Shown here: positions 1 to 64,000 of the stretch, piece by piece
How positions within the stretch are numbered: position 1 is the stretch's first letter
How the letters are laid out: every line of letters starts with the position of its first letter
NCBI GenBank assembly: GCA_035649275.1
Contig: DASRJW010000101.1
Coordinates: 39,473-103,472, forward strand
Length of the DNA: 64,000 nucleotides
Source: Candidatus Krumholzibacteriia bacterium
Lineage (GTDB): Bacteria; Krumholzibacteriota; Krumholzibacteriia; G020349025
Direction: 5' to 3'
Notes under the pieces: generated by a model
What the model was told of the DNA's origin: nothing
The model's database searches: none
Seen by the model: only the letters and a program-made list of their open reading frames with translations
Position numbers and translations under genes: made by a program

Positions 1-12
1 CTCTCGTGTACC

Positions 13-459
13 ATGTCGACAAGCGCCGGCGCAGCACCCCACCGGGCGCCTGAAGTCGAAACCGGAGATCGTACCGTGAGCGTACAACTGAACCACACCA
101 TCGTCTGGTGCCGGGACAAGCAGAAATCTTCCGCGTTCCTCATCGGCATCTTGGGCCTGCCGGGCCCTATCCCCTTTGGACCCATGCTCGTCGTCAAGCT
201 CGGCAACAGTGTTTCGCTGGATTTCTATGAGAACGACGGCGAGATTTCCTCCCAGCACTATGCTTTCCTCGTGGGGGAGGACGACTTCGACCGCGTCGTC
301 GCCCGCCTCGGTGATCGCGCCATCGCGTATTGGGCCGACCCGGGCCGAGAACGGGCTGGGGAGATCTACCAGCACAACGGTGGACGGGGATTATACTTCG
401 TGGATCCCGACGGCCATCTCCTCGAGGTCATGACCAGGCCTTACGAAGGCATCGGGTGA
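13..459 (+). CDS. VOC family protein (glyoxalase/bleomycin-resistance fold)
   Basis: 148 aa; betaalphabetabetabeta-type motifs (NHTIVWCRD...YFVDPDGHLLEV) typical of glyoxalase-like/VOC proteins. Confidence 0.75.
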   Translation: MSTSAGAAPHRAPEVETGDRTVSVQLNHTIVWCRDKQKSSAFLIGILGLPGPIPFGPMLVVKLGNSVSLDFYENDGEISSQHYAFLVGEDDFDRVVARLGDRAIAYWADPGRERAGEIYQHNGGRGLYFVDPDGHLLEVMTRPYEGIG

Positions 460-559
460 TCCATACGAGGCTCGTTGGGCTGATCCAAATCGCCATGAAC
501 CGGTGTCATGTCGGGCTGCACCGGGTCGAAGCCGCTGGTGGTTCTAGGAAACCGTTGAG

Positions 560-1042
560 GTGACACGCATGAAGAACTCTTTTCGATTCGTCGCTTTGCC
601 CGCCGAACAGTTCGCCCCCCTTTTTGATCAAAGCGATGCGGAGTTACAGGCAGCGGGCGCTCGCCGTCTGCTCGTCGATGAGAAGCCGGGGTTTCCCTGT
701 CGCGTGAGCCTGGTGGACGCGGAGGCGGGCGAGACCGTTCTGCTTCTTCCGTTCACGCATCACGATGTACCGACTCCCTATCGCGCCTCGGGACCGATCT
801 TCGTGCGCCGGGAGGCAAGGACGGCGCAGCCTTCCGTCGACGAGGTTCCGGTCATGTTCAGGCACCGCCTCCTTTCCATCCGCGCTTATGACAGAGCAGC
901 CATGCTTGTCGGCGCGCAGGTCCTTCCCGGAGCCGAACTCGAAGCGGCGATCCAACAGCTCTTCGCGAACGGCACCGCGAGCACTCTGCACATCCACAAT
1001 GCGGGCCCTGGTTGCTACAACTGCTCTGTGGTGCGTGCCTGA
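560..1042 (+). CDS. DUF1203 domain protein
   Basis: 160 aa; N-terminal FRFVALP...PGFPCRVSLVDAEAGETVLLLPFTH and PYRASGPIFV resemble DUF1203 family. Confidence 0.6.
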   Translation: MTRMKNSFRFVALPAEQFAPLFDQSDAELQAAGARRLLVDEKPGFPCRVSLVDAEAGETVLLLPFTHHDVPTPYRASGPIFVRREARTAQPSVDEVPVMFRHRLLSIRAYDRAAMLVGAQVLPGAELEAAIQQLFANGTASTLHIHNAGPGCYNCSVVRA

Positions 1043-1134
1043 CCGGCCGGTACGGAGGAGCATTGGACGACTGTTTGCCGAGATCCGCGACGCCTGACAA
1101 CGCGCCGCAGCCGGCGCCGGCGAGGAATGTCACG

Positions 1135-2274
1135 ATGCGGCACGTCATCGCTGGGATCGTTCTCACCTTGGGCGCAGGTCTTCTCCAATCCGCACCAGCA
1201 CAGCTACCGGTCGACTCTTTGCACCTCGCTGTCGGCTTCGGCGTGGACACGACCGCCTCGCCGCAGCACGAGATCTTGGACCTCTGGAAGCACTACCTCA
1301 CGGAGTCGTCGGACTCGCTCCGTGCGACCTTGTGGTCGGCTCACGAGCGCGCGACCGGTGCGCAATTCGACCTTGTCCGCCCATACGTGTATCAGGGATT
1401 CAAACACTTCACCGTCGTTGACCTGAGTCCCGCCGTGGGCTTGCCGCAGACCTACGTCATCCGCACGCTGGTCACCGCCGTGGAAGACTCGACCCAAGAT
1501 GTTCGGCCGCTCGCTCTTTACCGTGTCTACGCGACGATGGAGGACGGCCGGTGGGTTCTGGGCAACGCGCTCCCGCGCACCACCCGCGACTGGCGACGGA
1601 CCACCCTCGGCAAGGTCACGTTCGTCTATCCCCCGACGCATGCCTTCGCTCACCGGCGTGCCGAGGCAACCGCCACCTTCGTCGACTCTCTGGCCCGCGC
1701 CTTTGGGCTTCCGGAACCCAAGCCCATCACCTACTTCTTCACCGATGACCTCAGTGAAACCCTGCGAGCCCTCGGGCTGGAGTTCTTCCCGACAGGGGGC
1801 GACGCTGTCGGCGGTCGCTCGAATGCGGCCCAGCGGCATGCCTACGTCGGGTCGCCGGACCATGGCGAGGACTACCGCCACGAGCTGGCCCACATCGTCC
1901 TCGCTCCCGAGGTGTCCAGCCGCACGGCTGGCTTGGTCGCCGAAGGCCTCATGACCTGGACCGGTGGCTCCGTGGGCCTCGACTACGCCGCGCTGCTGCC
2001 GGCACTGGCGCAGTATCTCTCCGCTCACCCGGAATTGACGCTGGAAAGTCTGCTGCAGAATCCACCTCTTCGAATGGGGAGTTTGGATGTGGGCTACAGC
2101 GGCCTCGCGGTATTGTGCAAAATGACCTTCAGCCACAGCGGTCTACCTGGCCTGCGTGCCCTCCTTGCCGCGGGCAGGGATCCCAGTGCGGTCGCGAACG
2201 CCGCAGCCCACGTGCTGGGAGTTTCCCCGTCCCAATTGAACTCCTCGTGGCGCAAAGAGTGTGGAGCGCGCTGA
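1135..2274 (+). CDS. secreted hypothetical protein with HExxH (peptidase MA-like) motif
   Basis: ATG at 1135 gives signal peptide MRHVIAGIVLTLGAGLLQSAPAQ; HELAHIV...AEGL gluzincin-like signature; upstream part of ORF 1012..2274 is not needed. Confidence 0.55.
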   Translation: MRHVIAGIVLTLGAGLLQSAPAQLPVDSLHLAVGFGVDTTASPQHEILDLWKHYLTESSDSLRATLWSAHERATGAQFDLVRPYVYQGFKHFTVVDLSPAVGLPQTYVIRTLVTAVEDSTQDVRPLALYRVYATMEDGRWVLGNALPRTTRDWRRTTLGKVTFVYPPTHAFAHRRAEATATFVDSLARAFGLPEPKPITYFFTDDLSETLRALGLEFFPTGGDAVGGRSNAAQRHAYVGSPDHGEDYRHELAHIVLAPEVSSRTAGLVAEGLMTWTGGSVGLDYAALLPALAQYLSAHPELTLESLLQNPPLRMGSLDVGYSGLAVLCKMTFSHSGLPGLRALLAAGRDPSAVANAAAHVLGVSPSQLNSSWRKECGAR

Positions 2275-3165
2275 ATGGTTCCAAAGCAGGGGCGTGCGAT
2301 GATTCTGAAGATATCACCCAGATTGATAGCACACTGTGAAAGTTCCCCGGCTGGCCGCTTGTGGCTGGAGCAGCTGCCGGATGCGGTCGCCGCGTTGGCC
2401 CAGCGCTGGTCGCTGACGCTGGGGGCGCCGTTCGAGCATAGCGACGTGGGTTGCTCTTGGGTGGCGCCGGCGACGCGAACCGACGGCACTGCGGCGATAC
2501 TCAAAGTCGCCCTGCGGCATTTCGAAGGCGAACACGAGATCGAAGGCTTGCGCTTCTGGGGCGGCGATGGAATGGTCCGGCTTCTCGAAGCGGAAGAGAG
2601 CCTCGGGGCCCTGCTGCTCGAACGTTGCGAACCAGGCACGACCCTGCGGACGCTCCCCGAGCCGGAACAGGACGTGGTGATCGCGAGCCTCTTGCGGCGA
2701 CTCTGGCGGCCCGCTCCCTCATCGCACCCATTCCGTTCGCTGTCCGAGATGCTGCGACGCTGGAGGGAGGAGATCATCGCCCGCCAGGAAGCCTGGCCCG
2801 ATCCGGTATGGACCCGCGAGGCGCTGCAGTTGTTCGAGGAGTTGTCCCGTCCCACGCCGACCGATGTCCTCTTGGTGACCGATCTCCACGCAGGGAACGT
2901 CTTGCGAGCCCGCCGGGAAGCTTGGCTCGCCATCGATCCCAAACCTTTCGTCGGGGACGCCACCTACGACGCCACGCAGCATCTACTCAACTGTCGTGCC
3001 CGCTTGGAAGCCGATGCAGAGGACACGATCCGTCGGTTTGCCGATCGCCTGGAGATCGACGCACAGCGTTTGCGCTGGTGGACGTTTGCGCGCCTGGGCG
3101 CGGAACCGGGCGATGCGCCTTCCCACGAAAACAGTGCCGCCCTGGCCCGGAAGCTGGCACCCTGA
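2275..3165 (+). CDS. aminoglycoside phosphotransferase family protein (APH(6)/streptomycin-kinase-like)
   Basis: DLHAGNVL...IDPKPFVGDATYD matches Brenner kinase motif and DxxxxN / IDP-D of APH(6) family; alternative ATG at 2299. Confidence 0.75.
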   Translation: MVPKQGRAMILKISPRLIAHCESSPAGRLWLEQLPDAVAALAQRWSLTLGAPFEHSDVGCSWVAPATRTDGTAAILKVALRHFEGEHEIEGLRFWGGDGMVRLLEAEESLGALLLERCEPGTTLRTLPEPEQDVVIASLLRRLWRPAPSSHPFRSLSEMLRRWREEIIARQEAWPDPVWTREALQLFEELSRPTPTDVLLVTDLHAGNVLRARREAWLAIDPKPFVGDATYDATQHLLNCRARLEADAEDTIRRFADRLEIDAQRLRWWTFARLGAEPGDAPSHENSAALARKLAP

Positions 3166-3260
3166 GGGAGAAACCGTATGAATCAGGACGAAGAAGCGAT
3201 TCGCGCCCGCCTCGGTTCCTGGGTCGTCGTGCCCGACGCGAACCTGTTGGCGGTCGGAGC

Positions 3261-4229
3261 ATGAGTTCCCAGCGGATGAGCCCATGGACCGTCGCGGTCG
3301 TCGTGTGCCTCACCGGTTTCTCGCTCGGGTGTGGGCATCCATCTTCCACGGTGGAGTTGCCGCCTCTGGCGGAGTCCTTCCCGGCATCGATCGGCGATGC
3401 GGACACTCTCCAGAATGCGAATGGCCTACGGCTGCTCGTCGCGGCGGAGATCACACAACCCACGCTGCGCATCATCCTTCCAGGGCAGGCGGCGTCCGAT
3501 CGATCGATCGAGGTGCTTTTCCCCGAACACGTCACTGCAGTGAGGCACGGCAGCAGCACAGCCGATCATCTGTATCTGTATGGGACGGGTCGGCAGGGAG
3601 ATCGACCCCTGTGGTCGCGGCGGGGGCAGGCGCTCCAGTACGGTCGGGATCTGCCCGGAGGAGTCTCGATGCTCGCGCGTGCCGCACTCGAGGAAGATGG
3701 CGTGCGCTTCCATTACGAATTCACCAACACCTCGACCGTCGGCTACGACATGATCACTGCGGTGACCGATCCGCGCCTCACTGGCATCCTTCATGATGTG
3801 CGTCTGGAGCGCACCTACGTCCATCACCCAGAGGGCTTCGAGTTGCTGGCCTCGGAAGTGCCGAGCCGGCTCACGGCGCCACTGGAACAGTGGCTCCCTG
3901 CCCGGGTTCTGGCCTCCTTCACCTGGCCTGTAGCGATGCAGCGGAGCGAGAGGCGCGAAGACGGCATCACCTACTACAACAAGGCGCGGCGGGTCGATGT
4001 GCCGTTCATCGCCACGCTCTCCACCGATCGGGCCTGGGTCGTGGCGAGCTTCGCGCGCGAGCCGGGCAACGTGTGGAGCAATCCCGAGCTCACCTGCCAG
4101 CACGTGGATCCACAGACGTCTCTCTTGCCCGGGCAGCATGTGGCTGTGGAGGTGAAGATGTTGGTCTTGCCCGGGTCGTTGGACGGAGCTCTGCAGCGGG
4201 CCATGCGCCAACGCGCCTCTTTGCCCTGA
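3261..4229 (+). CDS. hypothetical lipoprotein
   Basis: in-frame ATG at 3261 yields MSSQRMSPWTVAVVVCLTGFSLGC lipobox; the 5-prime 800 nt of ORF 2451..4229 overlaps the APH gene in another frame and is rejected. Confidence 0.55.
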   Translation: MSSQRMSPWTVAVVVCLTGFSLGCGHPSSTVELPPLAESFPASIGDADTLQNANGLRLLVAAEITQPTLRIILPGQAASDRSIEVLFPEHVTAVRHGSSTADHLYLYGTGRQGDRPLWSRRGQALQYGRDLPGGVSMLARAALEEDGVRFHYEFTNTSTVGYDMITAVTDPRLTGILHDVRLERTYVHHPEGFELLASEVPSRLTAPLEQWLPARVLASFTWPVAMQRSERREDGITYYNKARRVDVPFIATLSTDRAWVVASFAREPGNVWSNPELTCQHVDPQTSLLPGQHVAVEVKMLVLPGSLDGALQRAMRQRASLP

Positions 4230-4307
4230 CGGTTGCCTTGGGCGGAGTCGGGCCACCAGGAGCGCCGCGGGGACGAGTTCGTAGGCTGTGCTGGACCCGT
4301 TCGCGGC

Positions 4308-5393
4308 TCAGGCGGCTGGGTCGCAGTCCCGATCGCGACGACCGCCGTGGACGACGAGAAGTCGCCGCGGACGCCGCGATCCCCCGCGTCGGAGTCTGCG
4401 ACGACGCACTCGTAGATGGGCGCGGAGCCAACCGGCGGCACGCCCGATGGTGGGCAGGTGCGGCAGCGGATCCTGGAAGAACAGCTCCGTCCCCACGTCC
4501 GGCCGCAGGGTTGAAAGCCTCTCGCTCTCGGGAAGCCCGTGGCCTCGCGGCGGGGAGAACACGCGCCGTCGCTTGCGCCCGACCCGGTAGCGCGTCGGGC
4601 CCGTGATCGGACGGCCGGCGGCGAGCTGCGCATACAGCCAGGGCATATCGATGCCCGAGGCGATGGCGAGCTCGATCCCCTCGTTCCAGCTCGGGTGCAG
4701 GCCGAGGAGGACCAGCCGATCGGCGTGCAGCTCATGCCGGAAGCCTACGGTGGCGAGACCATCCCACTGCTGCCGCGTGAGGAGCTCGAGACCGAGCCGA
4801 CGGACCTCGGGATGGTGGGCGCTTTCCACAGCGGGGCGCTCGAACCAGGGCAGAATCTGCTCGCTGCTCTCGTCGCGTAATCGATGCACGAAGGTGGCGA
4901 CGGGATCGCCGCGCCGGAGCAGCGCCAGCAGGGCGTAATCGCGCCTCGGCGTCACCGCCTGCGACGCGGCGGCGGCGCGCGCCGCGGTTTCGACGCCCAG
5001 CGCCGCCGCCAGTCGCGTCAGCGTCTCCCGTGCCGCATAGGCCTCGAAGACCCGGGGCTCGGGGAGGGGACAACCGGTCAGAGGGCGGAGTTTTTCGCGC
5101 TGCGACACGAGGAGCGTCGCCGTCGAAGCGTCGAAGAAGAGAAGGGCATCTTGCGGAGTCTGTCGCAGCGTTTGCAGCAGCCAGGAGGCGAAGGCGTCGC
5201 GGTCGCGGCACGGATCGGGGGCGAGGAGACGGCGGCGGCAGAAGCGCGAGTCGAAAGCGGGAACATGCGGCCGCGGCGCCGCCACGGTGACCTCAGCGCG
5301 CCGCCGGCCGAGGCTGCGTACCACGGCGAGTGCTTGGCGATGCTGTCCGTCGAGAACGAGGACGCGGAGCCGAGGCGGCGGGGAATCGAGCAT
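4308..5393 (-). CDS. ATP-grasp-like domain protein (putative carboxylate-amine ligase), hypothetical
   Basis: ATG at 5393 (MLDSPPPRLRVLVLDGQHRQALAVVRSLGRR...GIDMPWLYAQLAAG); N-terminal 342 codons of ORF 4308..6419 overlap DUF971 gene and are Arg/Gly-rich junk. Confidence 0.45.
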   Translation of the reverse strand: MLDSPPPRLRVLVLDGQHRQALAVVRSLGRRRAEVTVAAPRPHVPAFDSRFCRRRLLAPDPCRDRDAFASWLLQTLRQTPQDALLFFDASTATLLVSQREKLRPLTGCPLPEPRVFEAYAARETLTRLAAALGVETAARAAAASQAVTPRRDYALLALLRRGDPVATFVHRLRDESSEQILPWFERPAVESAHHPEVRRLGLELLTRQQWDGLATVGFRHELHADRLVLLGLHPSWNEGIELAIASGIDMPWLYAQLAAGRPITGPTRYRVGRKRRRVFSPPRGHGLPESERLSTLRPDVGTELFFQDPLPHLPTIGRAAGWLRAHLRVRRRRLRRGGSRRPRRLLVVHGGRRDRDCDPAA

Positions 5394-5681
5394 GCGGGCT
5401 TCCTGCTCCTTCCGCGCGCTGCTTGAGGCGGCGGCGGCGAAATCATGCAACTCGGATTCCAAGGCCGGGAGCGATCCCGGGCGCCATCGTGGGGTTCCGC
5501 ATGCGCCCCGGCGCGGGCGCGGTGTTCCGTGGCGTGGCTGCCCCATTCCATGACAACGTAGTTCCGGACGCTCCGCTCGCATGGAGCCCGGCTGGTGGTT
5601 CGGCAGAGCGCGGCGTAGGATGCATGGCGCCGTCGAACCGGCGGGCTGGTTCGCTCCGCCGGCTGGTGAGAGGAGGAGTGC

Positions 5682-6014
5682 GTGTCCGTCATTCCCACCG
5701 AGATCGAAAGGCTGGGGAACCACGGTGTCCGCATCGCCTGGGAAGACGGGCACGAGAGCGAGTATCGCAACGCCGACCTGCGCTTCGGCTGTTCCTGCGC
5801 CCTCTGCGTCAACGAGGTGACCGGCGTCCGCCATCTCCGGCGCGAGCAGATCCCCCCGGACATCCGTCCCACCGCCGTGGAGCTGGTGGGCCACTATGCC
5901 ATCCACATCACCTGGAGCGATGGCCACGCCACCGGCATCTATTCCTACGAGCTCCTGCGCGAGCTCTGCCCCTGCGCTGTTTGCTCCCAAGCGCGCTCGC
6001 AGGGCGGCGGCTGA
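5682..6014 (+). CDS. DUF971 family protein
   Basis: 110 aa, GTG start after GAGGAGG; paired CxC...CPCAxC motifs (FGCSCALC, LCPCAVC) and IxWxDGH repeats typical of DUF971 (gamma-butyrobetaine hydroxylase-like N-domain). Confidence 0.7.
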   Translation: MSVIPTEIERLGNHGVRIAWEDGHESEYRNADLRFGCSCALCVNEVTGVRHLRREQIPPDIRPTAVELVGHYAIHITWSDGHATGIYSYELLRELCPCAVCSQARSQGGG

Positions 6015-6022
6015 GAACTGAA

Positions 6023-7144
6023 TCAGCGCTGCGCCAGGGGCACGTAGGGAATGGCGGTTGGCCCGGTGTAGTTGGAGCGCGGCCGGATGAGGCGATTGTC
6101 CTGCATCTGCTCCAGGACATGGGCCGTCCACCCGGAGACGCGGGAGAGGGCGAAGATGGGCGTGTACAGGTGCACCGGAATGTTCAGCATGTAGTAGGTC
6201 GAGGCGGAGTAGAAATCGACATTCGGGAAGAGACCCTTGTCCTGCCCCATGTACTGTTCGATCCGCCGGGACATGACGAACCACTTGTCGTCGCCCCGGG
6301 CCTTGGCGAGCGCCTCCGAGGACTGGCGCAGGTGTGTCGCCCGCGGATCCTCCACTTTGTAGACCCGGTGCCCGAAACCCATGATGCGCTGCCCGGCCGC
6401 GACCTGTTCCCGCACCCACACCTCCGGCGTCTGCGAGCTGCCGTCGATCTGCAGCAGCATCTGCATCACCCGCGTGTTGGCGCCGCCGTGGGAGGCCCCC
6501 TTGAGGGTGCCGATGGCGGCCACCACGGCGCTATGCATGTCCGAGAGCGTCGAGGTGGTGACGCGGGCGGTGAAGGTGGAGGCGTTGAAGCCGTGGTCCG
6601 CATGCAGCACCAGCGCCTGGTCGAAGGTGCGCGCCGCGGCCCGATCGGGCTCCTGGCCGCTCAGCATGTAGAGGAAGTTGGCCGCATGCGGCAGATTCGG
6701 GTGCGGCGGCACGAAGACTGCGCCGTCCCGGGATCGGCCGATCGCCGCCACGAGCGTCGCCATCCCGGCCACCAGGCGGAAGGCCTTGCGTTCCGCTGCC
6801 AGCAGGCTGGTGTCCTCGGCGTCGGGGTCGAAGGCGGAGAGAGCCGACACGGCGGTGCGCAGCGTCGCCATGGAGTCTTCCTCCGGGGCGGTGCGGATCC
6901 ATTCGAGCACGGCCTCCGGCACCTGCCGCTCGGCGGCGAGGCGAGCGGAGAACTCCTCCAGCTCCGGCCGGCGGGGCAAGCGCCCGTTCCAGAGCAGGAA
7001 CACGACCTCCTCGTAGCTCGACTGCTGGGCCAACTCGTGGATGCTGACGCCGCGATAGATGAGATTGCCTTCGTCGCCGTACACCTTGGAGATGGCCGAA
7101 GAACCGACGACCACGCCCTCGAGACCGCGGCTCAACTCGGACAT
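6023..7144 (-). CDS. gltA: citrate synthase (short ~373 aa type)
   Basis: MSELSRGLEGVVVGSSAISKV...GFGHRVYKVEDPRA...HAD H GFNASTFTARV; canonical citrate synthase catalytic His/Asp region; start re-set to ATG 7144. Confidence 0.9.
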   Translation of the reverse strand: MSELSRGLEGVVVGSSAISKVYGDEGNLIYRGVSIHELAQQSSYEEVVFLLWNGRLPRRPELEEFSARLAAERQVPEAVLEWIRTAPEEDSMATLRTAVSALSAFDPDAEDTSLLAAERKAFRLVAGMATLVAAIGRSRDGAVFVPPHPNLPHAANFLYMLSGQEPDRAAARTFDQALVLHADHGFNASTFTARVTTSTLSDMHSAVVAAIGTLKGASHGGANTRVMQMLLQIDGSSQTPEVWVREQVAAGQRIMGFGHRVYKVEDPRATHLRQSSEALAKARGDDKWFVMSRRIEQYMGQDKGLFPNVDFYSASTYYMLNIPVHLYTPIFALSRVSGWTAHVLEQMQDNRLIRPRSNYTGPTAIPYVPLAQR

Positions 7145-7181
7145 GCGCTCTCCTTCTGCCTCCTGGCGCCGGGGAAGCATC

Positions 7182-9203
7182 CTACAGCTTGCGCTCCAAC
7201 CAGTCGAGAACGCGGCGAAGGCGTTCGATCCGGCTCTGCGGTCTGCCGTGGCGCTCGAAGTCGTGTCCTTCGCCGACGAAGCACACCCATTCCACCGGGC
7301 GGCCGAGCCGCGCCAGCGCCGCGAACAGCTCGCGCGACTGCGACGCCGGACAGCGGCGATCGTCTTCGCCGTGCAGGAGCAGGAGCGGGGCGCGCAGATG
7401 CTCGACGTAGGCGAGCGGCGAGGTGCGCCAGTAGCGCTCGTGCGATTCCCATGGCGGGGCGAGGAACTCGGCTTCCAGAGCCCGGCCCGAGTCGCTGCTC
7501 CCGAAGAGGGAAGCGAAGTGCGCCGCCCCTGCGGTGGTGACGGCGCAGCGGAAGCGGCGCGTGTGCCCGAGGGCCCAGTGGGCGAGGAAAGCGCCATGTC
7601 CACGCCCCACCAGAGACAGGCGGCTGGCGTCCACGAAGGATCGCGACGCGGCCCAGTCGGCCACGCGGTGGAGATCGTTCAGATCTTCGAAACCCCATTT
7701 CCCCAGCAACGAGCGGCGGAACTCGCCGCCGTAGCCGGCGCTGCCACGCAGGTTCGGGCAGATCACGTGATAGCCGGCGGCGGCGAGGAGCTGCCATTCG
7801 TGCACGTAGGAAGCTCCCGCCATCGTTCCCGGGCCGGCATGGAGTGCCAGCACCGCCGGTCCGCGCCGCCGGCGGCCACGGAACAAGAAGCCGTGGAGCG
7901 TCGGGCCTTGCGGCCCGGCGAGGCGGAACTCTTCCGGGCGCACCAGACGCTTGCCGCGGAGAGCCGTGGCGTGGAGGTGCGTCAGCCGGCGCACGCGCGC
8001 CCCGTGGACGTGGAAGGGGCCGCGCGTCGAACCCCGGCGTGAGCGCGAAAAGGTGGCAGCATAAACATCGCCGGGCTCGGTGGGCGTGGCGCGCAGCAGC
8101 GCCCACACGCGCCGGTCCGTGCTGCAGGCGAAGGCGCCGATCTCATGGCGCCCCGACGTATGCGGCACCGGACTGCCGCCTCCTGCGGGCACCGCGAAGA
8201 CGTTCACGGCGCCGTCCTGGCTGCCGAGGAAGTAGAGGCTCTCGCCGTCGGCGGACCACGCCGGCGCGTGGACGGCGCTGTCGGCCCCGAGGTCGGCAGT
8301 GCAGACGTCGGCGCACATGAGCTCGCTCGTGGCGAGCAGATCCTTGGCTCGCCCGCCGCGAGCGGGCACTACCCACACATGCAGGTCCGCCGCGGTCTCG
8401 CTTGCGCTCTCGCCCACGTAGGCGAGCATGGTGCCGTCGGGGGACCAGGCGGGAGAATGTTTTGGACCGTCCTGGCGCCCGAGGAGGCGCGGGGACCCGC
8501 CGCGCGACGGTACGACCCAAAGGTCGGAGTCCCCGCGTGGCGCGCCGCTCGCGGTCCGGTACGAAACGAAGGCCAAGGAGCGGCCGTCGGGCGACCAAGC
8601 CGGTTCGGCGTCGTGCCCGACGGTTCGCCCGAGTCGTCGCAAGCGCCGCGCACCGAGTTCCAACACGCACAGTTTCGACCGGGTTTCGTCGACGAGGCCG
8701 TCGACCTCCGGTCCGGCCTCGCTGCTCTTCCAAAGTCGGATCCGAGCCCTCGAGCCGTTGGCGCCGCGGCGCCTCGGGGTACCCGGAGCGTGGAGGAAGG
8801 CGATGGCGCGTCCGCCGGGAGAGAAGCGCGGCGAGTGCACCCGCCCGTCGAGACGGGTGAGCGGCTCGGGGGCGCTGGCGTCGAAACGCAGGCGCCACAG
8901 GTTGGGCGTGCCGTCGCGGTCGGAGACGAAGACGAGGCTCTGCCCATCGGGGGCGAAGCACGGTTCGCGATCATCCTCTGCTCCCGCAGTGAGCGGGCGC
9001 ATCTGGCCGCTCTTCACCTCCACGAGGAGGAGGGCGTGGCCGATGCGGTCACGCTGCAAATCCGCCCGCGCTGCAGCGAAGACGACGCGGCTGCCGTCGG
9101 GAGAAATACAAAGGTCGCGCGGCAAGCGCAATTGGGCGAGAGTTTCGCTCCCGAGTGGGGAACGGCCGCGAGGCACCGCTCGTCCTCCAAGTCCAGCGTG
9201 CAT
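7182..9203 (-). CDS. S9 family peptidase homologue (TolB-like beta-propeller + alpha/beta-hydrolase), nucleophile Ser apparently replaced by Gly
   Basis: WSPDG repeats in N-half; C-half aligns with prolyl oligopeptidase/acylaminoacyl peptidase (LRGSAGYGGEF, LLLLHGEDDRRCP, GEGHDF) but GGSYGG is GRGHGA. Confidence 0.8.
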   Translation of the reverse strand: MHAGLGGRAVPRGRSPLGSETLAQLRLPRDLCISPDGSRVVFAAARADLQRDRIGHALLLVEVKSGQMRPLTAGAEDDREPCFAPDGQSLVFVSDRDGTPNLWRLRFDASAPEPLTRLDGRVHSPRFSPGGRAIAFLHAPGTPRRRGANGSRARIRLWKSSEAGPEVDGLVDETRSKLCVLELGARRLRRLGRTVGHDAEPAWSPDGRSLAFVSYRTASGAPRGDSDLWVVPSRGGSPRLLGRQDGPKHSPAWSPDGTMLAYVGESASETAADLHVWVVPARGGRAKDLLATSELMCADVCTADLGADSAVHAPAWSADGESLYFLGSQDGAVNVFAVPAGGGSPVPHTSGRHEIGAFACSTDRRVWALLRATPTEPGDVYAATFSRSRRGSTRGPFHVHGARVRRLTHLHATALRGKRLVRPEEFRLAGPQGPTLHGFLFRGRRRRGPAVLALHAGPGTMAGASYVHEWQLLAAAGYHVICPNLRGSAGYGGEFRRSLLGKWGFEDLNDLHRVADWAASRSFVDASRLSLVGRGHGAFLAHWALGHTRRFRCAVTTAGAAHFASLFGSSDSGRALEAEFLAPPWESHERYWRTSPLAYVEHLRAPLLLLHGEDDRRCPASQSRELFAALARLGRPVEWVCFVGEGHDFERHGRPQSRIERLRRVLDWLERKL

Positions 9204-9273
9204 GACCGTGCACGCGCCGGAGACGCGGGCACCAGAGCCGGGACACTAACGAAGCCATCGTCGCCGGGCAAGG

Positions 9274-10341
9274 TCAGTGCGGGTCCGCTTCGTAGGCGGC
9301 GAAGGCCTCGCGGTAGCGTTCCTTCAGGATGTCCCAGGAGAACTGCCGCGAGACTTCCAGGGTGTTGGCCTGCAGCTGGGCGAGCTCGGCCGGCGCCAGG
9401 CCCAAGAAACGCCGCATGGCGGCCTCGGTTTCGGCGGCCTCACGGGTGAAGATGCCGACGGCGTGGGCGGCGAAATCATGGACGTTGCCTTCGGCTTTGA
9501 TGATGACCGGCAGCTCGTAGGCGAGGGCCAGATAGATGGCGGAACAGGTCTCGATGTACTTGTACGGCGCCACGAAGCAATCGGCGGCGCGCAGATAGAG
9601 CTGGATCTCCGCGTCGGGCACGTGCTCGAGACGCAGGTGCAAGCGCGGCAGGTCACGGCAAGCGGCCACGATCTCCGCCGCGAAAGCAGGCGAGGACGGC
9701 TGGCCGGCGACGATGAGGTGCGCCTCCGGATGGTCGGCATGCAGAGCCCGGAAGGCGTCGAGGAGCACGTCGACGCCTTTGTACGGCCGGATGTTGCCGA
9801 AGAAGACGAAGGCCTTGGCTGCGGGCGGGATGCCGAGGCGCTGGCGCGCCTCGGAGCGCGACAGTGTCGCCGGGTAAGCCCCCTCGTAGCTGCCGATGGG
9901 GATGGTGTGCACGTGGCCGCGCGCGCCCCAGCGGCGCTCGGCTTCGGTCCGCACGTCCGGTGTGTGGACGTAGACGACATCGGCGAGACGCCATAACAGT
10001 CGCCGGGAAGCGGCATGCCAGCGCCGGGCACGCTGCAGGTCGTGCACGTCCACCTCGTGCACCGTCCACACGAGCTTGTAGCCGCGCCATTTCGCCAGGA
10101 GCCAGAAGGCGTGCAGGTGCAGGTAGCCCTTGAGACCGAAGAGACGGTGCGGTTGCCGCGGGCGAATGACGAAGAAGATCTCCGGCCAGTGGAAGTGCAG
10201 GTAGTGGAAGCGCGCCAGCGGACCGCGCCGCAGCAGGTAGCGGAGCGAGAAGGGGACTTGCACGTAGCGCAGGTCGATGCGCTCGAGCGCCTGATAGAGG
10301 AGATGGTTGTACACGTTCCCCGAGTTGCGGTCGGGGATCAT
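9274..10341 (-). CDS. glycosyltransferase family 4 (GT1-fold)
   Basis: ATG 10341 (MIPDRNSGNVYNHLLY...); Glycos_transf_1-like C-domain (PYKGVDVLLDAF...ETCSAIYLALAYELPVI); 11 bp downstream of rmd-like gene. Confidence 0.8.
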   Translation of the reverse strand: MIPDRNSGNVYNHLLYQALERIDLRYVQVPFSLRYLLRRGPLARFHYLHFHWPEIFFVIRPRQPHRLFGLKGYLHLHAFWLLAKWRGYKLVWTVHEVDVHDLQRARRWHAASRRLLWRLADVVYVHTPDVRTEAERRWGARGHVHTIPIGSYEGAYPATLSRSEARQRLGIPPAAKAFVFFGNIRPYKGVDVLLDAFRALHADHPEAHLIVAGQPSSPAFAAEIVAACRDLPRLHLRLEHVPDAEIQLYLRAADCFVAPYKYIETCSAIYLALAYELPVIIKAEGNVHDFAAHAVGIFTREAAETEAAMRRFLGLAPAELAQLQANTLEVSRQFSWDILKERYREAFAAYEADPH

Positions 10342-10352
10342 GGTGATGACGC

Positions 10353-11300
10353 TCACGATCGGGCTGCGCTTCCTGCCAGACGCCGGCGCCAGTCGTCGAG
10401 CACATCGGCCAGTGTCCTCTCCATGGGGATCTCTGCTTCCCAGCCCGTGCGCTCGCGCAGCCGGCTGCTGTCGCCCACCAGGATGGGGAGATCGGAAGGC
10501 CGCAGGCGGGCGGGATCCGCTTCGAGACGGAGGGGCAGACGGCTGCGCTGCAAGAGCGCGGCGACCAGGCTCTGCAGCGACTCCGCCCGGCCGCGGCAAA
10601 CATTGTAAGCACGCCCGGCCTCGCCGTGCTCGAGCAGCAGAGCATAGGCGCGCACCACGTCGCGCACGTCGAGGAAGTCCCGGCTGACCTCGAGGTTGCC
10701 GACGCGCACCACCGGCGGACGGGCGCCGGCCTCGGCGGCGGCGATCTGCTTCGCCACCGCCGGGAGGACGAAGTCGTCGCTTTGTCCCGGGCCGCTATGG
10801 TTGAAGCTGCGCACGACCACGACATCCAGCCCGTGAGCCGTGTGGTACTGCAGCGCCAGGAATTCCTGCGCCACCTTGCTCACCGCGTAAGGGCTCGACG
10901 GGCGGAAGGGCTGCTCCTCGCGCAAGGGCAGCTCGTCCGCCCGCACCCGCCCGTACTGCTCCGCCGAGCCGATGACCAAGACCCGCGTCGCCGGGCGCGG
11001 GCGCAGCGCCTCGAAGAGATTGCAGGCCGACAGCAGATTGTTCGCCAAGGTTTGCTGCGGCGCTGCGAACGACCGCGCCACGGAGGAAACGCTGGCCAGG
11101 TGCACGACGGCGTCGGGGCGCAGGTCGTGGACGAGCTCGCGCACCGCCTCGGCCTGGGTGAGGTCGCAGGCCCGGTGTGTCTCGGGGGCGGGCGTCTCCG
11201 GGCGATCGGTGCCCCAGACTTCGTGGCCCAGGGCCTCGAGGTGCCGGAGCAGGTGCGGGCCGACGAAGCCGCGGGCTCCGGTGACCAGGATGCGCGCCAC
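10353..11300 (-). CDS. rmd: NAD-dependent epimerase/dehydratase, GDP-4-dehydro-6-deoxy-D-mannose reductase (Rmd)-like
   Basis: MARILVTGARGFVGPHLLRHL Rossmann GxxGxxG, YAVSK catalytic YxxxK; 1 bp after gmd stop, classic gmd-rmd pairing. Confidence 0.7.
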   Translation of the reverse strand: MARILVTGARGFVGPHLLRHLEALGHEVWGTDRPETPAPETHRACDLTQAEAVRELVHDLRPDAVVHLASVSSVARSFAAPQQTLANNLLSACNLFEALRPRPATRVLVIGSAEQYGRVRADELPLREEQPFRPSSPYAVSKVAQEFLALQYHTAHGLDVVVVRSFNHSGPGQSDDFVLPAVAKQIAAAEAGARPPVVRVGNLEVSRDFLDVRDVVRAYALLLEHGEAGRAYNVCRGRAESLQSLVAALLQRSRLPLRLEADPARLRPSDLPILVGDSSRLRERTGWEAEIPMERTLADVLDDWRRRLAGSAARS

Positions 11301-11301
11301 G

Positions 11302-12261
11302 TCAGCGCCCCACGCGTTCGAGGTCGGCTTGCACCATCATCTCGACGAGCTCGGGGAGCTGTACCCGGGCACGCCAGTCGAAGGCTTGCTCCGCTTTGCG
11401 GCAGTCGCCCACCAGCTCGTGGATCTCGGCGGGCCGCACGAAGCGCGGGTCCGCCACCACGTGCTCCTCCCAATCGAGGCCCACCGCCTCGAAGGCGAGC
11501 CGGGCAAACTCGCGCACCGAATGCGTCTTCCCCGAGGCGATGACGAAATCATCGGGCTGCTCGAGCTGCAACATCTGCCACATGGCACGGACGTAATCCC
11601 CGGCGAAACCCCAGTCGCGCCGCGCCTCCAGGTTGCCGAGGGCGAGCTTGTCCTGCAGGCCCGCCTTGATGCGGGCAGCGCCGTCGGTGATCTTACGGGT
11701 GACGAACTCCAGACCGCGCCGCGGCGACTCGTGATTGAAGAGGATGCCCGAGGCGACGAAGAGCCCGTAGCTGTCGCGGTAGTTCACCGCGATGTCGTGG
11801 CCGTAGACCTTGGCGACGCCGTAGGGGCTGCGCGGCCGGAAGGGTGTCGCCTCGTTCTGCGGCGATTCCGTGGCATTGCCGAACATCTCGCTCGAGGAGG
11901 CCTGGTAGAAGCGCGCCTCCGGGGCGAGCAGGCGCATGGCCTCGAGCATGCGGGTGACGCCGAGGGCAGTGAACTCCCCAGTGAGCACCGGCTGGTTCCA
12001 CGACGTCTGCACGAAAGACTGGGCGGCCAGGTTGTAGATCTCCTGCGGCCGGGCGGCGCGGATGGCTTCGAGCAGCGAGTTCGGGTCCAGGAGGTCGCCG
12101 GGGAGCAGGTGCAACCGGTCCTGGACGTGCTGGATGCGTTCGAAGTTGAGGGTGCTGCTCCGGCGCACCAGTCCATACACCTCGTACCCCCGTTCCAGGA
12201 GGAACTCGGCGAGGTAGGAACCGTCCTGGCCGGTGACACCGGTGATCAAAGCGCTCGGCAC
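11302..12261 (-). CDS. gmd: GDP-mannose 4,6-dehydratase
   Basis: [27 protein letters not shown]...SSSEMFG...YGVAKVYG; near-canonical GMD sequence. Confidence 0.92.
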
Positions 12262-12500
12262 GAAGCCTCCGCGGGGGACGAGGCGGGCTGGAGGCCGGCC
12301 GCCCGCCGGGGGCCGTTCGAGGGGCGTATCTCACGTCAGGATAGCACACTAGCCGCGAGATGGCGGTGCTCGAGGCGGCCGGGCCGAAGACCCGGCCGGG
12401 ACCACCGGGGGAAGACGGAAAGAACGGTACAAAGGGAACCTTTCTTGCGGCTTCCGGAGGGCCCCATGGACTAATGTAGGAAAAGAGGGGCCGGCGAACT

Positions 12501-13118
12501 TTGGGAGGTCGGATGGAACTCACGCAGCAAACAGGGCTCGTGGTGGTGGACGTGCAGCGCGACTTCCTCCTCGAGGGCACGCTTCCCGTTCCTCGTAGCA
12601 ACGAGGTCGTGGCAACGGCCAGCCGTTTGGCCGAAGGCTTTCATGCGGCTGGCTTGCTCGTCGCTTGCACCCGCGCCTGGCTGCCTGCGGATCACAAGAG
12701 CTTCCGCGGTCATGGAGGACAACTGCCGGTGCATTGTGTCCAGGATACCCACGGCGCCGAGTTCGCCGACGATCTCGTCATTCCGCCGGATACGTGGATC
12801 CTTTCCAAGGGCACGAACCGAACGCAGAGCGCCCTCTCCGCCTTCGACGGCACCGATTTCGGCGAGCGCTTGCGCAAGGCCGGGATCGAAACGCTGCTCA
12901 TCTGCGGCTTGGCCACGGAAACCGGGGTCAAGCACACGGTGCTCGACGCTCTCGAATCGGGTTTCGGCGCCTACATCGTGGCCGACGCCTGCCGTCCCTT
13001 CAACAAGCACGTCGGTGACGGGGCCCGCTCCGTCGAAGAGATGCTGCGCGCTGGGGCTCGCATCGTGAGCTCCGGTGCCGTACGCAACGCCTTGGAGACT
13101 TTCTCCGCCACGGAGTGA
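12501..13118 (+). CDS. isochorismatase-family (cysteine-hydrolase superfamily) protein, nicotinamidase-like metal site
   Basis: VVVDVQRDF, DHKSF..GHGGQLPVHCVQDTHGAEF (PncA-like D/H metal ligands); GLATETGV where PncA has GIATDHCV so catalytic Cys position looks like Gly. Confidence 0.75.
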   Translation: MGGRMELTQQTGLVVVDVQRDFLLEGTLPVPRSNEVVATASRLAEGFHAAGLLVACTRAWLPADHKSFRGHGGQLPVHCVQDTHGAEFADDLVIPPDTWILSKGTNRTQSALSAFDGTDFGERLRKAGIETLLICGLATETGVKHTVLDALESGFGAYIVADACRPFNKHVGDGARSVEEMLRAGARIVSSGAVRNALETFSATE

Positions 13119-13203
13119 ATCCCGTCACGCTTCCTCCCCTCGCTGTCCGAGCCGGGCGCCGCGCTCGGTACGCAGCACCCTGCTTCAAGTTCTCCCGAAA
13201 GCC

Positions 13204-13232
13204 GCGAACCCCCGTTCGAGACGGGGGTTCGC
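13204..13232. terminator. GC-rich hairpin (GCGAACCCCCG-TTCGAGA-CGGGGGTTCGC) between convergent genes
   Basis: perfect 11-bp inverted repeat 86 nt after the isochorismatase-family gene stop; no U-tract. Confidence 0.35.
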
Positions 13233-13450
13233 ACGGATCAGGTCTGCTAGGGGGGAGGTGTCGCCTGGTCCGTTTACGAGAGGGGGTTTGGCCCGGGCCG
13301 CAGCATCGTGGCCGAACGAGTCGCCACGCCCGCAACCCGGGGTCCAAACTTCCACCTCATACTACGCTTGTCGGGGCGAGAAAGTGCCGTCCCAGTGCGG
13401 GAAAGCGGCGGACGGCCCCTGGTCCGGGCCGGGAAGCGGTCAATTTCCGG

Positions 13451-15766
13451 TCAATGGGGCCCACGAGCTTGAGTTCCAGGCGCTTCCAGGCGCAGGGCCC
13501 AGGCGGCCCGCCGGCGCAGGTCCTCGAAGTGCAGGGCCTCGGCCGCTTCCAGACCGTAGCCTCCCAGGTCCGCCAAGGTCGAATCGACCCTTTGCGGTGC
13601 CCCGCCCCGCAGTTCCGCCAGGGCCCGCAACTCGAGAACGGCGAGTTTGACGTCCGAGGAAAGCACGGTGTCGGTAGCGGCAGCCAGAGGGCCGAGCTCC
13701 TCTCGCGCCTCGGCGAACCGCTCGGCGTAGTAGAGGCGGCGGCCGAGGAGATACCGCGGCAGCGGCGCCGACGGCACCTGCGCCCGCACCCAGGCGAGGG
13801 AAGCCAGGCCTGCCGCCTCGGGAAGCACTTCGGTGAGATAGGGGCAGAGGGCTTGGCGGAGCTCCGGAGCTCGCAGCGCCGCTCGTGCGACCTGGAAGGC
13901 GCGCCTCTCGGGGCGTGACACCGCCAACGATTCCGCCCCCGCGTAGCTCGCCGCCGCCCCCTCGAACTCCCCCAGTGTCCACTGGGCGTCACCCAGCTCG
14001 TCGAGGGCGCGCCCGCGCCAGGACTGCGGCAGGGCCGGCGTGTCCAGCAGTGCGAGGAGCGCACGGCGCGACTCGGCGGCTTTACCAGCCTCGAGGTAGA
14101 GACGCGCCAGTCCGAGCTGGTGGCTCGGGCTGTCGGGCTCGAGGCGAAGGATCCCGGCATAGAGGCTCTCGGCGCGGGCGAACTGCTCGCTTTGTCGGGC
14201 CCCGGCGAGTTCCGTTTGCAAACGCGCCTGCTCGCGCGCACAGGGGAGGGCGAAGATCGCCGGCGGGCGATACTGCCGCTCGGCGCGGAGCAGCTGCAGC
14301 GGTGTGAGCCGCACCGGCGCCAGCTTCACTCGTTTCCACTCGCGTACCAGATCGTCGAGGCTGCGGCCATAGGCGCGCTCGAACTTGCGCGTGGACCACA
14401 GCACGCGGAAGGGTTCCATCCCGTACGCCGTCACCAGGTGGTGCACGAAGGAGCCCGCCGCCGTGTACGCCCGCGCCCCCGGCTGGGTCCAGAACCCGAA
14501 GGCGCCGAGCAAAGAGCCCAGGTCCGGCAAGAGACCCAAGCTGTCCATGGCGGCGCAGGCCTCGTCTGGCGTCAGGCCGAGGCGCCCGCTTTCCTCGCGC
14601 CATTCCGCTGCCACGGCGATGCCCTCGTGGATGCCGATCTGCGGGCAGATGGGCCACCAGCGCTGCAGGTGGGCGGCGAAGATGTGAGCCAGCTCGTGGC
14701 GCAGAACCGGATGGGGCCAGCTCGCCGCGTTGAGGTGGATCTCATCGGTGAGCGCGTCCTCGAAGCTCGTGCCCCCAGCGCCCATGAGACGTTTCTTCTT
14801 CTCCGCCGAGGCATAGACATAGCTGCCGATCCGTCCCGGAACATCGAAACCGAAGAACTCGCGCAGCTCGGCGTAGTGGAACTCGTGCTCCCTGGCCAAC
14901 TCCTGGGCGCGCTCTCGCGTATAGGCCTGGACGTCGTAGTAGACATCGCAGTGTTCGGTGGCGAGGTGACCGCCGAGGGCGCGACGGATGTCTCCGGCGT
15001 CCGGGCGCAGCCCCAGCCGGCCCGCATTCACCTGCAAGGCGGCGAAAACGAGGAGGGCGCAGAGCGCCAGGGGACCAGCGACGGCGCGGGCTCCCGTCCA
15101 GGGGTCGGAGAGGGCACGCCAGCGCAAGCGCACACCGTCCCAGAGCATGACGGCGAGGAGGGCGAACAGGATCGCTTCGACGACCACGATCGTTCGCGCC
15201 AGGAGCAGGAGCGGCGTGAGTGGCACCGCCTGGTCGTACAACGGACCGGGAAAGAAGCCGACGAAGGCGTTGTAGGCGAAGATGGGCGGTTGGCGCACGA
15301 TGTTCCAAAGCACGTAGACGTAGGTGGCCAGGCTCCAGAGCAGGAGGTGGAAGCGCGCCCATCCGGTTCGGTGGGCGAGCCCGAGCGCGAAACCGAGGGT
15401 CGTCCCATAGAGAACTCCGGGCACGGTGAAGAGGGCATAGAACTGCAGGCCTTCGCTCCAGTTGCAGTTGGGAACGCGGACCGCGTTGGCGCCGATGATG
15501 ACGAGGGGGAAGAAGAGGAGGAGGAGATTCTGCACCCCGACCTGGAGCAGGGCCGCACCCGGGAAGCCGCGCCTCCTTGCCTGCCGCGGCACGAACACCT
15601 GGCGCGCCGAGGCTGCGGCGGCGCAGGCGCGCCAGCCGGAGACATAGGCGAGGAGGGCACCCATGCCGACGGAGAACTCGAAGGCGAGCAGGTTGAACAG
15701 GGGGACGAAGGCGAGGGCGATGGAAACGAGCGAAACGAAGACGGCTGCCAGGAGCCACGACGCCAT
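13451..15766 (-). CDS. polytopic membrane protein with peptidase MA-like HExxH domain and C-terminal TPR repeats
   Basis: about 8 predicted TM helices N-terminal, VLRHELAHIFAAH...HEGIAVAAEW gluzincin-like motif, then TPR-like helical repeats; start MASWLLAAVF at 15766 (or 15787). Confidence 0.6.
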   Translation of the reverse strand: MASWLLAAVFVSLVSIALAFVPLFNLLAFEFSVGMGALLAYVSGWRACAAAASARQVFVPRQARRRGFPGAALLQVGVQNLLLLFFPLVIIGANAVRVPNCNWSEGLQFYALFTVPGVLYGTTLGFALGLAHRTGWARFHLLLWSLATYVYVLWNIVRQPPIFAYNAFVGFFPGPLYDQAVPLTPLLLLARTIVVVEAILFALLAVMLWDGVRLRWRALSDPWTGARAVAGPLALCALLVFAALQVNAGRLGLRPDAGDIRRALGGHLATEHCDVYYDVQAYTRERAQELAREHEFHYAELREFFGFDVPGRIGSYVYASAEKKKRLMGAGGTSFEDALTDEIHLNAASWPHPVLRHELAHIFAAHLQRWWPICPQIGIHEGIAVAAEWREESGRLGLTPDEACAAMDSLGLLPDLGSLLGAFGFWTQPGARAYTAAGSFVHHLVTAYGMEPFRVLWSTRKFERAYGRSLDDLVREWKRVKLAPVRLTPLQLLRAERQYRPPAIFALPCAREQARLQTELAGARQSEQFARAESLYAGILRLEPDSPSHQLGLARLYLEAGKAAESRRALLALLDTPALPQSWRGRALDELGDAQWTLGEFEGAAASYAGAESLAVSRPERRAFQVARAALRAPELRQALCPYLTEVLPEAAGLASLAWVRAQVPSAPLPRYLLGRRLYYAERFAEAREELGPLAAATDTVLSSDVKLAVLELRALAELRGGAPQRVDSTLADLGGYGLEAAEALHFEDLRRRAAWALRLEAPGTQARGPH

Positions 15767-15902
15767 GCTTTGCCCTTCGTCATCCAACCGCTGCCGCCGG
15801 CGCAGCGCCCCCTCCCGGAGCCGATGCTAGACTGGAGAACCGCAGTCCCGCCAGCGACGATTGGGTTCAAACCGCAGCGAGCGCCCGCCCAGGAGGAAAA
15901 CG

Positions 15903-16274
15903 ATGCGATTCCCGACCACGATCTGTTGCGCGGCGGCCGCTGCCGCTGCGCTCTCGGTCGCTTTCCAGAGCGGCCGCGGCGACCAAGGGCCTGCTCCGCC
16001 CCGAATCCTCGGAGTCTACGGCGTGGGGGGCGTGATCGGCGAGGACGGGACGCTCTGGCAATACATGCCGGACCGCAAGAAATGGCTCAGCATCGACGAG
16101 GCCTTCCGGGGGGAGGACCAGGAAACCCACATCCTGCCCCTTCCGGTGGCAGCGAAGGACATCCAGTTCATGGAGAGCTGGGGTTTCCTGGTCACCCGGA
16201 GCGGCGAGTGCTGGCACTACGACCTCGCAGCCAATCGCTGGCAGAACGTGGGGCCTCCGCCCATGGCCCGGTAG
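15903..16274 (+). CDS. small secreted hypothetical protein
   Basis: ATG 15903 gives signal peptide MRFPTTICCAAAAAAALSVA; 123 aa. Confidence 0.45.
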   Translation: MRFPTTICCAAAAAAALSVAFQSGRGDQGPAPPRILGVYGVGGVIGEDGTLWQYMPDRKKWLSIDEAFRGEDQETHILPLPVAAKDIQFMESWGFLVTRSGECWHYDLAANRWQNVGPPPMAR

Positions 16275-16446
16275 CCTGCCGCCGCCACCAGGGTGGAGTG
16301 GACAGGACGGGCCTGAGCCGCCGGAGCGTGGGCCAGCGGCGATGCAAACCCCAAAGGGGGTAGGGACTTTCCGGCGGCGCCGCTGTATCCTTGAGTTGGC
16401 TGGTTCGAGGCGCCAGAGCCCACTGCCCCTGTTGGGAGGTTCTCTC

Positions 16447-17469
16447 ATGCGTCGCCTCACGGTTGTTCTCGCCGCTCTCATCCTGCTCGCGAGCACTGCT
16501 GCTTGGGGTCACGACGAGAAGCTCCAGGCGGAATTGCTGGACGAAGTCCTGCGACTCACGCAGGCCCAAGTACCGAATGAGGTCGTTCTCGAGCAGATCA
16601 AGGCCTGGGGCTTCGTCTTCGAGCTGAACGCGGACGACATCGTGGAGCTGCGCTCGCTCGGGGTGAGCGACGACGTTCTCGACGCGCTCATCGGCACGGC
16701 GAACGACGAAAACATGGAAGTGCACACGCGGAGCCAGGTGGTCTTCAGCGCCGGCTACTACGCTCCCTGGTACTGGTACCCCGTGGCCTGGGGCGGCTAC
16801 TACGATCCGTTCCCGAGTCTGTATTGCAGCTACTACTACCCCTTCCACTACAGCGCGCATTTCGGTTACTACGGCTGGTGCGGTGGCACGTACTACGCTC
16901 ACTACTATCCGAACACCTGGGGCCGGGAAGCCTGGCATGCTGGGCGGAGAGTTCCAGGGGCGCCCTACAGCGTCGCCGGCGGCCTGACCGCGCGGCGCGC
17001 CGGGACGATGACGGTGCCCACCTCAGGCGGCATGCGGAGCCGGGAGGCGACTCCCCGCATCATCCGGAACGGCACGCAGGCGAGCACTGCCCTGCGCCGG
17101 GGGGAGTTGCGCAGCGTGGAACGGCAACGTGGCGCGCCAACCGCCACCCCTGTGGGTGCGCGGCGCGGCGGCTACGACCGCGGGCGCAGCAACGCGGCGC
17201 GGCAGGAGATCGCGCGGCGACAAGGGAACGGGTTCCGGACCATGACGCCGGCCGGGCAAGCACGCGTCGCGGCGCCAACCCGGTGGCGGTCGTCGGGCGG
17301 CAGCGCCAACCGGAGCTTCCAAGGGTTTTCGGCCAGGTCACGCGGCTCCTTCTCCAGCCCGGGCGCAGCGCCGCGTTTCCAATCCATGCCTCGCGGCGGC
17401 AGTATGCCGCGGATGTCCGCGCCGCCGGCGGCGATCAGCGCCCGCTTCGGGGCCGCCCGGGGCCGCTGA
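16447..17469 (+). CDS. secreted hypothetical protein with Tyr/Trp/Gly-rich segment and basic RG/S-rich tail
   Basis: ATG 16447 signal peptide MRRLTVVLAALILLASTAAWG; YYAPWYWYPVAWGGYYDPFPSLYCSYYYPFHYSAHFGYYGWCGGTYYAHYYP; low-complexity Arg/Gly/Ser C-terminus. Confidence 0.45.
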   Translation: MRRLTVVLAALILLASTAAWGHDEKLQAELLDEVLRLTQAQVPNEVVLEQIKAWGFVFELNADDIVELRSLGVSDDVLDALIGTANDENMEVHTRSQVVFSAGYYAPWYWYPVAWGGYYDPFPSLYCSYYYPFHYSAHFGYYGWCGGTYYAHYYPNTWGREAWHAGRRVPGAPYSVAGGLTARRAGTMTVPTSGGMRSREATPRIIRNGTQASTALRRGELRSVERQRGAPTATPVGARRGGYDRGRSNAARQEIARRQGNGFRTMTPAGQARVAAPTRWRSSGGSANRSFQGFSARSRGSFSSPGAAPRFQSMPRGGSMPRMSAPPAAISARFGAARGR

Positions 17470-17497
17470 AACCAAGTTCGATCCTCGCCTTCGATGC

Positions 17498-17523
17498 AAC
17501 GGCCTCCCTCAGTGGAGGCCGTT
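17498..17523. terminator. hairpin AACGGCCTCC-CTCAGT-GGAGGCCGTT between convergent genes
   Basis: perfect 10-bp inverted repeat 29 nt after stop of 16447..17469 and 37 nt after stop of minus gene 17560..19044. Confidence 0.4.
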
Positions 17524-17559
17524 CTCGTGCTGGGGGCGCTCTCCGCTCGGACCTGAAGA

Positions 17560-19044
17560 TCAGAAGCTTCCGCCACCCACCTCGATCACGTAGGTGAACC
17601 GCTCCACCGGCAGCAGCCCCGAGGCCTGCAAACCGGCTCGCACTCCCCAGAAGTCCGTGAGCTTGGAGAGGAAGGACAGCTTGGAGTGTCGGATGTTGGC
17701 GCGGAACTTGATGCCCGTCTCCAGCGCCCCATATCGCCGCTTCTCGTTGAGGTCGTTCTCGTCACTTTCGTAGCCCAGGGAAAAATAGCCATCCAGCCAG
17801 CGTGAGGCGGACGGGGTGTACAAGAGCGTCCAGCCGAAGTCGCGCAGGCCGTCGTCCATGAAATAGAGGCGATTCACGATCCAGCCGCCGGTCAAGGGAT
17901 CGGAGAAGTGCCAGAAGATGAAGAGCGGGAAGGTGGTACTGAACCCGGCGCGGCCATCCATGCGGAAGGCGAAGTTCACCGACTTGACGAACGACTCCTG
18001 CGTGATCCAGTTGCCGAAGTTCTTGATGTCCCTGGCGGACGACACCGCGGGCCACTCCGGGTCGCCTTTGTCGGCGATGAAGGGCACCAGGGCGGGATCG
18101 TCCTTGGCCAGGTCGGGGCGCGGGAAAGGCCGCAGCTCGTACTGGGCGGAGCCGCCGGCGTACACGCCGCGCTTGGTGTAGCCGTCGCGCAGTGGGCTGT
18201 CCTCCGGGAGAGGCGGGAAGACGCGGTACGGCGGGGTGCGCACCTTGGCGAACCAGGACTGGAAGCTGCCGGCGAAGAGATGGCCGCCGCTGATGATGTC
18301 CCGCACGCCCCAGGCATCGTTGGCGCGCCGGTTGACGTCGTAGCCCGGGGTGTAATAGCCGTCGCCATTCTTGTCGGTGCAGCCCGCGTGTTTGCCCTCC
18401 TCCACCAGCACGGTCATCGGAAAACGCGTGTCCTGGTCGACGCCGAGAGTGTTGTCGTACCAGAGGACGCCGTGGGCCTTGCACTTCACCGTGGCGATGA
18501 TGATGGAGAGAGGGCAATCGTTGCACTGGGGGCGCGCCCACACGACGAGCTTCATCTCGGTCGATTCGACGTCGTGGTGGTGGCCGCCGAATCCTGCTTC
18601 CGACGGGTAGTAATAGAAGTAATCGAGATCGATCCCCGCGACGGCCTTCAGGTTGAGCACCCCTTGGCCACGGTCGTCCGGGGTGGGGAAGTAGCCTGCA
18701 CCGCTGTAGTTCAGGCGCCGGAGGAGGGTGCGCACCCGGTAGTACACCAGCGGAGCATCGGGGGCGGCCTCGAAGGGGAAGGAGGTGGGCATGCGGATGT
18801 CCGTTCCCTCGGCCCCGGCGAGGAGTGGCTCGTCGGGAGAGAACCAGAGAATCGGTGCACAATAGGCCGCCAGCTTCGCGAGGGTGATGAGAGAGTCCGT
18901 ACCCGTCCACACGATGGCGTCGTAGGGGGAGTATTCGCAGCAGGGAATCTTGTTGACGTCGAAATCCACGTGGCGCGCCGCCTGAGCGGTGCCGAAGGCC
19001 GGGAGCAGTGCGAGAAAAGAGAAGAGCACGGCTCGTGGCTGCAT
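17560..19044 (-). CDS. secreted hypothetical protein (494 aa)
   Basis: ATG 19044 gives MQPRAVLFSFLALLPAFGTAQAA signal peptide; Asp/Gly-rich DKNGDGYYTPGYD segment; likely co-transcribed downstream of O-methyltransferase. Confidence 0.5.
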   Translation of the reverse strand: MQPRAVLFSFLALLPAFGTAQAARHVDFDVNKIPCCEYSPYDAIVWTGTDSLITLAKLAAYCAPILWFSPDEPLLAGAEGTDIRMPTSFPFEAAPDAPLVYYRVRTLLRRLNYSGAGYFPTPDDRGQGVLNLKAVAGIDLDYFYYYPSEAGFGGHHHDVESTEMKLVVWARPQCNDCPLSIIIATVKCKAHGVLWYDNTLGVDQDTRFPMTVLVEEGKHAGCTDKNGDGYYTPGYDVNRRANDAWGVRDIISGGHLFAGSFQSWFAKVRTPPYRVFPPLPEDSPLRDGYTKRGVYAGGSAQYELRPFPRPDLAKDDPALVPFIADKGDPEWPAVSSARDIKNFGNWITQESFVKSVNFAFRMDGRAGFSTTFPLFIFWHFSDPLTGGWIVNRLYFMDDGLRDFGWTLLYTPSASRWLDGYFSLGYESDENDLNEKRRYGALETGIKFRANIRHSKLSFLSKLTDFWGVRAGLQASGLLPVERFTYVIEVGGGSF

Positions 19045-19137
19045 CGATGTCCTCCCGATCGAGGCAGTGTAGCGATTGCCGTGCACTCGTGGTGGACGAG
19101 TGCTGACGAGCGAAGTCCGGTCGAGGGCGCCAAGGGG

Positions 19138-20511
19138 TCAGCGCGAGGCGCGGGGGCGGCGGGAGCGGCCGGGGCGGGAGCTGCCCCCGGAGCGTGGAGA
19201 GCGCGGGGGCCTGGCGTTCTTGGCTCGCGACCGAGGGCGCGATGCCGCCCGGGTCCTTCGGGCGTGGATGCCGCGGGCAGGGCCACGGCTTGGGCTCGGG
19301 ACGCGCGTGGCCCCCGGCCTGGGAGCCTGTGCGCCGGCTCGGGGCGACGCCTGCGCCGGCAGCGTGGTGCCGGCGGCGGCCGATGGTGCAGCGCCCTTCG
19401 TGGCGGGCGCGAAGGGGGCCGCAGGTGGAAGCGACGAGGCCACTGCGCCGGCAGCCGGTTCCCTCTTGGCAGCCGGCCGGGGCAAGAGGACGAGGGCTCG
19501 CTTTCCGGGCCGGAGCGCCAGCACCAAGGACACCGGCGAGGGGGGATCCAGCGGCAGCTCGGTGGTGTCGGTGAAACCAGCGCGCTGCAGCCAGCGGGAG
19601 ATCTCGTCGAAGCTGTAGGTACGGCCGTCGGTGGTGAGCAGCATCTCCAAAGCGAAGAGCGCGCCGTTCTGCGGCTCCGTGTGATCCCCGCTCATGACGT
19701 GATCCTTCACCATCACCAGCGCCCCCGGCGACAGCACCTCGTACACGTTGCGGAGCAGCTGCAGATTGGTCGCCTCCGTCTCCGCATGGAGGATATTGGA
19801 CAGCAAGGCCACGTCGTAGGGGCCGCCGGGAATCTTTTCGCTCCGGTAGTCCGCTGCCTGCACCTGCACCCGACCGGTGAGATCGAACTCCCGTAGGATG
19901 CGCCGGGTGATCTCGAGGGTGGCCGGCAGGTCCACCACCGTGGCTTCGAGCTGCGGGTTGGCGCGGCAGAACAAGGCGGCATACGTCCCCGGACCGCCGC
20001 CGAGGTCGAGAAGGGTGCGACAGCGCACGAGCGAGATGACGCGGGCGAGCCAGCGCGCGTCACCACGGGCCAGGGCCAGCTCGTGCATGCCGCGGATGAA
20101 ATCCTCCAGCTCGGCATTCGCTTTGTCGATCGGCACGGGCTTGCAGACCGGCTTGCCCGTTTGCAGCGCCTCCATGAGCCGGCCCCAAGCGCTCCAACTC
20201 CGGGCCTGGTGTCGTATCAGGTGGCCCATGTACTTGGGGCCGGAGCGGGAGAGGTAGGTGTGGCTCACCGGAGTATCGAAGAAGCGCTCCGACTCCTTGC
20301 GCAAAAATCCGAGAGAGGTGAGGGCGTTGAGCAGGAGCTCCAAGGCCTCGGGCTGCACGTCCAGGTGGCTCGAAAGCTGGGCCGCCGTCTTGCCCTCGTT
20401 GGCGAGGGAGGTGAAAAGGTCGAGGTCGACCGCCATGTGCAGGACCCGCGAGGCGGTAAAACCGTTGACGACCTGGCTCACTCTGAGGTAAGGCTCCGCC
20501 GCGCGGTTCAT
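19138..20511 (-). CDS. class I SAM-dependent O-methyltransferase with ~120-aa basic Pro/Ala/Arg/Ser-rich C-terminal tail
   Basis: dimerisation domain then LLDLGGGPGTYAALF SAM motif I, COMT/hydroxyneurosporene-MT-like; tail ...RSPRSGGSSRPGRSRRPRASR. Confidence 0.8.
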   Translation of the reverse strand: MNRAAEPYLRVSQVVNGFTASRVLHMAVDLDLFTSLANEGKTAAQLSSHLDVQPEALELLLNALTSLGFLRKESERFFDTPVSHTYLSRSGPKYMGHLIRHQARSWSAWGRLMEALQTGKPVCKPVPIDKANAELEDFIRGMHELALARGDARWLARVISLVRCRTLLDLGGGPGTYAALFCRANPQLEATVVDLPATLEITRRILREFDLTGRVQVQAADYRSEKIPGGPYDVALLSNILHAETEATNLQLLRNVYEVLSPGALVMVKDHVMSGDHTEPQNGALFALEMLLTTDGRTYSFDEISRWLQRAGFTDTTELPLDPPSPVSLVLALRPGKRALVLLPRPAAKREPAAGAVASSLPPAAPFAPATKGAAPSAAAGTTLPAQASPRAGAQAPRPGATRVPSPSRGPARGIHARRTRAASRPRSRAKNARPPRSPRSGGSSRPGRSRRPRASR

Positions 20512-20819
20512 GCCCTCCTCCTGGGTCTAGCTTCCGCAGTGACTGTGGGTTGGGCGGACAGGGCGGTGTCAGGAAGGATGCTAGCATCCAGGGTCCTCCC
20601 GGGCAAGGCGACCAGCCCGAGCCCCGGCAACGCTGCCCAGCCAGATGGCAACCATCTTGCGTTCTCGCGCTGCACAGCCACGAAGCGGTCCCAGGGGGAG
20701 CCAGGGATTCTTCGGCAAAATATTGATTCTGTTTCGATTGCAATGATCTGAGTGCACCCGTCGGGCGGCGCGAGCGAGCGGCCCGGTGTGCAGATTCGAG
20801 TGGCGGGAGGGCCAAGCGC

Positions 20820-21572
20820 ATGCGGGTGGAGCGGGTGGTGCGATTCGCGGGCCTCGTCCTCGTCCTCCTCTTCCCTCTCTTGAGCGTTCTCCAACTGCGC
20901 GACACCGATCGGCCCTGGCGGGAGACGGCGCGGCGGGCGCGACCCTCGGTCCTGGGCCTGCTGCGACCCGTGGAAGCCGGCTTCCAGTTCGCCCATTGCG
21001 GCGTGGTCATCCAAGTCGACCCGGCCCGGCTCGTCGTCCCCGGACCCGTCTCCTCCCCGTTGCTCAGTCGGCACGGCACGGCGCTTCTCGAGTGGCGGCC
21101 TCTGTTCACCGACGTGCACGGCGAGTTCACCGTCTTCGAGGTGGCCCCGGACTCCGCTCGGGCCGCCGCCGCCCTGGCCGCCACCGCCGCCCTCGTCCCG
21201 GCAAAGCTCGTCTTCGACCCGAGCGGCAACCTCACCGAGGACGTGGAAGCAGCTCTGGTGGCGCCGAAGGAAATGGCGGAGGAACCTCTCTGGGTCGGCG
21301 TTCTCTCTGTCGGACCCGGGAAGTCAGGACGACTCGGTTACTATTCCAGCTTCCTCACCCCGATCAGCAGCACGCAGCAGTGGCCAGCGAGCACTGCCTT
21401 CGCCGCCGGCGAGCCGGAAATCGACCCGAAGCTGCTGGGTGCCCCGTTCGTCGACGCGGAAGGCACCGTGGTCGCCATTTTTCTCGATCGCGGCGCCCAC
21501 GGCGTGCACGCTCTGCCCCTCGAGATCGTGGCGCAAGCGTTGGCGCTGCTGCAGTTGCAAGCCGCCCAGTAG
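20820..21572 (+). CDS. hypothetical exported/membrane-anchored protein
   Basis: hydrophobic N-terminus VVRFAGLVLVLLFPLLSVL; competing out-of-frame ORF 20786..21847 is Arg-rich and rejected. Confidence 0.4.
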   Translation: MRVERVVRFAGLVLVLLFPLLSVLQLRDTDRPWRETARRARPSVLGLLRPVEAGFQFAHCGVVIQVDPARLVVPGPVSSPLLSRHGTALLEWRPLFTDVHGEFTVFEVAPDSARAAAALAATAALVPAKLVFDPSGNLTEDVEAALVAPKEMAEEPLWVGVLSVGPGKSGRLGYYSSFLTPISSTQQWPASTAFAAGEPEIDPKLLGAPFVDAEGTVVAIFLDRGAHGVHALPLEIVAQALALLQLQAAQ

Positions 21573-21612
21573 AGAACTCGCGACCTCGAGGCGCCGCGGC
21601 TAGAATGCGTGC

Positions 21613-24600
21613 ATGCCGACGCGTGCACCGCGCCGTTGCTTTCGCGAGGCGCCGTTCCATCCCGATCTGCAGGCGGGACTCCTGCGTGACCTCGACACGG
21701 CCCGGCAGACGGCGCCGCTCACCCCGCTCCGCGTCCTCGTGCCGCAGCCCCGCCTCGGCCCGCATCTGGCGCAGGCCGCAGCAGCCGCTGGTCTCGGCCC
21801 CTTGCCGCTGCAGTTTTTCTCTTGGCCCGAGCTGGCAGCGACGCTGACTGCAGCGGCGCGCTGGGGTGAAGAGCGCCAGCGCCTGGCGCCGGCGGGTGCG
21901 GCGGCGCTGGCGCGGTGGGTCCTGGGACGGGAGAAGCGACCCCCTGGTTTCTTCGCGCAGGCTCTCGACCAGCGCGGCTTCCGCGCCGCCATGCTGCGCT
22001 GCTTCGATGGCTTAGCCGCCGCCGGTTTGGTGCGAGCCCGCACCCTGGAACGCTTCCTCCTCCAGCACGGCGCCGATCTCGGGCCGCGGCTGCGCCACGT
22101 CTTCGAGCTCGCCATCGGCCAGCGCCGCTCGTTCGAGTCCCATTTCGATGACGATGCGGCCCTGCTGGAGCGGGCGGCTGGTCTGGAACCGCCGCACCTG
22201 TCGCTCGGTGGGAGACTGTGGATCTACGGCTTCGAGGCCCTGAACGTGCTCGAGCGCCGGCTCCTCCTGACCTTGGCGCGGGACGAAGAGGTCGACTTGG
22301 AGATCTACTGCCCGCGTGGGGCGGCGACTCGACTGGTGGACTGGCTGCAAGAGGAAGGCTTCCAACCAGTTCCCGTACCGGCCGCTCCTCCTGCTGCGGC
22401 CGTCGAGATGCAGATTCTTTCGGCCCCTGGCGAGGAGGCGGAGGCAAGGGAGGTCGCCCGGCGGCTCCTGCGCGCCGCCGATCGAGAGGTGCCTTTCGAC
22501 CGCATGGCGGTGGTGACACGCACGGCCGCGGCGCTGCCTCTCTTGGCGGAAACGCTGGAGCGGACCGGCGTGCCCATCACCGCACCCACGCTCTTCGCCC
22601 TCGCCTCGCGGCGTTCCGGCCGCGCCCTCTCGCGTCTCCTCGATCTCGCCGACGGCGAGTTCGCCACCACCCCGGTGCTGGAGTTCCTCCTCCTCGTTCC
22701 GGCGCGCTGGCAGGAGTGGGCCGGCATCGCCGCGGACCCGGTGCCCTCGGCGTGGGAACGGGTGGCGCGACGCGCCGGGCTCGGCGTCGGCATCGAAGCC
22801 TGGCGCCGGCAGCTCAGGCGGGAGCGACAGGCGCTCCTGGACAGCCGGCCGCCGGAGGCGGAGGCACCCTCCCGTACGGCGCTCGCCGCAGCGGCGGCTT
22901 GCGCCGAGCTGGCGCAGGTCGCAGAAGCCCTCGTAGCGGAGCTGCGCCGTTTCCCGGCTCGGGCGCGCTGGAGCGAGTTCGCCGCCCTCACGGCGGAGTG
23001 CGTGGAGCGCGTCTTTGTCGACACGGAAGAAACGCGGGCCCTGCGCGCCGCACTCGCCGCACTCGCCGCTTTGGACGCGCTGCCGGCGCCGCGGCCGTCG
23101 CGCTCCGACTTTCGCGAAGCGCTGCGCCACCTGCTGGGGGAAGCGCGGGTGCCGGCGCCGGCGTCGCGACCGGGCGGCGTCACTCTCGGCACCGCGGAGG
23201 AGCTCTACGGTCTGGATTTCGACGTGCTCTGCCTCGCCGGTCTGCAAGAAGGCGAGTGGCCCGGGCCGGTCGCCGAGGATCCCGTTCTTCCCGACCGGGA
23301 TCGCGCCGTCGTCGGCGACAAGAGCGGCCTGCCCGGTGCGCTGCCGCTGCGTGCCGACCAGCTCGAGCGGCAGCGCTGGCTCTTCCAGGCTGCGAGCGCC
23401 GGCGCCCGCCGCCAGCTGGTGCTCGGCTACGCCCGCCTCGACCCGGCGACGGGGGCGGCGCGGTTGCCCTCCGAGTTGCTCCTCGAGCTGGCGGAAGGGC
23501 GCGAAGGTCGCCGCCTCGATTACGAAGACTTCGCCCGACTTTCCTGGTGCGAGCGCGTGCCGCTGCGCCGTCGCGAGACGCCGTCGGCCGGACCCATCCT
23601 CTCGCTGGAGGAATTCGACGACATCGCCGTGGCGGCGCTGCCGCCGCCGGCAGCGCGGCGCTACGTCCGCCTGCTGGGCCCCGGGCCGGCGCGCGGCCTC
23701 GCCCTCGCCGCTTCCCGGCAGGTGCGCCGGCGCTTCACCGCTTTCGACGGTCTCCTCGCCGACGCAGCCCTGCGGAGCGAGCTCGCAGGTCGGGTGCGCT
23801 CGCAGCCTTTCTCCGCCTCGCAGCTGGCGCTGTACTCCACCTGCCCGTTCAAGTTCTTCCTCCGCCAGCAGCTGCGGTTGGAACCGCTGGAGCGTGAGGA
23901 GCGTCGCGAACCCTCCGCGCTGGAGGTGGGCATCCTAGTCCATCGAATCTTGGAAGCCTTCCATCGTGGTCTCGAGTCGGACGATGTCGATTTCGAAGCG
24001 GCCAGCTTCGCGACCCTGCGCGAGCGCTTGCTGCAAGCGGCGAGCACCTGCTTCGCCGCCCGCGAGGAGACAGGAGCGCAGCGGGCGACGCTGCTCTGGG
24101 ACATTCGCAAGCAACAGCTCCGCGACGATCTGGTGCGCTTCCTGCGCCAGGAGCGGCAGCGGGCGGCGGAAGATCCGGGCTGGGTGCCTTGGCGTTTCGA
24201 ATTCGCCTTCGGCCCCGAGGGGCCGGTGTCGCCGGCGGTGCAGCGCGGCGCCGATGCCTTGCGCTTGCGCGGCAAGATCGACCGCATCGACCGGCACCTG
24301 CGCCACCCGGGCCTGCGCGTGGTGGACTACAAGAGCGGCCGGGCCCGCGCCGGAAAACGCGAACCCGGGGCGGTGCAGCTGGTGCTCTACCTGCTCGCCG
24401 CCAGCCGCGGCGACACGGCTTGCCTGGAGCACAGCGAGGGCCGCTTCGTCCACGTGACCCGCCGCGGTGGCTTCGAGGTGCAACGCCTGGCTGGCACGCG
24501 GGTGCTGGCGCGGCGAGCGGACTTCGACACCCTGGTGCGGGAGGTGGCGGCCGGGATCGAGGCAGGAGAATTCTTCCCGCAGCCGGGGGAGAACGGGGTG

Positions 24601-24759
24601 CATTGCCGCGCCTGCGACTATCGCGGTCTGTGCGACGCCCGCATCCAGCGCCTGGTGCAGCGCAAGTCGGCGAGCCGGCAGGACGCACGCTGGCAAGCGT
24701 TGCCCGACTTCGGCCTGGAGCTGCAGACGCTCGGGAAGGGAACGGAGGACGATGACTGA
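21613..24759 (+). CDS. addB: AddB-like PD-(D/E)XK nuclease subunit of helicase-nuclease complex
   Basis: C-terminal RecB-family nuclease motif VVDYKSGRA plus CxxCx5C Fe-S staple (CRACDYRGLC); stop overlaps start of following UvrD-type gene by 8 nt (ATGACTGA). Confidence 0.7.
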   Translation: MPTRAPRRCFREAPFHPDLQAGLLRDLDTARQTAPLTPLRVLVPQPRLGPHLAQAAAAAGLGPLPLQFFSWPELAATLTAAARWGEERQRLAPAGAAALARWVLGREKRPPGFFAQALDQRGFRAAMLRCFDGLAAAGLVRARTLERFLLQHGADLGPRLRHVFELAIGQRRSFESHFDDDAALLERAAGLEPPHLSLGGRLWIYGFEALNVLERRLLLTLARDEEVDLEIYCPRGAATRLVDWLQEEGFQPVPVPAAPPAAAVEMQILSAPGEEAEAREVARRLLRAADREVPFDRMAVVTRTAAALPLLAETLERTGVPITAPTLFALASRRSGRALSRLLDLADGEFATTPVLEFLLLVPARWQEWAGIAADPVPSAWERVARRAGLGVGIEAWRRQLRRERQALLDSRPPEAEAPSRTALAAAAACAELAQVAEALVAELRRFPARARWSEFAALTAECVERVFVDTEETRALRAALAALAALDALPAPRPSRSDFREALRHLLGEARVPAPASRPGGVTLGTAEELYGLDFDVLCLAGLQEGEWPGPVAEDPVLPDRDRAVVGDKSGLPGALPLRADQLERQRWLFQAASAGARRQLVLGYARLDPATGAARLPSELLLELAEGREGRRLDYEDFARLSWCERVPLRRRETPSAGPILSLEEFDDIAVAALPPPAARRYVRLLGPGPARGLALAASRQVRRRFTAFDGLLADAALRSELAGRVRSQPFSASQLALYSTCPFKFFLRQQLRLEPLEREERREPSALEVGILVHRILEAFHRGLESDDVDFEAASFATLRERLLQAASTCFAAREETGAQRATLLWDIRKQQLRDDLVRFLRQERQRAAEDPGWVPWRFEFAFGPEGPVSPAVQRGADALRLRGKIDRIDRHLRHPGLRVVDYKSGRARAGKREPGAVQLVLYLLAASRGDTACLEHSEGRFVHVTRRGGFEVQRLAGTRVLARRADFDTLVREVAAGIEAGEFFPQPGENGVHCRACDYRGLCDARIQRLVQRKSASRQDARWQALPDFGLELQTLGKGTEDDD

Positions 24760-27700
24760 CACGCTCCTTCCCGAAGACTGGAAGCCCGCCGATCAGGCGG
24801 TGCGCACCCGCATCGTGGAGAGCCTCGATCGGCCGCTCGTGGTGGAGGCGGGAGCGGGTACGGGCAAGACCACACTCCTGGTGGCGCGGCTGCTGCACGC
24901 GCTGGAGAGCGGCGTCGCCGACATGGCCGGCATCGTGGCGATCAGCTTCACCGAGAAAGCGGCGGGGGAGCTGCGGCTGCGCTTGCGTCAGGCGTTGGAG
25001 ACGCGCGTGCCCGCTGCGCCGGCGGCGGCGCAGGCGCGCCTGCGCCGAGCCCTCGGTGAACTGCATCGGGCGCAGATCTCCACCATCCACGCATTCGCCT
25101 CGAGCCTGCTGCGTGAGCGTCCGGCGGAAGCGCGACTGGATCCGCAGTTCCGCGTCCTCGACGAGCTGGAGGCGCTGCAGCTGCAGCGCGATTTCTGGCG
25201 TCGCTGGGTGGACCGCGAGCTGGAGGATCCGCGCGGCGCCGAGCTGCTGCGCGCCGCGCTGCAGACCGGCGTGCGCCTCGACCCGGATCTCGAAGGCGTG
25301 GTGCGCGCTCTCTACGACAATCGCGATCTCGCCGAGGTGGTGCGCTTGCCGCCGGAGACCGAGGCCCTGGAAACGCGTCTGCAAGCCTTGCGACAGGAAG
25401 TGCGCGACAGCTGGCAACACGCCCAGGACCACTGCCGCGATCGGAACGACCGGGGCCGGTTGCATCTCGAACAGCTGGCACAGCGTTTCGAGGCGCTCGA
25501 AGACCTCGATCACGAGGCGTGGCCCGCGTTCTTCCTGCAAGGAACGAGCGTCAAGCCCGGGCTCGGTCGGCGCGAGTCCTGGATTCCTGGTGGCCTGGAG
25601 ACGAGCAAGGCGCTGCGGCAAGCGCTGCAAGCACGGCTCGAGGCGCTGCAGCAAGATCTGGCGGGACGAGTGCTGCGGCGCTCGCTGCTCTGGGCGCGAC
25701 GCTTCCTGGCGGCGTACGCCGAGGAGAAGCGCCGGCTCGGAGTGCTGGACTTCCAGGACTTGCTGCTCGAAGCGCGGGCCTTGCTGCGTGACGACCTGGC
25801 AGTGCGCCGTGATCTCGGCCGGCGCGTGCGGATGCTCTGCGTCGACGAGTTCCAGGATACGGATCCGTTGCAAGCCGAGCTCGTGCTCTACCTCGCCGAA
25901 ACAGGCCCCGCGGCGTTGTCCTGGCAGGATGTGCAGGTAGGGGCCCAGCTCTTCCTGGTGGGCGACCCGAAGCAATCCATCTATCGCTTCCGCCGCGCTG
26001 ATCTCGACGTCTACGAACAATGCTGCGCCATCGTGCGGCGCTCCGGCGGCGAGGTCCTCGACGTGGTGCAGAACTTCCGCAGCCGGCCGGCGATCCTGCA
26101 CTGGGTGAACGGCGTCTTCGCTTCCCTCTTCGGCGCCGGTGCGGCGCATCCACCGCAGCCGCGGCACGTCCCTCTGGTGCCCTTGCCCGCCGCCACCACC
26201 GGCGGGCCGGCGGTGTGGATCGTCCCTCCCGCGGCCGGGAGCGCCGAGAATGCCGATACCGCCCGGCGCGCCGAGGCGTTGGCCCTCGTCGCCTTCGTGC
26301 AACGGGCCCTGGACGAAGCCTGGCCGGTGCGCCAGGCGAGCGGTGCACGGGCACTGCAGCCCGGCGACGTGGCCTTCCTTTTCGCCCGCACCTCCGGCAT
26401 CGAACACTACGAGGATGCTCTGCGCGCCGCCGGTCTGCCCTTCCGCCAGGAAGGGGGCAAGCTCTTCTTCCAGCGCCAGGAAGTGCGCGACGTGCTCCAT
26501 GCTCTCGCCGCGATCGACGACCCCGGCGACGAACTGGCGCTGGCGGCGGCGTTGCGCTCACCGCTTTTCGGCGCCAGCGATGCGGCGCTCTGGCAGCATC
26601 GCCAGCGCTGTGGCCGCTTCGACTACTTGGCGCCGGCGCCGGAATCGCCGCTCCATGCAGCCCTCGAGACCTTCGCGGTGCTGCACGCCGAACGTCATGG
26701 CCGCGGCGTCGGCGGTGTCACCGCGCGCTTGCTCGAATGCACCGCGGCCCGGGCGGTGTACGGGGCGCAGCCCTAGGGCGACCGTGCCCTCGCCAACTTC
26801 GACACCTTGCTCCGGCGAGCCCGCGGCTTCGAGAACAGTCGCCCCGCCGGTTTGCGCGAATTCGTCAACGCCCTGCGCGATCTCGACGAGGAAGCGCCGC
26901 GCCTGGCGGAGTGGACGCCGGAGGAGGAGAACCCGGAGCAGGTGCGCCTGCTCACGGTGCATATGGCGAAGGGACTCGAGTTCCCCTGCGTCGTCCTCGC
27001 CAACCTCGCGGCGCGCGGCAATCCACAGCACGAGGCCATCGTCTACGACCGCGCCGAGGGCACGGCGGAGATGCGGTTGCAAGCCACAGATCTCGGTGCG
27101 GCGCTGCAGGCACCGGGCTGGGCCCCGCTCGCCACGCGGGAGCGCGAGCGCGAGCGCGCCGAGGAGAAGCGCTTGCTCTACGTCGCGGCAACGCGGGCGC
27201 GGGACTACTTGGCGGTGGGCGCCTTCGCCGGCCGGCGCGCCGAAGGCTTGTTGAAGGCGCTGCAGGAGGTCCCGGGAGCGCTGGGGGATGGCCCCCTCGG
27301 CGAGCTGCCAGCGCCGGTGCCGGCCGGGGCCACGACCCCCATGCAAGCGGCATGGTGCATCGTCCAGGCAGGAGAGCTGCGCCCCCCGGTGCGGAGTGCG
27401 CCCTCGCCGCGCCCGGCGGCCGAGGTGGAGGTGCTGCGCGAGACACGCCAAGCCTGGTCTGTGGCGCACGCGGCACTCTTGCGTCGCGGCAGCGAGCCTC
27501 GCGTCCGCCGCTGCACCGAGCCGGAGTGGGGGACGGCCCGGGGACTCGAAGCCTTGCTGCACGAAGTGCTGCGGCAGGTGCCTCTCGACGCCTCGGCCCC
27601 CATCCTCGGCGCCTGTGCCCGCGAGGTCGCAGCGCGACTCGGCGCCACGAGCCACATCGATGCAGCTCTCGCTCTCTTGCTGCCGTCTCTCGCTCTGCCG

Positions 27701-28021
27701 ATCCACGCGCGGGCCCAGGCGGCGTCACAGCTCTGGCGCGGCACCCGACTGTTGCACGCCTCCGGCGCCGCCCTTCTCGAGGTGTGTCTCGATCTGGTCT
27801 TCCTGGAGGACCAAGGTGCGGTGCTGGTGGACTACGCCCTCCAGCTGGCGGACGACGCCCAGGCGGCAGGCGAGGCGCTGGCGCGCCGCGCTTTCGTCCT
27901 GACGCGAACCGGTGTCCCGGTGGGTGAAGCGGGGACGCTTTTCTTGTCGGCCGGAGTTTATGAGCCGCTGGCAGATCTGGGGGCGCGACTGGAAGCGGTG
28001 GGGCGGGAATTCGGCGCCTGA
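24752..28021 (+). pseudogene. addA: AddA-like UvrD/PcrA-family helicase-nuclease, reading frame interrupted by in-frame TAG at 26774..26776
   Basis: Walker A GAGTGKTT at N-term; helicase motif VI TVHMAKGLEFPCVVL and LLYVAATRARDYL lie downstream of the TAG in the same frame (ORFs 24467..26776 and 26807..28021 both frame 2). Confidence 0.7.
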
Positions 28022-28040
28022 CGGTTTCTCCACCACACCT

Positions 28041-28113
28041 GGTGGAAATCAGAGCAGGGGAGACCGGTGGAAATCGGAGGTGGGGAGACGGGTGGGAATC
28101 GGAGCAGGGAGAA
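28041..28113. repeat. tandem direct repeat, ~25-bp unit x3 (GGTGGRAATCRGAGSWGGGGAGAC)
   Basis: units begin at 28041, 28066, 28091; non-coding, immediately after AddA-like stop. Confidence 0.6.
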
Positions 28114-28328
28114 TCGGTGCGTTCAGAGGCAGAAAGCGCCGGGCGTGGGGCAGAATGGAAAGGGCGGGAGATCGCGGCGGTTCTCGGTCGCATCCATCGA
28201 CCCATCCCCGCACCACACGTGACGCACTTCGCCGAGGACCTCGCCTCTCCCGCCCATTTCCAGAGGGTCGTCTCGTCTCGCAATCTGCAAGATCGGGACC
28301 AGACGTCGGGACCCTGGGGCGGGGCGCC

Positions 28329-28362
28329 CAGGCGTCCGGCCCCAGGCGGGACCGGACGCCCT
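28329..28362 (-). terminator. imperfect GC hairpin downstream of OmpA/TSP3 gene
   Basis: CAGGCGTCCGG...CCGGACGCC(C)TG inverted repeat 12-45 nt past TAG stop at 28374. Confidence 0.3.
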
Positions 28363-28373
28363 GACGCAACCTC

Positions 28374-29756
28374 CTAGTGCGGCTGCTGCTGCTCCTGCTG
28401 CTGCTGCTGTTGCTGCTGCTTCTGCGAGTCCTGGATCTGACGCAGCTCCTCGCGGTTGAGCACGGTGAGCTCGACGCGACGGTTGCGCGAGCGGCCCTGC
28501 TCGTCCACGTTCGAAGCCACGGGCAGTTCCTCGCCATAGCCGTGCACGCGCAGCTGCGAGCTGCTGATCTGCGGGAACTTCCACAGCAGATAGTCCGCCA
28601 CTGCCTGAGCGCGGCGCTCGGACAACTTGGCGTTCGTCGCGTTGCTGCCCCGCGAATCGGTGTGGCCGCCCACCTCGATGCGCAGCTGCGGCCAGCGCGA
28701 CAGCACCTCGCCGGTCTCGTCGAGGACGGCGAAGCTGGAAGGATCCAGCTGCGCGCTGCCGGTGATGAAGTTGACTCCCTGCAGGCGGAGCTTGCCGGTG
28801 TCGAGCATCTCGTACTCGAGCTGGGAGATCTTGCAGCCCGAGGCGTCGACGCGCGTACCCGCCGGCGTGTCCGGGCAGTTGTCGAGGCCGTCCACCACGC
28901 CGTCTTTGTCCCCATCGGTGGGACAACCGCGGGCGTCCACGACCGCGCCGGCCACGGTGGCGGCGCACACATCGATGCCGTCGAAGACGCCGTCGCGATC
29001 CGCGTCGGCGGGGCAGCCGGAACCATCCACGCTGGCTCCCGCCGGCGTGGCGCTGCACAGATCGAGGCCGTCCCAGATGCCGTCGCTGTCGCCGTCGGTC
29101 GGGCAGCCCTTGGCATCCACGGTGGCGCCGTTCGGCGTCGAGGCGCAGAGATCACGGTTGTCGGCCACGCCGTCACCGTCGATGTCGCCATGCTTGCGGG
29201 CGAAAGGCAGAACGAGACGCGCGCCGATGGCGGTGTTCTGCATCACGTTGTTGGTGCCGCTGCTGCGCGTGCCGAGCATGAGCTGCCAGGCCTCGAGGCG
29301 CACACCGAGGCCGCTCGAGCCCACGATCTTCAGGCCTCCGCCGATCTGGGCGAAGGGATCCTGGATGGCGCCTGCCGCGTCGGTGCTCATGTCCTCGGCG
29401 TAACCGCCGCCGATGGTGATGAAGGGCCGGACGTGCGCGTGGCTGGTGAGATCGAGGGAGAATCCCCCGCTCACCATCCCCAGGTCCCGCTGCACCGGCT
29501 CGACGGTGGTGGGGAGCTCGAAGCGCGACCAGCCGCCCTGGGCCTCGAAGGCGATCCGCGGCGACAGGGCGATGCCGAGCCGCGCCCCGACCAGGGGCGA
29601 AACACGTTCGGTGAAGCCGAGCTGCTCGTCCACCACGAGTGCACCGGCATACGGGCTGAATTCGAGGTTCACCCTCTCGATCCGCGCCGCGGCGCTCGAA
29701 ACACCGAGCAGCGCGCAGCCGGCCAGAGCGAGAAGGATCCGGGTGCTCTTGTTCAT
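28374..29756 (-). CDS. OmpA family protein with thrombospondin type-3 (TSP3) Ca-binding repeats and C-terminal polyQ tail
   Basis: signal peptide MNKSTRILLALAGCALLG; four DxDxDGxxDxxDxC repeats (DIDGDGVADNRDLC etc.); OmpA C-domain GHTDSRGSNATNAKLSERRAQAV; ends QKQQQQQQQQEQQQPH. Confidence 0.85.
   Translation of the reverse strand: MNKSTRILLALAGCALLGVSSAAARIERVNLEFSPYAGALVVDEQLGFTERVSPLVGARLGIALSPRIAFEAQGGWSRFELPTTVEPVQRDLGMVSGGFSLDLTSHAHVRPFITIGGGYAEDMSTDAAGAIQDPFAQIGGGLKIVGSSGLGVRLEAWQLMLGTRSSGTNNVMQNTAIGARLVLPFARKHGDIDGDGVADNRDLCASTPNGATVDAKGCPTDGDSDGIWDGLDLCSATPAGASVDGSGCPADADRDGVFDGIDVCAATVAGAVVDARGCPTDGDKDGVVDGLDNCPDTPAGTRVDASGCKISQLEYEMLDTGKLRLQGVNFITGSAQLDPSSFAVLDETGEVLSRWPQLRIEVGGHTDSRGSNATNAKLSERRAQAVADYLLWKFPQISSSQLRVHGYGEELPVASNVDEQGRSRNRRVELTVLNREELRQIQDSQKQQQQQQQQEQQQPH
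28381..28422. repeat. CTG/CAG trinucleotide tract (~14 units) encoding polyQ
   Basis: gctgctgctgctcctgctgctgctgctgttgctgctgcttctg on plus strand. Confidence 0.8.
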
Positions 29757-29936
29757 CGCCTACCTCTCCATCTGGGCTCTGCGCGTCCGACGCGCCCGGA
29801 GGCGGTCGTTCCGCGCGCTTCCACTGTGCTGCGCCCGACGTCGCGTGTGGACCGGGCTGCTCGCATCGGGTTGGCAAGAGCCGTTCCGCCATACGGCGAT
29901 TTCTGGCGTGAAAGGACAGGAAAGGGGCGGCGGCGC

Positions 29937-30755
29937 TCAGTGGCGCCGCGCGACGCAGACGAGATCCGTGGACGATTGCGGCTGGAAGGGATTTCCGCAC
30001 AAGTCTCCGTACCAGACGATCGATTCGAAGCCGGCCTGGTGGAGCTCTGGCTCCAGTTCGTCGCGCTGCCAGCCTCGTAGCGTCGTGACGTGGCTGGAAA
30101 CCACCTCCACCGGCACCGCTGCCTCCGGTCGCAGGCGAAGCGTGGTGGGGAAGAACTGCAGGCGGCGGTCCGGGAGATGGCGCAACAGGCGAAGGAAGAC
30201 GATCTCGCCCTCTGCATCGGGGCGGAACTGCAGGGGCAGATGGCGCTCGCCTTGGGCCAGGCGCGCGTAGTTGAGGATCTGGATCACCCAGGCGCCGCCC
30301 GGTCGCAGCGCCGCATGGACACCGCGACACGCTGCTGCCAACTCTTTCGCTTCCTGGAGATGGACGAGTGTGTTCCCCAGACAGAAGGCGGTGCCGAAGC
30401 GCTCTTCTCCCAGCGCTTCGTGGAGGCGGACGAGATCGCCGGCGACGAAGCGAGCGCTGGTGCCGGCGGCGCGCGGGCGCGCCTGCTCGAGCTGCGCCTC
30501 GGAGCGATCCACGCCGAGGACGCGGTAGCCGGCGCCAGCGAAGTGCAGCGCATGCTCGCCGGTGCCGCAGCCCAGATCGAGGAGGCTCGGCTCGGGTCCT
30601 TCCTGCAGCACCTGCAGCAGGAAGGGGCCTTCCCGCTGCAGGCGCTCGGGCCAGGCGAAGAGCCGGCCGTACTGCAACTTGGCGTACGGGTCCGAGGCTT
30701 CTGGTACTTGTGGTCCAGTGTCGCTCAAGCGGGCTCCCGGGAGGGCGGCGACCAC
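29937..30755 (-). CDS. class I SAM-dependent methyltransferase
   Basis: LLDLGCGTGEHALHFAGAGYRVLGVDRS motif I and downstream motifs (Methyltransf_11/25-like). Confidence 0.75.
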   Translation of the reverse strand: MVAALPGARLSDTGPQVPEASDPYAKLQYGRLFAWPERLQREGPFLLQVLQEGPEPSLLDLGCGTGEHALHFAGAGYRVLGVDRSEAQLEQARPRAAGTSARFVAGDLVRLHEALGEERFGTAFCLGNTLVHLQEAKELAAACRGVHAALRPGGAWVIQILNYARLAQGERHLPLQFRPDAEGEIVFLRLLRHLPDRRLQFFPTTLRLRPEAAVPVEVVSSHVTTLRGWQRDELEPELHQAGFESIVWYGDLCGNPFQPQSSTDLVCVARRH

Positions 30756-30821
30756 GGGACTCGCGCCGCCGCCAGAGTGATGTTATATTTCCCCGGCGCT
30801 GCGGGAGCAAGGAGACGAAGC

Positions 30822-31400
30822 ATGGGGAAAAGACTGCAGGCGGGGGCCGGGTTCATGGGCGCGGGACTCGCTTCCCTGCTCTTCCTCCTCCCGGCCTGCG
30901 AGGACACCCAGACTTTCGCCCGCGTGGAGCGCCGCACTCTGACGGTCGACTCCTTCCAAAGACGGCCCGTCGACGGTGGTACTCGGGTGGAGGTCTTCGT
31001 CTCGGTTCCAGAGAAGGATCACCCCGAGATTCTGGTGAACTGGACGAATCTGAGAGGCGAGATCGAGGTGGAGGCGTACGTCCTCGCGCGTTCGGTGTAC
31101 GCCGACCCGGCCAACGCCGGCAAGCCTCTCGCCGTGCTCGCCCAGGAGCAGACGGATCTGCAGAATCAGGAGCGCGAGGACGCCAAGCAGAACCAGCAGC
31201 CGCCACCGCCGCTCCGGATCCTCTGGCCGCAGCTGCCGGACGAACAGCCACCCTACGGCGAGACCCGGCCGACCCAGCTCCATCTCCACCCCGATCCGGG
31301 CGAGTGGGTCGTCGTTTTCTACAACCCCTTCGGTCCCGGTCCGACCAACCGGGCTTCCCTGTCGGCGAGCATCGAGCTCTCCTTCTACTCCATCCCCTGA
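30822..31400 (+). CDS. hypothetical lipoprotein
   Basis: ATG 30822 MGKRLQAGAGFMGAGLASLLFLLPAC lipobox; 192 aa; upstream part of ORF 30090..31400 is antisense to the MTase gene. Confidence 0.5.
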   Translation: MGKRLQAGAGFMGAGLASLLFLLPACEDTQTFARVERRTLTVDSFQRRPVDGGTRVEVFVSVPEKDHPEILVNWTNLRGEIEVEAYVLARSVYADPANAGKPLAVLAQEQTDLQNQEREDAKQNQQPPPPLRILWPQLPDEQPPYGETRPTQLHLHPDPGEWVVVFYNPFGPGPTNRASLSASIELSFYSIP

Positions 31401-31547
31401 GGGGAAGGCGCGTTCCCCCTCTGCAGACTCGACACCAGAGAAGGCTCGACACCTCTCTCGACCCTATGATGGTGGCGCCCTGGTCCTTCCCGCTCGCGGC
31501 GGCCTGATCCTTGCTGCTCCCCAGGCGGTCTCGAGGAGGTGCCCTTG

Positions 31548-33266
31548 ATGTCACGGAGCTTCGCGCGCGGCGCCTTCACCGGCGAGCTGTCCCAAGATCT
31601 CCTCTTCCCCTTCCCCAGCATGGGTCCGGACGAGGCCGAGGTCGTCCAGATGCTGCGCGAGTCCATCCGCAAGTACGCCGCGGAGCACATCGACGACGCC
31701 CGGATCGATGCCGAGGGTGCCATCCCGCGGCAGGTGCTGGACACGCTCGCTGGTCTCGGCGTCATGGGCATCATCATCCCGCCGGAGTATGGCGGCAGCG
31801 GTCTCAGCGTCACCGCCTACTGCAAGGTGCTGGAAGAGATCTCCCGCCATTCCGCCGCCGTGGCCGTGACCGTGGGGGCGCATCAGTCCATCGGCATGAA
31901 GGCCATCATCCTGTATGGCACGGAGGCGCAGAAGCATCGCTTCCTGCCCGCCCTGGCGGCGGGGGAGAAGTACGCCGCCTTCGCCCTCACCGAGCCCGGC
32001 GCCGGCAGCGACGCCGGCAGCATCCAAACCAGCGCCGTCGCCGACGGCGACGCCTGGGTGTTGAACGGCACCAAGCAGTGGATCACCAACGCCGGCTTCG
32101 CCGACGTCTTCACCGTCTTCGCCAAGGTGGACCTGCCGAGCGCGCGGAACGAAAACCAGAAGGTCACCTGCTTCGTCGTCACCCGCGACCTGCCTGGTGT
32201 CGTCATCGGGCCGCCGGAGAAGAAGATCGGCATCCGCGGTTCGGAGACCAACGAGGTGCACCTGGAGAACGTGCGGGTGCCGGCGGACCACCTCCTCGGT
32301 GAGGTGGGCGGCGGCTTCAAGATCGCCATGGGGGTGCTGAACGAGGGCCGCTTGGGTCTCGCCACGGGGTGCGTCGGGGCTTCGCGCCAGCTGATCGAGC
32401 TGGCGGCAGAGTTCGCCCGGCAGCGCCGGCAGTTCGGCCACGCCATCGCCGAGTTCGAGCTCGTCAAGGACAAGCTCGCCGAGATGAGCACGCGCACCTG
32501 GACGGTGGAGAGCGCCACTTATCTCACCGCCGGCATCGCCGACCGCGGCCTCAAGGACTTCAGCCTGGAGGCGGCGATCTGCAAGATCCTGGGCAGCGAG
32601 ACCCTGTGGTTCGTGGTCAACGAGGCCCTGCAGATCCACGGCGGCAACGGCTTCATGGAGGAATACCCCTTCGGCCGCATGTTGCGAGACGCGCGCATCA
32701 ATCTCATCTTCGAGGGCACCAACGAGATCCTGCGTCTCTTCATCGCTGGCATGGGGCTGCGCGGGCCCGGCGAGGAGCTGCAGCTGGTGGCGCGGGCGCT
32801 GCGCCATCCAGCCCGTGACTTCGGCGTCCTCTCGCGCTACTTCGGGCGCCGGGTGGAGCAGACCTTCCTGCGCGAGCGCCTGCGGGACATCCACCCGGAG
32901 CTGGCGGAGTGCGCCAGCCGCATCGAGACGGCAGTGCACCGCCTGCCCGGCCATGTCGAAGGCTTGCTCCGCCGCCACGGCCGTAGCTTCGTCGCCCGCC
33001 AGTACTTGCTGCGGCGCATCGCCGACGTGGTCATCGACACCTACGCCATGGTGGCGGTGACGTCCCGCACCGACACGTTGCTCAAGGCCGGGGCCTCTTG
33101 CGCCCAGGAGCTCGCCATGACCCGCTCCTGGTGCAATCGCGCTTCGCGCCGGGTGCGGCGGAACCTGCGCGGTCTCGTCGTCAACGCCGACGCGCTCACC
33201 ACCGAGGTGGCCGATCGCATCCTCGGCGAGACGCCCTGGTTCCAGCGCAACGAGTCGCAGGGCTAG
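31548..33266 (+). CDS. acyl-CoA dehydrogenase (long ~570-aa form with C-terminal extension)
   Basis: ATG 31548 with GAGGAGG 8 nt upstream; ACAD N/M/C domains (AFALTEPGAGSD, QWITNAG, IHGGNGFMEEYP, IFEGTNEI). Confidence 0.88.
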   Translation: MSRSFARGAFTGELSQDLLFPFPSMGPDEAEVVQMLRESIRKYAAEHIDDARIDAEGAIPRQVLDTLAGLGVMGIIIPPEYGGSGLSVTAYCKVLEEISRHSAAVAVTVGAHQSIGMKAIILYGTEAQKHRFLPALAAGEKYAAFALTEPGAGSDAGSIQTSAVADGDAWVLNGTKQWITNAGFADVFTVFAKVDLPSARNENQKVTCFVVTRDLPGVVIGPPEKKIGIRGSETNEVHLENVRVPADHLLGEVGGGFKIAMGVLNEGRLGLATGCVGASRQLIELAAEFARQRRQFGHAIAEFELVKDKLAEMSTRTWTVESATYLTAGIADRGLKDFSLEAAICKILGSETLWFVVNEALQIHGGNGFMEEYPFGRMLRDARINLIFEGTNEILRLFIAGMGLRGPGEELQLVARALRHPARDFGVLSRYFGRRVEQTFLRERLRDIHPELAECASRIETAVHRLPGHVEGLLRRHGRSFVARQYLLRRIADVVIDTYAMVAVTSRTDTLLKAGASCAQELAMTRSWCNRASRRVRRNLRGLVVNADALTTEVADRILGETPWFQRNESQG

Positions 33267-33272
33267 TCTTTC

Positions 33273-33878
33273 TCACCTTGCGGTCGAGGCAGAAACCTGC
33301 CGGCGCCGCAGCGCGAGCGCGCCGCGGTAGAGACCGCGCACGACGCAAGCCGCCAGAATCCCCACCAGGAACCCCACCAGTACGTCGCCAGGATAGTGCA
33401 CGCCGACGTAGACACGGGAAGTGCCCACCAAGAGCGCCCAGCCACCCAGATAGGGTGCTGCCCGTGGGTAGAACCAGGAAAGGTGCAGCGCCACGGCGCT
33501 GAAGTTGGCGGCGTGCGAGCTGGGGAGGGAGAAGGAGGAGCCACAACCGACGAGCAGATGCACAGCGGCCAAAGTGTTGCAGGGCCGTGGCCGATCCAAG
33601 AGGTCCTTGAGGAGGTTGCTGCTCAGCTGGTCGCTCAGCGCCAACAGCGGCACCACGAGGAGCGCCGCCGTGCGGCCGCGGGAGCCGCCGAAGAGCAGGA
33701 GCGCCGTCCACGCCACCAGGATCGGCACCTCCCAGTGGCCGAGCTCGGTGACGAAGGGCATGAGCCGATCGAAGAAGGCGTTGTGACCGCCATTGATCCA
33801 GCGGAAGAGCGCCGTGTCGATCTGCGCCAATGCAGCCAGCCAGTGGTCCACGACTTCCCCTCGACGAGGGTCCCACAC
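33273..33878 (-). CDS. PAP2 family phosphatase (PgpB/undecaprenyl-diphosphatase-like)
   Basis: KDLLDRPRP, PSSHAANFSAVA, SRVYVGVHYPGDVLVG = PAP2 motifs 1-3; 6 TM helices. Confidence 0.85.
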   Translation of the reverse strand: MWDPRRGEVVDHWLAALAQIDTALFRWINGGHNAFFDRLMPFVTELGHWEVPILVAWTALLLFGGSRGRTAALLVVPLLALSDQLSSNLLKDLLDRPRPCNTLAAVHLLVGCGSSFSLPSSHAANFSAVALHLSWFYPRAAPYLGGWALLVGTSRVYVGVHYPGDVLVGFLVGILAACVVRGLYRGALALRRRQVSASTAR

Positions 33879-33922
33879 CAGTATTTCCCAGCCTCAGGCG
33901 ACGTCAGAGTCACTGCGGCGCC

Positions 33923-33956
33923 GAAAAAAAAGGTACCTCGGCTGTCCGAGGTACCT
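33923..33956 (-). terminator. rho-independent terminator (minus orientation): 12/13-bp perfect stem, 4-nt loop, U8
   Basis: plus strand AAAAAAAA-GGTACCTCGG-CTGT-CCGAGGTACC-TTT; read on the minus strand it is hairpin followed by T8; lies in divergent region upstream of PAP2 gene. Confidence 0.6.
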
Positions 33957-34110
33957 TTACCAGGATCCGGAGTGCCAATGGCACTCCATCACGGTCCTTG
34001 GATCGAGGACGAACTGCGAAGTTCGCGTTTGGCTCGATTCTTTTTTGGTCCTTAACCGCAGGGTTCGTCTCCCCCGCAGCGGAAACGTTAACGCTGCGCT
34101 GCCGAGAGGT
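33923..34110 (-). ncRNA. candidate small RNA ending at the intrinsic terminator
   Basis: AT-richer 350-bp divergent spacer with several additional hairpins (GGAGTGCC-AAT-GGCACTCC; GCAGCG...CGCTGC) and TTGACC -35-like hexamer on minus strand near 34115; 5-prime end uncertain. Confidence 0.25.
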
Positions 34111-34230
34111 CAAGCCCAGAATGATGGTCTCCTTCTTTTCACGCTCCCCTCCCGGACCGCCGCTGCCGGCACGGGCGTGACGAAGGCGCTATCATGAAAG
34201 GCTGCGCCGGCGAAGGGCGAGGGCGAGGCG

Positions 34231-34881
34231 ATGTCGCATACGGAACTGCGTGTCAACGAGATCTTCTACTCCTTGCAGGGAGAGTCGACTCAGGCGGGCC
34301 GACCCTGCGCCTTCGTGCGCCTCACCGGTTGCCCGCTGCGCTGCAACTACTGCGACACCGAATACGCCTTCTACGAAGGCCGCTGGATGAGTCTCGACGC
34401 CATTCTGTATGAGCTGCATTCCTACCCCGTGCGGCTCGTGGAGGTGACGGGAGGGGAGCCCCTGGCGCAGCCGGCGGCGGTAGCGCTCATGCAACGACTC
34501 TTGGAAGAGGGCTACGAAGTGCTGCTGGAAACGAGCGGCGCCTTCAGCATCGCCCCCGTGCCAGCGCCAGTGCGCAAGATCGTCGACCTCAAGACGCCCG
34601 ACTCCGGGGAGATGGAGCGCAACGACTGGTCCAACTTGAGCCTCCTCGCAGCGCACGACGAGGTCAAGTTCGTCATCCAATCGCGGCGCGACTACGAGTG
34701 GGCGCGGGACACGCTGCGCGAGCACCGCTTGCACGAGCGCGTGACGGTCCTGTTCTCACCCGCCTGGGAGAGCCCGATCCGCGCCGAGCTGGCGCAGTGG
34801 CTGCTGGAAGACGGCGTCCCGGCGCGCTACCAGCTGCAGCTGCACAAGCTCCTTTGGCCTGGCGTCGAGCGCGGGGTTTGA
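34231..34881 (+). CDS. queE: 7-carboxy-7-deazaguanine synthase (radical SAM)
   Basis: EIFYSLQGES...CAFVRLTGCPLRCNYCDTEYAF = QueE-specific Cx3Cx2C variant and cluster-binding context. Confidence 0.88.
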   Translation: MSHTELRVNEIFYSLQGESTQAGRPCAFVRLTGCPLRCNYCDTEYAFYEGRWMSLDAILYELHSYPVRLVEVTGGEPLAQPAAVALMQRLLEEGYEVLLETSGAFSIAPVPAPVRKIVDLKTPDSGEMERNDWSNLSLLAAHDEVKFVIQSRRDYEWARDTLREHRLHERVTVLFSPAWESPIRAELAQWLLEDGVPARYQLQLHKLLWPGVERGV

Positions 34882-34882
34882 C

Positions 34883-36247
34883 GTGGGGCCTCCCGACCTC
34901 CTGCCGCAGCTGCGCACCGAGGTGCCGGGACTGCGGTCGCGCCAGCTGGCGGCGCGCCTGCAGCGCGTCGAGTGCGCCGACACCACGTTCGTCGACGACA
35001 CCTTCCCGCTCTTCTGGGAACGCGCCTCGGGCTGCAATGTCTGGGACGCCGACGGCAACCGCTTCGTCGATCTCACCGCGGCCTTCGGCGTCTGCATCCT
35101 GGGGCACACGCACGTGGTGCAGCGAACGGCAGTGCTGCGACAGGCCGGGCGCCTGGTCCATGCCATGGGCGACGTGCATCCCGCTGCTCTCAAGGTGGAG
35201 CTCGCCGAGCAGCTCGCCCGCCTCGCTCCTGCGGCCTTGGAGGTGGTGCTCTTCGGCAGCTCCGGCAGCGACGCCATCGAGGCGGCGCTGAAGACGGCAT
35301 CTCTGGCCACGGGGAGGCCAGGCGCCGTCGCCTTCGAGGGCGCCTACCACGGTCTCGGCTACGGTGCCTTGTCACTCACCTGGAGGGCGCACTTCCGTGG
35401 CCCCTTCCGCGCTCAGCTCAATCCGCACGTCGTGCACTTGCCCTACCCGGGGCGCAGGCACGGGGCCGCGAGCTCGGGAGACGGAGCTCCGGTTGCCGTG
35501 CACCAGATCCTCGAGCGGCTCGACACCTTGCTGGGCAGTGACGCTGGTGAAGCGATCGGCGCCGTCTTTGTCGAACCGATCCAGGGCCGCGGCGGTGTCG
35601 TCGTGCCCGCCGCGGATTTCCTGCCGGGATTGCGCGAGATCTGCACCCGTAGAGGCAGGCTCCTCGTCGCCGACGAGATCCTCACCGGCCTCGGGCGCAC
35701 CGGGAGTTGGTTCGCTTGCAGCCAGGCGGACGTCGTTCCGGATCTACTCTGTCTCGGCAAGTCCCTCGCCGGGGGGCTGCCACTCTCGGCTTGCATCGGT
35801 ACGAAGGCGGTGATGCAATGCTGGGAGCGCTCGCGCGGCGAGGCGCGTCACACTCAGACTTTCCTCGGCAACCCGCTCGCCGCGGCGGTGGCGTCTGCCA
35901 CGCTGCATCTCCTGGAAAAGGAGGACTGGCCCGCCCGGGTGGCGGAGCGCGGCGCCGTCTTGGGTGAGGAGCTCGCCGCGCTGCTCTCCGGTCGGGAAGG
36001 TGTCGTGGCGATCCGCGGCCGCGGCTTTCTCTGGGGTATCGAGTGCGGCGGACCGCACGGAGCGGATGGCGCGCGGGTGCGGGAGGTGGTGCACGCCGCT
36101 CTCCGGCGGGGCTGGATCCTCCTGCCTGCCGGGGACGAGGGCGAGGTGCTCGAGCTCTTACCGCCGTACGTGCTCGGTGCGGCACAATGGCGCGGGATGC
36201 TGGAGGTTTTGGACGAGCTGATGAGCCGCATCCCGGCCAGCGTCTGA
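34883..36247 (+). CDS. class III (omega-) aminotransferase, PLP-dependent
   Basis: GTG start 2 nt after queE stop; LLVADEILTGLGRTGSWFA (PLP Lys region), GSDAIEAALK, FVEPIQGRGGVV typical of GABA-AT/acetylornithine-AT family. Confidence 0.85.
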   Translation: MGPPDLLPQLRTEVPGLRSRQLAARLQRVECADTTFVDDTFPLFWERASGCNVWDADGNRFVDLTAAFGVCILGHTHVVQRTAVLRQAGRLVHAMGDVHPAALKVELAEQLARLAPAALEVVLFGSSGSDAIEAALKTASLATGRPGAVAFEGAYHGLGYGALSLTWRAHFRGPFRAQLNPHVVHLPYPGRRHGAASSGDGAPVAVHQILERLDTLLGSDAGEAIGAVFVEPIQGRGGVVVPAADFLPGLREICTRRGRLLVADEILTGLGRTGSWFACSQADVVPDLLCLGKSLAGGLPLSACIGTKAVMQCWERSRGEARHTQTFLGNPLAAAVASATLHLLEKEDWPARVAERGAVLGEELAALLSGREGVVAIRGRGFLWGIECGGPHGADGARVREVVHAALRRGWILLPAGDEGEVLELLPPYVLGAAQWRGMLEVLDELMSRIPASV

Positions 36248-36262
36248 TCCAAGGGTCACCGC

Positions 36263-38899
36263 ATGTTGGGTTCCGCTTCGCAGCAGCCAGCCGATGCCGA
36301 GAGCCGCGAGCTGGAAGCGGCGCTGCTCGAGTGGATGGCGTCGGCACCGGCGGGCTTCGTCGCGGCCGGCCCCACGCTCGCGGCCTGCTACGGTCTCGAT
36401 ACGGCAGCGATGCAAGCGCAGGAGCAGCGCTTCGAGAGCCTCGCCCTCGCCCTCTTCGCCTACCAGTACGAGCGTGTGGACACTTATCGCGCCCATGCCC
36501 GCGCCCTCGGTGCCTCGCCCTCGACAGTGCAGCGCGCGCAAGAGGTGCCGCCGCTTCCGGTCGAAGCCTTGCGCCACACCCGCGTCGCCACTTTCCCGGC
36601 CGAGGCGGAATGCGCCCGCTTCCACACCAGCGGCACCACCGGCCGGCCCGGCGTCGTGCACCTCGATTCGCTGGCGCTCTACGACCTGTCACTCGGGCGC
36701 AGCTTCGGACACCATGTGCTGCCCGACGTCGAGCGCATCCGCATGCTCTTCCTCGTCGCTCCCTGGAGCGAGACGCCGCACTCCTCCCTCGGCTACATGC
36801 TGGAGCAGGTGCGCCGGCGGTGGGGGACGCCAACGAGCGCGCCTTGTATCCGGGCCGGGCGCTTGCAGTGGAACGAGCTGCGCCAGGCTTGCGCCGAAGC
36901 CGTGGCGGCGGGCGAGCCCGTCTGCCTTCTCGGCACCGCCTTCGCTTTCGTCGAGATGCTCGATGCGGCCGCGGCCTCCCGTTGGTCGGTGCAGTTGCCC
37001 CCAGGGAGCCGCGTCTTCGAAACCGGGGGCACCAAGGGCCGGACGCGGGAGCTCTCGCGTCCCGCCCTCCGCGAGGCTCTTGGGCGTCACTTGGGCGTGC
37101 CTACGACACACGTGGTCTCGGAATACGGCATGACCGAGCTCGCCTCGCAGTACTACACGCTGTCGCTGCGCTCTGCTTTGCTGGGTACGGCTGCTGTCAC
37201 CGACGAGGAGGTCTGGTCCATGCCTTTTTGGCTGCGCCCGCGACTCCTCGATGCGAGCACCGGAACGTGTCGCGCTCCTCACGAGGCCGGAGGTCCAGCC
37301 CTGCTGGCCCATCACGATCTCGGCAACCGCGCTACGGTGGCGCATTTCCTGACCGCCGATCTCGGCGAGGCCCGGGGCGCCAGCTTCATCCTCCACGGAC
37401 GCTGCCCGCGCTCCGAGCTGCGCGGTTGCGGCCTCATGCACGAACACCTCGAACGCGACGGGGACGCGAAGAACCGGGACACGTCCCAGCGGGACACCAC
37501 CAGGCGGGACACGGCAGACGCGGAAGCAGGTACCGCGCGCTTCCAGCCGGCGGAGTCCGACTTCGTGATCTTGCCCCACTCCTACCATCTGCCCGCTCGC
37601 CCCGCACCGGTAGGTTGGCGTCCGCTCGGCGCTTCGGAGCTGCAGGTTCCGGTTCTCGCGGCCGAGGGCGTGACGCATGCGTGGCAGGAGCTCGAAGCGG
37701 CGGCGACAGTGTGGAGGTCGCGCTCGTTCCCGGCGCGCCTCGAGCACCTCGCCGATGCCCTCGGGAAACTGCGCGCTCGCGGTCCGGGCCCGTGGCGGCA
37801 AGCTCTCGCCCTTTCGGCGGCACTGTCGCCCGCGGGCCTGGATGCTGCGTGGGAGGTGACCTTCGCGCCGCACGCTGCAGAATCTCTCGCGGCCGCATGG
37901 GCGCAAGAAGGTCTCGATGTCGCACGGCTGGAGCAGCTCGAGCGCGAAGGCCGCCTGCCCCGGCGTCTGGTGCACATCCTGGCCGGGAACGTCCTCCCAC
38001 CCACGCTCTCCGTCCTGTTGCGTGGCTGGCTCTTGGGCGCGGCGCAGTGGCTGCGCCCGGCGAGGCGCGAGCCCCTGTTCGCGGTGTTCCTGCTCGAAGA
38101 TCTAGCGACGCTCGTTCCGGAGTTGGCCGCCAGCACCGCCGTTCTCTGGTGGCCCCATGCCGAGGACGTCATGCAAACCGCCGTGCTAAGCGCCGCCGAC
38201 CTGGTCACGGTCCAGGGCAGCGACGTGGCCATCGCCGCGGTGCAGAAGCAGCTGGCGTCGCTGCCCCGGCCGCCACGCTGTCTCGACTATGGCAGCCGCT
38301 GGAGTGGCGCCCTGGTGTCGATCCAAGGGCAGAACGCGGCGACGGCGGCGGCCCTGGCGCGGGATGTGGCGCTCTTCGATCAGCTGGGTTGTCTCTCGCC
38401 GACCTTGGTCTTCGCCGAGGCGGGCCCGGGACTGGAAGCGTGGTGTGCCACACTGGCAGCAGCGTTGGCGTCGGTGGAGAAAGAGTGGCCGCGTGGCCCT
38501 CTTCCCGCCACGGCGCAGGCGGCGCTTCGGCACTGGCACGAGACCGTGCGTCTCGAACAGGCTCTGGGCGCAGTGCACGGTTTCTGGGAGCAGTCGATCC
38601 TCTGGGGCGTGGTGCTCCTGCGGCGCTGCGAGACCCACGACACGCCGCTCGATCGCCATGTGGTGGTGGTGCCGTTCACCGACGTGAAGGAGATCGCCGC
38701 GGCGCTGGGAGAGGAACTCGGTCGCCTGCAGGGACTCGCCGTCGCTCTCGAGGGGTGGGAATCCAGCCGCCGCGACGTCGCGCTCGAGGTTCTCAGGCCT
38801 TCTCGCCTGGCGCCGGTAGGGGAATTGCAGCAGGCGCCGCTTTCCTGGGCGCAGGATCACCGCGCCCCCTTCGCGAGTCTGCTTCTCAGCGGACGGTGA
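36263..38899 (+). CDS. fused LuxE-like acyl-protein synthetase / LuxC-like acyl-CoA (acyl-protein) reductase
   Basis: N-half: FHTSGTTGRPG and FETGGTKGR adenylate-forming motifs of LuxE family; C-half: ILAGNVLPP (LuxC AGNVP) and FDQLGCLSP catalytic-Cys context of LuxC/ALDH-like reductases; Asp/Arg/Thr-rich linker between halves. Confidence 0.7.
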   Translation: MLGSASQQPADAESRELEAALLEWMASAPAGFVAAGPTLAACYGLDTAAMQAQEQRFESLALALFAYQYERVDTYRAHARALGASPSTVQRAQEVPPLPVEALRHTRVATFPAEAECARFHTSGTTGRPGVVHLDSLALYDLSLGRSFGHHVLPDVERIRMLFLVAPWSETPHSSLGYMLEQVRRRWGTPTSAPCIRAGRLQWNELRQACAEAVAAGEPVCLLGTAFAFVEMLDAAAASRWSVQLPPGSRVFETGGTKGRTRELSRPALREALGRHLGVPTTHVVSEYGMTELASQYYTLSLRSALLGTAAVTDEEVWSMPFWLRPRLLDASTGTCRAPHEAGGPALLAHHDLGNRATVAHFLTADLGEARGASFILHGRCPRSELRGCGLMHEHLERDGDAKNRDTSQRDTTRRDTADAEAGTARFQPAESDFVILPHSYHLPARPAPVGWRPLGASELQVPVLAAEGVTHAWQELEAAATVWRSRSFPARLEHLADALGKLRARGPGPWRQALALSAALSPAGLDAAWEVTFAPHAAESLAAAWAQEGLDVARLEQLEREGRLPRRLVHILAGNVLPPTLSVLLRGWLLGAAQWLRPARREPLFAVFLLEDLATLVPELAASTAVLWWPHAEDVMQTAVLSAADLVTVQGSDVAIAAVQKQLASLPRPPRCLDYGSRWSGALVSIQGQNAATAAALARDVALFDQLGCLSPTLVFAEAGPGLEAWCATLAAALASVEKEWPRGPLPATAQAALRHWHETVRLEQALGAVHGFWEQSILWGVVLLRRCETHDTPLDRHVVVVPFTDVKEIAAALGEELGRLQGLAVALEGWESSRRDVALEVLRPSRLAPVGELQQAPLSWAQDHRAPFASLLLSGR

Positions 38900-40235
38900 G
38901 GCTGATGCCGGCGAAACCGGGGCGGATGATCCCGGTGCGCTTCTGCCCGTTGGTCTCCGATTGGATGATCTCGACGTCGGAGATGGTGTAGATGGCGCCC
39001 AGGTACACCCGGGGGGCGAGGGCATAGCGCAACTTGCCAGTGATCGAGATACCCGCATCGGTCTCGCCGATGGTGTTGAAGGCGGCGTAGCCGATGAGCG
39101 CGGCACCGCCGACGGGACCGATCTCGTAGTCCAGTCCGGCGTTGAGCGAGCCCCCGTTGACCGCGGGCGCGTCGCCGGCGCTGAAGGCGGCGAAGGCCAT
39201 TTCGTTCAGCAACAGCAAGTGCCAGAGCTTCTGATTGAAGGAGAAGTACAAGCCTGGCTGGGTGCGGGGGTTCCCCAGGGGATCACGCCCACCGAAGAAG
39301 GCGACCGGACCGCCTTCCGGCAGGAGCTCGAAGTTCCCTGGCTCGTAGCTGGTGTTGTAGCCCTCGTAACCCGCGCCGAGCATGGTCACTTCCTGCCCCA
39401 AGGCCCAGGACGCCGGCGCCGGATCCAGGGCGATCTCGCGGTCCACCGGCACGGGTTTGCGCTCGACCCGTCCGCTGGCGGCGAGCGAGGCCTCGTCGGT
39501 GATTCGCCGCGGCGGGTAGGTGTCGTGCGGTTCCTTGGCTCCCGCCGCCAGGAGCGGCAGGGTGTTCTCCCCGGGCATGCTCGCCGGGCCGGTGACCGGT
39601 GGCGGCACCCCTGCACCCAGGCTCTGCTTCGCCACCCGCTCGCGCAGCCGGCGCTCGTAGGCCTGGACGACGGGAGTCGTGACCTGCAAAGCGACGGCCG
39701 TGTCCGCCGTGGCGATCTCAGCGACGACGGCGCTCAGGTCGCGCTTGCGAACGTTCGGGAACACGGCGACGTTCTCTTCCGGATGCTGCACATCGAAGGG
39801 CCCGTACTCGGGGACGCCGCCGGGATACTTGTCGCCCTGGTTGAGGACGAGGAAGGGGCGCCAGTAGTCGCGCTTGAAGCCCTCTTCCGTGGCGTCGGTG
39901 CACAGGAAGTAGAGCTGCCGGGCAACGTCTTGCACGTCGTGCCGGTTCACGTACACCTGGAGCAGGTTCGAGGAGCCGGGGACGTTGCTGAAGGGGATCG
40001 ATTCCCGCAGCTTCTTGTAGCGCTCGACGCGAGCGTTCAAGTCGTCGACGCGGGCTTTTTCTCCCTTGTACTCGATCCGGCGCCGCTCCAGCTCCTCGCG
40101 CTGGCGCTGGATCTCGTCGGGGTTGGGCTGCGGCTGCTGGGCCCACACGACCGCCGCGGTGAGCCAGGGAAGTGCGCAGAGGAGCGCCGGGAGCGCCCGC
40201 CCCGGAAGCTGCTCCAGTGTGCGGCGTTCGCGCAT
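38886..40235 (-). CDS. secreted hypothetical protein with N-terminal coiled coil
   Basis: ATG 40235 MRERRTLEQLPGRALPALLCALPWLTAAVVWAQ signal peptide; EIQRQREELERRRIEYKGEKARVDDLNARVERYKKL coiled coil; Gly-rich beta-rich C-terminus. Confidence 0.5.
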   Translation of the reverse strand: MRERRTLEQLPGRALPALLCALPWLTAAVVWAQQPQPNPDEIQRQREELERRRIEYKGEKARVDDLNARVERYKKLRESIPFSNVPGSSNLLQVYVNRHDVQDVARQLYFLCTDATEEGFKRDYWRPFLVLNQGDKYPGGVPEYGPFDVQHPEENVAVFPNVRKRDLSAVVAEIATADTAVALQVTTPVVQAYERRLRERVAKQSLGAGVPPPVTGPASMPGENTLPLLAAGAKEPHDTYPPRRITDEASLAASGRVERKPVPVDREIALDPAPASWALGQEVTMLGAGYEGYNTSYEPGNFELLPEGGPVAFFGGRDPLGNPRTQPGLYFSFNQKLWHLLLLNEMAFAAFSAGDAPAVNGGSLNAGLDYEIGPVGGAALIGYAAFNTIGETDAGISITGKLRYALAPRVYLGAIYTISDVEIIQSETNGQKRTGIIRPGFAGISLTVR

Positions 40236-40522
40236 CGAGAGACGACCTCCGCGGGCGGAAGTTCTTCCGATCACGGCCATGGCGTGCAGGCGATGTGCCC
40301 CCCGGCGCAGCAAGGCGGGGTGGGCGGCGACCGAGCGGGGCCATGGTAGCACACCACCGGCGCTGCCCAGCCGGCACCGCTGCTCTCGGGCCGGGGCGGA
40401 TCCGGTTGCAAGGAAACGCATCTTCCCGGGCGGCGCAAGCCCCATCGCGCCCGCTGGTGCCCGCCCGGCTCCGCCACTTCGGCCCGAAGCATGGAGCCCC
40501 GGACACCGCCGCAACGATGCCG

Positions 40523-42592
40523 CTATGCCGACTCCCGCGCTGGGCTCAAGACCGCCTTTTCCAAGGCCTGCCGTACCTGGTCCGCGCGGGTGACCGGGGC
40601 CAGACAGACATGCTCGCGGCAGACGTAGACGGCGGGCTTGTCGCCCACGAGGCTGCGGCCCTGGAGGAGCGCGAGCTCAGGGGCGGAGCCTGCGTCCGGC
40701 CACCCCGCCACGACCTTGTTCGGAATGTAGGGGGCGAAGACGGCGCGCACCAAGGCGGCGGCCTCGTCGCCTCGGCCGGCCACGGCGACCTCGCACGCAG
40801 GCCCCAGGTACAGATCGAGGGCGCAGAGCATTTCCCCCATGGCGGTGCTGGCTTGCCGCAGCTCCATGCCTTGAGCGCGCAGGTTGCGCTCCGCCCTTTC
40901 CCGCCAGCGCTCCTCGCCGGTCAGCAGGCCGAGTCGGAGCAGGTTCCCGGTGTGCACCGAGCCGCCGGAAGGTGTCGAGGTGTCCAGGGAATTGCGCGCT
41001 GCCGCCGGCAGCTTCTCGTGCTGGCTCCCGGTGTAACGCCAGCCTCCGGCACCATCATCGAACTCGGCGTCCAGGCGCGCGCTCCATTCCTGCGCCAGTT
41101 CGAGCCAGCGCGGTGCGAAGCTCGCTTCGTAAAGATCGAGGAAAGCAGCGATCATGCACGCCCAGTCGTCGAGGAAACCGGGGCCGGAGGTGCGGCCCTG
41201 CCGCAGGGTGCGAAAGGGGCCTTGCGGGCCGTGGCGCAGAATCAGCTCGGCGGCGGCTTCGGCGCGGGCCCGATACTCCGGCAGCCGCAACACGGCATGC
41301 GCCTGGGCGTAGGCGCGGATCATGAGGCCGTTCCAAGCGGCGACGACCTTGTCGTCCAGTCCCGGTCGGACGCGGCGCGCGCGGGCCGCCAAGAGCTCGC
41401 GCCGGCCGGCCTCGACGACATTCTCCAGCGCTGCCTCCGTGATCCCGAGCTCGGCGGCGACGAAAGAGGCAGCCCGCGGCACCCATAGGATGTTGGTGTG
41501 CGCCTCGAAGTTTCCCGACCCCGAGACGCCGAAGTAAGTGCAGAGCACCCGCGCGGTCTCGGGGCCGCAGGCCGCCTCGATTTCCGCTGGGGTCCAGACG
41601 TAATACTTGCCTTCGGCGCCTTCGCTGTCGGCGTCCAGGGCGCTGTAGAAGCCGCCGTCGGGGCCGGTCATTTCACGGCTCACCCAGTCGAGGATGCGGG
41701 TGCAGACGTCGCGGAAGAACGGCTCGCCGCTCACCTGGAACGCTTCCAAGTAGGCCCGTGCGAGCAGGGCGTTGTCGTAGAGCATCTTCTCGAAGTGCGG
41801 CACGAGCCAGCGCGCGTCGGTGGCGTAGCGATGGAAACCGCCCCCGAGCTGGTCGTGGATGCCGCCGGCCGCCATGCGGCGCAGCGTCTCCAAGGCCATG
41901 GAGGTGGCGTTCGAGTCGCCGCTCCGCCTGCCGTAACGGAGCAGGAAGGACACATCCATGCTGTGCGGGAACTTCGGCGCGCCGCCGAAGCCGCCATGCG
42001 CCGGATCGTAGAGCCGTTCCAGAATGGCGAAAGCGCCGCGGAGGATGTCGCCATCCGGGGTCTCCGCCTCTGCCGGCGGGCGGGACGCTTGCAGCGCCGA
42101 CACCACCTGCTGCGCCGTGCGTGCCACATCGCCGCGCCGCTCCTTGTAGGCGTCGGCCACCAGCTGTAGCACGGTCTTGAAGCCCGGCATGCCATGCCGC
42201 GGTCCGGGAGGGAAGTAGGTGCCGGCGAAGAACGGCTCGAGTTGGGGGGTCAAGAACACGCTCATGGGCCAGCCGCCGTGCCCGCCGGTGAAGAGTTGCA
42301 CCGCCTGCATGTAGATGTCGTCGATGTCGGGGCGCTCCTCCCGGTCCACCTTGATGTTGATGAAGAGCGCGTTCATGAGTGTCGCCGTCTCCGTATCGGC
42401 GAACGACTCGTGCTCCATCACGTGACACCAATGACAGGACGAGTAGCCCACGCTGAGGAAGATGGGCTTGTCCTCCTGGCGTGACCGCGCCAGGGCGGCT
42501 TCCGACCAGGGATACCAGTCCACCGGGTCGTAGGCATGCTGCAAGAGGTAGGGACTCGTGGCCTGAAGGAGCCGGTTCGTAGGCCGTTCCAT
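40523..42592 (-). CDS. thioredoxin-domain protein (DUF255/YyaL, SPATA20-like; N-acylglucosamine-epimerase-like C-domain)
   Basis: [39 protein letters not shown]...FGGAPKFPH; highly characteristic. Confidence 0.88.
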
Positions 42593-42760
42593 GGGGCGCC
42601 TCCTGCGGCGGCGGTCGGCCCGCGCGCGGGCCAGGGGCGGCGAACCGGATGAGGCACCCTAGCATCCGGGGAGAGGAAAAGGAAGCTCCGGGGTAAGAAT
42701 GAAGCGGCGGCCGTCGAGTGGGCGGCCGCCGCAGCGCGTGGATCGCGGGTCAAGGAGATG

Positions 42761-42877
42761 CTACGTGAGCGAGCGCCAGAGACACACGCAACCGACGAGT
42801 GCCAAGGCACAGGCTACGAGCAGTCCGAGGGAGCGCTTCTTCTCCTGCACTTCCTCGAACTCGATCTCGAAGTTCAT
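42761..42877 (-). CDS. small hydrophobic protein (38 aa), hypothetical
   Basis: MNFEIEFEEVQEKKRSLGLLVACALALVGCVCLWRSLT; AAGGAG 4 nt upstream of ATG; C-terminal TM helix. Confidence 0.3.
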   Translation of the reverse strand: MNFEIEFEEVQEKKRSLGLLVACALALVGCVCLWRSLT

Positions 42878-43067
42878 GGTCTTCTCCTTGGCTCGCGAAG
42901 AACTCGTCGTTGCCGGTTCTTGGCGCCGGCGCCTGGAAAGAGGGCAACCCGCGTGCCATCCCGCGGCGAGGACGTCGGGGGAGGGCGAAGGTAGCGGCGG
43001 GAAGCCCGCTGCGACGCCGCGCGAGCGGAGCGCCCCGGTCCCTTGCAGGCGCCGCGAAACGACGTGC

Positions 43068-44009
43068 ATGATCGGCGCGACCCTGGGAGGTCGTCCCTTG
43101 CTCTCTCGGCTCGAGTGCGGTGTGCGAGCGCGGCGGCAGGCGCGGCGATTCGTGCCCGTGGGTCCCGGCGGTGCCGCGCTGCGCTTCGTGTTTTGCGGCG
43201 CCGCCCTGTTGGCAGCACTGCTGTTTGCAGGACCAGCACGGTCTGCAGCCCCACAGGTGCCGACTCCCCCAGCGCCGAAACCGGTGCGGACCACGACCTA
43301 CTCCGGAGACGTGGAACTCAAGGTGATCGTGCACGAGTGGCGGACCGCAGGAGTGCGCCGCCGCGTTTTCGTTCTCTTGCCGCCGGACTACACCGAGAGC
43401 GGCACGCGGCGCTACCCGGTGCTCTACGCTCTCGACGGACAAGATCTCTTCGACGCCGCCCTCGCCGCGGGGAAGGAAGAGTGGACGCTGGACGAGATCC
43501 TCGCTCGCCAGCCCGAAGGCCTGCAGGAAATGCTCGTCGTCGCCGTCGAGACGACCGGCGATGTCCACGAGCTCTCACCGCCGGGGGCGGAGGCCCAGGC
43601 CCACGGCGATTCCCTTCTCGACTTCCTGGTGGACACGGTGCGGCCTTTTGTCGAGAGCACCTATCCCGTGCGCACCGGGCGCGGCAACGCCACGCTCCTC
43701 GGCTTGGGGCGGAGCGCCCTCTTCGCCACCTGGGCGGCGTGGGTGCGCGCCGATCTCTTCGGGGGGGCCATCGCGCTCGACTGTCCGGACCTGGACGCGA
43801 CCTCGGTGGCTTGGACCGCGGCGCCGCCCCGCGGCGGACGACCCTGGTTTTGGTACGAGCAGCGCGCCACGGAGAAGGCGCGTCCGAGCAGCACCGATGT
43901 GATCGCGGCGCTGTCGCGGCAGGCGGAGGTCCAGGTGGTGGTCGCTGGAACGCAGAGCAACCGCACCTTGCGACTGCTGACCGCGCTCCGCGCCTGGTCG
44001 CAGCACTGA
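43068..44009 (+). CDS. putative esterase (esterase D/enterochelin-esterase-like alpha/beta-hydrolase), secreted
   Basis: ATG 43068, signal RFVFCGAALLAALLFAGPARSAA; RYPVLYALDGQDLF and DFLVDTVRPFVESTYPV typical of PF00756-type esterases. Confidence 0.65.
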   Translation: MIGATLGGRPLLSRLECGVRARRQARRFVPVGPGGAALRFVFCGAALLAALLFAGPARSAAPQVPTPPAPKPVRTTTYSGDVELKVIVHEWRTAGVRRRVFVLLPPDYTESGTRRYPVLYALDGQDLFDAALAAGKEEWTLDEILARQPEGLQEMLVVAVETTGDVHELSPPGAEAQAHGDSLLDFLVDTVRPFVESTYPVRTGRGNATLLGLGRSALFATWAAWVRADLFGGAIALDCPDLDATSVAWTAAPPRGGRPWFWYEQRATEKARPSSTDVIAALSRQAEVQVVVAGTQSNRTLRLLTALRAWSQH

Positions 44010-44014
44010 GCCGC

Positions 44015-44644
44015 TCAGATCTGGGCGTGGTCCTCGAGATACGTTTTCAAGCGCAGCACGTGCTCCCAGGTAGGGCGCTTCTTGCTGGGATCGCGCAGCA
44101 GGAAAGCCGGATGGTAGAGCACCATGAACTGCACTCCCGGGTAGCGGGGCAGCTCGAAGAAACGTCCCGCTTCCTCCTCCATCGTGAACTCCCGGCGCGA
44201 AGGATCCATCCACTTGAGGGCCACTTGCCCGAGGAGGAGCACGACGCGCGGGCGGACCAAGGCGATCTGCCGCTCCAGGAAGGGCAGGCAAGCGGTGGCC
44301 TCGTCGCTCGTCGGGGCCCGATCGATCTCGGGCTTGCACTTCACCACGTTGGTGATGAGCGTATCGCGGTCCGGGTCGATGCCGATGGAAACGAGGATCT
44401 TGTCGAGGAGTTCGCCGGAACGGCCGACGAAGGCGCGACCCTCGCGATCCTCGTTGTCACCAGGGCGCTCGCTGATGATGAGCATCCGGGCGCTGGGGTT
44501 GCCCCGGTCGACGACGATGCGGGTGCGACTCTTGCAAAGCGTACAGCGTCTGCAGTCGTAGGCCCGGAGTCGGGCGGCGAAATCGTCGTAGGTGCTGGCG
44601 GCGAGAATCGCGTTCAAGTCCTGATCGAAGAGATCGGCCTGCAC
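44015..44644 (-). CDS. uracil-DNA glycosylase, family 4 (Fe-S)
   Basis: CRRCTLCKSRTRIVVDRGNPSARMLIISERPGDNED...GRAFVGRSGELL...NVVKCKP = family-4 UDG signature motifs. Confidence 0.9.
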   Translation of the reverse strand: MQADLFDQDLNAILAASTYDDFAARLRAYDCRRCTLCKSRTRIVVDRGNPSARMLIISERPGDNEDREGRAFVGRSGELLDKILVSIGIDPDRDTLITNVVKCKPEIDRAPTSDEATACLPFLERQIALVRPRVVLLLGQVALKWMDPSRREFTMEEEAGRFFELPRYPGVQFMVLYHPAFLLRDPSKKRPTWEHVLRLKTYLEDHAQI

Positions 44645-44782
44645 GAGAGCGCCCCTCCAGCGTACGGCGCCGAGATCCTAGGTGGTGCCGGGGCGCGGCG
44701 TCCAGAGCGATTGACGCCGGCCGGAACCCCGGGCACACTCGGCCCGGCGCAAGTGGTTGCGTCAGCGCGGGGAGGAAGGGAC

Positions 44783-46243
44783 GTGGAGAGAAACGCAGTG
44801 TGCGAAGCGAGAGAGAGTGGTGACGCGCGGCGGCGGCAACGGCAGCGTGCTGCAGGCGCGGTGGTGTGCCTCCTGGCCTGGACCCTTCTCGCCGCGCTCC
44901 GTCCGGCGGCGGCGGATCAGGCGTCCTTGCGGCGGAGCCTGCAAACACTGGAAGCAGAGGATGCAGCCGTGCTCGCCCCGGCCACGCACGAGAAGGCGAA
45001 GCAGGCGGTGGTGGCGGCCGAGAGCCAGAAGAGCACGGCCAGCCTCGAAACGGCGGAGAAGCGGCTCGGCGAGCTGGAAGAGGCCATGCAGCGCGCCCGC
45101 AACCTGTGGCCGAAACCGCTGGAACGGCGGCAACAGGCCAAGGAGGCCCGGGCCGATTCGGTCGCACCCACCTCGTGGCAAACCGCCGAGAACGTCCTCA
45201 TGGCGGCAGCGCGCAAGCTCGAAGCCGGACGGCGGGACGCCGCGGAAAGGCAAGCGACCTCGCTCCTCGGGCTCTACGATCAGACGTACAGGGAAGCCAT
45301 GAGCGTGGGATTGGTCGGGCGGACACGTCAGCTCCTCGTCGCCGCCGAGAAGGGCAAGGCGGGGGAATATGCGCCGCGCAGCTACGTGCGGGCCCTGGAT
45401 GCGGTGGAGCGCACGGAAAAGCAGATCGCTGCGGGCGAGATCGGTGAGGCCACACGAGCCGAGGCCGACCTGGCCCGTCGCGAGGCCGAGCACGCCACCT
45501 GGCTCCTGGAGACGATTCGAGAGAGCTGCGAGGGTGACAACCGCGCCCGGATGGAGGCACTCGTCCTCGACTGGGAGACACAGGCGCAGCGCGATCTGGA
45601 ACCCTTCGGCTTGCAGGGCGATTTCAGCCGCGGCCTGGGGCCGGTGCTGCAGCAGCTGCAGGTGGAGGGCGACCGCGTGGTGCGGGAGCGCAACCGCTTG
45701 CGCATCGATCTGGCCCGCCGCACCGATCAGGCCGATTCGCTCCAGCGAGTGATCACCGAGCTCAAGGACCACGTCCGCGACTTCGAGGGCATGGTGGCGG
45801 AGCTCAAGCCGTACCGCGAGGAGGCGAACACGGTCACCGCCGTCCGCGACATGTTCACCCAGTCCGAGGGCAAGGTGCTGGTGGATGATCGCGACGTCGT
45901 CTTGCGACTCCACGGCTTGGGTTTCCCGAGCGGCAGCGCCAAGCTTCCCGCCGAGAGCGAGCCGCTCCTACAGAAGATCGTCGAAGCCGTGCGCGCCTTC
46001 CCCGGAGCGCGGCTCGTCGTCGAGGGCCACACCGACGGGAAGGGCAACGCCGACAAGAATCAGCGCCTGTCCACGGAGCGCGCCAACGCCGTGCGGGACT
46101 GGCTGCTGCAACATGCCGCGGTGACGGAGAGTCGCGTCACCGCGGTGGGGCGCGGCTCGACTCAGCCGGTGGCTTCCAACGACAGCGAGGACGGACGGGC
46201 GCTCAACCGCCGCATCGACGTGATCATCGCGCGCACGCACTGA
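44783..46243 (+). CDS. OmpA C-terminal-domain protein with long coiled-coil N-region
   Basis: GTG 44783 after GGAGGAAGGGA; signal-like RAAGAVVCLLAWTLLAALRPAAA; C-term GHTDGKGNADKNQRLSTERANAV + NRRIDVII = OmpA/MotB peptidoglycan-binding domain. Confidence 0.75.
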   Translation: MERNAVCEARESGDARRRQRQRAAGAVVCLLAWTLLAALRPAAADQASLRRSLQTLEAEDAAVLAPATHEKAKQAVVAAESQKSTASLETAEKRLGELEEAMQRARNLWPKPLERRQQAKEARADSVAPTSWQTAENVLMAAARKLEAGRRDAAERQATSLLGLYDQTYREAMSVGLVGRTRQLLVAAEKGKAGEYAPRSYVRALDAVERTEKQIAAGEIGEATRAEADLARREAEHATWLLETIRESCEGDNRARMEALVLDWETQAQRDLEPFGLQGDFSRGLGPVLQQLQVEGDRVVRERNRLRIDLARRTDQADSLQRVITELKDHVRDFEGMVAELKPYREEANTVTAVRDMFTQSEGKVLVDDRDVVLRLHGLGFPSGSAKLPAESEPLLQKIVEAVRAFPGARLVVEGHTDGKGNADKNQRLSTERANAVRDWLLQHAAVTESRVTAVGRGSTQPVASNDSEDGRALNRRIDVIIARTH

Positions 46244-46253
46244 GCGAGGAGAC

Positions 46254-47063
46254 ATGGGCTCGTCGATTCTCGAGGGCGGTAGGGGTCGCGGTGCCCGGCT
46301 TCTCGTCACACTGGTTCTCGGTCTTTGCCTCGCCTGCCAGCGCCCACCCGGGGCGCCTCCGGCGCCGGATGCGCCCGGAGGTCCCACGGAGACTCGAGAC
46401 AGCAGCTCGAAAGCGGGAGCGAACGGGAAGGTGTCCGCCGCACGAGCGGTGGCGCAGGTGGACGCGGTGCTGCACGCCCACGTGCTCGCGCCCTCCGAGT
46501 CCCTGGCGGTGCGACTCCTGGGCACGGTGGGACCGGACGGCAACTGGTCGTTGCAAGAGCTCCGCGTCGAGCGCACCGACACGGGCGTTCGCATCACACC
46601 GGTGGTGCAACAAGGCTCGGCCCGCCAGGTGATTCAGATGGTCATCTCGCTCGACCGCGTCGTCTGGGTGCACCTGCCCGAAGGAACTCACACCGTGGAA
46701 GTGAAGGGACGGGATTCGACCTTCACCGACCGGGTGCAGGTCGCTCCAGGTCTCACCCGCCCACCGCCGGAGACGCGGATGGCGTACCAAGTGGTCACCG
46801 CGGGCGTGCGCGCCTTGGATTTCATCACCTTCGACGCGCTTCCCGGCGACGGATTCATCGAAGCCATCGAGATCCGCGAGACGCGCGCCGGTGGTCCCGG
46901 GGCGTGGCGGCGCTTGGAAGACTGTCAGCGCGAGGGTGCCAACCTCTCCGGCCGCTTGCAGGTGCAGGAGAACGACGACCTGCACACGATCGAGTCCCGC
47001 GCCGTGGACGGGCAGGGGGATCGCGATCCCCAGCCGGCGCTGATCAATCTGTCCTCGCCCTGA
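46254..47063 (+). CDS. hypothetical lipoprotein
   Basis: RLLVTLVLGLCLAC lipobox; 10 nt after OmpA-domain gene. Confidence 0.55.
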   Translation: MGSSILEGGRGRGARLLVTLVLGLCLACQRPPGAPPAPDAPGGPTETRDSSSKAGANGKVSAARAVAQVDAVLHAHVLAPSESLAVRLLGTVGPDGNWSLQELRVERTDTGVRITPVVQQGSARQVIQMVISLDRVVWVHLPEGTHTVEVKGRDSTFTDRVQVAPGLTRPPPETRMAYQVVTAGVRALDFITFDALPGDGFIEAIEIRETRAGGPGAWRRLEDCQREGANLSGRLQVQENDDLHTIESRAVDGQGDRDPQPALINLSSP

Positions 47064-47093
47064 ATCCCGGTACGGCCCCCGCGCGCCGGAGGA

Positions 47094-47660
47094 TCACAAC
47101 AGATCCAGGTTCGACACCACCGTGGCATGGAGACGCGTGATCGTGTAGTCCCCCACCAGGGCGTCGGCGGTCTCGGGCGCCCAGTGCAAGCGGATGCCGA
47201 TCCACATCTGCCGGTTCTGGAAGAGTTCGAGCAGGCGGGCATCGCCATGGATCGACGCGGTCCCCGTGCTCGCCGTGAGCGGGGCGAGAGGCGCTTCGGC
47301 CACCGCCACTGCCGGCGTTTCGAACAGGCCGGTAGCGCTGTCGGAAAAGAACAAGCTGAAGCGAACCTGGCCCTGTCCCGATTGGTTGTCGAAGCGGACT
47401 TCGAGCTCCAGATCCACCGACTCCGCTTTGTTCAGCTGGTCGTAGCCTTCGATGCGGACCTCGATGGGTGGCAGATCGTGGTCCACCGCGGGGGAACCCG
47501 CGGGTGCGTCGTAGGGGCCGCTCCGGTCGCTCGGAGCCAGGAAGCTCGCCACGTCGACTTCCAGCGTGATGCGGTTGTCCATGCAGCCCAAGAGCAAGCT
47601 CGAGAGCACGAGCCCGGCGAGCCTCCTGGCAATTCGTGTCCATTCATCCATGGGTGTCAT
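47094..47660 (-). CDS. hypothetical lipoprotein (188 aa)
   Basis: MTPMDEWTRIARRLAGLVLSSLLLGC lipobox; remainder of ORF 47094..49160 is out-of-frame overlap with the upstream gene. Confidence 0.5.
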   Translation of the reverse strand: MTPMDEWTRIARRLAGLVLSSLLLGCMDNRITLEVDVASFLAPSDRSGPYDAPAGSPAVDHDLPPIEVRIEGYDQLNKAESVDLELEVRFDNQSGQGQVRFSLFFSDSATGLFETPAVAVAEAPLAPLTASTGTASIHGDARLLELFQNRQMWIGIRLHWAPETADALVGDYTITRLHATVVSNLDLL

Positions 47661-47689
47661 CGATTCTGCCCTCCACGCTTTCGTTCTCC

Positions 47690-48997
47690 TCACCGCACCC
47701 CGAAGGACGTGGCCAGCATCAGACCACGCTCGCCGGTGAAGGTGCGGTGGTGCGACTGCAGCGCCACGTCGAAGGAGAAACCGCTGGCGCCGATACCGAA
47801 GCCGCCGCTCCACTGCAAACGGGCGTCGTAGTCGGTCATGACGCCGCCGCGCATCGCCAGCGGCCCGGCTCGGCGCTCGGCGCCGAAGTGCACCAGGGTG
47901 CCGAGACGGCTCGAGGTGACGTCTGCTGCCAGCGCCGTGCTTCTTCCCATCCAGCCGATGTTGAAGGTGCCCTGGGTGGGCAAGCTCTGCACGAAGGGGT
48001 CGTTGCGAGCGACGATGGTGTTCTGCACCTGGCCCGTCGCCTGATCCAGGACGGATTCCCACACCAGGGTGTGGCCCCAGTGGACGCGCGCCGCCAGATC
48101 GCGCACGCCGACGCCGACGTCCACGGCGCCCGCACGGTAGCCGAGGCCGAGATCGATGCCGTAGCCGTTGCCGATCTGGCCGAACTCGGCGTAGCGAATG
48201 CGGGCGTTGTAATCGGCGCGCAGCGAGTTCTGCGCCCCGAAGATCGTGTCTGCCGTGCTCAGGGCGAGCTGCGAGGTGGCGTGGGACATCCCGAGGCCGA
48301 GCAGGTATTTGGCACCGGCGCCGGCGTAGAGTCCGTTGCCTCGCACGTCCGTCCGCAGCGGCGCGCTCCAGGCACAGTGCACCGAGAACCCCGCCAGCGT
48401 CTCGCCGCGAGCGTCGAGCTCGTAGGTGGAATGGGGCTGTAGGGGCTCGCCTCGGGCCAGGACGGCGTAGAAGGCGTCGTCGAAGGCGAGCTCTCCTTCG
48501 AGGTAGAGAAGCGGCGAGAGATAGGTGCGGGTGTGTCCGACCGCCGTACCGACCGTGGGGACGGACCACACTCCACCCACCTCGAACGGCTTTTGCGGCA
48601 GCAAGGCTTCCGCGTCCTCGAAGAGGATGGAGAACTCGTTGCGTGACACCCGGAGAGTGATGTCGCCGTCCAGGTCCGAAGGCCGGCTCAGTTCGAGGTA
48701 GAAAGGCGGGTTCATCGCCAGGTTGGCCAAGCGGGTGACGGAGAAGTTCTCGTTCTGCGGATCGAAGGTCGGCATGTCCTGGGTCAGCTGCACCAAGCCG
48801 AGCGGCAGGGGAACGACCACGCCCGTCACCCCCGGTCGGGCCGGGACACTGTGGTAGGCCACGTTCAGCGCCAGCAGCTCCTGGCATCCCGGAATGACGA
48901 CGCCGCCCATGGCGAGCCGGCGGGCGTCGACGGTGAAACCATGGCAGGGAGGTGCGGTGCAGACGAGCAACCAAGCAGCGCCGATGGCGAGGCGCAT
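47690..48997 (-). CDS. secreted outer-membrane beta-barrel-like hypothetical protein
   Basis: MRLAIGAAWLLVCTAPPCHG signal peptide; alternating Gly/aromatic beta-strand pattern to C-terminus; 30 nt upstream of lipoprotein gene (operon). Confidence 0.5.
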   Translation of the reverse strand: MRLAIGAAWLLVCTAPPCHGFTVDARRLAMGGVVIPGCQELLALNVAYHSVPARPGVTGVVVPLPLGLVQLTQDMPTFDPQNENFSVTRLANLAMNPPFYLELSRPSDLDGDITLRVSRNEFSILFEDAEALLPQKPFEVGGVWSVPTVGTAVGHTRTYLSPLLYLEGELAFDDAFYAVLARGEPLQPHSTYELDARGETLAGFSVHCAWSAPLRTDVRGNGLYAGAGAKYLLGLGMSHATSQLALSTADTIFGAQNSLRADYNARIRYAEFGQIGNGYGIDLGLGYRAGAVDVGVGVRDLAARVHWGHTLVWESVLDQATGQVQNTIVARNDPFVQSLPTQGTFNIGWMGRSTALAADVTSSRLGTLVHFGAERRAGPLAMRGGVMTDYDARLQWSGGFGIGASGFSFDVALQSHHRTFTGERGLMLATSFGVR

Positions 48998-49174
48998 CGT
49001 TCTGCGTCCACGTCGCATCCTGTCCGTCCCAGGTCGGAGGCAGGAGCCGCCGCGACACGACCACGGAGTCGCTGGAAGCTTCGTCCGCTATTGGGGCAAT
49101 GCACATGCCAAGGTCTGGTGATGCCTCGTGCGGCCCTGTGCTACCTTGGGACGGATCCACCTGGAGGCGGCGCC

Positions 49175-49387
49175 ATGGCGCGGAAGTTCTATCGCATCGA
49201 GAGCGAGAAGAAGATCGCGGGCGTCTGCGTGGGTCTGGCCGAATACCTCAACATCGATGTCACCCTCGTGCGCGTCCTCTTCGTGCTTTTCGGCCTGGGC
49301 GGTGGCACCGCGGTGATCCTCTATCTGATCCTCTGGGTGGTGTCGCCATCGCGGCCCGATGCCGACTCGGCTCGTGCCAATGGTTGA
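49175..49387 (+). CDS. PspC-domain protein
   Basis: MARKFYRIESEKKIAGVCVGLAEYLNIDVTLVRVLFVLFGLGGGTAVILYLILWVVSP = canonical PspC domain; GGAGG 6 nt upstream. Confidence 0.75.
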   Translation: MARKFYRIESEKKIAGVCVGLAEYLNIDVTLVRVLFVLFGLGGGTAVILYLILWVVSPSRPDADSARANG

Positions 49388-49407
49388 CTCTCCGGGAAGT
49401 GGCGTCC

Positions 49408-50112
49408 GTGTGCGTGCTGATCGTGGGTGTGCGCTGGCTTGAGGATCTGCCCTTGGTGGTGGCGGCGAGCCGTGACGAGGCCTACGCCCGTCCGGCTACG
49501 ACGCCGGCCGCCGCCGTCCTCGAGGGCATGCGCGTCCTGCGACCGCGTGACGAGCAGGCCGGGGGCACGTGGATCGGCACCAACGCCGCCGGCCTCGTGG
49601 TGGTGATCACCAACCGGCGGGATGGCGATTTCGACCCCCGGCGGCGGTCGCGGGGTTTGCTCTGCAGCGAGGTGCTGGCGCAGCCCGACGGCGCTGCTGC
49701 CGCCCGCCGCCTGGAGCAGGGGCTGGAGCGCGAGCTCTACAACAGCTTCAACCTCTTGATCGCCGATCCGAGCGCGGTGCGCCTCGCGACCTGGAACGGC
49801 GACCTGCAAACAGTGTCCTTGGGCGCGGGAGCGCATGTGCTTTCGAATGAGCACGTCCTCGGCGAACTCGTCCTCTCCGAGCTCCAGTCTCTCCCGGTGG
49901 CTCACGGTCCGGACGTGCGCGAGCTGCTGCTCGGCCTCCTGGCCAGCCACGTGCCCCGGGATGCGCGGGGCTTTCGTATCTGCAAGCATGGCGGCACCCA
50001 CGGCACGGTGTCGGCGAGCCTCATCTACCGCCGACGCGACGGGAGCACCCTCATGGAGCACGCCCCGGGCCCGGCGTGCACGACCCCGTTCGCGCTCCAC
50101 GTCCTGCGCTGA
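49408..50112 (+). CDS. NRDE family protein (TANGO2/DUF833-like)
   Basis: (M)CVLIVGVRWLEDLPLVVAASRDE...GGTWIGTNAAGLVVVITNRRD; start GTG 49408 (alternatives TTG 49384, GTG 49399). Confidence 0.65.
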   Translation: MCVLIVGVRWLEDLPLVVAASRDEAYARPATTPAAAVLEGMRVLRPRDEQAGGTWIGTNAAGLVVVITNRRDGDFDPRRRSRGLLCSEVLAQPDGAAAARRLEQGLERELYNSFNLLIADPSAVRLATWNGDLQTVSLGAGAHVLSNEHVLGELVLSELQSLPVAHGPDVRELLLGLLASHVPRDARGFRICKHGGTHGTVSASLIYRRRDGSTLMEHAPGPACTTPFALHVLR

Positions 50113-50443
50113 AGTCCACGTCCGGAGCTGAATCTGCCCCGCTTGCGGAGGGGCACTCCAGGTGCCTGATTCCCCCTCACAGGCCATCGGGGCATGGTCG
50201 GAGCAGCCAAGCGACAGCGCTCGAAGAACCCTGTATCATGGGCTGCATTCGAGTTGCCCCTGACACACGCGCCTGTCGTCCAAGGCACAACGGGCGCGCT
50301 GATCGACGTCTCCGTCCGAGCGCTCTGCCGTCGATGTAAGTATAATTGTGGCAAGCACATACGGTGCGCACAGGAGAGATCCGAGAGGCGGAACTCTCTG
50401 TGCATAGAGACGTCAGACGAGTGCCGTCTTCGGGAGGTCCGAG

Positions 50444-51529
50444 ATGCTTCGATGGATGCAGAAATCCGAAGCGCTGCTCGCTCCAGGGCTTCTCGCCGTG
50501 TGGACCGTCGCCGTGGCAGATCAGGCCGGCGCCGGGGAAGCGGGAGAGGCTGCGGGTGGCGCACCAGTCCCCGAGCTCGCCCAGGACGCGGTGCCGGCAA
50601 GGGACCCCATCGTCGAGTTCACGGTCGACGCGGTCCGCAGCCGGGACGCAGCCTCCGGGTTCACCCCAGGTACGGTCCCGGATGCTCCCGAGAGACCGAG
50701 CTCCTGGTTGTCCCAGCTCACAAGCTCTTCTATGTCCGTGCGCCGGAATGACCCAGGTCCCTGGGCCGCGCCAGGCGCCTCGGAGGCACCGGCCAGCCGC
50801 AGTGCGGTCGGGCGGCGCGAGAGGTTGCAAGGCCCGGGCACGTTCGCTCCGAGCCCGTATGCGCGTAAGACCTGGGGCCCGCCAGTGGACGGCAGCGTGG
50901 TCCTGGAGCATCGCCGTACTCGCACCAGCCTCTACGGTTCCCAACGGGAATCGTATCTGGCGCTGAAAGGAGGCGGCCTGCGCGTCGGCGAGGACAGCGC
51001 CACCGATGGCCTCTTCCTGGGATTCGAAGTGGGCGGATCGTTGCAGAACGTGTTCGAGATCGGCTTCAGCGCCGACTACTACTACCGCAGCACCGACAAT
51101 GTGCTGGTTCTCTCCCAAGCGAATTTCGAGAACCTGCCGCTGCAGGTGGTGGAATCGGATCACACCTCGGCGCACCTCCTGCCGCTGGGCGTGACCTTGC
51201 GGCTGCGGCTGCCGGTCAGCGAGACGGTCTCGCCCTTCGTATCCACCACGCTCTCCTACGAGATGCTGTTCCTGGAGAACGTGGGCGGCGGCGGCACCGG
51301 CGATCCCCTGCTCGACGCGCTGGCCGAGGACGAGACCTTCACCGGTTTCGGTTGGCAAGCGGCGGCGGGTCTCGGCATCCGGCTGGCGCCGGCAGTGGGT
51401 CTGTTCGGAGAAGCGGGATACCATTGGGGATCGCCTTCGCAGGGCTTCCTCATCCAAGGGGTTCCCGTGGACCTGAAGGTGGACATGGACGGCGCCTTCG
51501 TGCGCGGCGGTCTGCGTTTCGACATCTGA
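50444..51529 (+). CDS. outer-membrane beta-barrel hypothetical protein
   Basis: N-terminal signal-like segment; C-half with OmpW/OmpA-barrel-like amphipathic strands ending ...GLRFDI. Confidence 0.5.
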   Translation: MLRWMQKSEALLAPGLLAVWTVAVADQAGAGEAGEAAGGAPVPELAQDAVPARDPIVEFTVDAVRSRDAASGFTPGTVPDAPERPSSWLSQLTSSSMSVRRNDPGPWAAPGASEAPASRSAVGRRERLQGPGTFAPSPYARKTWGPPVDGSVVLEHRRTRTSLYGSQRESYLALKGGGLRVGEDSATDGLFLGFEVGGSLQNVFEIGFSADYYYRSTDNVLVLSQANFENLPLQVVESDHTSAHLLPLGVTLRLRLPVSETVSPFVSTTLSYEMLFLENVGGGGTGDPLLDALAEDETFTGFGWQAAAGLGIRLAPAVGLFGEAGYHWGSPSQGFLIQGVPVDLKVDMDGAFVRGGLRFDI

Positions 51530-51772
51530 TGGCACCGTTGCATCCCCTGACGGTGCCGTCTTCCCCTGACTTGCTCTCGTCCCCTCGGCGGGATCGCTAC
51601 CCCCTGGGTCGCGCCACGTGGGTTCACCGGTAAAGGCCTCCGCGCCAGCCCCGCGGGCCCTCTCCAGCGCACTCCGGGCCGCTGGCTTCGGAACTGGTCC
51701 GGAACTCGCATTGGCCCTACACTGCACTTCGGGTCCTGCCGAGTGAGGAGGCGCTTCGTGCGAGCCACTGCC

Positions 51773-52732
51773 ATGCGTCCCCGCGGCTTCTGTGCCGGCG
51801 TGGATCGAGCCATCGAGATCGTGGATCTGGCGCTGGATCTCTTTCCGCCTCCGCTCTATGTTCGCAAGGAGATCGTCCACAACCGCGCCGTCGTCGAAGG
51901 GTTCCGCACCCGTGGGGTCATCTTCGTCGATTCCCTCGACGAGGTCCCTGAAGGGCGCGTGGTCATCTTCAGCGCCCATGGTGTCTCACCCAGCGTGCGC
52001 GAGGATGCCCAGCGCCGGCGGCTACGTGTCATCGATGCCACCTGCCCCTTGGTGACGAAGGTGCATCTCGAGGTGCGCCGGTTCGTCAAACAAGGCTACG
52101 AGATCTTTCTCATCGGCCATGCGGGTCACGACGAGGTCCTGGGCACAACCGGAGAGGCGCCGGAGCGCATTCATTTGGTGGGCAGCGTCGAGGAGGCCCA
52201 GCGTCTGCAGCTGCCGCGCCATGACAAGCTCGTCTATCTCACGCAGACGACGCTCAGCGTCGATGAGACCCGCGACATCGTCGCCGCCCTACAAGCGCGT
52301 TTCCCTCGGCTCACCGGCCCCCCGAAGGACGACATCTGCTATGCCACCCAGAATCGCCAGGAAGCGGTGAAAGCCCTCGTGGGCGACGGGGCCCAAGTGG
52401 TCCTCGTGCTCGGTTCGGAATCGAGTTCGAATTCCAAGCGCTTGTGCGAGGTGGCCGAAGAAAACGGGGCGCGCGCTTACCTCGTCGATGGAGTGGCCGA
52501 CATCGACCCCTCCTGGCTCGCGGGAGTCGAGCACGTCGGCGTCACTGCCGGTGCATCGGCGCCCGAGCACCTGGTGCAAGAGGTGCTTGCCTGGCTGGCG
52601 GCGCAGGGGGCACAGATCGAGGAGCGCGAGCTCATTCGCGAAGACGTCCAGTTCGGCCTGCCACCGGAGCTCGCCGCCAGCCGCCGTGGCAACGCCCGTG
52701 CCACGGGTGCAGGGACCACACGGGCCCGTTGA
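51773..52732 (+). CDS. ispH: 4-hydroxy-3-methylbut-2-enyl diphosphate reductase
   Basis: MRPRGFCAGVDRAIEIV...ATCPLVTKVH...DICYATQNRQ...; three cluster Cys contexts of IspH/LytB. Confidence 0.9.
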   Translation: MRPRGFCAGVDRAIEIVDLALDLFPPPLYVRKEIVHNRAVVEGFRTRGVIFVDSLDEVPEGRVVIFSAHGVSPSVREDAQRRRLRVIDATCPLVTKVHLEVRRFVKQGYEIFLIGHAGHDEVLGTTGEAPERIHLVGSVEEAQRLQLPRHDKLVYLTQTTLSVDETRDIVAALQARFPRLTGPPKDDICYATQNRQEAVKALVGDGAQVVLVLGSESSSNSKRLCEVAEENGARAYLVDGVADIDPSWLAGVEHVGVTAGASAPEHLVQEVLAWLAAQGAQIEERELIREDVQFGLPPELAASRRGNARATGAGTTRAR

Positions 52733-52742
52733 TCGCCCCGGC

Positions 52743-52800
52743 GCCGGTGAAAGCGTCACAAGCGTTCACCACGGATCCCTGCAGGTGAAAAGCCTCACAA
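52743..52800. repeat. 17-bp imperfect direct repeat pair GGTGAAARGCSTCACAA plus AGCGTTCAC motif copies
   Basis: ggtgaaagcgtcacaag / ggtgaaaagcctcacaat 41 bp apart; AGCGTTCAC also at ~52764 and ~52903. Confidence 0.5.
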
Positions 52801-52950
52801 TTCCGGGCATGGGAAGAGTTTCGCGCGTCGCCTCTCGGGCCGAGGCTTCTGTGGTCCTCCTGTCTACCGCGCTGACTACGCCGGCGACACGGTTCGTCAA
52901 CAGCGTTCACACCTAGGACTCGGGCACGAGCAGCCCCACATTCCTCCACC

Positions 52951-53030
52951 GGCGCGAATCTTCTATCAGGCAAGAATCTTCCTTCCGGCACGAATCCTTC
53001 TGTCCGGCACGAATCTTCCTTTAGAAACGG
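52951..53030. repeat. four tandem ~19-bp repeats with core GGCACGAATCTTCC
   Basis: ggcgcgaatcttct / ggcaagaatcttcc / ggcacgaatccttc / ggcacgaatcttcc. Confidence 0.65.
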
Positions 53031-53066
53031 CGAATGCAAGCCGTGGTGTCGTACCCAGGGGGCCGG

Positions 53067-53116
53067 GTGCACAAAACGAGTGCACGATCACAAGACAGTG
53101 CACCCTTTGAGTGCAC
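53067..53116. repeat. four GTGCAC palindromes in 50 bp incl. duplicated GAGTGCACGA
   Basis: gtgcac at ~53067, 53080, 53098, 53111; strongly over-represented for a 70% GC genome. Confidence 0.6.
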
Positions 53117-53142
53117 GAACCTCCGGCAGTGGAGCCTGAACC

Positions 53143-53251
53143 GAGCGCTCACTGTTCTCCATCGGAGTCGCGGACCGAGCGTGCCAGACCTCTCGTTGTT
53201 TTCCGCTCTCTCGGGCCGGGACTCGGAGAGAGCGCTCACCGTTCTCCGGCA
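53143..53251. repeat. 18-bp direct repeat GAGCGCTCACYGTTCTCC x2 (contains GAGCGCTC palindrome)
   Basis: copies at ~53143 and ~53229, 86 bp apart. Confidence 0.6.
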
Positions 53252-53466
53252 CCTGAGCGCTGTCCGAGGGGCAGGGTGTAAGCGACGTCTGGTGGTGGGG
53301 GTGACGAGGGAAGGGAAACTGTAGCGCTGAGCGCAGAATGTGCTCAACAAGGGACGAAGGGCCGGCGCGGAGCAGAGGCTGGCCGAGGAAATGACGTGCG
53401 CCGGCCGCCTGCAGTACCGGGGGCGACTCGAGTGGCGCTGCGGTGGCCTCGTTGGGCTCCGCCCGA

Positions 53467-55905
53467 CTAGGCTTTCTCTGCCTGTTCCACGGCTTCGCGG
53501 AGCCGGCGGAGCCGGGTGTCGCGCTCGCGGACGAAGCGCTCGATGCCCTGCAGGAGCCAGCGCGGCGACAGGTGCGCTTCCTCGACGATTTCCTCGACAG
53601 AGCCACCGGTGCGCCAGCGGTCGTCCCAGTCGGGCGTCATGGCGTACTCCGCTGCGATGCGGTGCGGGATCCAGTCCGTGAGGGTGCGCCGGCCACGGTT
53701 GGCGACCACCATGGAGTCCATCCACTCGCTGGCGGAGAGGACGCTCTCCTGGTAGCGCTTGGACTCGGACCAGAACAGTTGCGGCGAGATGGCCGCGACG
53801 ACCTTGACGTTGAGCTTCTCCTGCGCCAGGTCCGGGAGGATGCGTACCAAGTTCGCCGTCGTCGACGTGCCGCTCACGATGACCACACCGCGCTGCGGCT
53901 GCCCCGGATGGTAGTCACGCAGCACATAGGCGCCGCGCGCTGCGGCGGTGTACGACGGGATCCCCAGAGCGGCGCGGTCGGGGATCTCGATGGCAGGCCG
54001 CGTCAGATGCAGCGCCAGGATGGGGGCGCCATGGCGGAGGCCCGCGGCGATGGCCACGGGCACCTCGTTGTGTTCCCACGGGTGCAGGTCGACGACCTGC
54101 ATGTCCGGGAAGAGCTGGGTCACGTACGGTTCGTAGATGCCGAAGTGCGTGCGCGAGTCTTCCGCCGTCTCGGGACCGGAGTGGCCGGCCACCCAGAGCA
54201 CCTTGCCGAGGCGGATCTGGCAATCCTGGACGACCTGACTGAACAAACGCATGGGGCCGTACTTGAGATAGACGAAGGATCCGTAGGTCGAGCAGGCGCT
54301 CATGAAGCCCGACCATTCTTCGAACGGCCGCTCCGATAGGTTGGTGGAAGCGATGCCGCAAGCGATGCCGGCGTTGGTGAACTCGGTGATTTCTTGCGGC
54401 AAGAGCACGCCCTCGGGATTCGATGTGCGCTCGTACCAGCCGTAGCCGGCGAAGCTGCCAAAACCCTTGGCGAAACCGGCGATGTTGGTGGAATCGGCGA
54501 GGTCCGCCGACATGGCCAGGAACAGCGGGCGCCCGTATTTCGCCTGCGACCAGGCGTTCACCCACGCGCCCCACTTGGCGAGGGCCGCCCGGTTCGGCGC
54601 CTTGGCACCGGGCTTCTCGAACAGCTCCTGGGGATAGCGCTCGTAGTCCGTGAGCTCCGGATCCGTCGCCGGGTTGCCGGGCCGGGGGAAGCGGAAGCTG
54701 GGGATGGACTCGGGCACCGAATCTCCCAGCTCCACCAGGCGGTCGGCCATGTAGCGCACGCACTCCACGTCGTCGTGCAACACCTTCATGACCACCGTGA
54801 AGTTGTGCACCACTTGCTGGCGCCAGGCCTCGGCGCTGGCGGGCACGGGGTCGTTCATCCCGGCGAACTCCACGCCGTACTTGGCGGCGAACTCTTGCCG
54901 TCCCTTCCAGTACAGCTCGCTGTTGGGCTTGTGCGGCGTGCCGTGGGACTTGGCGTCGAGCACGCCGTAGCCCCGCCCCTTGCGGGTACGGAAGTAGCAG
55001 ACGCTGGGGACATGCTGCGGGTTGTCGCCGTGCACGGTCTCGAGCAGACCGCGGGTCAACTCCGGCCAGTCCATGCCCTGCTCGACGCCGATGACGCGCC
55101 AGCCGCTGGCGCCGAACCAGTCCGCCGGCGAACCGTGCACGACGCTGCTGGCGGGGCGCTCGTCGATGCCGAAGTCGTTCCAGTCCACGCAGTACACCAG
55201 GTTGTCCAGCCCCAGGCCCCAGGCGGAGTTGCGGGTCTCGTGGGCGGCGCCCGGGGTCAGGCCGCCTTCGCCCTCCAGGGCGAAGACGCGGACGCCCTCG
55301 GCACCGGCGCGCTTGAGCGCCATGGCGATACCGGCGGCCGGCGGGGACCCGTGCCCCGAAGGACCGGTGTTCGCCTTGACGAAGAGCGTCTTGCCCTCCA
55401 TCTCGGCGTGGCCCGGGAGGCCGCGGTTGCGGCGGAAGAGCAGCAGGTCCTCCCAGTGGAGAGCGAACTCCTCGGACTTCGGGATGCGATAGCGCGCCTC
55501 GCCGGTCTCCCGGTGGAGGACGCGGAGCGACTCGGAAAGGACGGCGAGCATGGAGTACAGCAAGGGGGTGCAGTGCCCGGCCACGAGGACGAAACGGTCC
55601 CCGAAGCGCTTCTCCGGATGGCGCAGGTCCCAGCGCATGACGCCGCCCAGGAGCAGGACCAGCATCGCATGCACCTTCGAGCGCGAACCGCCGGGATGAC
55701 CGCTCTGGCGGTAGTTGAGCATCATGTCGATGCACTGGTCGACGACGTCCTTGATCTTCTCCCAGTGCTGGAAATGCTGTTCCTGCTCGCGCACCAGCGC
55801 GTCGACGCGGGACGAGGAGGTCGTCGAAGGCGCCACGAGGGCTCCTTTCTTCGGTTTCTCGCGCGCACGGGGACCGACCCGGCGCGATCGCAGCGATGAT
55901 GCCAA
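53467..55905 (-). CDS. transketolase-family TPP-dependent enzyme (long 812-aa form)
   Basis: YRQSGHPGGSRS (TK SGHPG motif), TPP-binding GDGxxxE-like region, pyrimidine-binding and C-terminal domains; about 150 aa longer than canonical TK. Confidence 0.75.
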   Translation of the reverse strand: MASSLRSRRVGPRAREKPKKGALVAPSTTSSSRVDALVREQEQHFQHWEKIKDVVDQCIDMMLNYRQSGHPGGSRSKVHAMLVLLLGGVMRWDLRHPEKRFGDRFVLVAGHCTPLLYSMLAVLSESLRVLHRETGEARYRIPKSEEFALHWEDLLLFRRNRGLPGHAEMEGKTLFVKANTGPSGHGSPPAAGIAMALKRAGAEGVRVFALEGEGGLTPGAAHETRNSAWGLGLDNLVYCVDWNDFGIDERPASSVVHGSPADWFGASGWRVIGVEQGMDWPELTRGLLETVHGDNPQHVPSVCYFRTRKGRGYGVLDAKSHGTPHKPNSELYWKGRQEFAAKYGVEFAGMNDPVPASAEAWRQQVVHNFTVVMKVLHDDVECVRYMADRLVELGDSVPESIPSFRFPRPGNPATDPELTDYERYPQELFEKPGAKAPNRAALAKWGAWVNAWSQAKYGRPLFLAMSADLADSTNIAGFAKGFGSFAGYGWYERTSNPEGVLLPQEITEFTNAGIACGIASTNLSERPFEEWSGFMSACSTYGSFVYLKYGPMRLFSQVVQDCQIRLGKVLWVAGHSGPETAEDSRTHFGIYEPYVTQLFPDMQVVDLHPWEHNEVPVAIAAGLRHGAPILALHLTRPAIEIPDRAALGIPSYTAAARGAYVLRDYHPGQPQRGVVIVSGTSTTANLVRILPDLAQEKLNVKVVAAISPQLFWSESKRYQESVLSASEWMDSMVVANRGRRTLTDWIPHRIAAEYAMTPDWDDRWRTGGSVEEIVEEAHLSPRWLLQGIERFVRERDTRLRRLREAVEQAEKA

Positions 55906-56090
55906 ATGGCGCCCGAGCGGTCAAAAGCTTTGCCGGGTGCGGTATTGCCTGGTGCAGAGGCTGACTGTTACACTGCAGTACTCCCGCGCCAGCGGTCGAA
56001 GGAACGAGCCGGAGCGCGGAACGGCTCCGCCACCGCGGTGGAGAACGACACCGCGCTGGAGAACGACGAGGATCGCGCCAGGGTCCGCGC

Positions 56091-58058
56091 ATGATCGACC
56101 GAGTCTTCACGCACTCGACGGGCATCCAGTCCATCTGCCCGACGTCCACCGGACTGTGGATCGCCCACCAGGGCGGTCTTTCCTTCCTCGATCCCGAAAG
56201 CGGCCGTCAGGCCAAGTGGACCACCGCCGACGGCATCCCCGCCCATCCGGTCCTGCACGTGGCGCAGGAAGGGAGTCGCATCGCCGTGGCCACTCCCAAC
56301 GGCCTGGCCTGGAGCGACGACGCGGCGCGGTTGCTGCAAGACACCTTCGCCGGCGCGCCGCGACCGCGGTGGCAGCGAGCCCTAGCGCACGCCCGCGGCA
56401 CCGGCGCCTATCTGAACGGCATCGCTTTCGTCCACGGCCGACTGCACGCCACCACCGGCGGCGGGCGGATCTACCGGGAGGGGGCCGGCGGTTTCGAACT
56501 CCTAGAACTGCCCTTGCCACAGGCGCGGTTGCTGCATCTCCTGGCCCTCGAGTGCCAGCCGGAGCGCCTGCGCCTCCTGGTGATCTCGAACAACTGCGGC
56601 ATCCTGCTCTTGGCCACGGGCGCGGCCGAGGAACCGTCCCTCTACCAGTGGAGCGAGCAGGAAGGCCTGACCTCGCGCTACGCCACCACCGTGATCCAGG
56701 CGGGCGAGTACGTCGTCGTCGGCGTGCATGGGTGCGCGCACGTGGCACGGAGGCGCGATCTTCTGCAACGCCCGGCCGAACTCCGGCGCTGGGGTCGGAT
56801 CCAGTTCGGCGACCCCCAAGGGCCGGTGGAGCACGGGCGGGTGCATGCGGTCTGCGCCCACGGCGAGCATCTCTATCTCGGCACCGCCACCGGACTGTAC
56901 CGCCTGCCTCTCTCCGACCTCGAGGCTGCCGCCAGCGGGGAGGTGGAGGCAGAGCCGCTCGACGAAGTTCCGGTGCGCCACCTGGCGAGCCATCGTGGCG
57001 AGCTCTGGTGCGTGCAACACAGCAGCCTGTGCCGACTCGTGGAAGGGGCCGGTGCCGCCACGCCGCGCGAGGTGCTCCCGGACGGGGGAGCGAGCGGCCG
57101 CGGCGCGCTGCGCTTCCGTCGTCGCCCCGAGGCCGCCGCTTTCGCGCCACGGATCACCACTTTCTCCCGCCGTTGGCGCAACCTGCCGGAATCGCGCTGG
57201 CGGGCTTCCGCCGCCGAGCCCGAATCAGCGCGCATCGCCTGCCTGGCAGCGACGCCGCGCGGTCTGGCCTGCGGTGGCGATGGCGGTCGCGTCCTCCACT
57301 TCGCCGACGAACACTGGTCCTGCGAGAGCGTGGTGCGGCAGCAGCGCTCCCCCGAGGTCCACGCCCTGGCGCATGATCCCGAGGCCGGCACGCTGTGGTG
57401 CGCCACCCGGCACGGCCTCTTCGGCCGCGACTTCCGCGGGCGCTGGCTGCGCGACCTGGAGTTTCCCGGGCGTGCGGTGCACCAGCTCGTGTCCTGGCAG
57501 GGAATGTTGCTGGCCCTCGGCAGCGCCGGGCTGCACGTGCGTGTGCAAGGCGCCTGGAGCGAGGTGGCGTTTCGCGGCGAGAACCCGTCGTTCTTCCTCG
57601 CCGGTGCCGGTGCCCCCGGGCTCGTCCTCGCCGCCCGGCCCGGGGCGAGCTACTACCTCTGGTCCCCGGCGGCGCCGCGCCCGGAACGCTGGGACCTGGC
57701 CGTGGGGCGTGCGAATTGCTTGGCCTGGGACGGGCTCGAGCGGCTCTGGATCGGCACCGATCATGGACTCGTTCGCTGGCAAGGCAATCGCCTCGAGAGC
57801 TACGCCTGGGAAGGCGAAGCGGAGAACCACATCACCGCGGTGCTGGTCCATGCAGGCAATCTCCACGTGGGGTCGCACGCCGGCGCCTGGGTCGCGGCGA
57901 GCGCCAGTCTGGATCCTGCACGGGGCACCGCGCTCGAGTCCCGCGGCAAGAGGCTAGGACTGCTCGACGGTCTTCCGCACGCTCACGTCACCAGCATGCT
58001 GGTGCACGACGGGCGTGTCTGGGTGGGAACCCAAGGCGGTCTGGCCGCTCTGGCGTGA
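56091..58058 (+). CDS. beta-propeller repeat protein (two-component-regulator-propeller-like), hypothetical
   Basis: repeated ~45-aa units with conserved W/G/hydrophobic pattern (GLWIAHQGGL, GLYRL, TLWCATRHGLFG, RLWIGTDHGLVRW, RVWVGTQGGLAALA). Confidence 0.5.
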   Translation: MIDRVFTHSTGIQSICPTSTGLWIAHQGGLSFLDPESGRQAKWTTADGIPAHPVLHVAQEGSRIAVATPNGLAWSDDAARLLQDTFAGAPRPRWQRALAHARGTGAYLNGIAFVHGRLHATTGGGRIYREGAGGFELLELPLPQARLLHLLALECQPERLRLLVISNNCGILLLATGAAEEPSLYQWSEQEGLTSRYATTVIQAGEYVVVGVHGCAHVARRRDLLQRPAELRRWGRIQFGDPQGPVEHGRVHAVCAHGEHLYLGTATGLYRLPLSDLEAAASGEVEAEPLDEVPVRHLASHRGELWCVQHSSLCRLVEGAGAATPREVLPDGGASGRGALRFRRRPEAAAFAPRITTFSRRWRNLPESRWRASAAEPESARIACLAATPRGLACGGDGGRVLHFADEHWSCESVVRQQRSPEVHALAHDPEAGTLWCATRHGLFGRDFRGRWLRDLEFPGRAVHQLVSWQGMLLALGSAGLHVRVQGAWSEVAFRGENPSFFLAGAGAPGLVLAARPGASYYLWSPAAPRPERWDLAVGRANCLAWDGLERLWIGTDHGLVRWQGNRLESYAWEGEAENHITAVLVHAGNLHVGSHAGAWVAASASLDPARGTALESRGKRLGLLDGLPHAHVTSMLVHDGRVWVGTQGGLAALA

Positions 58059-58101
58059 ACGCGGCGTGGTTTCGCCGCGCCACCAAGAACCCGGGACCTC
58101 G

Positions 58102-59511
58102 ATGCGCACCCTCCTCGGCTTGATACCCGTGGCGATCTTCCTGGGGTTGACGGCCCATCTGTGCTTGCAGGTGGGCCTGCAGCCGGACGACGCCGGCTAC
58201 ACGGCGCTCAGGGTGGCGACCAATTTCCGCAGCGGCGAGGGTCTGGCGTTCAACCCCGGAGAGAAGCGCGATCTGGCCGACAGCCCGATCTGGGTCGGGG
58301 TGCTCTCGCTGCTCTCGTTCTCTTCCCGCGCCCCCTTCTGGGTCATGATCCTCGGCATCTTCCTCGGCGTTGCCGGGCTGCTCAGCGTTCTCGACGGGCC
58401 GCGCGACGCTCTCGTCGGCGCCGGCGCCGCCCTCTTCCTCGCTCTCGATCGGCTCGTGGTGGCGCACACGATTTCCGGTGCCAGCGGACCGCTCGCGGCG
58501 CTCTATTTAGTGCTCTTGATTCCGATCCTGCGCACCGGCAAGGGCGACACGGGCTCGGACCTCGCCCTCGCGGCGTGGGCGGCGCTCGCTGCTTGTGTGC
58601 GCACGGACCTCGTGCTGGTGGCGCTCCCGGTGGCGCTCGGCGCCGGGTTGCGCGAACCGCGGCGCCTGCGGGCCTGGCTGCCCTTGGCCGGCGCCATCGC
58701 CGGGGCCGTGCTGTGCCTCGGTTGGCGCTGGGCGCACTACGGCCAGCATCCTGCCACGTGGGAACCGTGGCCACCCTCGGCTACCAGCTTGTATCGCGCC
58801 GCCAGTCTGGTGCTCGACCTGGTGCTGCGCCGTCCGGTGATGGTCCTCGCTCTCGCCATCTTGGTGTCCGAGTGGCTGCATCGCCGCCTCTGGCTCGGAC
58901 GCCGTCTCGGACTCGCCTGGGGGTTGCTGGCGCTGGCGCTGTTCTCCATGGCGCCCGCGCGCGGCGCGGAAGTGCAGCGCTTGCTCGCGCCCGTCCTTCC
59001 CCTCGGCTACCTGCTCGCCGTCGAAGCGGTGTGGCGCCGGACGCGCACGCGGCCGGCCCTGGTGGCGGCGCTGCTCCTGGTCGTGGCCCAGCCGAGTTGG
59101 ACCGCCGGGGGCCGCACCGCGGCTCCGGAAGTGGACGTCGCTTACGAGCGCATCGGTCGCTGGCTGGGAGCGCATGCGGTGCCCGAAGCCATCGTCGGCG
59201 CTGCCCGTGTCGGCGCCCTCGGTTACCACAGCGGCCTGCGGGTCGAAGACGTGCAAGGACGCATCAGCCCGCGGGTGGCGGCGGCGCGACAGATGACTCC
59301 CACCGGCCCGGACGATACCGACGCGGCCTTCGGCTTCGTCTTCGAGCTGGAGCCGGATCTCCTGGTTCTGCTTCCCGGCGACCCCGTGCCTTCGGCACGC
59401 ACCTACGTGCCGAACGACGATGCGCTCCCTGCAGTCATCCGCGGGCCGTTTCGTCTCTATCGCTGGGCGGGGAGCTCGGTGTGGCAGGGCGCGGCGCGGG
59501 ACGGGGGCTGA
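58102..59511 (+). CDS. polytopic integral membrane protein, possibly GT-C-like glycosyltransferase
   Basis: ATG 58102 MRTLLGLIPVAIFLGL; ~10 TM helices then soluble C-domain; first loop RVATNFRSGEGLAFNPGEKRDLADSPIW. Confidence 0.5.
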   Translation: MRTLLGLIPVAIFLGLTAHLCLQVGLQPDDAGYTALRVATNFRSGEGLAFNPGEKRDLADSPIWVGVLSLLSFSSRAPFWVMILGIFLGVAGLLSVLDGPRDALVGAGAALFLALDRLVVAHTISGASGPLAALYLVLLIPILRTGKGDTGSDLALAAWAALAACVRTDLVLVALPVALGAGLREPRRLRAWLPLAGAIAGAVLCLGWRWAHYGQHPATWEPWPPSATSLYRAASLVLDLVLRRPVMVLALAILVSEWLHRRLWLGRRLGLAWGLLALALFSMAPARGAEVQRLLAPVLPLGYLLAVEAVWRRTRTRPALVAALLLVVAQPSWTAGGRTAAPEVDVAYERIGRWLGAHAVPEAIVGAARVGALGYHSGLRVEDVQGRISPRVAAARQMTPTGPDDTDAAFGFVFELEPDLLVLLPGDPVPSARTYVPNDDALPAVIRGPFRLYRWAGSSVWQGAARDGG

Positions 59512-61149
59512 TCACTGCGACTGGGCGCGGGCGCTGCCGGGCCCATCCTGGCGCGTTGCCGTGCGTGTGCCGGCCGGGGCAGCGGCACCGTTCTCGTAGT
59601 AGCGCTTCCGAGCTCGGGTCACGTGCCGCAGCAGATCACGCTGCTCCCGGCTGTCCATCGCCTTCTGCAGCGTCGACGCCGCGGCGCTGTAGTGCCCCGA
59701 GCCGCCTTGGATCTCCGCCAGGCGCAGGTAAGCGACGTAGCGGAACAAGGACCAGCAACCATCACCCTTCACCTGGGTCAGGCGGGTGAAGTACGGCTCT
59801 GCCGCCTCGGGCCGGTCGCGGAGGAGCTCGAGCTCACCTCGATAGAAATCGAGGGGAGGGCTGCTCTGGTCCTGGAGCCCCGCGAGGGCACTCGCCGCCC
59901 CATCCGGCGCCCCGGCGTACATCGCTTCCAGGTCGCCTTGAAGCGCCAGCAGATTGCGCCGCTCCTGCTCCAGCGGTGCCGGTTCCTGCAGGACGCGGTA
60001 CAGGCGGCTGCGGAGCGGACTCTTCTCCGGCAGCGCCGCCAGGCGGGAACTCGCCACCTCGTCCTCGCCGAGGATTCGGTCCAGATCCACCAGGCTGCGC
60101 AGCACATCCGCTTCCAGCCAATCTGGATCGGTGGGCAAATTGCGGCTCAGGGTCTCGAGTCGCTCCCGGGCCGCTTGCACGCGGCCCGTGAGGAACTCTT
60201 GCAGCCCCAAGTAGAACTGCAAGCGGGCGGCGACGTTGCGCTCCCCCTGCTCGGGGCTGTTGGAAACGACCTGCGCCGTTTCCTCCGTGCGTTGCCTCGT
60301 GGCCTCCATCTCCCGTGGGAACCAGAAGCTCATCGCCGCCACCGGTTCGATGAGGCGGGCGTTGTCCGGGTAGGGCTCCAGCACGGCGTCGAAGTGCATC
60401 CGGGCCTCCTCGAGGCGACCCTCGAAGCCGAAGAGCACCACGGCCAGCAGCGTCTTCGCATCCAGCTCGGTGTAGCCCTGCCGTGCGGCCGCGGCGGCGA
60501 TGTATTCCAGGCCGCGCTCCCGGTGGCCGCCCGGGACGCGCAGGAAGACGCGGGCGAACTTCACCATCCCGGGGAGGATGTCGGCGAAGTAGAGGTAGAC
60601 GCCCTGGACGAGGAGCGCGTCCGGGTTTCCCGGCTCGCCGGCGAGGACGAAGTCCAAGTCGCTCTTTCCCGCCGCCGCCTTCCGGCCCGCGCCCCAGTAC
60701 TCGTTGGAAAGGGCGTGCACCTGGGCCAGGAACATGAAGGCCCAGCCGCGGTAGAGATGTCCCGCCACGGAACCTGGATCCCGTTTCACGATCGCGTCGG
60801 AGGCGGACAGAGCTTGTTCGCAGGCGCGCTTGATCGCGTCCGCCTTGGCGCCGATGGCGTCGCGGTCCTCGTTCTGATCCGGGAGATCGAGGCGCAGGAT
60901 GCGCGCCCGCAAGAGATAGGGCCGCGGATCCTCCGGCACCGCGCGTTCCATGGCGGTGGCGACGCGGTCCGCTTCGCTCGGGCGTCCCTGGTAGATCGCC
61001 TCCATCGCTTCCAGGTACCAGCTGTCCACCTGCGCCTCGAGGGCCGGCGGATGCTGACCCGTGGCCAACCGGTTCTGGGCCACGCTCGCGCCAGGCAACG
61101 AACCGAGGCAGAGTGCCACCAGGAAGACGACGGCAATGCGACGCGACAT
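59512..61149 (-). CDS. secreted TPR-like helical repeat protein
   Basis: signal peptide MSRRIAVVFLVALCLGSLPGASVAQ; all-alpha TPR-like repeats. Confidence 0.55.
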   Translation of the reverse strand: MSRRIAVVFLVALCLGSLPGASVAQNRLATGQHPPALEAQVDSWYLEAMEAIYQGRPSEADRVATAMERAVPEDPRPYLLRARILRLDLPDQNEDRDAIGAKADAIKRACEQALSASDAIVKRDPGSVAGHLYRGWAFMFLAQVHALSNEYWGAGRKAAAGKSDLDFVLAGEPGNPDALLVQGVYLYFADILPGMVKFARVFLRVPGGHRERGLEYIAAAAARQGYTELDAKTLLAVVLFGFEGRLEEARMHFDAVLEPYPDNARLIEPVAAMSFWFPREMEATRQRTEETAQVVSNSPEQGERNVAARLQFYLGLQEFLTGRVQAARERLETLSRNLPTDPDWLEADVLRSLVDLDRILGEDEVASSRLAALPEKSPLRSRLYRVLQEPAPLEQERRNLLALQGDLEAMYAGAPDGAASALAGLQDQSSPPLDFYRGELELLRDRPEAAEPYFTRLTQVKGDGCWSLFRYVAYLRLAEIQGGSGHYSAAASTLQKAMDSREQRDLLRHVTRARKRYYENGAAAPAGTRTATRQDGPGSARAQSQ

Positions 61150-61275
61150 GCTCACCACCTTGGCGGGACCCTGTCATGCTACATGCTGGCAGGGGCAAAA
61201 AAAAGGATGAAGGGTCTCCCCTCCATCCCTTGGAATGCAGCGATGCGAGCGCCGGTTCCGGGCGCCCCGCGCTTC

Positions 61276-63300
61276 TCAGCCGCAGCCGCAGCCGGTGCCG
61301 CAACCTACGCCGCTAGGTGCCTGGACTGCCGTCGCTTCGGTGTGGCCGTTGCCATTCCCATTCCCATTGCCGTTGCCGCCCAGCTTCAGGGTCACTTGCT
61401 GCGGGCGGCGCTGCGGCACCCGGGTGGTCACCGGATCGTCGTACATGGGCAGCGCCAGATCCTTGCCGCTGGCGTAGACGCCGTGCTTGCCGTGCTGCTT
61501 GTACCACTCGGCGGTGGTGGCGTTCATGTGCATGTGCTCCACGATCTGCCGCCAGCCCACGCCGGTGTTGTAGGCACAGAACGAGATCTCCCCTTGCTGC
61601 GTGCCGTAGGGGATGATGCACATCTCGGTGCGGCGGAAATCGTAGTTGAACAGATCTTGGAACCACATGCCGGCCACGAAGAGCACCCGCCAATCGTAGT
61701 CCGGCTGATCGTCGAAGCCCGCGTGACCGCCGGACTGCTTGTCGAATTTCTTGAGGAAATCCTTCAGCGACAGCGGTGCCCGCTGGGCGTCGAAGTTGCG
61801 CAGCAGCGCCAGGGCCAGCTGCGCCTTGGTGAGGGCGCGGCCGCGGTTGGCGTCGGTGATGGTGCGCACGTCGGCGAGGAGGCGCTCCAGGTTGAGGAAT
61901 TCCGACACCGGGACCATCTGCTTGGTCTTGGTGTTCACGAACAGAATGGTGCCGATGCCGCAGTTCGGATGGCAGCCGCACTTGAGCGAACCCCAGTCGG
62001 CCCCGGCCCCCTTCATCAGGTCCACCATGTCGGAGAACGGCCCCAGACCGGAGAGGGGATACCAGTCCACCAGGGGATCGGTGGCGCCGGTCTGGTTCTT
62101 CACGTCGTGGGCCAGGTGCGACAGGGTGTAGCGCATGCGCTCGCGGTCGGCATCGCTGATGTCCTCGTCGCGGCCGGTGAAGCTCACGGGCTGGAAGGAC
62201 ACGACGCTGATCTTGTCGGAGTTCTCGATGGCGAAGTCGATGATGGGTCCCACCTGGTCGTCGTTGATGGTCTTGACGATGGTGACCACGAGGACGACGT
62301 CGATGTCCGCCTTGGCCAGGTTGTCGATGGCCCGCAGCTTGACGTCGAAGAGGTTGCCGATCTTGCGATGGGCGTTGCTGGCGTTGTCGGTGCCGTCGAA
62401 CTGCAGGTACGCCAGGCGCATCCCCGCTTCCCGGGCCCGGTAGGCGAAATCCAGGTCCTGGGCGAAGCGGATGCCATTGGTCGCCGCCTGGATGCTGAAG
62501 TAGCCCACCTTTTTCGCGTAGGCCACGGACTCCAGGAAGATGGGGCTCACCGTGGGCTCGCCACCGGAGAACTGCACTGACATCTGCCGCCGCGGCTGGA
62601 TGGAGAGCGAGTCGTCCAGGATCTTCTGCACGTCGGCGAAGGACAGCTCGTGCACGTAGCCCACCTGGTTGGCGTCCATGAAGCAGGGGTCGCACATCAT
62701 GTTGCAGCGGTTGGTGAGATCGATGGTGAGCACGGCGCCGCGGCCGTACTGGATGGACGAGGTGCCGTGCTGGCGCAACTCCGTGGTCGGCGACTTGAAG
62801 TCCCGGCCCGGGTAGAGGCGTTCGATGCGCGACAGGAACGCCGGGTCGATGGCCATGACGTCCTCGCAACGGCCGTGCTTGGGGCAGTCCTTCACCATCA
62901 GCACCTTGCCGTCGCGCTCGATGACCGTGGCCTTGATCTCGCCTGGATTGCCTTCCACCAGCACCCGCGGCTCGACGCGGTCGGCGAGGATCTCGGCGCG
63001 CACTTCCTTCACGCACTGCGGGCAAAGCGAGTCGGTCTCGCGCGGCCAACCGAGCTTGGGGAAGCTGCGTTCCCAGCTGCGCGGCAACGCTGCGGGCGCC
63101 CAGCGCGGCTGGAAGGGCTTGCCGGGCTTGAGCCGGTTGTTGGCGAATTGAAACACCGGCCACAGTGCTTCGGCGCTCTTGCTCAGAGCTGCGTCCACGG
63201 CTCGCACGACATTCCTCCTTCTTCGGAGCCCGTCGAGCGCCCCTCGTGGGCGACCTCTCGCCGCGGGCGCGACCGGGCTCTCTGCCTCCAATGCCCGCAT
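61276..63300 (-). CDS. radical SAM enzyme with rubredoxin-like Cys4 knuckle, auxiliary Cys cluster and (GN)6 + Cys-rich C-terminal tail; tetraether/membrane-spanning-lipid-synthase-like architecture
   Basis: ATG 63300 (GGAG upstream); CPQC...CPKHGRC, radical SAM CNMMCDPC (Cx3Cx2C) with SGGEP, later CGCHPNC and C...C; ends GNGNGNGNGNGHTEATAVQAPSGVGCGTGCGCG; N-terminal 220 codons of ORF 61276..63960 rejected. Confidence 0.65.
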   Translation of the reverse strand: MRALEAESPVAPAARGRPRGALDGLRRRRNVVRAVDAALSKSAEALWPVFQFANNRLKPGKPFQPRWAPAALPRSWERSFPKLGWPRETDSLCPQCVKEVRAEILADRVEPRVLVEGNPGEIKATVIERDGKVLMVKDCPKHGRCEDVMAIDPAFLSRIERLYPGRDFKSPTTELRQHGTSSIQYGRGAVLTIDLTNRCNMMCDPCFMDANQVGYVHELSFADVQKILDDSLSIQPRRQMSVQFSGGEPTVSPIFLESVAYAKKVGYFSIQAATNGIRFAQDLDFAYRAREAGMRLAYLQFDGTDNASNAHRKIGNLFDVKLRAIDNLAKADIDVVLVVTIVKTINDDQVGPIIDFAIENSDKISVVSFQPVSFTGRDEDISDADRERMRYTLSHLAHDVKNQTGATDPLVDWYPLSGLGPFSDMVDLMKGAGADWGSLKCGCHPNCGIGTILFVNTKTKQMVPVSEFLNLERLLADVRTITDANRGRALTKAQLALALLRNFDAQRAPLSLKDFLKKFDKQSGGHAGFDDQPDYDWRVLFVAGMWFQDLFNYDFRRTEMCIIPYGTQQGEISFCAYNTGVGWRQIVEHMHMNATTAEWYKQHGKHGVYASGKDLALPMYDDPVTTRVPQRRPQQVTLKLGGNGNGNGNGNGHTEATAVQAPSGVGCGTGCGCG
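61345..61380. repeat. hexanucleotide tandem repeat (GGNAAY)6 encoding (Gly-Asn)6
   Basis: gccgttgccattcccattcccattgccgttgccgcc on plus strand inside the radical SAM CDS 3-prime end. Confidence 0.7.
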
Positions 63301-63409
63301 GCTGCCTCGCTCCGTCCCGGGAGTCCATCGCAAAGGCTCCCCAGGCAAGGATTTCCAGCGAACGGTCGGGGCCCGCGGTCGTGTGGTTGAGGCACGGCTC
63401 CGAAAGGGC

Positions 63410-64000
63410 TCAGGGGCGCCCCGAGGCCGCCAGCCAGGCGGCCAAGCGGCGCGCCTGCTGGTCCAGGGCGAAGGCGCGACCGGCGTGCTCCCAGGTCTGC
63501 TGCTTCCAGCGCTGCAGCTCTTCATCGCTGCTGCGGAGCACGCGCGCGAGCACCTGCTGCAAGCCGTTGGCTCCGGCTTGCGGGGACACCAGGAGTGCTT
63601 CCAGACCCGGCGGCCAGATCTCCGGCACGCCGCCGGCGCGGCGCGCCACCGGGACGAGGCCGTGGGCCATGGCTTCCTGCAAGGCGATACCGAGGGGTTC
63701 GCAAAGGGAGGGGAGCACGAACACGTCGGCGGCTTGCAGGAAAGGTCGCACCTCGGATTGGAATCCGGCCCAGGTGAGGCGCGATTCCAGACCGAGCCGC
63801 CGAGCCTGGGCGCGCAGGCTCGCTTCCTCCGTGCCGCTGCCGACGAGGACGAGATGGAAGTCGAAGGCTTCGGCGGCGAGCGCGGCGGCCGCGTCGAGCA
63901 GGTCCCGATGCCCCTTGTCCGCATCGAGACGGCTGGTGCTGACGAGGACGCGCACCGCACCGTGGCTCGAGGCCGGTGCGGTTGCGAGCTCCGTGCCTGG
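63410..64000 (-). CDS. glycosyltransferase (GT1/GT4 C-terminal domain), partial - N-terminus beyond window end
   Basis: ...LVLVGSGTEEASLRAQARRLGLESRLTWAGFQSEVRPFLQAADVFVLPSLCEPLGIALQEAMAHGLPVV typical Glycos_transf_1; frame stays open to position 64000. Confidence 0.6.
   Translation of the reverse strand, partial: PGTELATAPASSHGAVRVLVSTSRLDADKGHRDLLDAAAALAAEAFDFHLVLVGSGTEEASLRAQARRLGLESRLTWAGFQSEVRPFLQAADVFVLPSLCEPLGIALQEAMAHGLVPVARRAGGVPEIWPPGLEALLVSPQAGANGLQQVLARVLRSSDEELQRWKQQTWEHAGRAFALDQQARRLAAWLAASGRP

What the first reader, a model, noticed from the sequence alone, without database searches (positions are those of the whole stretch)
24752..28021. AddA-like helicase gene split by an in-frame TAG (26774..26776)
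ORFs 24467..26776 and 26807..28021 are in the same frame. Together they make one UvrD-family helicase-nuclease (Walker A upstream; motif VI TVHMAKGLEFPCVVL and LLYVAATRARDYL downstream). They are separated only by a TAG, and no plausible restart codon follows. TAG is a genuine stop elsewhere in the window (the acyl-CoA dehydrogenase ends in TAG).

Either the helicase partner of the intact AddB-like nuclease is a recent pseudogene, which has consequences for double-strand break repair and phage defence, or it is a sequencing error, or a rare read-through event.
Basis: seen in the sequence. Interest (0 to 1): 0.5.

Follow-up and report, generated by a model that had tools for sequence, protein, structure and literature searches.

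The report
Strain-private stop codon in addA helicase
One C-to-T change, seen only in this assembly, puts a stop codon in the middle of a DNA-repair helicase gene that is intact in every other sampled genome of the same soil bacterium, so it is an ordinary very recent knockout allele or a consensus error.

Summary
TAG at 26774..26776 is codon 675 of a 1089-codon addA-like gene (24752..28021, +). This gene follows an intact addB-like nuclease gene (21613..24759).

The stop comes from a single C>T change, CAG(Gln)>TAG. Five fetched contigs of the same species (99.8-99.97% identical) carry CAG. All seven full-length proteins of the 90% cluster carry Gln. The closest relative is the Logan assembly of run SRR5582436. 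It shares three otherwise window-only alleles, yet it also has CAG.

TAG ends seven other genes in the window. No other gene is interrupted, no tRNA is present, and the downstream TTG has no ribosome-binding site. The truncated product lacks helicase motifs V and VI. This rules out programmed read-through, recoding and a functional split gene.

Two readings remain: a very young, unfixed loss-of-function allele (about 0.65) or an assembly or sequencing artefact (about 0.3). Only the reads can separate them. Interest is low.

Side finding: in this whole Krumholzibacteriia/Latescibacterota-type clade the AddA C-terminal nuclease domain keeps its fold but has lost its catalytic residues (VDYK>VDYA, QxxxY absent). 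AddB keeps all of its motifs. This looks like a natural single-nuclease AddAB.

The parts
21613..24759 (+). addB-like gene, intact, 1048 aa. RecB-family nuclease with all four motifs (HxxxE, GKIDRID, VVDYKSG, QxxxY) and four Fe-S-type cysteines (C...CxxCxxxxxC).
   Evidence: Pfam PDDEXK_1 E=1.3e-40 over residues 733-1008. Translation. Same 1048-aa call in conspecific contigs. Within-species pN/pS 0.15.
24744..24748 (+). Shine-Dalgarno GGAGG in front of the addA start codon ATG 24752.
   Evidence: Upstream sequences of gene starts.
24752..28021 (+). addA-like gene, 1089 codons, interrupted at codon 675.
   Evidence: Best solved relative is B. subtilis AddA 3U44_A, E=5.8e-51. Intact allele models at pLDDT 89.
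24752..26776 (+). Translatable N-terminal fragment: 674 aa plus TAG. Contains domains 1A/1B, the first half of 2A and most of 2B, with Walker A (AGAGTGKT, 24848..24871) and motifs II-IV. Lacks motifs V and VI.
   Evidence: Pfam. Identical to GenBank HZM16368.1 (P0121). Secondary structure of the model.
26774..26776 (+). Premature TAG. T at 26774 is the only changed base (CAG in all relatives). The ancestral context CCAGG becomes CTAGG.
26807..28021 (+). Downstream ORF from TTG (404 aa), annotated in GenBank as '3'-5' exonuclease' (HZM16369.1). No Shine-Dalgarno sequence. Contains motif V (26954..26986), motif VI (27179..27202) and the degenerate nuclease domain.
   Evidence: Pfam UvrD_C 272-345.
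27416..28018 (+). C-terminal RecB-family nuclease-like domain (about residues 889-1089). The fold is kept but the catalytic residues are lost. The motif III remnant VDYA lies at 27830..27838 (D-Y-A).
   Evidence: Alignments. AF2 model pLDDT 88.8. Foldseek top hits are the AddA chains 4CEJ_A/3U44_A, E=3e-6. No PF12705 hit.

Best explanation
A single, very recent C>T transition (CAG Gln675 > TAG) arose in one haplotype of a soil Krumholzibacteria population and was captured in this MAG's consensus. It truncates AddA after 674 residues, inside a loop of the helical 2B domain. The product lacks the second half of domain 2A (helicase motifs V and VI) and the whole C-terminal domain, so it should be a null for the only motor of the AddAB complex.

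The allele is not fixed. The intact allele is found in every other assembly, including the one that shares this strain's otherwise unique alleles.

Shown: the base change, its privacy to this assembly, the domain position, purifying selection on the gene in the population, and the ordinary use of TAG as a stop.

Inferred: that the T is truly in the DNA rather than in the consensus only, and that the truncated protein is inactive.
For: - All five fetched conspecific contigs have CAG. The window's T is private.
- All seven 1089-aa members of the protein cluster have Gln675.
- The assembly is otherwise clean. Over 53.1 kb covered by at least 3 other samples there are only 8 private SNPs and no private indel inside a gene.
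- Three of the four private missense alleles (15494G, 17174A, 49914C) are independently present in Logan contigs of run SRR5582436, and nowhere else among the contigs examined. The fourth (13591) lies on no SRR5582436 contig that was fetched. The window's private differences are therefore mostly real variants, not noise.
- The window and the SRR5582436 contigs differ at 8 sites in 22.6 kb. Four of these (26926, 42760, 47999, 49848) are not private to either assembly; at the first three, which were tabulated, both alleles recur in other samples. Closely related haplotypes therefore co-occur, and 26774 fits as one more such site.
- addA and addB are under purifying selection in the species (pN/pS 0.18 and 0.15). 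There is no further private change in addA, which fits a very young lesion.
- Residue 675 lies in a loop between helices 666-671 and 676-696. Motifs V and VI lie at 735-745 and 810-817.
- In mycobacterial AdnAB the lead motor ATPase is the indispensable activity, while the nucleases are dispensable (PMC5314763).
Against: - No reads are available, so the T allele has no independent support.
- The 674-aa product is not on record in any indexed ENA/JGI/NCBI/Logan assembly. Two metagenome DNA scans found nothing. The first scan also missed the known C allele (its pattern covered both bases), so that collection probably does not hold this population and both scans are uninformative.
- The closest assembly (SRR5582436) has C.
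- The window's private SNPs are nonsynonymous-rich: 5 of 6 coding, against 29 of 84 in other assemblies (Fisher p=0.027). They are also transversion-rich (5 of 8). Both very young mutations and errors would look like this.
Confidence: 0.65

Rival explanations
1. Artefact. The T at 26774 is a sequencing, library (cytosine-deamination or PCR) or assembler-consensus error. The organism has an intact addA.
For: - T is unique to this assembly. The most closely related assembly, which shares the strain's rare alleles, has C.
- C>T is the typical damage artefact.
- The window's private changes look unfiltered by selection (Fisher p=0.027).
- A null allele in a gene under purifying selection is a priori unlikely.
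Against: - Three of the window's other private alleles, the only ones that could be tested, are confirmed in an independent assembly.
- There are no private indels in genes across 53 kb.
- De Bruijn assemblers discard k-mers seen only once (general knowledge). The assembler used for this MAG is not known to me.
Confidence: 0.3
2. Programmed recoding. The TAG is decoded (pyrrolysine, a suppressor tRNA or a reassigned code) or read through efficiently, so full-length AddA is made.
For: Only weak support. Near-cognate tRNA-Gln can misread UAG at a low level in bacteria (general knowledge), which would restore the original Gln in a small fraction of products.
Against: - The stop is not conserved. 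All conspecifics and the 67% orthologue encode Gln.
- TAG terminates seven other genes in the window at homologue-supported ends.
- No other gene has an in-frame TAG.
- No tRNA is found in the window, and no pyl genes appear among the window's proteins.
Confidence: 0.02
3. Functional split gene. The 674-aa fragment and a re-initiated 404-aa fragment from TTG 26807 assemble into an active two-piece AddA.
For: The break lies in a surface loop of the accessory 2B domain. A TTG lies 31 nt downstream, and GenBank annotates both pieces as proteins.
Against: - There is no Shine-Dalgarno sequence before TTG 26807, whereas most genes here, including addA, have GGAGG.
- Eleven residues would be missing, including near-invariant G676 and invariant N682.
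- The split is found in no relative. L006-L009 align to AddA as one uninterrupted segment.
Confidence: 0.03

Closest known systems
Bacillus subtilis AddAB helicase-nuclease (PDB 3U44/3U4Q, 4CEH-4CEJ)
   Same: - addB-addA operon.
- AddA is an SF1A UvrD-like motor with motifs I-VI and 1B/2B accessory domains. It is the best solved match (E=5.8e-51).
- The C-terminal domain has the AddA nuclease fold.
- AddB has a RecB-type nuclease plus Fe-S cysteines.
- The defining features are described in PMC2887965 and PMC3321194.
   Different: - Sequence similarity is far below the curated equivalog cut-offs: 260 bits against 708 for addA_Gpos, and 50 against 904 for addB_Gpos.
- The AddA nuclease motifs are lost across the clade (VDYA instead of VDYK, no QxxxY).
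- In this particular allele the motor is truncated before motifs V and VI.
Amber hotspots at CCAGG in E. coli lacI (5-methylcytosine deamination; Coulondre et al. 1978, as reviewed in PMC12606429)
   Same: The same base change in the same pentanucleotide: the second C of CCAGG becomes T, turning CAG into TAG.
   Different: There is no evidence that this organism methylates CCWGG:
- CCWGG is not depleted (367 observed).
- Only 2 of 75 population SNPs fall on the methylatable C or G, against 0.84 expected (P=0.21).
- No DNA methyltransferase or Vsr gene is found in the window.
The resemblance may be coincidence. I estimate that roughly one CAG in five or six sits in this context at this base composition; this was not computed.
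Mycobacterial AdnAB, and the inactivated nuclease-like domain of RecC
   Same: - Nuclease-dead AdnAB still supports recombination if the lead motor is intact (PMC5314763).
- RecC carries an inactivated nuclease-like domain with a new role (title of PMC1185551; I read the title only).
- Both are precedents for the clade-wide dead AddA nuclease seen here.
   Different: AdnAB has two motors and two active nucleases. The dead domain of RecC sits in the non-motor subunit. Here the motor subunit AddA carries the dead domain, and AddB keeps the active one.

Membership tests
AddAB-type helicase-nuclease, AddA subunit | SF1A UvrD-like helicase core with motifs I-VI in one polypeptide | tested here: not met
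   The gene lineage has all motifs: invariant GTGKT, DEFQDTD, VGDPKQSIY.FRRAD, H737/K740-E743 and Y810-R815. In this allele the TAG at codon 675 separates motifs I-IV from V and VI. Intact conspecific alleles meet the feature.
AddAB-type helicase-nuclease, AddA subunit | C-terminal RecB-family nuclease domain with catalytic motifs (motif II D, motif III D-x-K as VDYK, QxxxY) | tested here: not met
   The fold is present (Foldseek hit to the AddA chain, E=3e-6). The Lys is absent in 15 of 15 clade members and QxxxY is absent in all of them. One hundred more distant relatives keep D 100, K 99, Q 99 and Y 99. No PF12705 hit.
AddAB-type helicase-nuclease, AddA subunit | Adjacent addB partner with a PD-(D/E)XK nuclease and Fe-S cysteines | tested here: met
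   The 21613..24759 product has PDDEXK_1 at E=1.3e-40, VVDYK, QLVLY and a C...CRACDYRGLC cysteine pattern. The addB-addA order is conserved in L006-L009.
AddAB-type helicase-nuclease, AddA subunit | Score above the curated NCBIfam equivalog cut-off (addA_Gpos, addA_alphas, recB) | tested here: not met
   260, 212 and 217 bits against cut-offs of 708, 861 and 696.
AddAB-type helicase-nuclease, AddA subunit | Heterodimer that unwinds and resects DNA ends, regulated by Chi | not testable with these tools
   Biochemistry is needed. The organism is uncultured.
Recent nonsense pseudogene / loss-of-function allele | In-frame stop where orthologues have a sense codon, in an organism that uses that codon as a stop | tested here: met
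   CAG in five conspecific contigs and Gln in seven cluster proteins. TAG ends seven other genes.
Recent nonsense pseudogene / loss-of-function allele | The allele is really present in the DNA and fixed in the lineage | not testable with these tools
   No reads are available. The nearest assembly (SRR5582436) has C, so at best the allele is segregating.
Recent nonsense pseudogene / loss-of-function allele | Secondary signs of decay (further disabling changes, relaxed constraint) | tested here: not met
   There is no other private change in addA. Population pN/pS is 0.18. If the lesion is real, it is very young.
Programmed stop-codon recoding or read-through | Conservation of the in-frame stop among orthologues, with other genes affected and the decoding machinery present | tested here: not met
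   The stop is private. No other interrupted gene. No tRNA in the window.
Naturally split gene | The split is conserved in relatives, and the downstream part has its own start codon and ribosome-binding site | tested here: not met
   Relatives are unsplit. TTG 26807 has no Shine-Dalgarno sequence.

The most novel reading that the evidence does not exclude
The stop codon itself is trivial, but the gene it hits may represent a natural single-nuclease AddAB. In the whole Krumholzibacteriia/Latescibacterota-type clade (15 proteins at 47-99% identity) the AddA nuclease domain keeps its fold but has lost the catalytic Lys and QxxxY, and often the motif III Asp. AddB keeps every nuclease and Fe-S motif.

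Such an enzyme would unwind ends and cut only the 5' strand, leaving the 3' tail intact without needing Chi to switch off an AddA nuclease.

A further, less likely reading is that the TAG allele is a real null maintained alongside the intact allele in one population.

The loss of catalytic residues is shown. The biochemical consequence is inferred.
Probability: 0.5. Interest if true: 0.45.

Novelty: already known. Interest (0 to 1): 0.12.

Why it matters
As a finding it matters little. It is one strain-private nonsense SNP, or a consensus error, in a gene that is intact and under purifying selection in the rest of the population.

Its practical value is for annotation. GenBank lists the two halves as separate proteins (HZM16368.1, and HZM16369.1 named '3'-5' exonuclease'). 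They should be flagged as one disrupted addA. The second half contains no active exonuclease site.

If the allele is real, it shows that a null allele of the motor subunit AddA can be present in a natural soil population alongside the intact allele.

The side observation is the part worth a specialist's attention: a clade-wide catalytically dead AddA nuclease next to a fully equipped AddB. It suggests a Chi-independent, one-nuclease form of end resection.

Tried and rejected
- **Metagenome scans.** I scanned for a 33-mer with Y at the SNP, and then for a 26-mer carrying the T allele. Both gave 0 hits. The first scan also missed the known JGI C-allele contig (L002), although its pattern covered it. 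The collection therefore probably does not hold this population, and both results are uninformative.
- **Look-up of the truncated product.** An exact look-up of the 674-aa product found nothing on record. The window's own MAG is apparently not indexed, so this is only weak evidence.
- **Look-up of the 771-aa TPR protein.** This protein carries two private alleles. Nothing was on record.
- **Dcm-type (CCWGG) deamination hotspot.** The context fits (CCAGG>CTAGG). However, CCWGG is not depleted. Only 2 of 75 SNPs fall on target bases against 0.84 expected, P=0.21. No methyltransferase or Vsr gene is in the window. The idea is left as untested.
- **Suppressor tRNA or pyl genes.** None in the window.
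- **Excess of window-specific SNPs in addA.** With three loci, five window-specific SNPs appeared to cluster in addA. With more loci, only 26774 remained private.
- **Apparent private nonsense changes in other assemblies.** Positions 5166 and 7910 came up. I attribute them to my own crude gene list. At 5166 the conspecific gene calls place the gene on the other strand. At 7910 the peptidase gene is called intact in that MAG (664 aa), so the stop probably reflects scoring one SNP at a time in a divergent codon. Neither was checked further, and both were discarded.
- **GTDB genome scan.** It did not return this species. The nearest representatives are 65-67% identical Krumholzibacteriia MAGs.
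Full report
**1. Observation**

The window reads ...GCG CAG CCC TAG GGC GAC... with TAG at 26774..26776. ORFs 24467..26776 and 26807..28021 share a frame, and a continuous translation shows one internal stop.

The real gene starts at ATG 24752. GGAGG lies 4-8 nt upstream. The start overlaps the stop of the upstream gene by 8 nt and matches the start called in conspecific contigs. The gene has 1089 codons, and TAG is codon 675.

Pfam finds UvrD-helicase/AAA_19 and the first part of UvrD_C (profile positions 4-145) before the stop. The last part of UvrD_C (positions 272-345) lies after it. The upstream gene 21613..24759 is an intact addB-like protein with PDDEXK_1 at E=1.3e-40, the VVDYK and QxxxY motifs, and four Fe-S-type cysteines.

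**2. Which codon is expected**

A search of the 5.8-billion-protein collection gives a 1089-aa protein that is 99% identical over the full length (P0001). It also gives a series of full-length relatives down to about 32% identity. P0001 and the 67% orthologue have Gln at position 675. The 65% orthologue has His.

The 90% cluster holds seven intact 1089-aa sequences from NCBI, JGI, ENA and Logan. It also holds the two fragments of this very record: HZM16368.1 (674 aa) and HZM16369.1 (404 aa, named '3'-5' exonuclease'). The record is named 'MAG TPA: Candidatus Krumholzibacteria bacterium', on a contig of 274,208 bp.

**3. DNA-level comparison**

Five conspecific contigs were fetched. All five have CAG, so T at 26774 is private to the window.

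| Locus | Sample | Identity to the window | Length compared |
|---|---|---|---|
| L001 | ERZ27257732 | 99.80% | 23.3 kb |
| L002 | JGI 3300006844 | 99.93% | 16 kb |
| L003 | SRR5585388 | 99.86% | 13.8 kb |
| L004 | SRR5582436 | 99.968% | 9.5 kb |
| L005 | ERZ27257649 | 99.84% | 23.3 kb |

P0127, the protein encoded by L004, equals the window's protein apart from Gln675.

I then extended the comparison to 53.1 kb of the window covered by at least three other samples.
- The window has only eight private SNPs: four missense, this nonsense, one synonymous and two intergenic.
- It has no private indel inside a gene.
- Within the species, addA and addB show pN/pS of 0.18 and 0.15. The gene is functional and constrained in the population.
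- addA carries no second private change.

**4. Real or artefact?**

Exact-protein look-ups tested three of the window's other 'private' alleles: 15494G, 17174A and 49914C. All three are present in Logan contigs of run SRR5582436, and in no other contig examined. The window's strain is therefore the strain of that sample or a sibling sample, and its private differences are largely genuine.

The Logan contig of that same run carries C at 26774. The two assemblies differ at 8 sites in 22.6 kb. Four of these sites are not private to either assembly, and at the three that were tabulated both alleles recur in other samples. Closely related haplotypes therefore co-occur, and the assemblers chose differently among them.

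This makes a real, segregating T allele the most economical reading. It does not prove it.
- The window's private changes are nonsynonymous-rich: 5 of 6 coding, against 29 of 84 in other assemblies (Fisher p=0.027).
- They are also transversion-rich.
- Both very young mutations and errors would look like this.

I put the real allele at about 0.65 and an artefact at about 0.30.

**5. Recoding and split-gene readings**

TAG ends seven other genes in the window, at ends confirmed by conspecific gene calls. No other gene is interrupted. No tRNA is present. The neighbours are housekeeping genes: citrate synthase, IspH, GDP-mannose dehydratase, a UDG-family glycosylase and others. None belongs to a pyl, methyltransferase or Vsr family.

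The stop is not conserved in any relative. The only in-frame restart is TTG 26807. It has no Shine-Dalgarno sequence, whereas most genes here have GGAGG. Using it would delete near-invariant G676 and invariant N682. Programmed read-through and a functional two-piece enzyme are therefore rejected, with about 0.05 combined.

**6. Consequence for the protein**

The alignment to B. subtilis AddA (3U44_A, E=5.8e-51) places residue 675 in the 'MPGGKQRQANL' segment of domain 2B. In an AlphaFold model of the intact allele (pLDDT 89), residue 675 sits in the loop between helices 666-671 and 676-696. The remaining 2A strands, with motif V (735-745) and motif VI (810-817), follow it.

The 674-aa product thus lacks essential motor elements. 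In AddAB the AddA motor is the only helicase (PMC2887965; PMC3321194). In AdnAB the lead motor is the indispensable activity (PMC5314763).

The 2B domain mediates contacts with AddB (PMC3321194). A truncated AddA might therefore still bind AddB. This is inference only.

addA is the last gene before a convergent OmpA-family gene (28374..29756, minus strand), so no polar effect is expected.

**7. Mutational context**

The change hits the second C of a CCAGG pentamer. That is exactly the classic 5-methylcytosine amber hotspot of lacI (PMC12606429). I found no support that this organism methylates CCWGG, so I report it only as a resemblance.

**8. Comparison with known families**

By architecture and fold this is an AddAB-type system:
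- an addB-addA operon;
- an SF1A motor;
- a RecB-type nuclease plus an Fe-S cysteine cluster in AddB;
- the AddA nuclease fold (Foldseek E=3e-6 to 4CEJ_A).

It scores far below every curated equivalog cut-off.

It also fails one defining feature. The AddA nuclease motifs are lost in all 15 clade members, whereas 100 more distant relatives keep them almost invariantly.

| Motif residue | Kept in 100 distant relatives |
|---|---|
| Motif II Asp | 100 |
| Motif III Asp | 100 |
| Motif III Lys | 99 |
| QxxxY Gln | 99 |
| QxxxY Tyr | 99 |

The addB-addA arrangement, and an upstream 250-aa gene, are conserved in related Krumholzibacteriia MAGs.

**9. Verdict**

The feature is an ordinary private nonsense SNP or a consensus error, and interest is low.

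The clade-wide dead AddA nuclease is a separate observation of moderate interest.

Noticed in passing
window 27416..28018 (AddA residues ~889-1089); also P0002-P0015, L006-L009: The AddA C-terminal nuclease domain keeps the RecB-family fold but is catalytically degenerate in the whole clade: VDYA, VDCT or VHYT in place of VDYK, QxxxY absent, and the motif I Glu lost. AddB keeps all its motifs. This suggests a natural single-nuclease AddAB.
   Followed up: yes
window 26807..28021: GenBank names the downstream fragment (HZM16369.1) a '3'-5' exonuclease'. It actually holds helicase motifs V and VI plus a dead nuclease domain. The two CDS are not flagged as one disrupted gene.
   Followed up: yes
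window 19138..20511 (-), especially 19191..19463 and 19858..19872: The O-methyltransferase-like gene (Dimerisation + Methyltransf_2) holds 19 of the 75 population SNPs seen in 23 kb. Eleven are nonsynonymous and they are tightly clustered, including three adjacent bases at 19321-19323. This looks like a recombination tract or a hypervariable segment.
   Followed up: no
whole window: The tetranucleotide CTAG is strongly under-represented: 20 observed against 63 expected from trinucleotide counts. CCWGG is not depleted (367 sites).
   Followed up: partly
window 13591, 15494, 17174, 26774, 30101, 32405, 49914, 51587: The window's eight private SNPs are nonsynonymous-rich and transversion-rich, unlike the private SNPs of the other assemblies. 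Three of them recur only in Logan contigs of SRR5582436, which points to that run or a sibling sample as the MAG's source.
   Followed up: partly
L010 3937..8817 (Latescibacterota MAG chromosome CP070763): The syntenic AddA homologue matches only residues 158-1087: there is no Walker A region, and Pfam UvrD-helicase covers only profile positions 153-263. No addB or the 250-aa gene is detectable in the 6 kb upstream. This may be an independently decayed or rearranged addAB locus.
   Followed up: partly
window 20820..21572 (+): A 250-aa protein with an N-terminal hydrophobic segment and no Pfam domain. It has a weak NCBIfam hit to an MXAN_2756-type trypsin-like protease (E=1.5e-4). It lies immediately upstream of addB and keeps that position in L006, L007 and L009.
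   Followed up: partly
window ~53177..53215 (intergenic): BLAST alignments to three conspecific contigs break and overlap here, and all three carry an extra G near 53210. This is probably a small repeat or copy-number difference between assemblies.
   Followed up: no
window 34231..38899 (+): A compact cluster of a radical SAM protein, a class-III aminotransferase and an 878-aa LuxC-type acyl-CoA reductase, conserved in all conspecific contigs. Its function was not examined.
   Followed up: no

What the first reader, a model, noticed from the sequence alone, without database searches (positions are those of the whole stretch)
52733..53466. 734-bp repeat-packed intergenic region between convergent ispH and transketolase-family genes
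Convergent gene ends need no promoter, yet this spacer is about 10x longer than the typical spacers in this window and is lower in GC. It carries at least four distinct repeat families.
- A 17-bp direct repeat pair (GGTGAAARGCSTCACAA) with extra AGCGTTCAC copies.
- Four tandem ~19-bp units with core GGCACGAATCTTCC.
- Four GTGCAC palindromes within 50 bp, including a duplicated GAGTGCACGA.
- An 18-bp direct repeat GAGCGCTCACYGTTCTCC x2 with an internal 8-bp palindrome.

No convincing ORF is present; the candidates 53034..53324 and 52632..53072 are repeat-driven. This looks like an unannotated non-coding element: clustered regulator/nucleoid-protein binding sites, one or more sRNA genes, or the relic of an insertion.
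Basis: seen in the sequence. Interest (0 to 1): 0.55.

Follow-up and report, generated by a model that had tools for sequence, protein, structure and literature searches.

The report
Recent orphan non-coding insertion with minisatellite
The long repeat-rich gap between ispH and a transketolase-like gene is real. It is about 740 bp of non-coding DNA of unknown origin that entered one soil Krumholzibacteria species recently, varies in length between strains, and shows no sign of a job, so it is most likely an ordinary insertion relic.

Summary
A 734-bp spacer lies between convergent ispH (51758..52732 +) and a 789-aa transketolase-like gene (53467..55836 -). It carries the four repeat families described, at more than shuffle expectation.

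Comparative data decide the interpretation. Every relative outside the species has a 28-85 bp spacer. This includes a relative whose flanking DNA is 93-94% identical (28 bp). All eight same-species contigs from other assemblies carry the long spacer.

Window 52720-53460 (741 bp) therefore replaces about 35 bp of ancestral sequence and is a recent insertion.

- It is non-coding. There is no GC3 signal, and 1-, 2- and 49-bp indels between strains break every ORF. No Pfam or PHROGs hit was found, and no homologue among 5.8 billion proteins.
- It matches no Rfam family and folds no better than shuffles.
- It has no other copy in the window, in 1.3 Mb of relatives' loci, or in plasmid and phage collections. 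Seed matches in viral contigs did not extend beyond the seeds.
- Variant density is 2-5 times that of the flanks.
- A 49-bp unit is present in 1, 2 or 3 copies in different strains (spacer 734, 782 or 831 bp).

Best reading: an orphan insertion relic in which replication slippage makes local repeats. A mobile or regulatory role is not excluded, but nothing found here supports it. Interest is low.

The parts
51758..52732 (+). ispH (4-hydroxy-3-methylbut-2-enyl diphosphate reductase), 324 aa, GTG start. Its last four codons and its stop codon lie inside the lineage-specific segment.
   Evidence: NCBIfam NF002189 at 445 bits. The exact 324-aa product is found on four other contigs. The C-terminus is TRAR* here but THSR* in L168 and P0003.
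53467..55836 (-). 789-aa thiamine-diphosphate transketolase-like gene, convergent with ispH.
   Evidence: Pfam Transketolase_N at 5e-18. NCBIfam transketolase models are hit far below their cut-offs. The 789-aa gene call comes from same-species contigs.
52720..53460 (.). Lineage-specific inserted segment of 741 bp in this strain. It replaces about 35 bp of the ancestral 3' end of ispH plus the spacer. The left 35 nt or so may be diverged ancestral sequence, in which case the insert proper is about 52758-53453.
   Evidence: Homology with L168 (93-94% DNA identity in the flanks) stops at 52719 and resumes at 53461. L168 has a 28-bp spacer. All outgroups have spacers of 41-85 bp.
52747..52800 (+). 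Direct repeat pair GGTGAAAGCGTCACAA / GGTGAAAAGCCTCACAA. The second copy is a 9/10 match to TGTGA-N6-TCACA.
   Evidence: The CRP-like match is the only one in the window, with 0.71 expected by chance. A strain SNP falls inside it at 52793.
52895..52910 (+). Second copy of CGTCAACAGCGTTCAC. Its partner is at 52754-52769. The AGCGTTCAC core is exact at 52761 and 52902.
   Evidence: (family D6).
52949..53021 (+). Four tandem 18-19-bp units, consensus CCGGCACGAATCTTCCTT. Copy number is the same in all strains.
   Evidence: TRF period 18, 3.8 copies, 79% matches.. Alignments A2 and A6.
53067..53118 (+). Two copies of GTGCAC-N5-GAGTGCACGA, 31 bp apart, giving four GTGCAC palindromes in 50 bp. No strain variant falls in 53030-53142.
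   Evidence: Four of one palindromic hexamer in 50 bp was reached by 1/300 shuffles and 0/85 window pieces. Local fold z is -2.4 to -2.9, the most stable window but not significant over 58 tests.
53098..53116 (-). Terminator-like hairpin GTGCACTCAAAGGGTGCAC followed by TGTCTTGTGA on the minus strand, about 350 nt downstream of the transketolase-like stop codon.
   Evidence: one site found, 0.8 expected in shuffles, so this is a consensus match only.
53143..53160 (+). First copy of the 18-bp repeat GAGCGCTCACTGTTCTCC, containing the palindrome GAGCGCTC.
   Evidence: (family D1). Strain L084 has lost its first G.
53177..53229 (+). Minisatellite unit (GAGCGTGCCAGASCTCTCRTTGTTTTCCGCTC...GGAGA). 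The window has one copy, the terminal 53-nt variant. Other strains carry one or two further 49-bp copies inserted at 53176/53177.
   Evidence: Alignments. Spacer lengths are 734 bp (window), 781-782 bp (L079, L080, L081, L084) and 831 bp (L169, L170). Self-comparison.
53204..53234 (.). Perfect 9-bp inverted repeat CGCTCTCTC / GAGAGAGCG with a 13-nt loop, at the 3' end of the minisatellite unit. Strain L081 has a 2-bp deletion in the 3' arm.
   Evidence: Read from the sequence.
53230..53247 (+). Second copy of the 18-bp repeat, GAGCGCTCACCGTTCTCC.

Best explanation
The spacer is a recent, species-specific insertion of about 700-740 bp of orphan non-coding DNA. It landed in the short terminator-type spacer between convergent ispH and a transketolase-like gene.

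The insertion overwrote the last four ispH codons and supplied a new stop codon. It has since been carried as largely unconstrained DNA. Its 'repeat families' are most simply explained as products of replication slippage and local tandem duplication in neutral sequence.

That process is still running. A 49-bp unit is present in 1, 2 or 3 copies in different strains.

Shown: absence from all relatives outside the species, presence in all sampled strains, non-coding nature, copy-number polymorphism, and elevated variant and indel density.

Inferred: the direction of the event (insertion rather than repeated loss), slippage as the source of the repeats, and lack of function.
For: (1) Phyletic pattern. 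Spacers outside the species are short: 28 bp in L168 (flanks 93-94% DNA identity, transketolase-like protein 98%), 45 bp in L083, 56, 41 and 51 bp in L001, L006 and L004, and 85 bp in L085. The long spacer is present in the eight other same-species contigs, which come from ENA, JGI, NCBI and Logan assemblies.

(2) Boundaries. Homology to L168 stops at 52719 and resumes at 53461. The ancestral IspH end THSR* is kept in L168 and in the 96%-identical P0003, against TRAR* here.

(3) Non-coding.
- No frame shows the genome's GC3 of 0.8-0.95.
- Indels of 1, 1, 1, 2 and 49 bp between strains hit every ORF of 40 aa or more.
- Six-frame Pfam and PHROGs scans are empty.
- A concatenated six-frame query found nothing among 5.8 billion proteins.

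(4) No RNA signal. There is no meaningful Rfam match at E<=10. Whole-region fold z is -0.21 on the plus strand and +1.75 on the minus strand. The best 100-nt window has z = -2.85 among 58 tests.

(5) Relaxed constraint. After removing alignment artefacts there are 4-11 variants per kb in the spacer against 1.6-4 per kb in the flanks. Variants fall inside repeat families 1, 2 and 4 and in the hairpin.

(6) Ongoing slippage. The 49-bp unit has 1, 2 or 3 copies, with exchange of variants between units. Other short tandem duplications sit in neighbouring intergenic regions of this genome.
Against: About 63% of the insert is unique sequence that slippage cannot create, and its source was not found. 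The phrase 'orphan DNA' therefore describes ignorance of its origin.

The insert is fixed in every sampled strain from several habitats. This is compatible with neutrality but also with usefulness.

The 113-bp stretch 53030-53142, which holds the GTGCAC cluster, carries no variant in nine sequences. About 3 would be expected, giving P of about 0.05.

The four tandem 18-bp units and the two GTGCAC-N5-GAGTGCACGA units look like protein-binding arrays and keep a constant copy number.

Strains differ by only 0.1-0.9%, so tests of constraint have little power.
Confidence: 0.6

Rival explanations
1. It is one copy of a non-autonomous mobile or modular repeat element, comparable to a MITE, a pneumococcal BOX element or a hairpin-targeting IS derivative. 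It would have inserted into the terminator hairpin between convergent genes, and other copies would exist elsewhere in this genome.
For: A sudden, clean gain of about 700 bp at a hairpin-containing convergent spacer. A modular build in which an 18-bp repeat flanks a variable number of 49-bp units, resembling the boxA-(boxB)n-boxC layout as I recall it. Palindromes sit at the left junction: ACGGGCCCGT at 52720-52729 and CCGGCGCCGG. A possible 5-bp direct repeat CGGTG occurs at 52745 and 53440, read from the sequence.
Against: No terminal inverted repeats of 12 nt or more. The candidate target duplication is only 5 nt and at chance level. No second copy of any module was found in the 64-kb window, in 1.29 Mb of relatives' loci, or in plasmid or phage collections. 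Viral contig matches do not extend beyond the seeds. A family of 300 or more copies per genome is excluded by the window alone, since P(0) is about 0.01. A low-copy family is not excluded.
Confidence: 0.15
2. It is a horizontally acquired regulatory or sRNA module. The 18-bp array and the GTGCAC units would be protein-binding sites, or the segment would give long 3' UTRs or sRNAs for ispH and the transketolase-like gene, with the GTGCAC hairpin acting as the new terminator.
For: Repeat arrays exceed shuffles. There are no polymorphisms in 53030-53142. A terminator-like hairpin with a U-rich tail lies on the minus strand at 53116..53098. The segment is fixed in all strains. The insertion removed the ancestral spacer hairpin, so some new terminator must now serve (inference).
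Against: No Rfam match, no excess structure and no sigma-70-like promoter. The CRP-like site is at chance level. The motifs occur nowhere else in the window, so there is no regulon signal. Variants hit the other repeat families. Close relatives live without the segment.
Confidence: 0.12
3. The whole spacer grew in place from the ancestral 28-56-bp spacer by many rounds of local duplication and divergence, with no foreign DNA involved.
For: All repeat families are strictly local. One is still changing copy number. The GAGCG-initiated units at 53143, 53177, 53230, 53255 and 53329 look like decayed copies of one ancestor.
Against: Only about 37% of the segment is covered by recognisable repeats. 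The relative at 93-94% DNA identity has no intermediate state. Building about 450 bp of unique sequence by duplication and decay within that short divergence is implausible.
Confidence: 0.07
4. It is a fragment of a plasmid or phage replication origin, with iterons and inverted repeats, integrated into the chromosome.
For: Four tandem 18-19-bp direct repeats lie next to the lowest-GC patch of the segment (57% at 52900-53099).
Against: No rep gene or protein remnant. No similarity to 72,556 plasmids or 50,697 phages. Viral contig matches are seed-only.
Confidence: 0.04

Closest known systems
Intergenic VNTR / minisatellite loci such as mycobacterial MIRU-VNTR (comparison from my own knowledge of the family)
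   Same: Tandem head-to-tail units of about 50 bp in an intergenic region. Copy number differs between strains of one species (1, 2 or 3 copies). The likely origin is replication slippage.
   Different: MIRUs are a dispersed family with dozens of loci per genome, and they often overlap the stop and start codons of operon genes. Here only one locus is known, and it sits between convergent genes inside a larger orphan insert.
Pneumococcal BOX elements (boxA-boxB(n)-boxC) and similar modular intergenic repeats (from my own knowledge)
   Same: A modular layout with a central unit of about 45-49 bp of variable copy number, flanked by other short conserved modules. Non-coding and intergenic.
   Different: BOX elements occur at more than 100 copies per genome and are 150-400 bp long. 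No second copy was found here. The segment is 741-838 bp long and mostly unique sequence.
REP/BIME clusters and MITEs
   Same: They favour the 3' ends of genes and convergent spacers. They are palindrome-rich and non-coding.
   Different: No REP-like unit recurs in the window. There are no terminal inverted repeats and no clear target-site duplication.
Plasmid iterons / CRP-type operators (TGTGA-N6-TCACA)
   Same: Four direct repeats of 18-19 bp, and one 9/10 match to the CRP consensus at 52784-52799.
   Different: No rep gene and no plasmid homology. The CRP-like match is expected by chance in the window and lies between gene ends rather than upstream of a promoter.

Membership tests
VNTR / minisatellite | Head-to-tail tandem units of 10-100 bp | tested here: met
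   49-bp units are directly adjacent in L079, L080, L081, L084 (2 copies) and in L169, L170 (3 copies).
VNTR / minisatellite | Copy number polymorphic among strains of one species | tested here: met
   Spacers of 734, 781-782 and 831 bp in contigs whose flanks are 99.1-100% identical.
MIRU-like dispersed VNTR family | The same unit present at many loci in the genome | tested here: not met
   No other copy in the 64-kb window or in 1.29 Mb of relatives' loci. The rest of this genome could not be searched.
MITE / non-autonomous transposon | Terminal inverted repeats | tested here: not met
   No inverted repeat joins the two ends. The longest inverted repeats are 10-11 nt and internal.
MITE / non-autonomous transposon | Target-site duplication flanking the element | tested here: inconclusive
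   Only a 5-nt CGGTG at 52745 and 53440, read from the sequence. The junction replaces about 35 bp rather than leaving the target intact.
MITE / REP / BOX repeat families | Multiple copies per genome | tested here: inconclusive
   Zero further copies in 64 kb. This excludes a high-copy family but not a low-copy one. The whole genome was not available.
Known structured RNA (any Rfam 15 family, including group II introns, riboswitches and large ncRNAs) | Covariance-model match | tested here: not met
   cmscan of 52000-54200 at E<=10 returned only a 15.9-bit ASdes hit inside ispH.
Structured RNA in general | Folding energy below dinucleotide shuffles | tested here: not met
   z = -0.21 (+) and +1.75 (-) for the whole spacer. 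The minimum over 58 windows of 100 nt is -2.85.
Protein-coding gene or pseudogene | Reading frame kept among strains, codon-position GC bias, homologues | tested here: not met
   Frame-breaking indels. GC3 is 0.53-0.75 against 0.8-0.95 in real genes. No Pfam, PHROGs or protein hit.
Plasmid oriV / iterons | Iterons next to a rep gene; homology to plasmids | tested here: not met
   Tandem 18-bp units are present, but there is no rep remnant and no plasmid match.
CRP/FNR-type operator | TGTGA-N6-TCACA upstream of a promoter, recurring as a regulon motif | tested here: not met
   One 9/10 match at 52784-52799, with 0.71 expected per window and 49/100 shuffles giving at least one. It lies between convergent gene ends.
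Intrinsic terminator | GC-rich hairpin followed by a U tract | tested here: inconclusive
   One site on the minus strand at 53116..53098, with 0.8 expected in shuffles. Function is not testable here.

The most novel reading that the evidence does not exclude
The segment is a copy of an undescribed non-autonomous, modular element (18-bp flanking repeats, a variable 49-bp core, an iteron-like array and GTGCAC hairpins). It would insert into terminator hairpins between convergent genes in Krumholzibacteria. Alternatively, it is a horizontally acquired module that now supplies the terminator and 3'-UTR regulation for ispH and the transketolase-like gene.
Probability: 0.12. Interest if true: 0.45.

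Novelty: new member of a known kind. Interest (0 to 1): 0.2.

Why it matters
As it stands the finding matters little. It is a well-documented example of a bacterial spacer gaining about 0.7 kb of orphan DNA within less than about 6% sequence divergence and then behaving as a minisatellite.

It has two practical uses. The 49-bp VNTR (1-3 copies) is a ready strain marker for this uncultured soil Krumholzibacteria species in metagenomes. The locus also warns that repeat-rich intergenic DNA can look regulatory while being recent and apparently unconstrained.

It would matter more only if further copies or a transcript were found.

Tried and rejected
- Rfam with permissive thresholds: nothing. ARAGORN over the window: no tRNA or tmRNA.
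- Promoter and terminator scan: no promoter, one chance-level terminator.
- Coding remnant: ORF Pfam and NCBIfam scans, six-frame Pfam and PHROGs scans, a concatenated six-frame query against 5.8 billion proteins, and GC by codon position. All negative.
- tblastx against relatives' loci gave only high-GC compositional noise.
- Source of the DNA: blastn against plasmids and phages, against 1.29 Mb of related loci, and three pattern scans of viral contigs whose hits did not extend beyond the seeds. None found.
- REP-like or regulon motif: mismatch-tolerant searches for every unit in the window. Only local copies were found.
- Replication origin or terminus: cumulative GC skew over the window shows no turning point at this locus.
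- The metagenome scan with the IspH C-terminal half found no same-species contig; the best hit was 86%. It therefore gave no diverged copy of the insert.
- The 96%-identical IspH (P0003, read set SRR5262245) has no contig on record.
- Three exact-product look-ups failed because of wrong start codons. The GTG start at 51758 then worked.
- A literature search for Krumholzibacteria found nothing about this locus.
Full report
**What is there**

The window is 68.6% GC. Its closest genomes are uncultured Krumholzibacteriia / Latescibacterota MAGs.

ispH is identified by NCBIfam NF002189 at 445 bits. It runs 51758..52732 on the plus strand. The GTG start at 51758 was confirmed because the exact 324-aa product is on record in other assemblies.

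A 789-aa thiamine-diphosphate transketolase-like gene runs 55836..53467 on the minus strand. The two genes converge, and 52733-53466 (734 bp) lies between their stop codons.

**Check of the observation**

All four repeat families exist at the stated places.

- GGTGAAAGCGTCACAA and GGTGAAAAGCCTCACAA start at 52747 and 52784. AGCGTTCAC is exact at 52761 and 52902.
- Four tandem 18-19-bp units span 52949-53021 (TRF period 18, 3.8 copies).
- GTGCAC occurs at 53067, 53080, 53098 and 53111. Read more accurately, this is the 21-bp unit GTGCAC-N5-GAGTGCACGA twice, 31 bp apart.
- GAGCGCTCACYGTTCTCC occurs at 53143 and 53230.

Against 300 dinucleotide-preserving shuffles the region has 10 shared 10-mer pairs where 0.5 are expected. 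It also has an 18-nt one-mismatch repeat where 11.8 nt is expected; neither value was reached in any shuffle.

Against 85 other 734-bp pieces of the same window it sits in the upper tail rather than alone. Those values were reached by 2/85 and 1/85 pieces. Only the GTGCAC cluster is unmatched.

GC is 63.6%, lower than the window but within the 62-69% of other intergenic regions. The spacer is 2.4 times the next-largest local gap and far longer than the 10-45 bp gaps that are common here.

**The decisive evidence is comparative**

The convergent pairing of ispH with the transketolase-like gene is conserved in relatives, but the spacer is short everywhere outside the species.

| Locus | Spacer | Relatedness to the window |
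|---|---|---|
| L001 | 56 bp | IspH 81% identical |
| L006 | 41 bp | IspH 81% identical |
| L004 | 51 bp | IspH 77% identical, complete chromosome CP070763 |
| L083 | 45 bp | IspH 88% identical |
| L085 | 85 bp | IspH 84% identical |
| L168 | 28 bp | transketolase-like protein 98% identical, flanking DNA 93-94% identical |

Homology between the window and L168 runs up to 52719 and resumes at 53461. Window 52720-53460 (741 bp) therefore stands where L168 has 35 bp.

The ancestral IspH C-terminus ...THSR* is kept in L168 and in a 96%-identical IspH (P0003). The window has ...TRAR*. The event thus rewrote the last four codons and provided a new stop.

Every contig that carries the identical or 99%-identical proteins has the long spacer. 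These are L079, L080, L081, L082, L084, L169, L170 and L171. They come from ENA, Logan, JGI and NCBI assemblies of different samples.

One gain on the branch leading to this species is far more parsimonious than five or more independent losses. The feature is also no assembly artefact, since nine independent assemblies agree.

**Nature of the inserted DNA: not coding**

- No reading frame shows the genome's codon signature. GC3 is 0.53-0.75 here against 0.8-0.95 in real genes.
- Strains differ by indels of 1 bp (52934), 1 bp (53143), 2 bp (53226-53227), 1 bp (near 53272) and 49 bp (at 53176/53177). These interrupt every ORF of 40 codons or more.
- Six-frame translations hit nothing in Pfam or PHROGs.
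- A concatenation of all open segments of 40 aa or more found no protein at E<=0.001 among 5.8 billion. This also suggests that gene callers did not call a gene there in the other assemblies.

**Nature of the inserted DNA: not a recognisable RNA**

The only Rfam match at E<=10 in the 2.2 kb searched is a 15.9-bit chance hit to ASdes inside ispH, outside the spacer.

The whole region folds no better than shuffles, with z = -0.21 and +1.75. The best 100-nt window, which holds the GTGCAC palindromes, reaches z = -2.85 among 58 tests.

No sigma-70-like promoter was found. One terminator-like hairpin lies on the minus strand at 53116..53098, at the chance expectation.

**Nature of the inserted DNA: no visible source and no second copy**

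- No unit recurs elsewhere in the 64-kb window.
- There is no similarity in 1.29 Mb of loci from relatives.
- There is none in 72,556 plasmids or 50,697 phages.
- Three motif scans of viral contigs gave only seed-length chance matches.
- The one CRP-like site (52784-52799, 9/10 to TGTGA-N6-TCACA) is what a 64-kb window yields by chance: 0.71 expected, and 49 of 100 shuffles gave at least one.

**How the segment behaves in the population**

A 49-bp unit, GAGCGTGCCAGASCTCTCRTTGTTTTCCGCTCCCGTCGGGTGGGGGAGA, is tandemly repeated.

- The window has only the terminal variant unit (53177-53229). This unit ends in a perfect 9-bp inverted repeat, CGCTCTCTC...GAGAGAGCG.
- L079, L080, L081 and L084 have one extra unit.
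- L169 and L170 have two extra units.
- The resulting spacers are 734, 781-782 and 831 bp.

The 18-bp repeat GAGCGCTCACYGTTCTCC looks like a shortened relative of the 5' part of this unit (family D1). The whole stretch 53143-53350 therefore appears to be built from older and younger copies of one motif.

After removing alignment artefacts caused by the duplicated unit, variant density in the spacer is about 4-11 per kb. The flanking, mostly coding, DNA of the same contigs has 1.6-4 per kb. That is roughly what unconstrained sites would show.

The variants fall inside repeat families 1, 2 and 4 and inside the hairpin. Only 53030-53142 is variant-free, which is marginal: about 3 variants would be expected.

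Short tandem duplications also occur in neighbouring intergenic regions of this genome. Slippage in non-coding DNA therefore seems common here.

**Interpretation**

The best-supported explanation (confidence about 0.6) is an insertion relic. About 0.7 kb of orphan non-coding DNA entered the terminator-type spacer between two convergent genes after this species split from its relative at 94% DNA identity. It became fixed, and it now drifts, generating and losing local repeats by slippage.

That it is a recent lineage-specific insertion is well supported (about 0.9). That it has no function is an inference from the absence of signals and from weak population data.

The rivals are these:
- a low-copy mobile or modular repeat element (0.15);
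- an acquired regulatory, 3'-UTR or sRNA module whose arrays bind proteins (0.12);
- growth purely in place by duplication (0.07);
- an integrated origin fragment (0.04).

What would refute each is stated in the structured fields.

**Comparison with known kinds**

The polymorphic 49-bp array meets the definition of a VNTR or minisatellite: tandem units, with copy number variable among strains. It resembles a MIRU-type locus or the boxB core of pneumococcal BOX elements. The defining multi-locus distribution of those families was not found in the sequence available.

MITE features are absent (terminal inverted repeats) or inconclusive (target duplication). Tests for REP/BIME, group II intron, riboswitch, iteron-origin and CRP-operator membership fail or are at chance level.

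I therefore file it as a new member of a known kind, a strain-variable minisatellite inside an orphan intergenic insertion. It is not a new class of element.

**Verdict**

Interest is low (0.2).

The most novel reading still open is an undescribed terminator-targeting modular element or an acquired regulatory module. I give it about 0.12 probability and moderate interest if true.

Noticed in passing
window 53467-55836 (-); L001, L004, L006, L083, L168: The 789-aa 'transketolase' scores far below every NCBIfam transketolase cut-off (107.6 bits against 488). It belongs to a large family spread over Chloroflexota, Acidobacteriota, Latescibacterota and others. One cluster in that family is annotated as a DXS N-terminal-domain protein. 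Its tail-to-tail pairing with ispH, a MEP-pathway gene, is conserved across Krumholzibacteria/Latescibacterota. It may be a distinct TPP enzyme rather than a true transketolase.
   Followed up: partly
window 28041-28109, 50096-50132, 51543-51585, 56031-56067: There are other short tandem duplications of 18-25 nt, about 2-3 copies each. By the approximate gene map and the L079 gene calls they lie in or at the edge of intergenic regions. One is upstream of ispH and one is in the divergent region upstream of the transketolase-like gene. They suggest frequent slippage in this genome's non-coding DNA, or direct-repeat operators.
   Followed up: no
window 28957-29153: A 90-bp unit repeated about 2 times at 72-75% identity. 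It lies inside a large minus-strand ORF (28374..29756) and is presumably a repeated protein domain.
   Followed up: no
window 52686-52732; P0003, P0004, L168: The IspH C-terminal tail after ...ELAASRR is hypervariable among close relatives: GNARATGAGTTRAR, GSARATGAPPTHSR, RSTRATGAGSTHSR, and VADRR or shorter in more distant relatives. The tail therefore seems dispensable, which may be why an insertion that clipped its last codons was tolerated.
   Followed up: partly
window 50444-51529; L083, L085, L086, L087: The gene upstream of ispH is an outer-membrane beta-barrel-like gene in this species. In relatives with 84-88% identical IspH it is a Peptidase_M48 gene or an unannotated gene. This side of ispH was therefore also rearranged.
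   Followed up: no
window 52800-53400: Plus-strand GC skew flips inside the insert, from C-rich (-0.12 to -0.15 at 52800-53100) to G-rich (+0.17 to +0.25 at 53200-53500). The switch lies near the GTGCAC hairpin cluster. This is unexplained. It could reflect a composite origin of the inserted DNA.
   Followed up: no
L169 and L170, position equivalent to window 52746: A G-to-T change in two strains turns CCGGTGAAAGCGTCACA into CCTGTGAAAGCGTCACA. This gives perfect TGTGA/TCACA half-sites but with a 5-nt instead of a 6-nt spacer. It is probably coincidental.
   Followed up: no

What the first reader, a model, noticed from the sequence alone, without database searches (positions are those of the whole stretch)
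61276..63300. Large radical SAM enzyme with rubredoxin-like knuckle and a unique (GN)6-CGTGCGCG tail, in a membrane/glycosyl locus - candidate bacterial Tes/GDGT-MAS/Mss-like lipid synthase
The 674-aa protein combines three Cys-based elements.
- A Cys4 motif (CPQC-x33-CPKHGRC) typical of rubredoxin-type mononuclear Fe sites.
- A canonical Cx3Cx2C radical SAM cluster (CNMMCDPC) with a SGGEP glycine-rich SAM motif.
- Additional Cys groups (CGCHPNC and C...C) suitable for auxiliary [4Fe-4S] clusters.

This cofactor set (radical SAM cluster, auxiliary clusters and a rubredoxin-like iron) is what has been described for archaeal tetraether lipid synthase (GDGT-MAS/Tes). Bacterial homologues (Tes-like, Mss) are implicated in membrane-spanning lipid formation.

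The gene sits between a secreted TPR protein, a GT-C-like polytopic membrane protein, a beta-propeller protein and a glycosyltransferase. That neighbourhood is consistent with envelope-lipid chemistry.

The C-terminus is unlike any family I can place. It ends in a perfect (Gly-Asn)6 tract followed by GHTEATAVQAPSGVGCGTGCGCG. At the DNA level both are simple-sequence repeats, which may point to length variation or a metal-binding tail.
Basis: partly seen in the sequence, partly recalled or inferred. Interest (0 to 1): 0.7.

Follow-up and report, generated by a model that had tools for sequence, protein, structure and literature searches.

The report
Bacterial Tes-like lipid synthase, cysteine tail
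This gene encodes a bacterial relative of the archaeal enzyme that joins two lipid tails into membrane-spanning lipids; it belongs to a large, already catalogued but never tested bacterial group, and its only unusual feature is a short conserved cysteine-rich tail of unknown role.

Summary
The ORF is real. It lies on the minus strand with its stop at 61276-61278. The true start is most likely GTG 63207 (643 aa, AAGGAGG 6 nt upstream), not ATG 63300.

It is an unambiguous homologue of the tetraether lipid synthase GDGT-MAS/Tes (PDB 7TOL E=1e-66; AlphaFold model against 7TOM/7TOL, TM 0.80-0.81). The rubredoxin-type site (C,C,C,H), the radical SAM Cx3Cx2C, the SAM-lid residues and the catalytic [Fe4S4]C ligands (three Cys plus Met) are all invariant.

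It fails two Tes criteria. All three [Fe4S4]N cysteines are absent, and it scores 340.9 bits against NCBI's 450-bit Tes cut-off. These traits define a large bacterial clade (at least 597 species genomes; the best 80 are mostly Acidobacteriota, Polyangia and Gemmatimonadota), which also carries an invariant CGCHxxC motif. Bacterial Tes homologues are already published as brGDGT-synthase candidates but remain untested.

The tail is not an artefact and not unique. The CG[STV]GCGC[GHS] end is invariant among close orthologues and recurs sporadically in distant lineages (about 4-11%). The Gly-Asn linker (five Asn, not six) drifts.

No gene neighbourhood is conserved across the clade, and the gene has its own terminator. 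Verdict: a new member of a known kind, with modest interest.

The parts
61276..63207 (-). Coding sequence of the Tes-like radical SAM enzyme (643 aa plus TGA stop), from the most likely start, GTG 63207
   Evidence: ORF and translation. Identical to database protein P0001, 643 aa. Homologues align from residue 1-2.
63214..63220 (-). Shine-Dalgarno-like AAGGAGG, 6 nt upstream of GTG 63207
   Evidence: Read directly from the sequence.
63208..63300 (-).
   Evidence: No counterpart in any homologue; the database call starts at 63207.
63043..63207 (-). Clade-specific conserved N-terminal extension (aa 1-55, predicted helix 2-25), absent from GDGT-MAS
   Evidence: Invariant W16, W36, A37, P50, G53, P55, R56 in alignment A1. 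pLDDT 83-91. The GDGT-MAS knuckle starts at C9 (PMC9433317).
62875..63024 (-). Rubredoxin-type mononuclear Fe knuckle: C62, C65 ... C108, H111 (Cx2C-x42-Cx2H)
   Evidence: Invariant in 60 and 120 homologues. Pfam PF23545. Corresponds to C9, C12, C33, H36 of GDGT-MAS (PMC9433317).
62728..62847 (-). Cys-free segment (aa 121-160) in the position of the GDGT-MAS [Fe4S4]N domain; the cluster ligands are lost
   Evidence: GDGT-MAS C73, C77 and C80 have no Cys counterpart in 0 of 120 close homologues and 0 of 83 genome loci. Low pLDDT at 138-155.
62683..62706 (-). Radical SAM cluster motif C168-x3-C172-x2-C175 (CNMMCDPC)
   Evidence: Invariant. Pfam PF04055.
62554..62568 (-). SGGEP SAM-binding glycine-rich motif (S214-P218)
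   Evidence: Invariant in A1.
62170..62193 (-). SAM-lid loop FQPVSFTGR (Q339, S342, R346), corresponding to Q268, S271, R275 of GDGT-MAS
   Evidence: Alignment to 7TOL. Invariant in A1. Role described in PMC9433317.
61960..61980 (-). C410-G-C412-H413-P-N-C416. C416 corresponds to an [Fe4S4]C ligand of GDGT-MAS. C410 and C412 are clade-specific invariant extra Cys
61576..61668 (-). Remaining [Fe4S4]C ligands: M514 (equivalent to the labile Met439), C530, C544
   Evidence: Invariant. Alignment to 7TOL. PMC9433317.
61345..61380 (-). Low-complexity G(GN)5G linker (aa 610-621)
   Evidence: TRF period 6, 5.5 copies, 85% matches. Varies by substitution and by plus or minus one unit among members at 90% identity or more. 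pLDDT below 40.
61279..61302 (-). C-terminal Cys3 end, C636-G-T-G-C640-G-C642-G
   Evidence: Invariant in the 90% clusters. The consensus [GS]CG[STV]GCGC[GHS] recurs in P0001-P0009, P0039, P0074, P0091, P0135, P0159, P0269 and L023.
61202..61231 (-). Intrinsic-terminator-like hairpin plus a run of T, 45 nt after the stop
   Evidence: A comparable hairpin plus T-run follows the orthologue in L004.

Best explanation
The gene encodes a cytoplasmic, membrane-facing radical SAM enzyme of the GDGT-MAS/Tes family. It belongs to a distinct bacterial clade of about 620 aa.

The mechanism below is inferred by homology and is not shown here.
1. The Cx3Cx2C [4Fe-4S] cluster cleaves SAM to give a 5'-deoxyadenosyl radical.
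2. That radical abstracts hydrogen from the terminal carbon of a glycerolipid alkyl or acyl chain held in a hydrophobic pocket.
3. The substrate radical is parked on a sulfide of the C-terminal [Fe4S4] cluster, which is ligated by C416, C530, C544 and the labile M514.
4. A second SAM-derived radical on a second chain attacks that carbon and forms a C(sp3)-C(sp3) bond.
5. The product is a membrane-spanning lipid of the iso-diabolic-acid or brGDGT type.

The surface rubredoxin-type Fe (C62, C65, C108, H111) is retained as the probable electron entry point. The second surface cluster of the archaeal enzyme, [Fe4S4]N, has been lost in the whole clade.

The C-terminal CGTGCGCG end sits on a disordered Gly-Asn linker and is a selectively maintained add-on found in a minority of clade members. 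It is most plausibly a flexible metal- or Fe-S-binding arm, but its role is unknown.

The confidence of 0.55 refers to the lipid-coupling function. Membership of the wider GDGT-MAS/Tes homology family is near certain (about 0.97).
For: Shown here:
- Family homology: 7TOL E=1e-66; NCBIfam Tes is the best model at 340.9 bits; fold TM 0.80-0.81 to 7TOM/7TOL, with every other PDB hit covering only the radical SAM core.
- All catalytic elements described for GDGT-MAS in PMC9433317 are invariant across 60-120 homologues. These are the radical SAM Cys triad, SGGEP, the lid residues Q339/S342/R346, three [Fe4S4]C Cys, the labile Met, and the Cx2C...Cx2H knuckle.
- Clade distribution: at least 597 species genomes; the best 80 are mostly Acidobacteriota (including Solibacteraceae, Bryobacterales, Pyrinomonadaceae and Terriglobia), Polyangia and Gemmatimonadota. 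Acidobacteriota are the main suspected brGDGT producers (PMC8941075, PMC10087280).
- One deltaproteobacterial orthologue sits next to a CDP-alcohol phosphatidyltransferase.
- The tail Cys end is invariant while the linker drifts, and it recurs in separate branches and at 48% identity.

Inferred: the lipid substrate, the product, and the role of the tail.
Against: - No bacterial Tes homologue has been shown to make a membrane-spanning lipid (PMC11868695; review PMC13459092).
- Only 3 of 14 iso-diabolic-acid-producing Acidobacteria had a Tes homologue under strict criteria, and the bacterial synthase that has been demonstrated is the only remotely related Mss (PMC13159169).
- The protein is below NCBI's Tes equivalog cut-off and lacks the [Fe4S4]N ligands.
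- No ether-lipid or fatty-acid gene is linked to it in this window, and no neighbour is conserved across the clade.
- No lipid data exist for Krumholzibacteria.
- About 90% of clade members lack the tail, so it cannot be essential to the clade's chemistry.
Confidence: 0.55

Rival explanations
1. The fold is the same but the job is different. The clade would use the Tes scaffold for another radical reaction, either on a hydrophobic substrate (for example a different cross-link, cyclisation or C-S chemistry on lipids or polyketide-like chains) or on a non-lipid substrate, rather than tail-to-tail coupling that yields membrane-spanning lipids.
For: - The score is below the Tes equivalog cut-off (340.9 against 450). 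[Fe4S4]N-containing relatives score 432-645.
- The clade has lost [Fe4S4]N, gained the invariant C410 and C412, and gained conserved N- and C-terminal extensions.
- It is present in aerobic Polyangia, for which I know of no reports of brGDGTs (the lipid statement is my own knowledge).
- Tes homologues are missing from most iso-diabolic-acid-producing Acidobacteria (PMC13159169).
- A second Tes paralogue, MA_1114, did not make GDGT (PMC8941075).
Against: - Every residue tied to the GDGT-MAS coupling mechanism is invariant, including the unusual labile Met ligand of the catalytic cluster.
- The full-length fold matches only GDGT-MAS.
Confidence: 0.3
2. The tail is functionless low-complexity sequence, a product of slippage in a GC-rich genome. 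It would be retained by chance or phylogenetic inertia, or be an assembly artefact.
For: - Weak hexanucleotide periodicity at both tail segments.
- The tail is predicted to be disordered.
- Most clade members lack the Cys end.
- Many members carry Gly/Asn/His-rich C-terminal tracts without Cys.
Against: - An artefact is excluded. The identical protein occurs on independent contigs from different samples, and the tail is present in 11 cluster members.
- The Cys end is invariant while the adjacent linker changes.
- The same CGxGCGC(H) end occurs at 48-66% identity, in separate NJ branches and in an acidobacterial MAG.
- The DNA repeats are imperfect: GGC/GGG and AAC/AAT alternate.
Confidence: 0.12
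3. It is a RiPP/SPASM-type peptide maturase or a TrsS-type radical SAM (seleno)protein. The Cys-rich tail would be an intramolecular substrate, or part of a selenocysteine-containing extension.
For: - NCBIfam TrsS is the second-best model at 217.5 bits.
- There are weak hits to SkfB, PqqE and other SPASM maturases over the radical SAM core.
- The gene ends in TGA.
Against: - TrsS is far below its cut-off of 490, and the SPASM hits cover only the core (about aa 190-390).
- There is no in-frame conservation after the TGA in the window, L004 or L023.
- A 'truncated-looking' homologue (P0015...SCGG) ends in TAG and is followed by unrelated sequence.
- The distance from the last Cys to the stop varies (G, GS, SS, H, HH, AH).
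Confidence: 0.03

Closest known systems
GDGT-MAS (MJ0619, PDB 7TOL/7TOM) and archaeal Tes (MA_1486, Maeo_0574), tetraether lipid synthase
   Same: - Same overall fold (TM 0.80-0.81).
- Sequence homology over about 480 residues.
- Rubredoxin-type Cx2C...Cx2H iron site.
- Cx3Cx2C radical SAM cluster.
- SAM-lid Q/S/R loop.
- C-terminal catalytic [Fe4S4] ligands, including the labile Met (PMC9433317).
   Different: - No [Fe4S4]N cysteines.
- About 55 aa of conserved N-terminal extension.
- An extra invariant C410-G-C412 pair.
- About 60-100 aa of C-terminal extension ending in an L-x-[VIL] motif.
- In this protein, a further linker plus the CGTGCGCG end.
- Below the NCBIfam Tes cut-off.
- The host is a bacterium, so the likely substrates are fatty-acyl or alkyl chains rather than phytanyl chains.
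Bacterial Tes homologues proposed as brGDGT synthases (Zeng et al. 2022, PMC8941075; Halamka et al. 2022, PMC10087280; Black Sea MAG survey, PMC11868695)
   Same: This protein falls in that published category. It is a homologue of archaeal Tes at E below 1e-50, and it is found in the same phyla: Acidobacteriota, Deltaproteobacteria/Myxococcota and FCB-group candidate phyla.
   Different: - The papers read here treat bacterial homologues as one set. In the passages I searched I found no distinction between the [Fe4S4]N-containing type (432-645 bits) and the [Fe4S4]N-less CGCH clade (299-348 bits; the tail-bearing P0135 scores 413.8), and no mention of the Cys tail.
- I found no mention of Krumholzibacteria in the paper I searched for it.
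Mss, membrane-spanning lipid synthase of Thermotoga and Thermoanaerobacter (PMC13159169)
   Same: It is a radical SAM enzyme proposed to use the same cluster-assisted C(sp3)-C(sp3) coupling on lipid tails (PMC13459092). It is the only bacterial enzyme with demonstrated membrane-spanning lipid synthase activity.
   Different: It is described as only remotely related to Tes (PMC13159169). No Mss sequence was available here for a direct comparison.
A-type Fe-S carriers (IscA/SufA/ErpA), C-terminal flexible Cys-x-Cys
   Same: A Cys-Gly-Cys unit sits on a flexible C-terminal segment. In E. coli IscA, Cys-99 and Cys-101 are disordered in crystals and are implicated in binding Fe, Zn and Cu (PMC6495748). 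The tail here ends in C-G-C-G/H.
   Different: This is a motif-level analogy only. There is no homology, no A-type carrier fold and no third distal Cys in the same arrangement. It is a lead, not a test.

Membership tests
GDGT-MAS/Tes tetraether lipid synthase | Radical SAM Cx3Cx2C cluster motif and SAM-binding elements | tested here: met
   C168/C172/C175, SGGEP and Q339/S342/R346 are invariant.
GDGT-MAS/Tes tetraether lipid synthase | N-terminal rubredoxin-type Fe site, Cx2C...Cx2H | tested here: met
   C62, C65, C108 and H111 are invariant. Pfam PF23545, E=2e-14.
GDGT-MAS/Tes tetraether lipid synthase | N-terminal auxiliary [Fe4S4]N cluster ligated by three Cys (C73, C77, C80) plus His | tested here: not met
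   There is no Cys at the aligned positions in the window protein, in 0 of 120 close homologues and in 0 of 83 genome loci. The Cys are present in 23 of the 45 full-length representatives, all 31-41% identical to the query.
GDGT-MAS/Tes tetraether lipid synthase | C-terminal catalytic [Fe4S4]C cluster with three Cys and a labile Met | tested here: met
   C416, C530, C544 and M514 align with the GDGT-MAS ligands and are invariant.
GDGT-MAS/Tes tetraether lipid synthase | Full-length fold of GDGT-MAS | tested here: met
   AF2 model pTM 0.83. Foldseek 7TOM E=3e-32 and 7TOL E=2.4e-31, TM (target-normalised) 0.80-0.81, over 553-563 alignment columns.
GDGT-MAS/Tes tetraether lipid synthase | Score at or above the curated NCBIfam NF045702 equivalog cut-off (450 bits) | tested here: not met
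   340.9 bits. Clade relatives score 299-348, the tail-bearing P0135 scores 413.8, and [Fe4S4]N-containing relatives score 432-645.
GDGT-MAS/Tes tetraether lipid synthase | Catalyses tail-to-tail C-C coupling of lipid chains | not testable with these tools
   This needs expression and lipid analysis. No bacterial homologue has been tested, according to PMC11868695 and PMC13459092.
Mss (bacterial membrane-spanning lipid synthase) | Sequence homology to T. maritima or T. ethanolicus Mss (E<=1e-50 and identity >=30%, as used in PMC13159169) | not tested
The literature calls Mss only remotely related to Tes.
TrsS radical SAM (seleno)protein, NF045646 | Score at or above the curated cut-off (490 bits) | tested here: not met
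   217.5 bits, with the best stretch covering aa 121-406. There is no evidence for selenocysteine read-through.
SPASM/twitch RiPP maturases (SkfB, PqqE, mycofactocin maturase and others) | Full-length match including the SPASM auxiliary-cluster domain | tested here: not met
   Only the radical SAM core aligns (about aa 190-390), with scores far below the cut-offs.

The most novel reading that the evidence does not exclude
The C-terminal Cx3CxC(H) end sits on a disordered Gly/Asn(/His)-rich tether. It could be a built-in iron- or Fe-S-binding arm, functionally comparable to the flexible C-terminal CxC of A-type carriers. In that reading it either supplies a replacement surface electron-relay site for the lost [Fe4S4]N cluster, or it loads and repairs the enzyme's own clusters. 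This would be a cofactor arrangement not described for any lipid-modifying radical SAM enzyme. The [Fe4S4]N-less CGCH clade that carries it would then be a mechanistically distinct bacterial membrane-spanning lipid synthase.
Probability: 0.15. Interest if true: 0.55.

Novelty: new member of a known kind. Interest (0 to 1): 0.33.

Why it matters
Branched GDGTs underpin widely used palaeotemperature and pH proxies, yet the enzyme that joins the two alkyl chains in most producers is still unproven. Bacterial Tes homologues are the standing candidates.

This gene adds another uncultured FCB-group lineage (Krumholzibacteria) to the carriers. The comparison made here also shows that 'bacterial Tes homologues' are not uniform:
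- The clade found here in Acidobacteriota, Polyangia and Gemmatimonadota lacks one of the three Fe-S clusters of the characterised archaeal enzyme.
- It has extra invariant cysteines.
- A minority of its members carry a conserved Cys3 tail.

That matters for choosing which homologue to express and for interpreting gene-based surveys of brGDGT potential. It does not open a new question by itself.

Tried and rejected
1. Selenocysteine read-through. I suspected that homologues ending ...SCGG...SCGA or ...ATCH were cut at UGA. P0015 ends in TAG and is followed by unrelated sequence. Nothing is conserved in frame after the TGA of the window, L004 or L023. Rejected.

2. Tail as general compensation for the lost [Fe4S4]N. 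All clade members lack [Fe4S4]N, but only about 4-11% carry the tail. So it is not a general replacement, and I kept it only as a minority-variant hypothesis.

3. Conserved operon partner. I clustered all ORFs in 84 loci. No neighbour family occurs in more than 9 loci, and the recurrent ones are housekeeping genes: Ser/Thr kinase, phosphoglucomutase, SurE, PCMT, VTT-domain protein and S9 peptidase. The downstream proteins of about 505 aa next to P0015 and P0021 are unrelated to the window's TPR protein.

4. Lipid genes in the window. Pfam and NCBIfam scans of about 30 ORFs found no PlsA/Ger, ElbD, AGPS or GGGPS-type genes near the gene.

5. Searching the 5.8-billion-protein set with a tail-only profile, to see whether the tail occurs on other families.

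6. Positions that discriminate tail-bearing from tail-less sequences. These are confounded by phylogeny, because 9 of the 12 tail-bearing sequences form one clade. Uninformative.

7. The AF2 model gave no placement for the tail (pLDDT below 40).
Full report
OBSERVATION

Several details need correcting.
- Start codon. The same protein exists in public data as P0001 (100% identity, 643 aa, 'radical SAM protein [Candidatus Krumholzibacteria bacterium]'; longest contig on record 274 kb, and the contigs read here were 242 kb and 25 kb). It starts at GTG 63207, which lies 6 nt after AAGGAGG. Homologues from 80 genomes align from residue 1-2 of this version, and none matches the 31 residues added by ATG 63300.
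- Spacing. The CPQC-to-CPKH spacing is 42 residues, not 33.
- Repeat. The Gly-Asn tract is G(GN)5G.
- DNA repeats. TRF finds only two weak, imperfect period-6 arrays (score 38), with alternating GGC/GGG and AAC/AAT codons.

All residue numbers below use the 643-aa protein.

FAMILY

- Pfam finds Radical_SAM plus Zn_ribbon_HMPTM (PF23545). The 'HMPTM' name stems from the earlier annotation of MJ0619 as 7,8-dihydro-6-hydroxymethylpterin dimethyltransferase (my own knowledge; JGI still uses that name for some homologues). Lloyd et al. could not corroborate that activity.
- The best NCBIfam model is tetraether lipid synthase Tes (340.9 bits, E=1e-101), but this is below the curated 450-bit cut-off. 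TrsS comes next at 217.5 bits against a cut-off of 490. All other radical SAM families match only the core.
- Against PDB sequences the only strong hit is GDGT-MAS, 7TOL, at E=1e-66 over residues 122-604 of the 674-aa version.
- An AlphaFold2 model built on 60 homologues (pLDDT 76, pTM 0.83) matches 7TOM/7TOL over 553-563 alignment columns, with TM 0.80-0.81 normalised to the target. The next hits (MoaA, SkfB, viperin, NifB) cover only about 225 residues.
- Homology to GDGT-MAS/Tes is therefore secure.

COFACTOR-SITE ANATOMY

Lloyd et al. (PMC9433317) define four sites in GDGT-MAS:
- a rubredoxin-type Fe (C9-x2-C12-x20-C33-x2-H36);
- [Fe4S4]N (C73, C77, C80 plus His);
- the radical SAM cluster;
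- the catalytic [Fe4S4]C, with three Cys and the labile Met439, on whose sulfide the substrate radical is parked.

I aligned 120 close homologues, 45 full-length 50%-identity representatives and the GDGT-MAS fragment. The results are as follows.
- C62, C65, C108 and H111 are invariant. The knuckle is therefore Cys3His, as in GDGT-MAS.
- C168, C172 and C175, the SGGEP motif and the lid residues Q339, S342 and R346 (equivalent to Q268, S271 and R275) are invariant.
- C416, C530, C544 and M514 align with the [Fe4S4]C ligands and are invariant.
- The three [Fe4S4]N cysteines are absent from the window protein, from all 120 close homologues and from all 83 genome loci. They are present in 23 of the 45 full-length representatives, all 31-41% identical to the query and mostly about 500 aa long.
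- The clade also carries invariant extra Cys C410 and C412 (CGCHxxC), a conserved N-terminal extension of about 55 aa, and a C-terminal extension.

NCBI's Tes model roughly separates the two types. [Fe4S4]N-containing relatives score 432-645 bits and clade members 299-348. One tail-bearing outlier, P0135, scores 414.

DISTRIBUTION

- The exhaustive search finds 6161 family members at E up to 0.001 (522 at E up to 1e-30) among 50%-identity representatives.
- A pattern scan of one genome per species finds at least 597 genomes with the clade's NRCNMMC/CFMDANQ signature.
- The best 80 are Polyangia, many orders of Acidobacteriota (Vicinamibacterales, Pyrinomonadaceae, Bryobacterales, Solibacteraceae, Terriglobia, Thermoanaerobaculia), Gemmatimonadota and Eisenbacteria.
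- One of them is cultured: Polyangium fumosum DSM 14668, at 63% identity.
- Members of the protein's own 90% cluster are already labelled 'tetraether lipid synthase' by JGI.

THE TAIL

- It is not an artefact. The identical protein is encoded on contigs from two samples, and all nine 640-643-aa members of its 90% cluster carry the tail.
- Within the 90% clusters the linker drifts (GNGTGNG, GSNGKGNGNGNG, GNGSGNGNGNGNG), while GCGTGCGCG is invariant.
- The end motif [GS]-C-G-[STV]-G-C-G-C-[GHS] is shared by all orthologues at 77-89% identity (P0002-P0009). It recurs in P0039, P0074 and P0091, in P0135 (48% identity), in P0159 (with a His/Gly/Asn-rich linker), in P0269 and in an acidobacterial MAG (L023).
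- In a neighbour-joining tree these sequences fall in at least four separate places.
- Frequency is about 11% of the 120 closest hits and 3 of 83 species loci, plus three degenerate versions.
- Gly/Asn/His-rich C-terminal tracts without Cys are common in the clade, for example in L041, L047, L059 and L073. All members share a short hydrophobic motif (for example RLPVV, LVQIGG and, here, TLKLGG) just before these appendages.
- AlphaFold gives the tail pLDDT below 40.
- The pattern is strict conservation of three Cys at the extreme C-terminus on a free-drifting tether. That argues for a selected function, most simply metal or Fe-S binding.
- The nearest analogy I can cite is the flexible C-terminal Cys-99-x-Cys-101 of IscA, which binds Fe, Zn and Cu (PMC6495748). 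This is a motif-level lead only.
- Selenocysteine read-through was tested and rejected.

CONTEXT

- The gene is followed 45 nt downstream by a hairpin plus a run of T (61231-61202). It is preceded by a 203-nt gap after a GT4 glycosyltransferase.
- The order PMT_2/TPR, polysaccharide deacetylase, hydrolase, [Tes-like], TPR protein, 470-aa membrane protein, Reg_prop propeller, transketolase-like, IspH is conserved in a Latescibacterota genome (P0007, 77% identity). That genome lacks the GT4.
- Beyond this lineage nothing is conserved. Among 84 loci no neighbour family occurs in more than 9, and those that recur are housekeeping genes.
- One deltaproteobacterial orthologue is followed by a CDP-alcohol phosphatidyltransferase.
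- Scans of about 30 window ORFs found no ether-lipid or membrane-spanning-lipid genes nearby.

MECHANISM AND RIVALS

Every element of the GDGT-MAS coupling machinery is invariant, including the unusual labile Met. The most likely activity is therefore SAM-dependent, cluster-assisted C(sp3)-C(sp3) coupling of two lipid chain termini. In a bacterium this would give iso-diabolic-acid or brGDGT-type membrane-spanning lipids. This is an inference.

The literature states that bacterial Tes homologues have not been experimentally confirmed (PMC11868695; PMC13459092). Only 3 of 14 iso-diabolic-acid-producing Acidobacteria had a Tes homologue under strict criteria, and the demonstrated bacterial enzyme is Mss (PMC13159169). 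Solibacter usitatus, a brGDGT producer, has two Tes homologues that have been proposed for the step (PMC10087280).

My estimates:
- about 0.55 for lipid tail-to-tail coupling;
- about 0.3 for a different reaction on the same scaffold;
- small probabilities for a functionless tail or for a RiPP/TrsS-type role.

NOVELTY AND VERDICT

Bacterial Tes homologues have been a published category since 2022 (PMC8941075), and this protein is an ordinary member of its largest bacterial clade. Three things seem not to be described in the papers I could read: the clade-wide loss of [Fe4S4]N, the invariant CGCH motif, and the sporadic conserved Cys3 tail. These are modest architectural variations. They are useful for enzymologists choosing constructs and for gene-based brGDGT surveys.

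Final scores: new member of a known kind; interest 0.33.

Noticed in passing
window 34745-38896 (+), with 31470-33893 alongside: A class-III aminotransferase (34745-36244) is followed directly by an 883-aa fusion protein. The fusion has a weak LuxE-like N-terminal part and a clear LuxC acyl-CoA reductase C-terminal domain (Pfam 1.4e-36). Next to them are an ACAD9/VLCAD-type acyl-CoA dehydrogenase and a PAP2 phosphatase. This could be a fatty acid to aldehyde to amine route. It lies about 22 kb from the Tes-like gene and no link was shown.
   Followed up: partly
window 53470-55905 (-) and 51551-52729 (+): An 812-aa divergent transketolase-like protein (far below every NCBIfam transketolase cut-off, with an N-terminal extension) lies near IspH/LytB. 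The same pair is conserved in the Latescibacterota genome CP070763.1 (L004).
   Followed up: partly
window 57958-59508 (+), 38889-40676 (-), 30081-31397 (+), 17563-19137 (-), 47693-49087 (-): Five long ORFs (439-596 aa) have no Pfam or NCBIfam match. The first looks by eye like a hydrophobic, multi-pass membrane protein; no topology prediction was run. It is conserved next to the Tes-like gene only in the Latescibacterota relative.
   Followed up: partly
window 21604-28018 (+): An AddB-like PD-(D/E)XK nuclease (1051 aa) is followed by UvrD-type helicase ORFs. The helicase appears split across two ORFs (24458-26773 and 26777-28018), which may reflect a frameshift or a genuine split gene.
   Followed up: no
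window 1-4000: G+C is about 0.64 here against about 0.68-0.72 in the rest of the window, and few high-GC3 ORFs were called there. No tRNA or Rfam family was found anywhere in the 64 kb.
   Followed up: no
L005 12120-12971 (deltaproteobacterial MAG JAANMU010000072.1): A CDP-alcohol phosphatidyltransferase gene lies immediately downstream of the Tes-like orthologue P0023, on the same strand. This is the only direct lipid-gene linkage seen in any locus.
   Followed up: no
Clade-wide, e.g. L041 (Eisenbacteria), L059, L073, P0024, P0159: Many clade members end in long Gly/Asn/His-rich low-complexity tracts (for example GNGHGDHGGNGNGHGNGNGNGNGHG) after a conserved short hydrophobic motif (LVQIGG, RLPVV), with or without terminal Cys. 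This looks like a family-wide variable C-terminal appendage of unknown role.
   Followed up: partly
window 34198-34878 (+): The second radical SAM gene in the window is an ordinary QueE (TIGR04349, 301.6 bits, above its cut-off) and is unrelated to the finding.
   Followed up: yes
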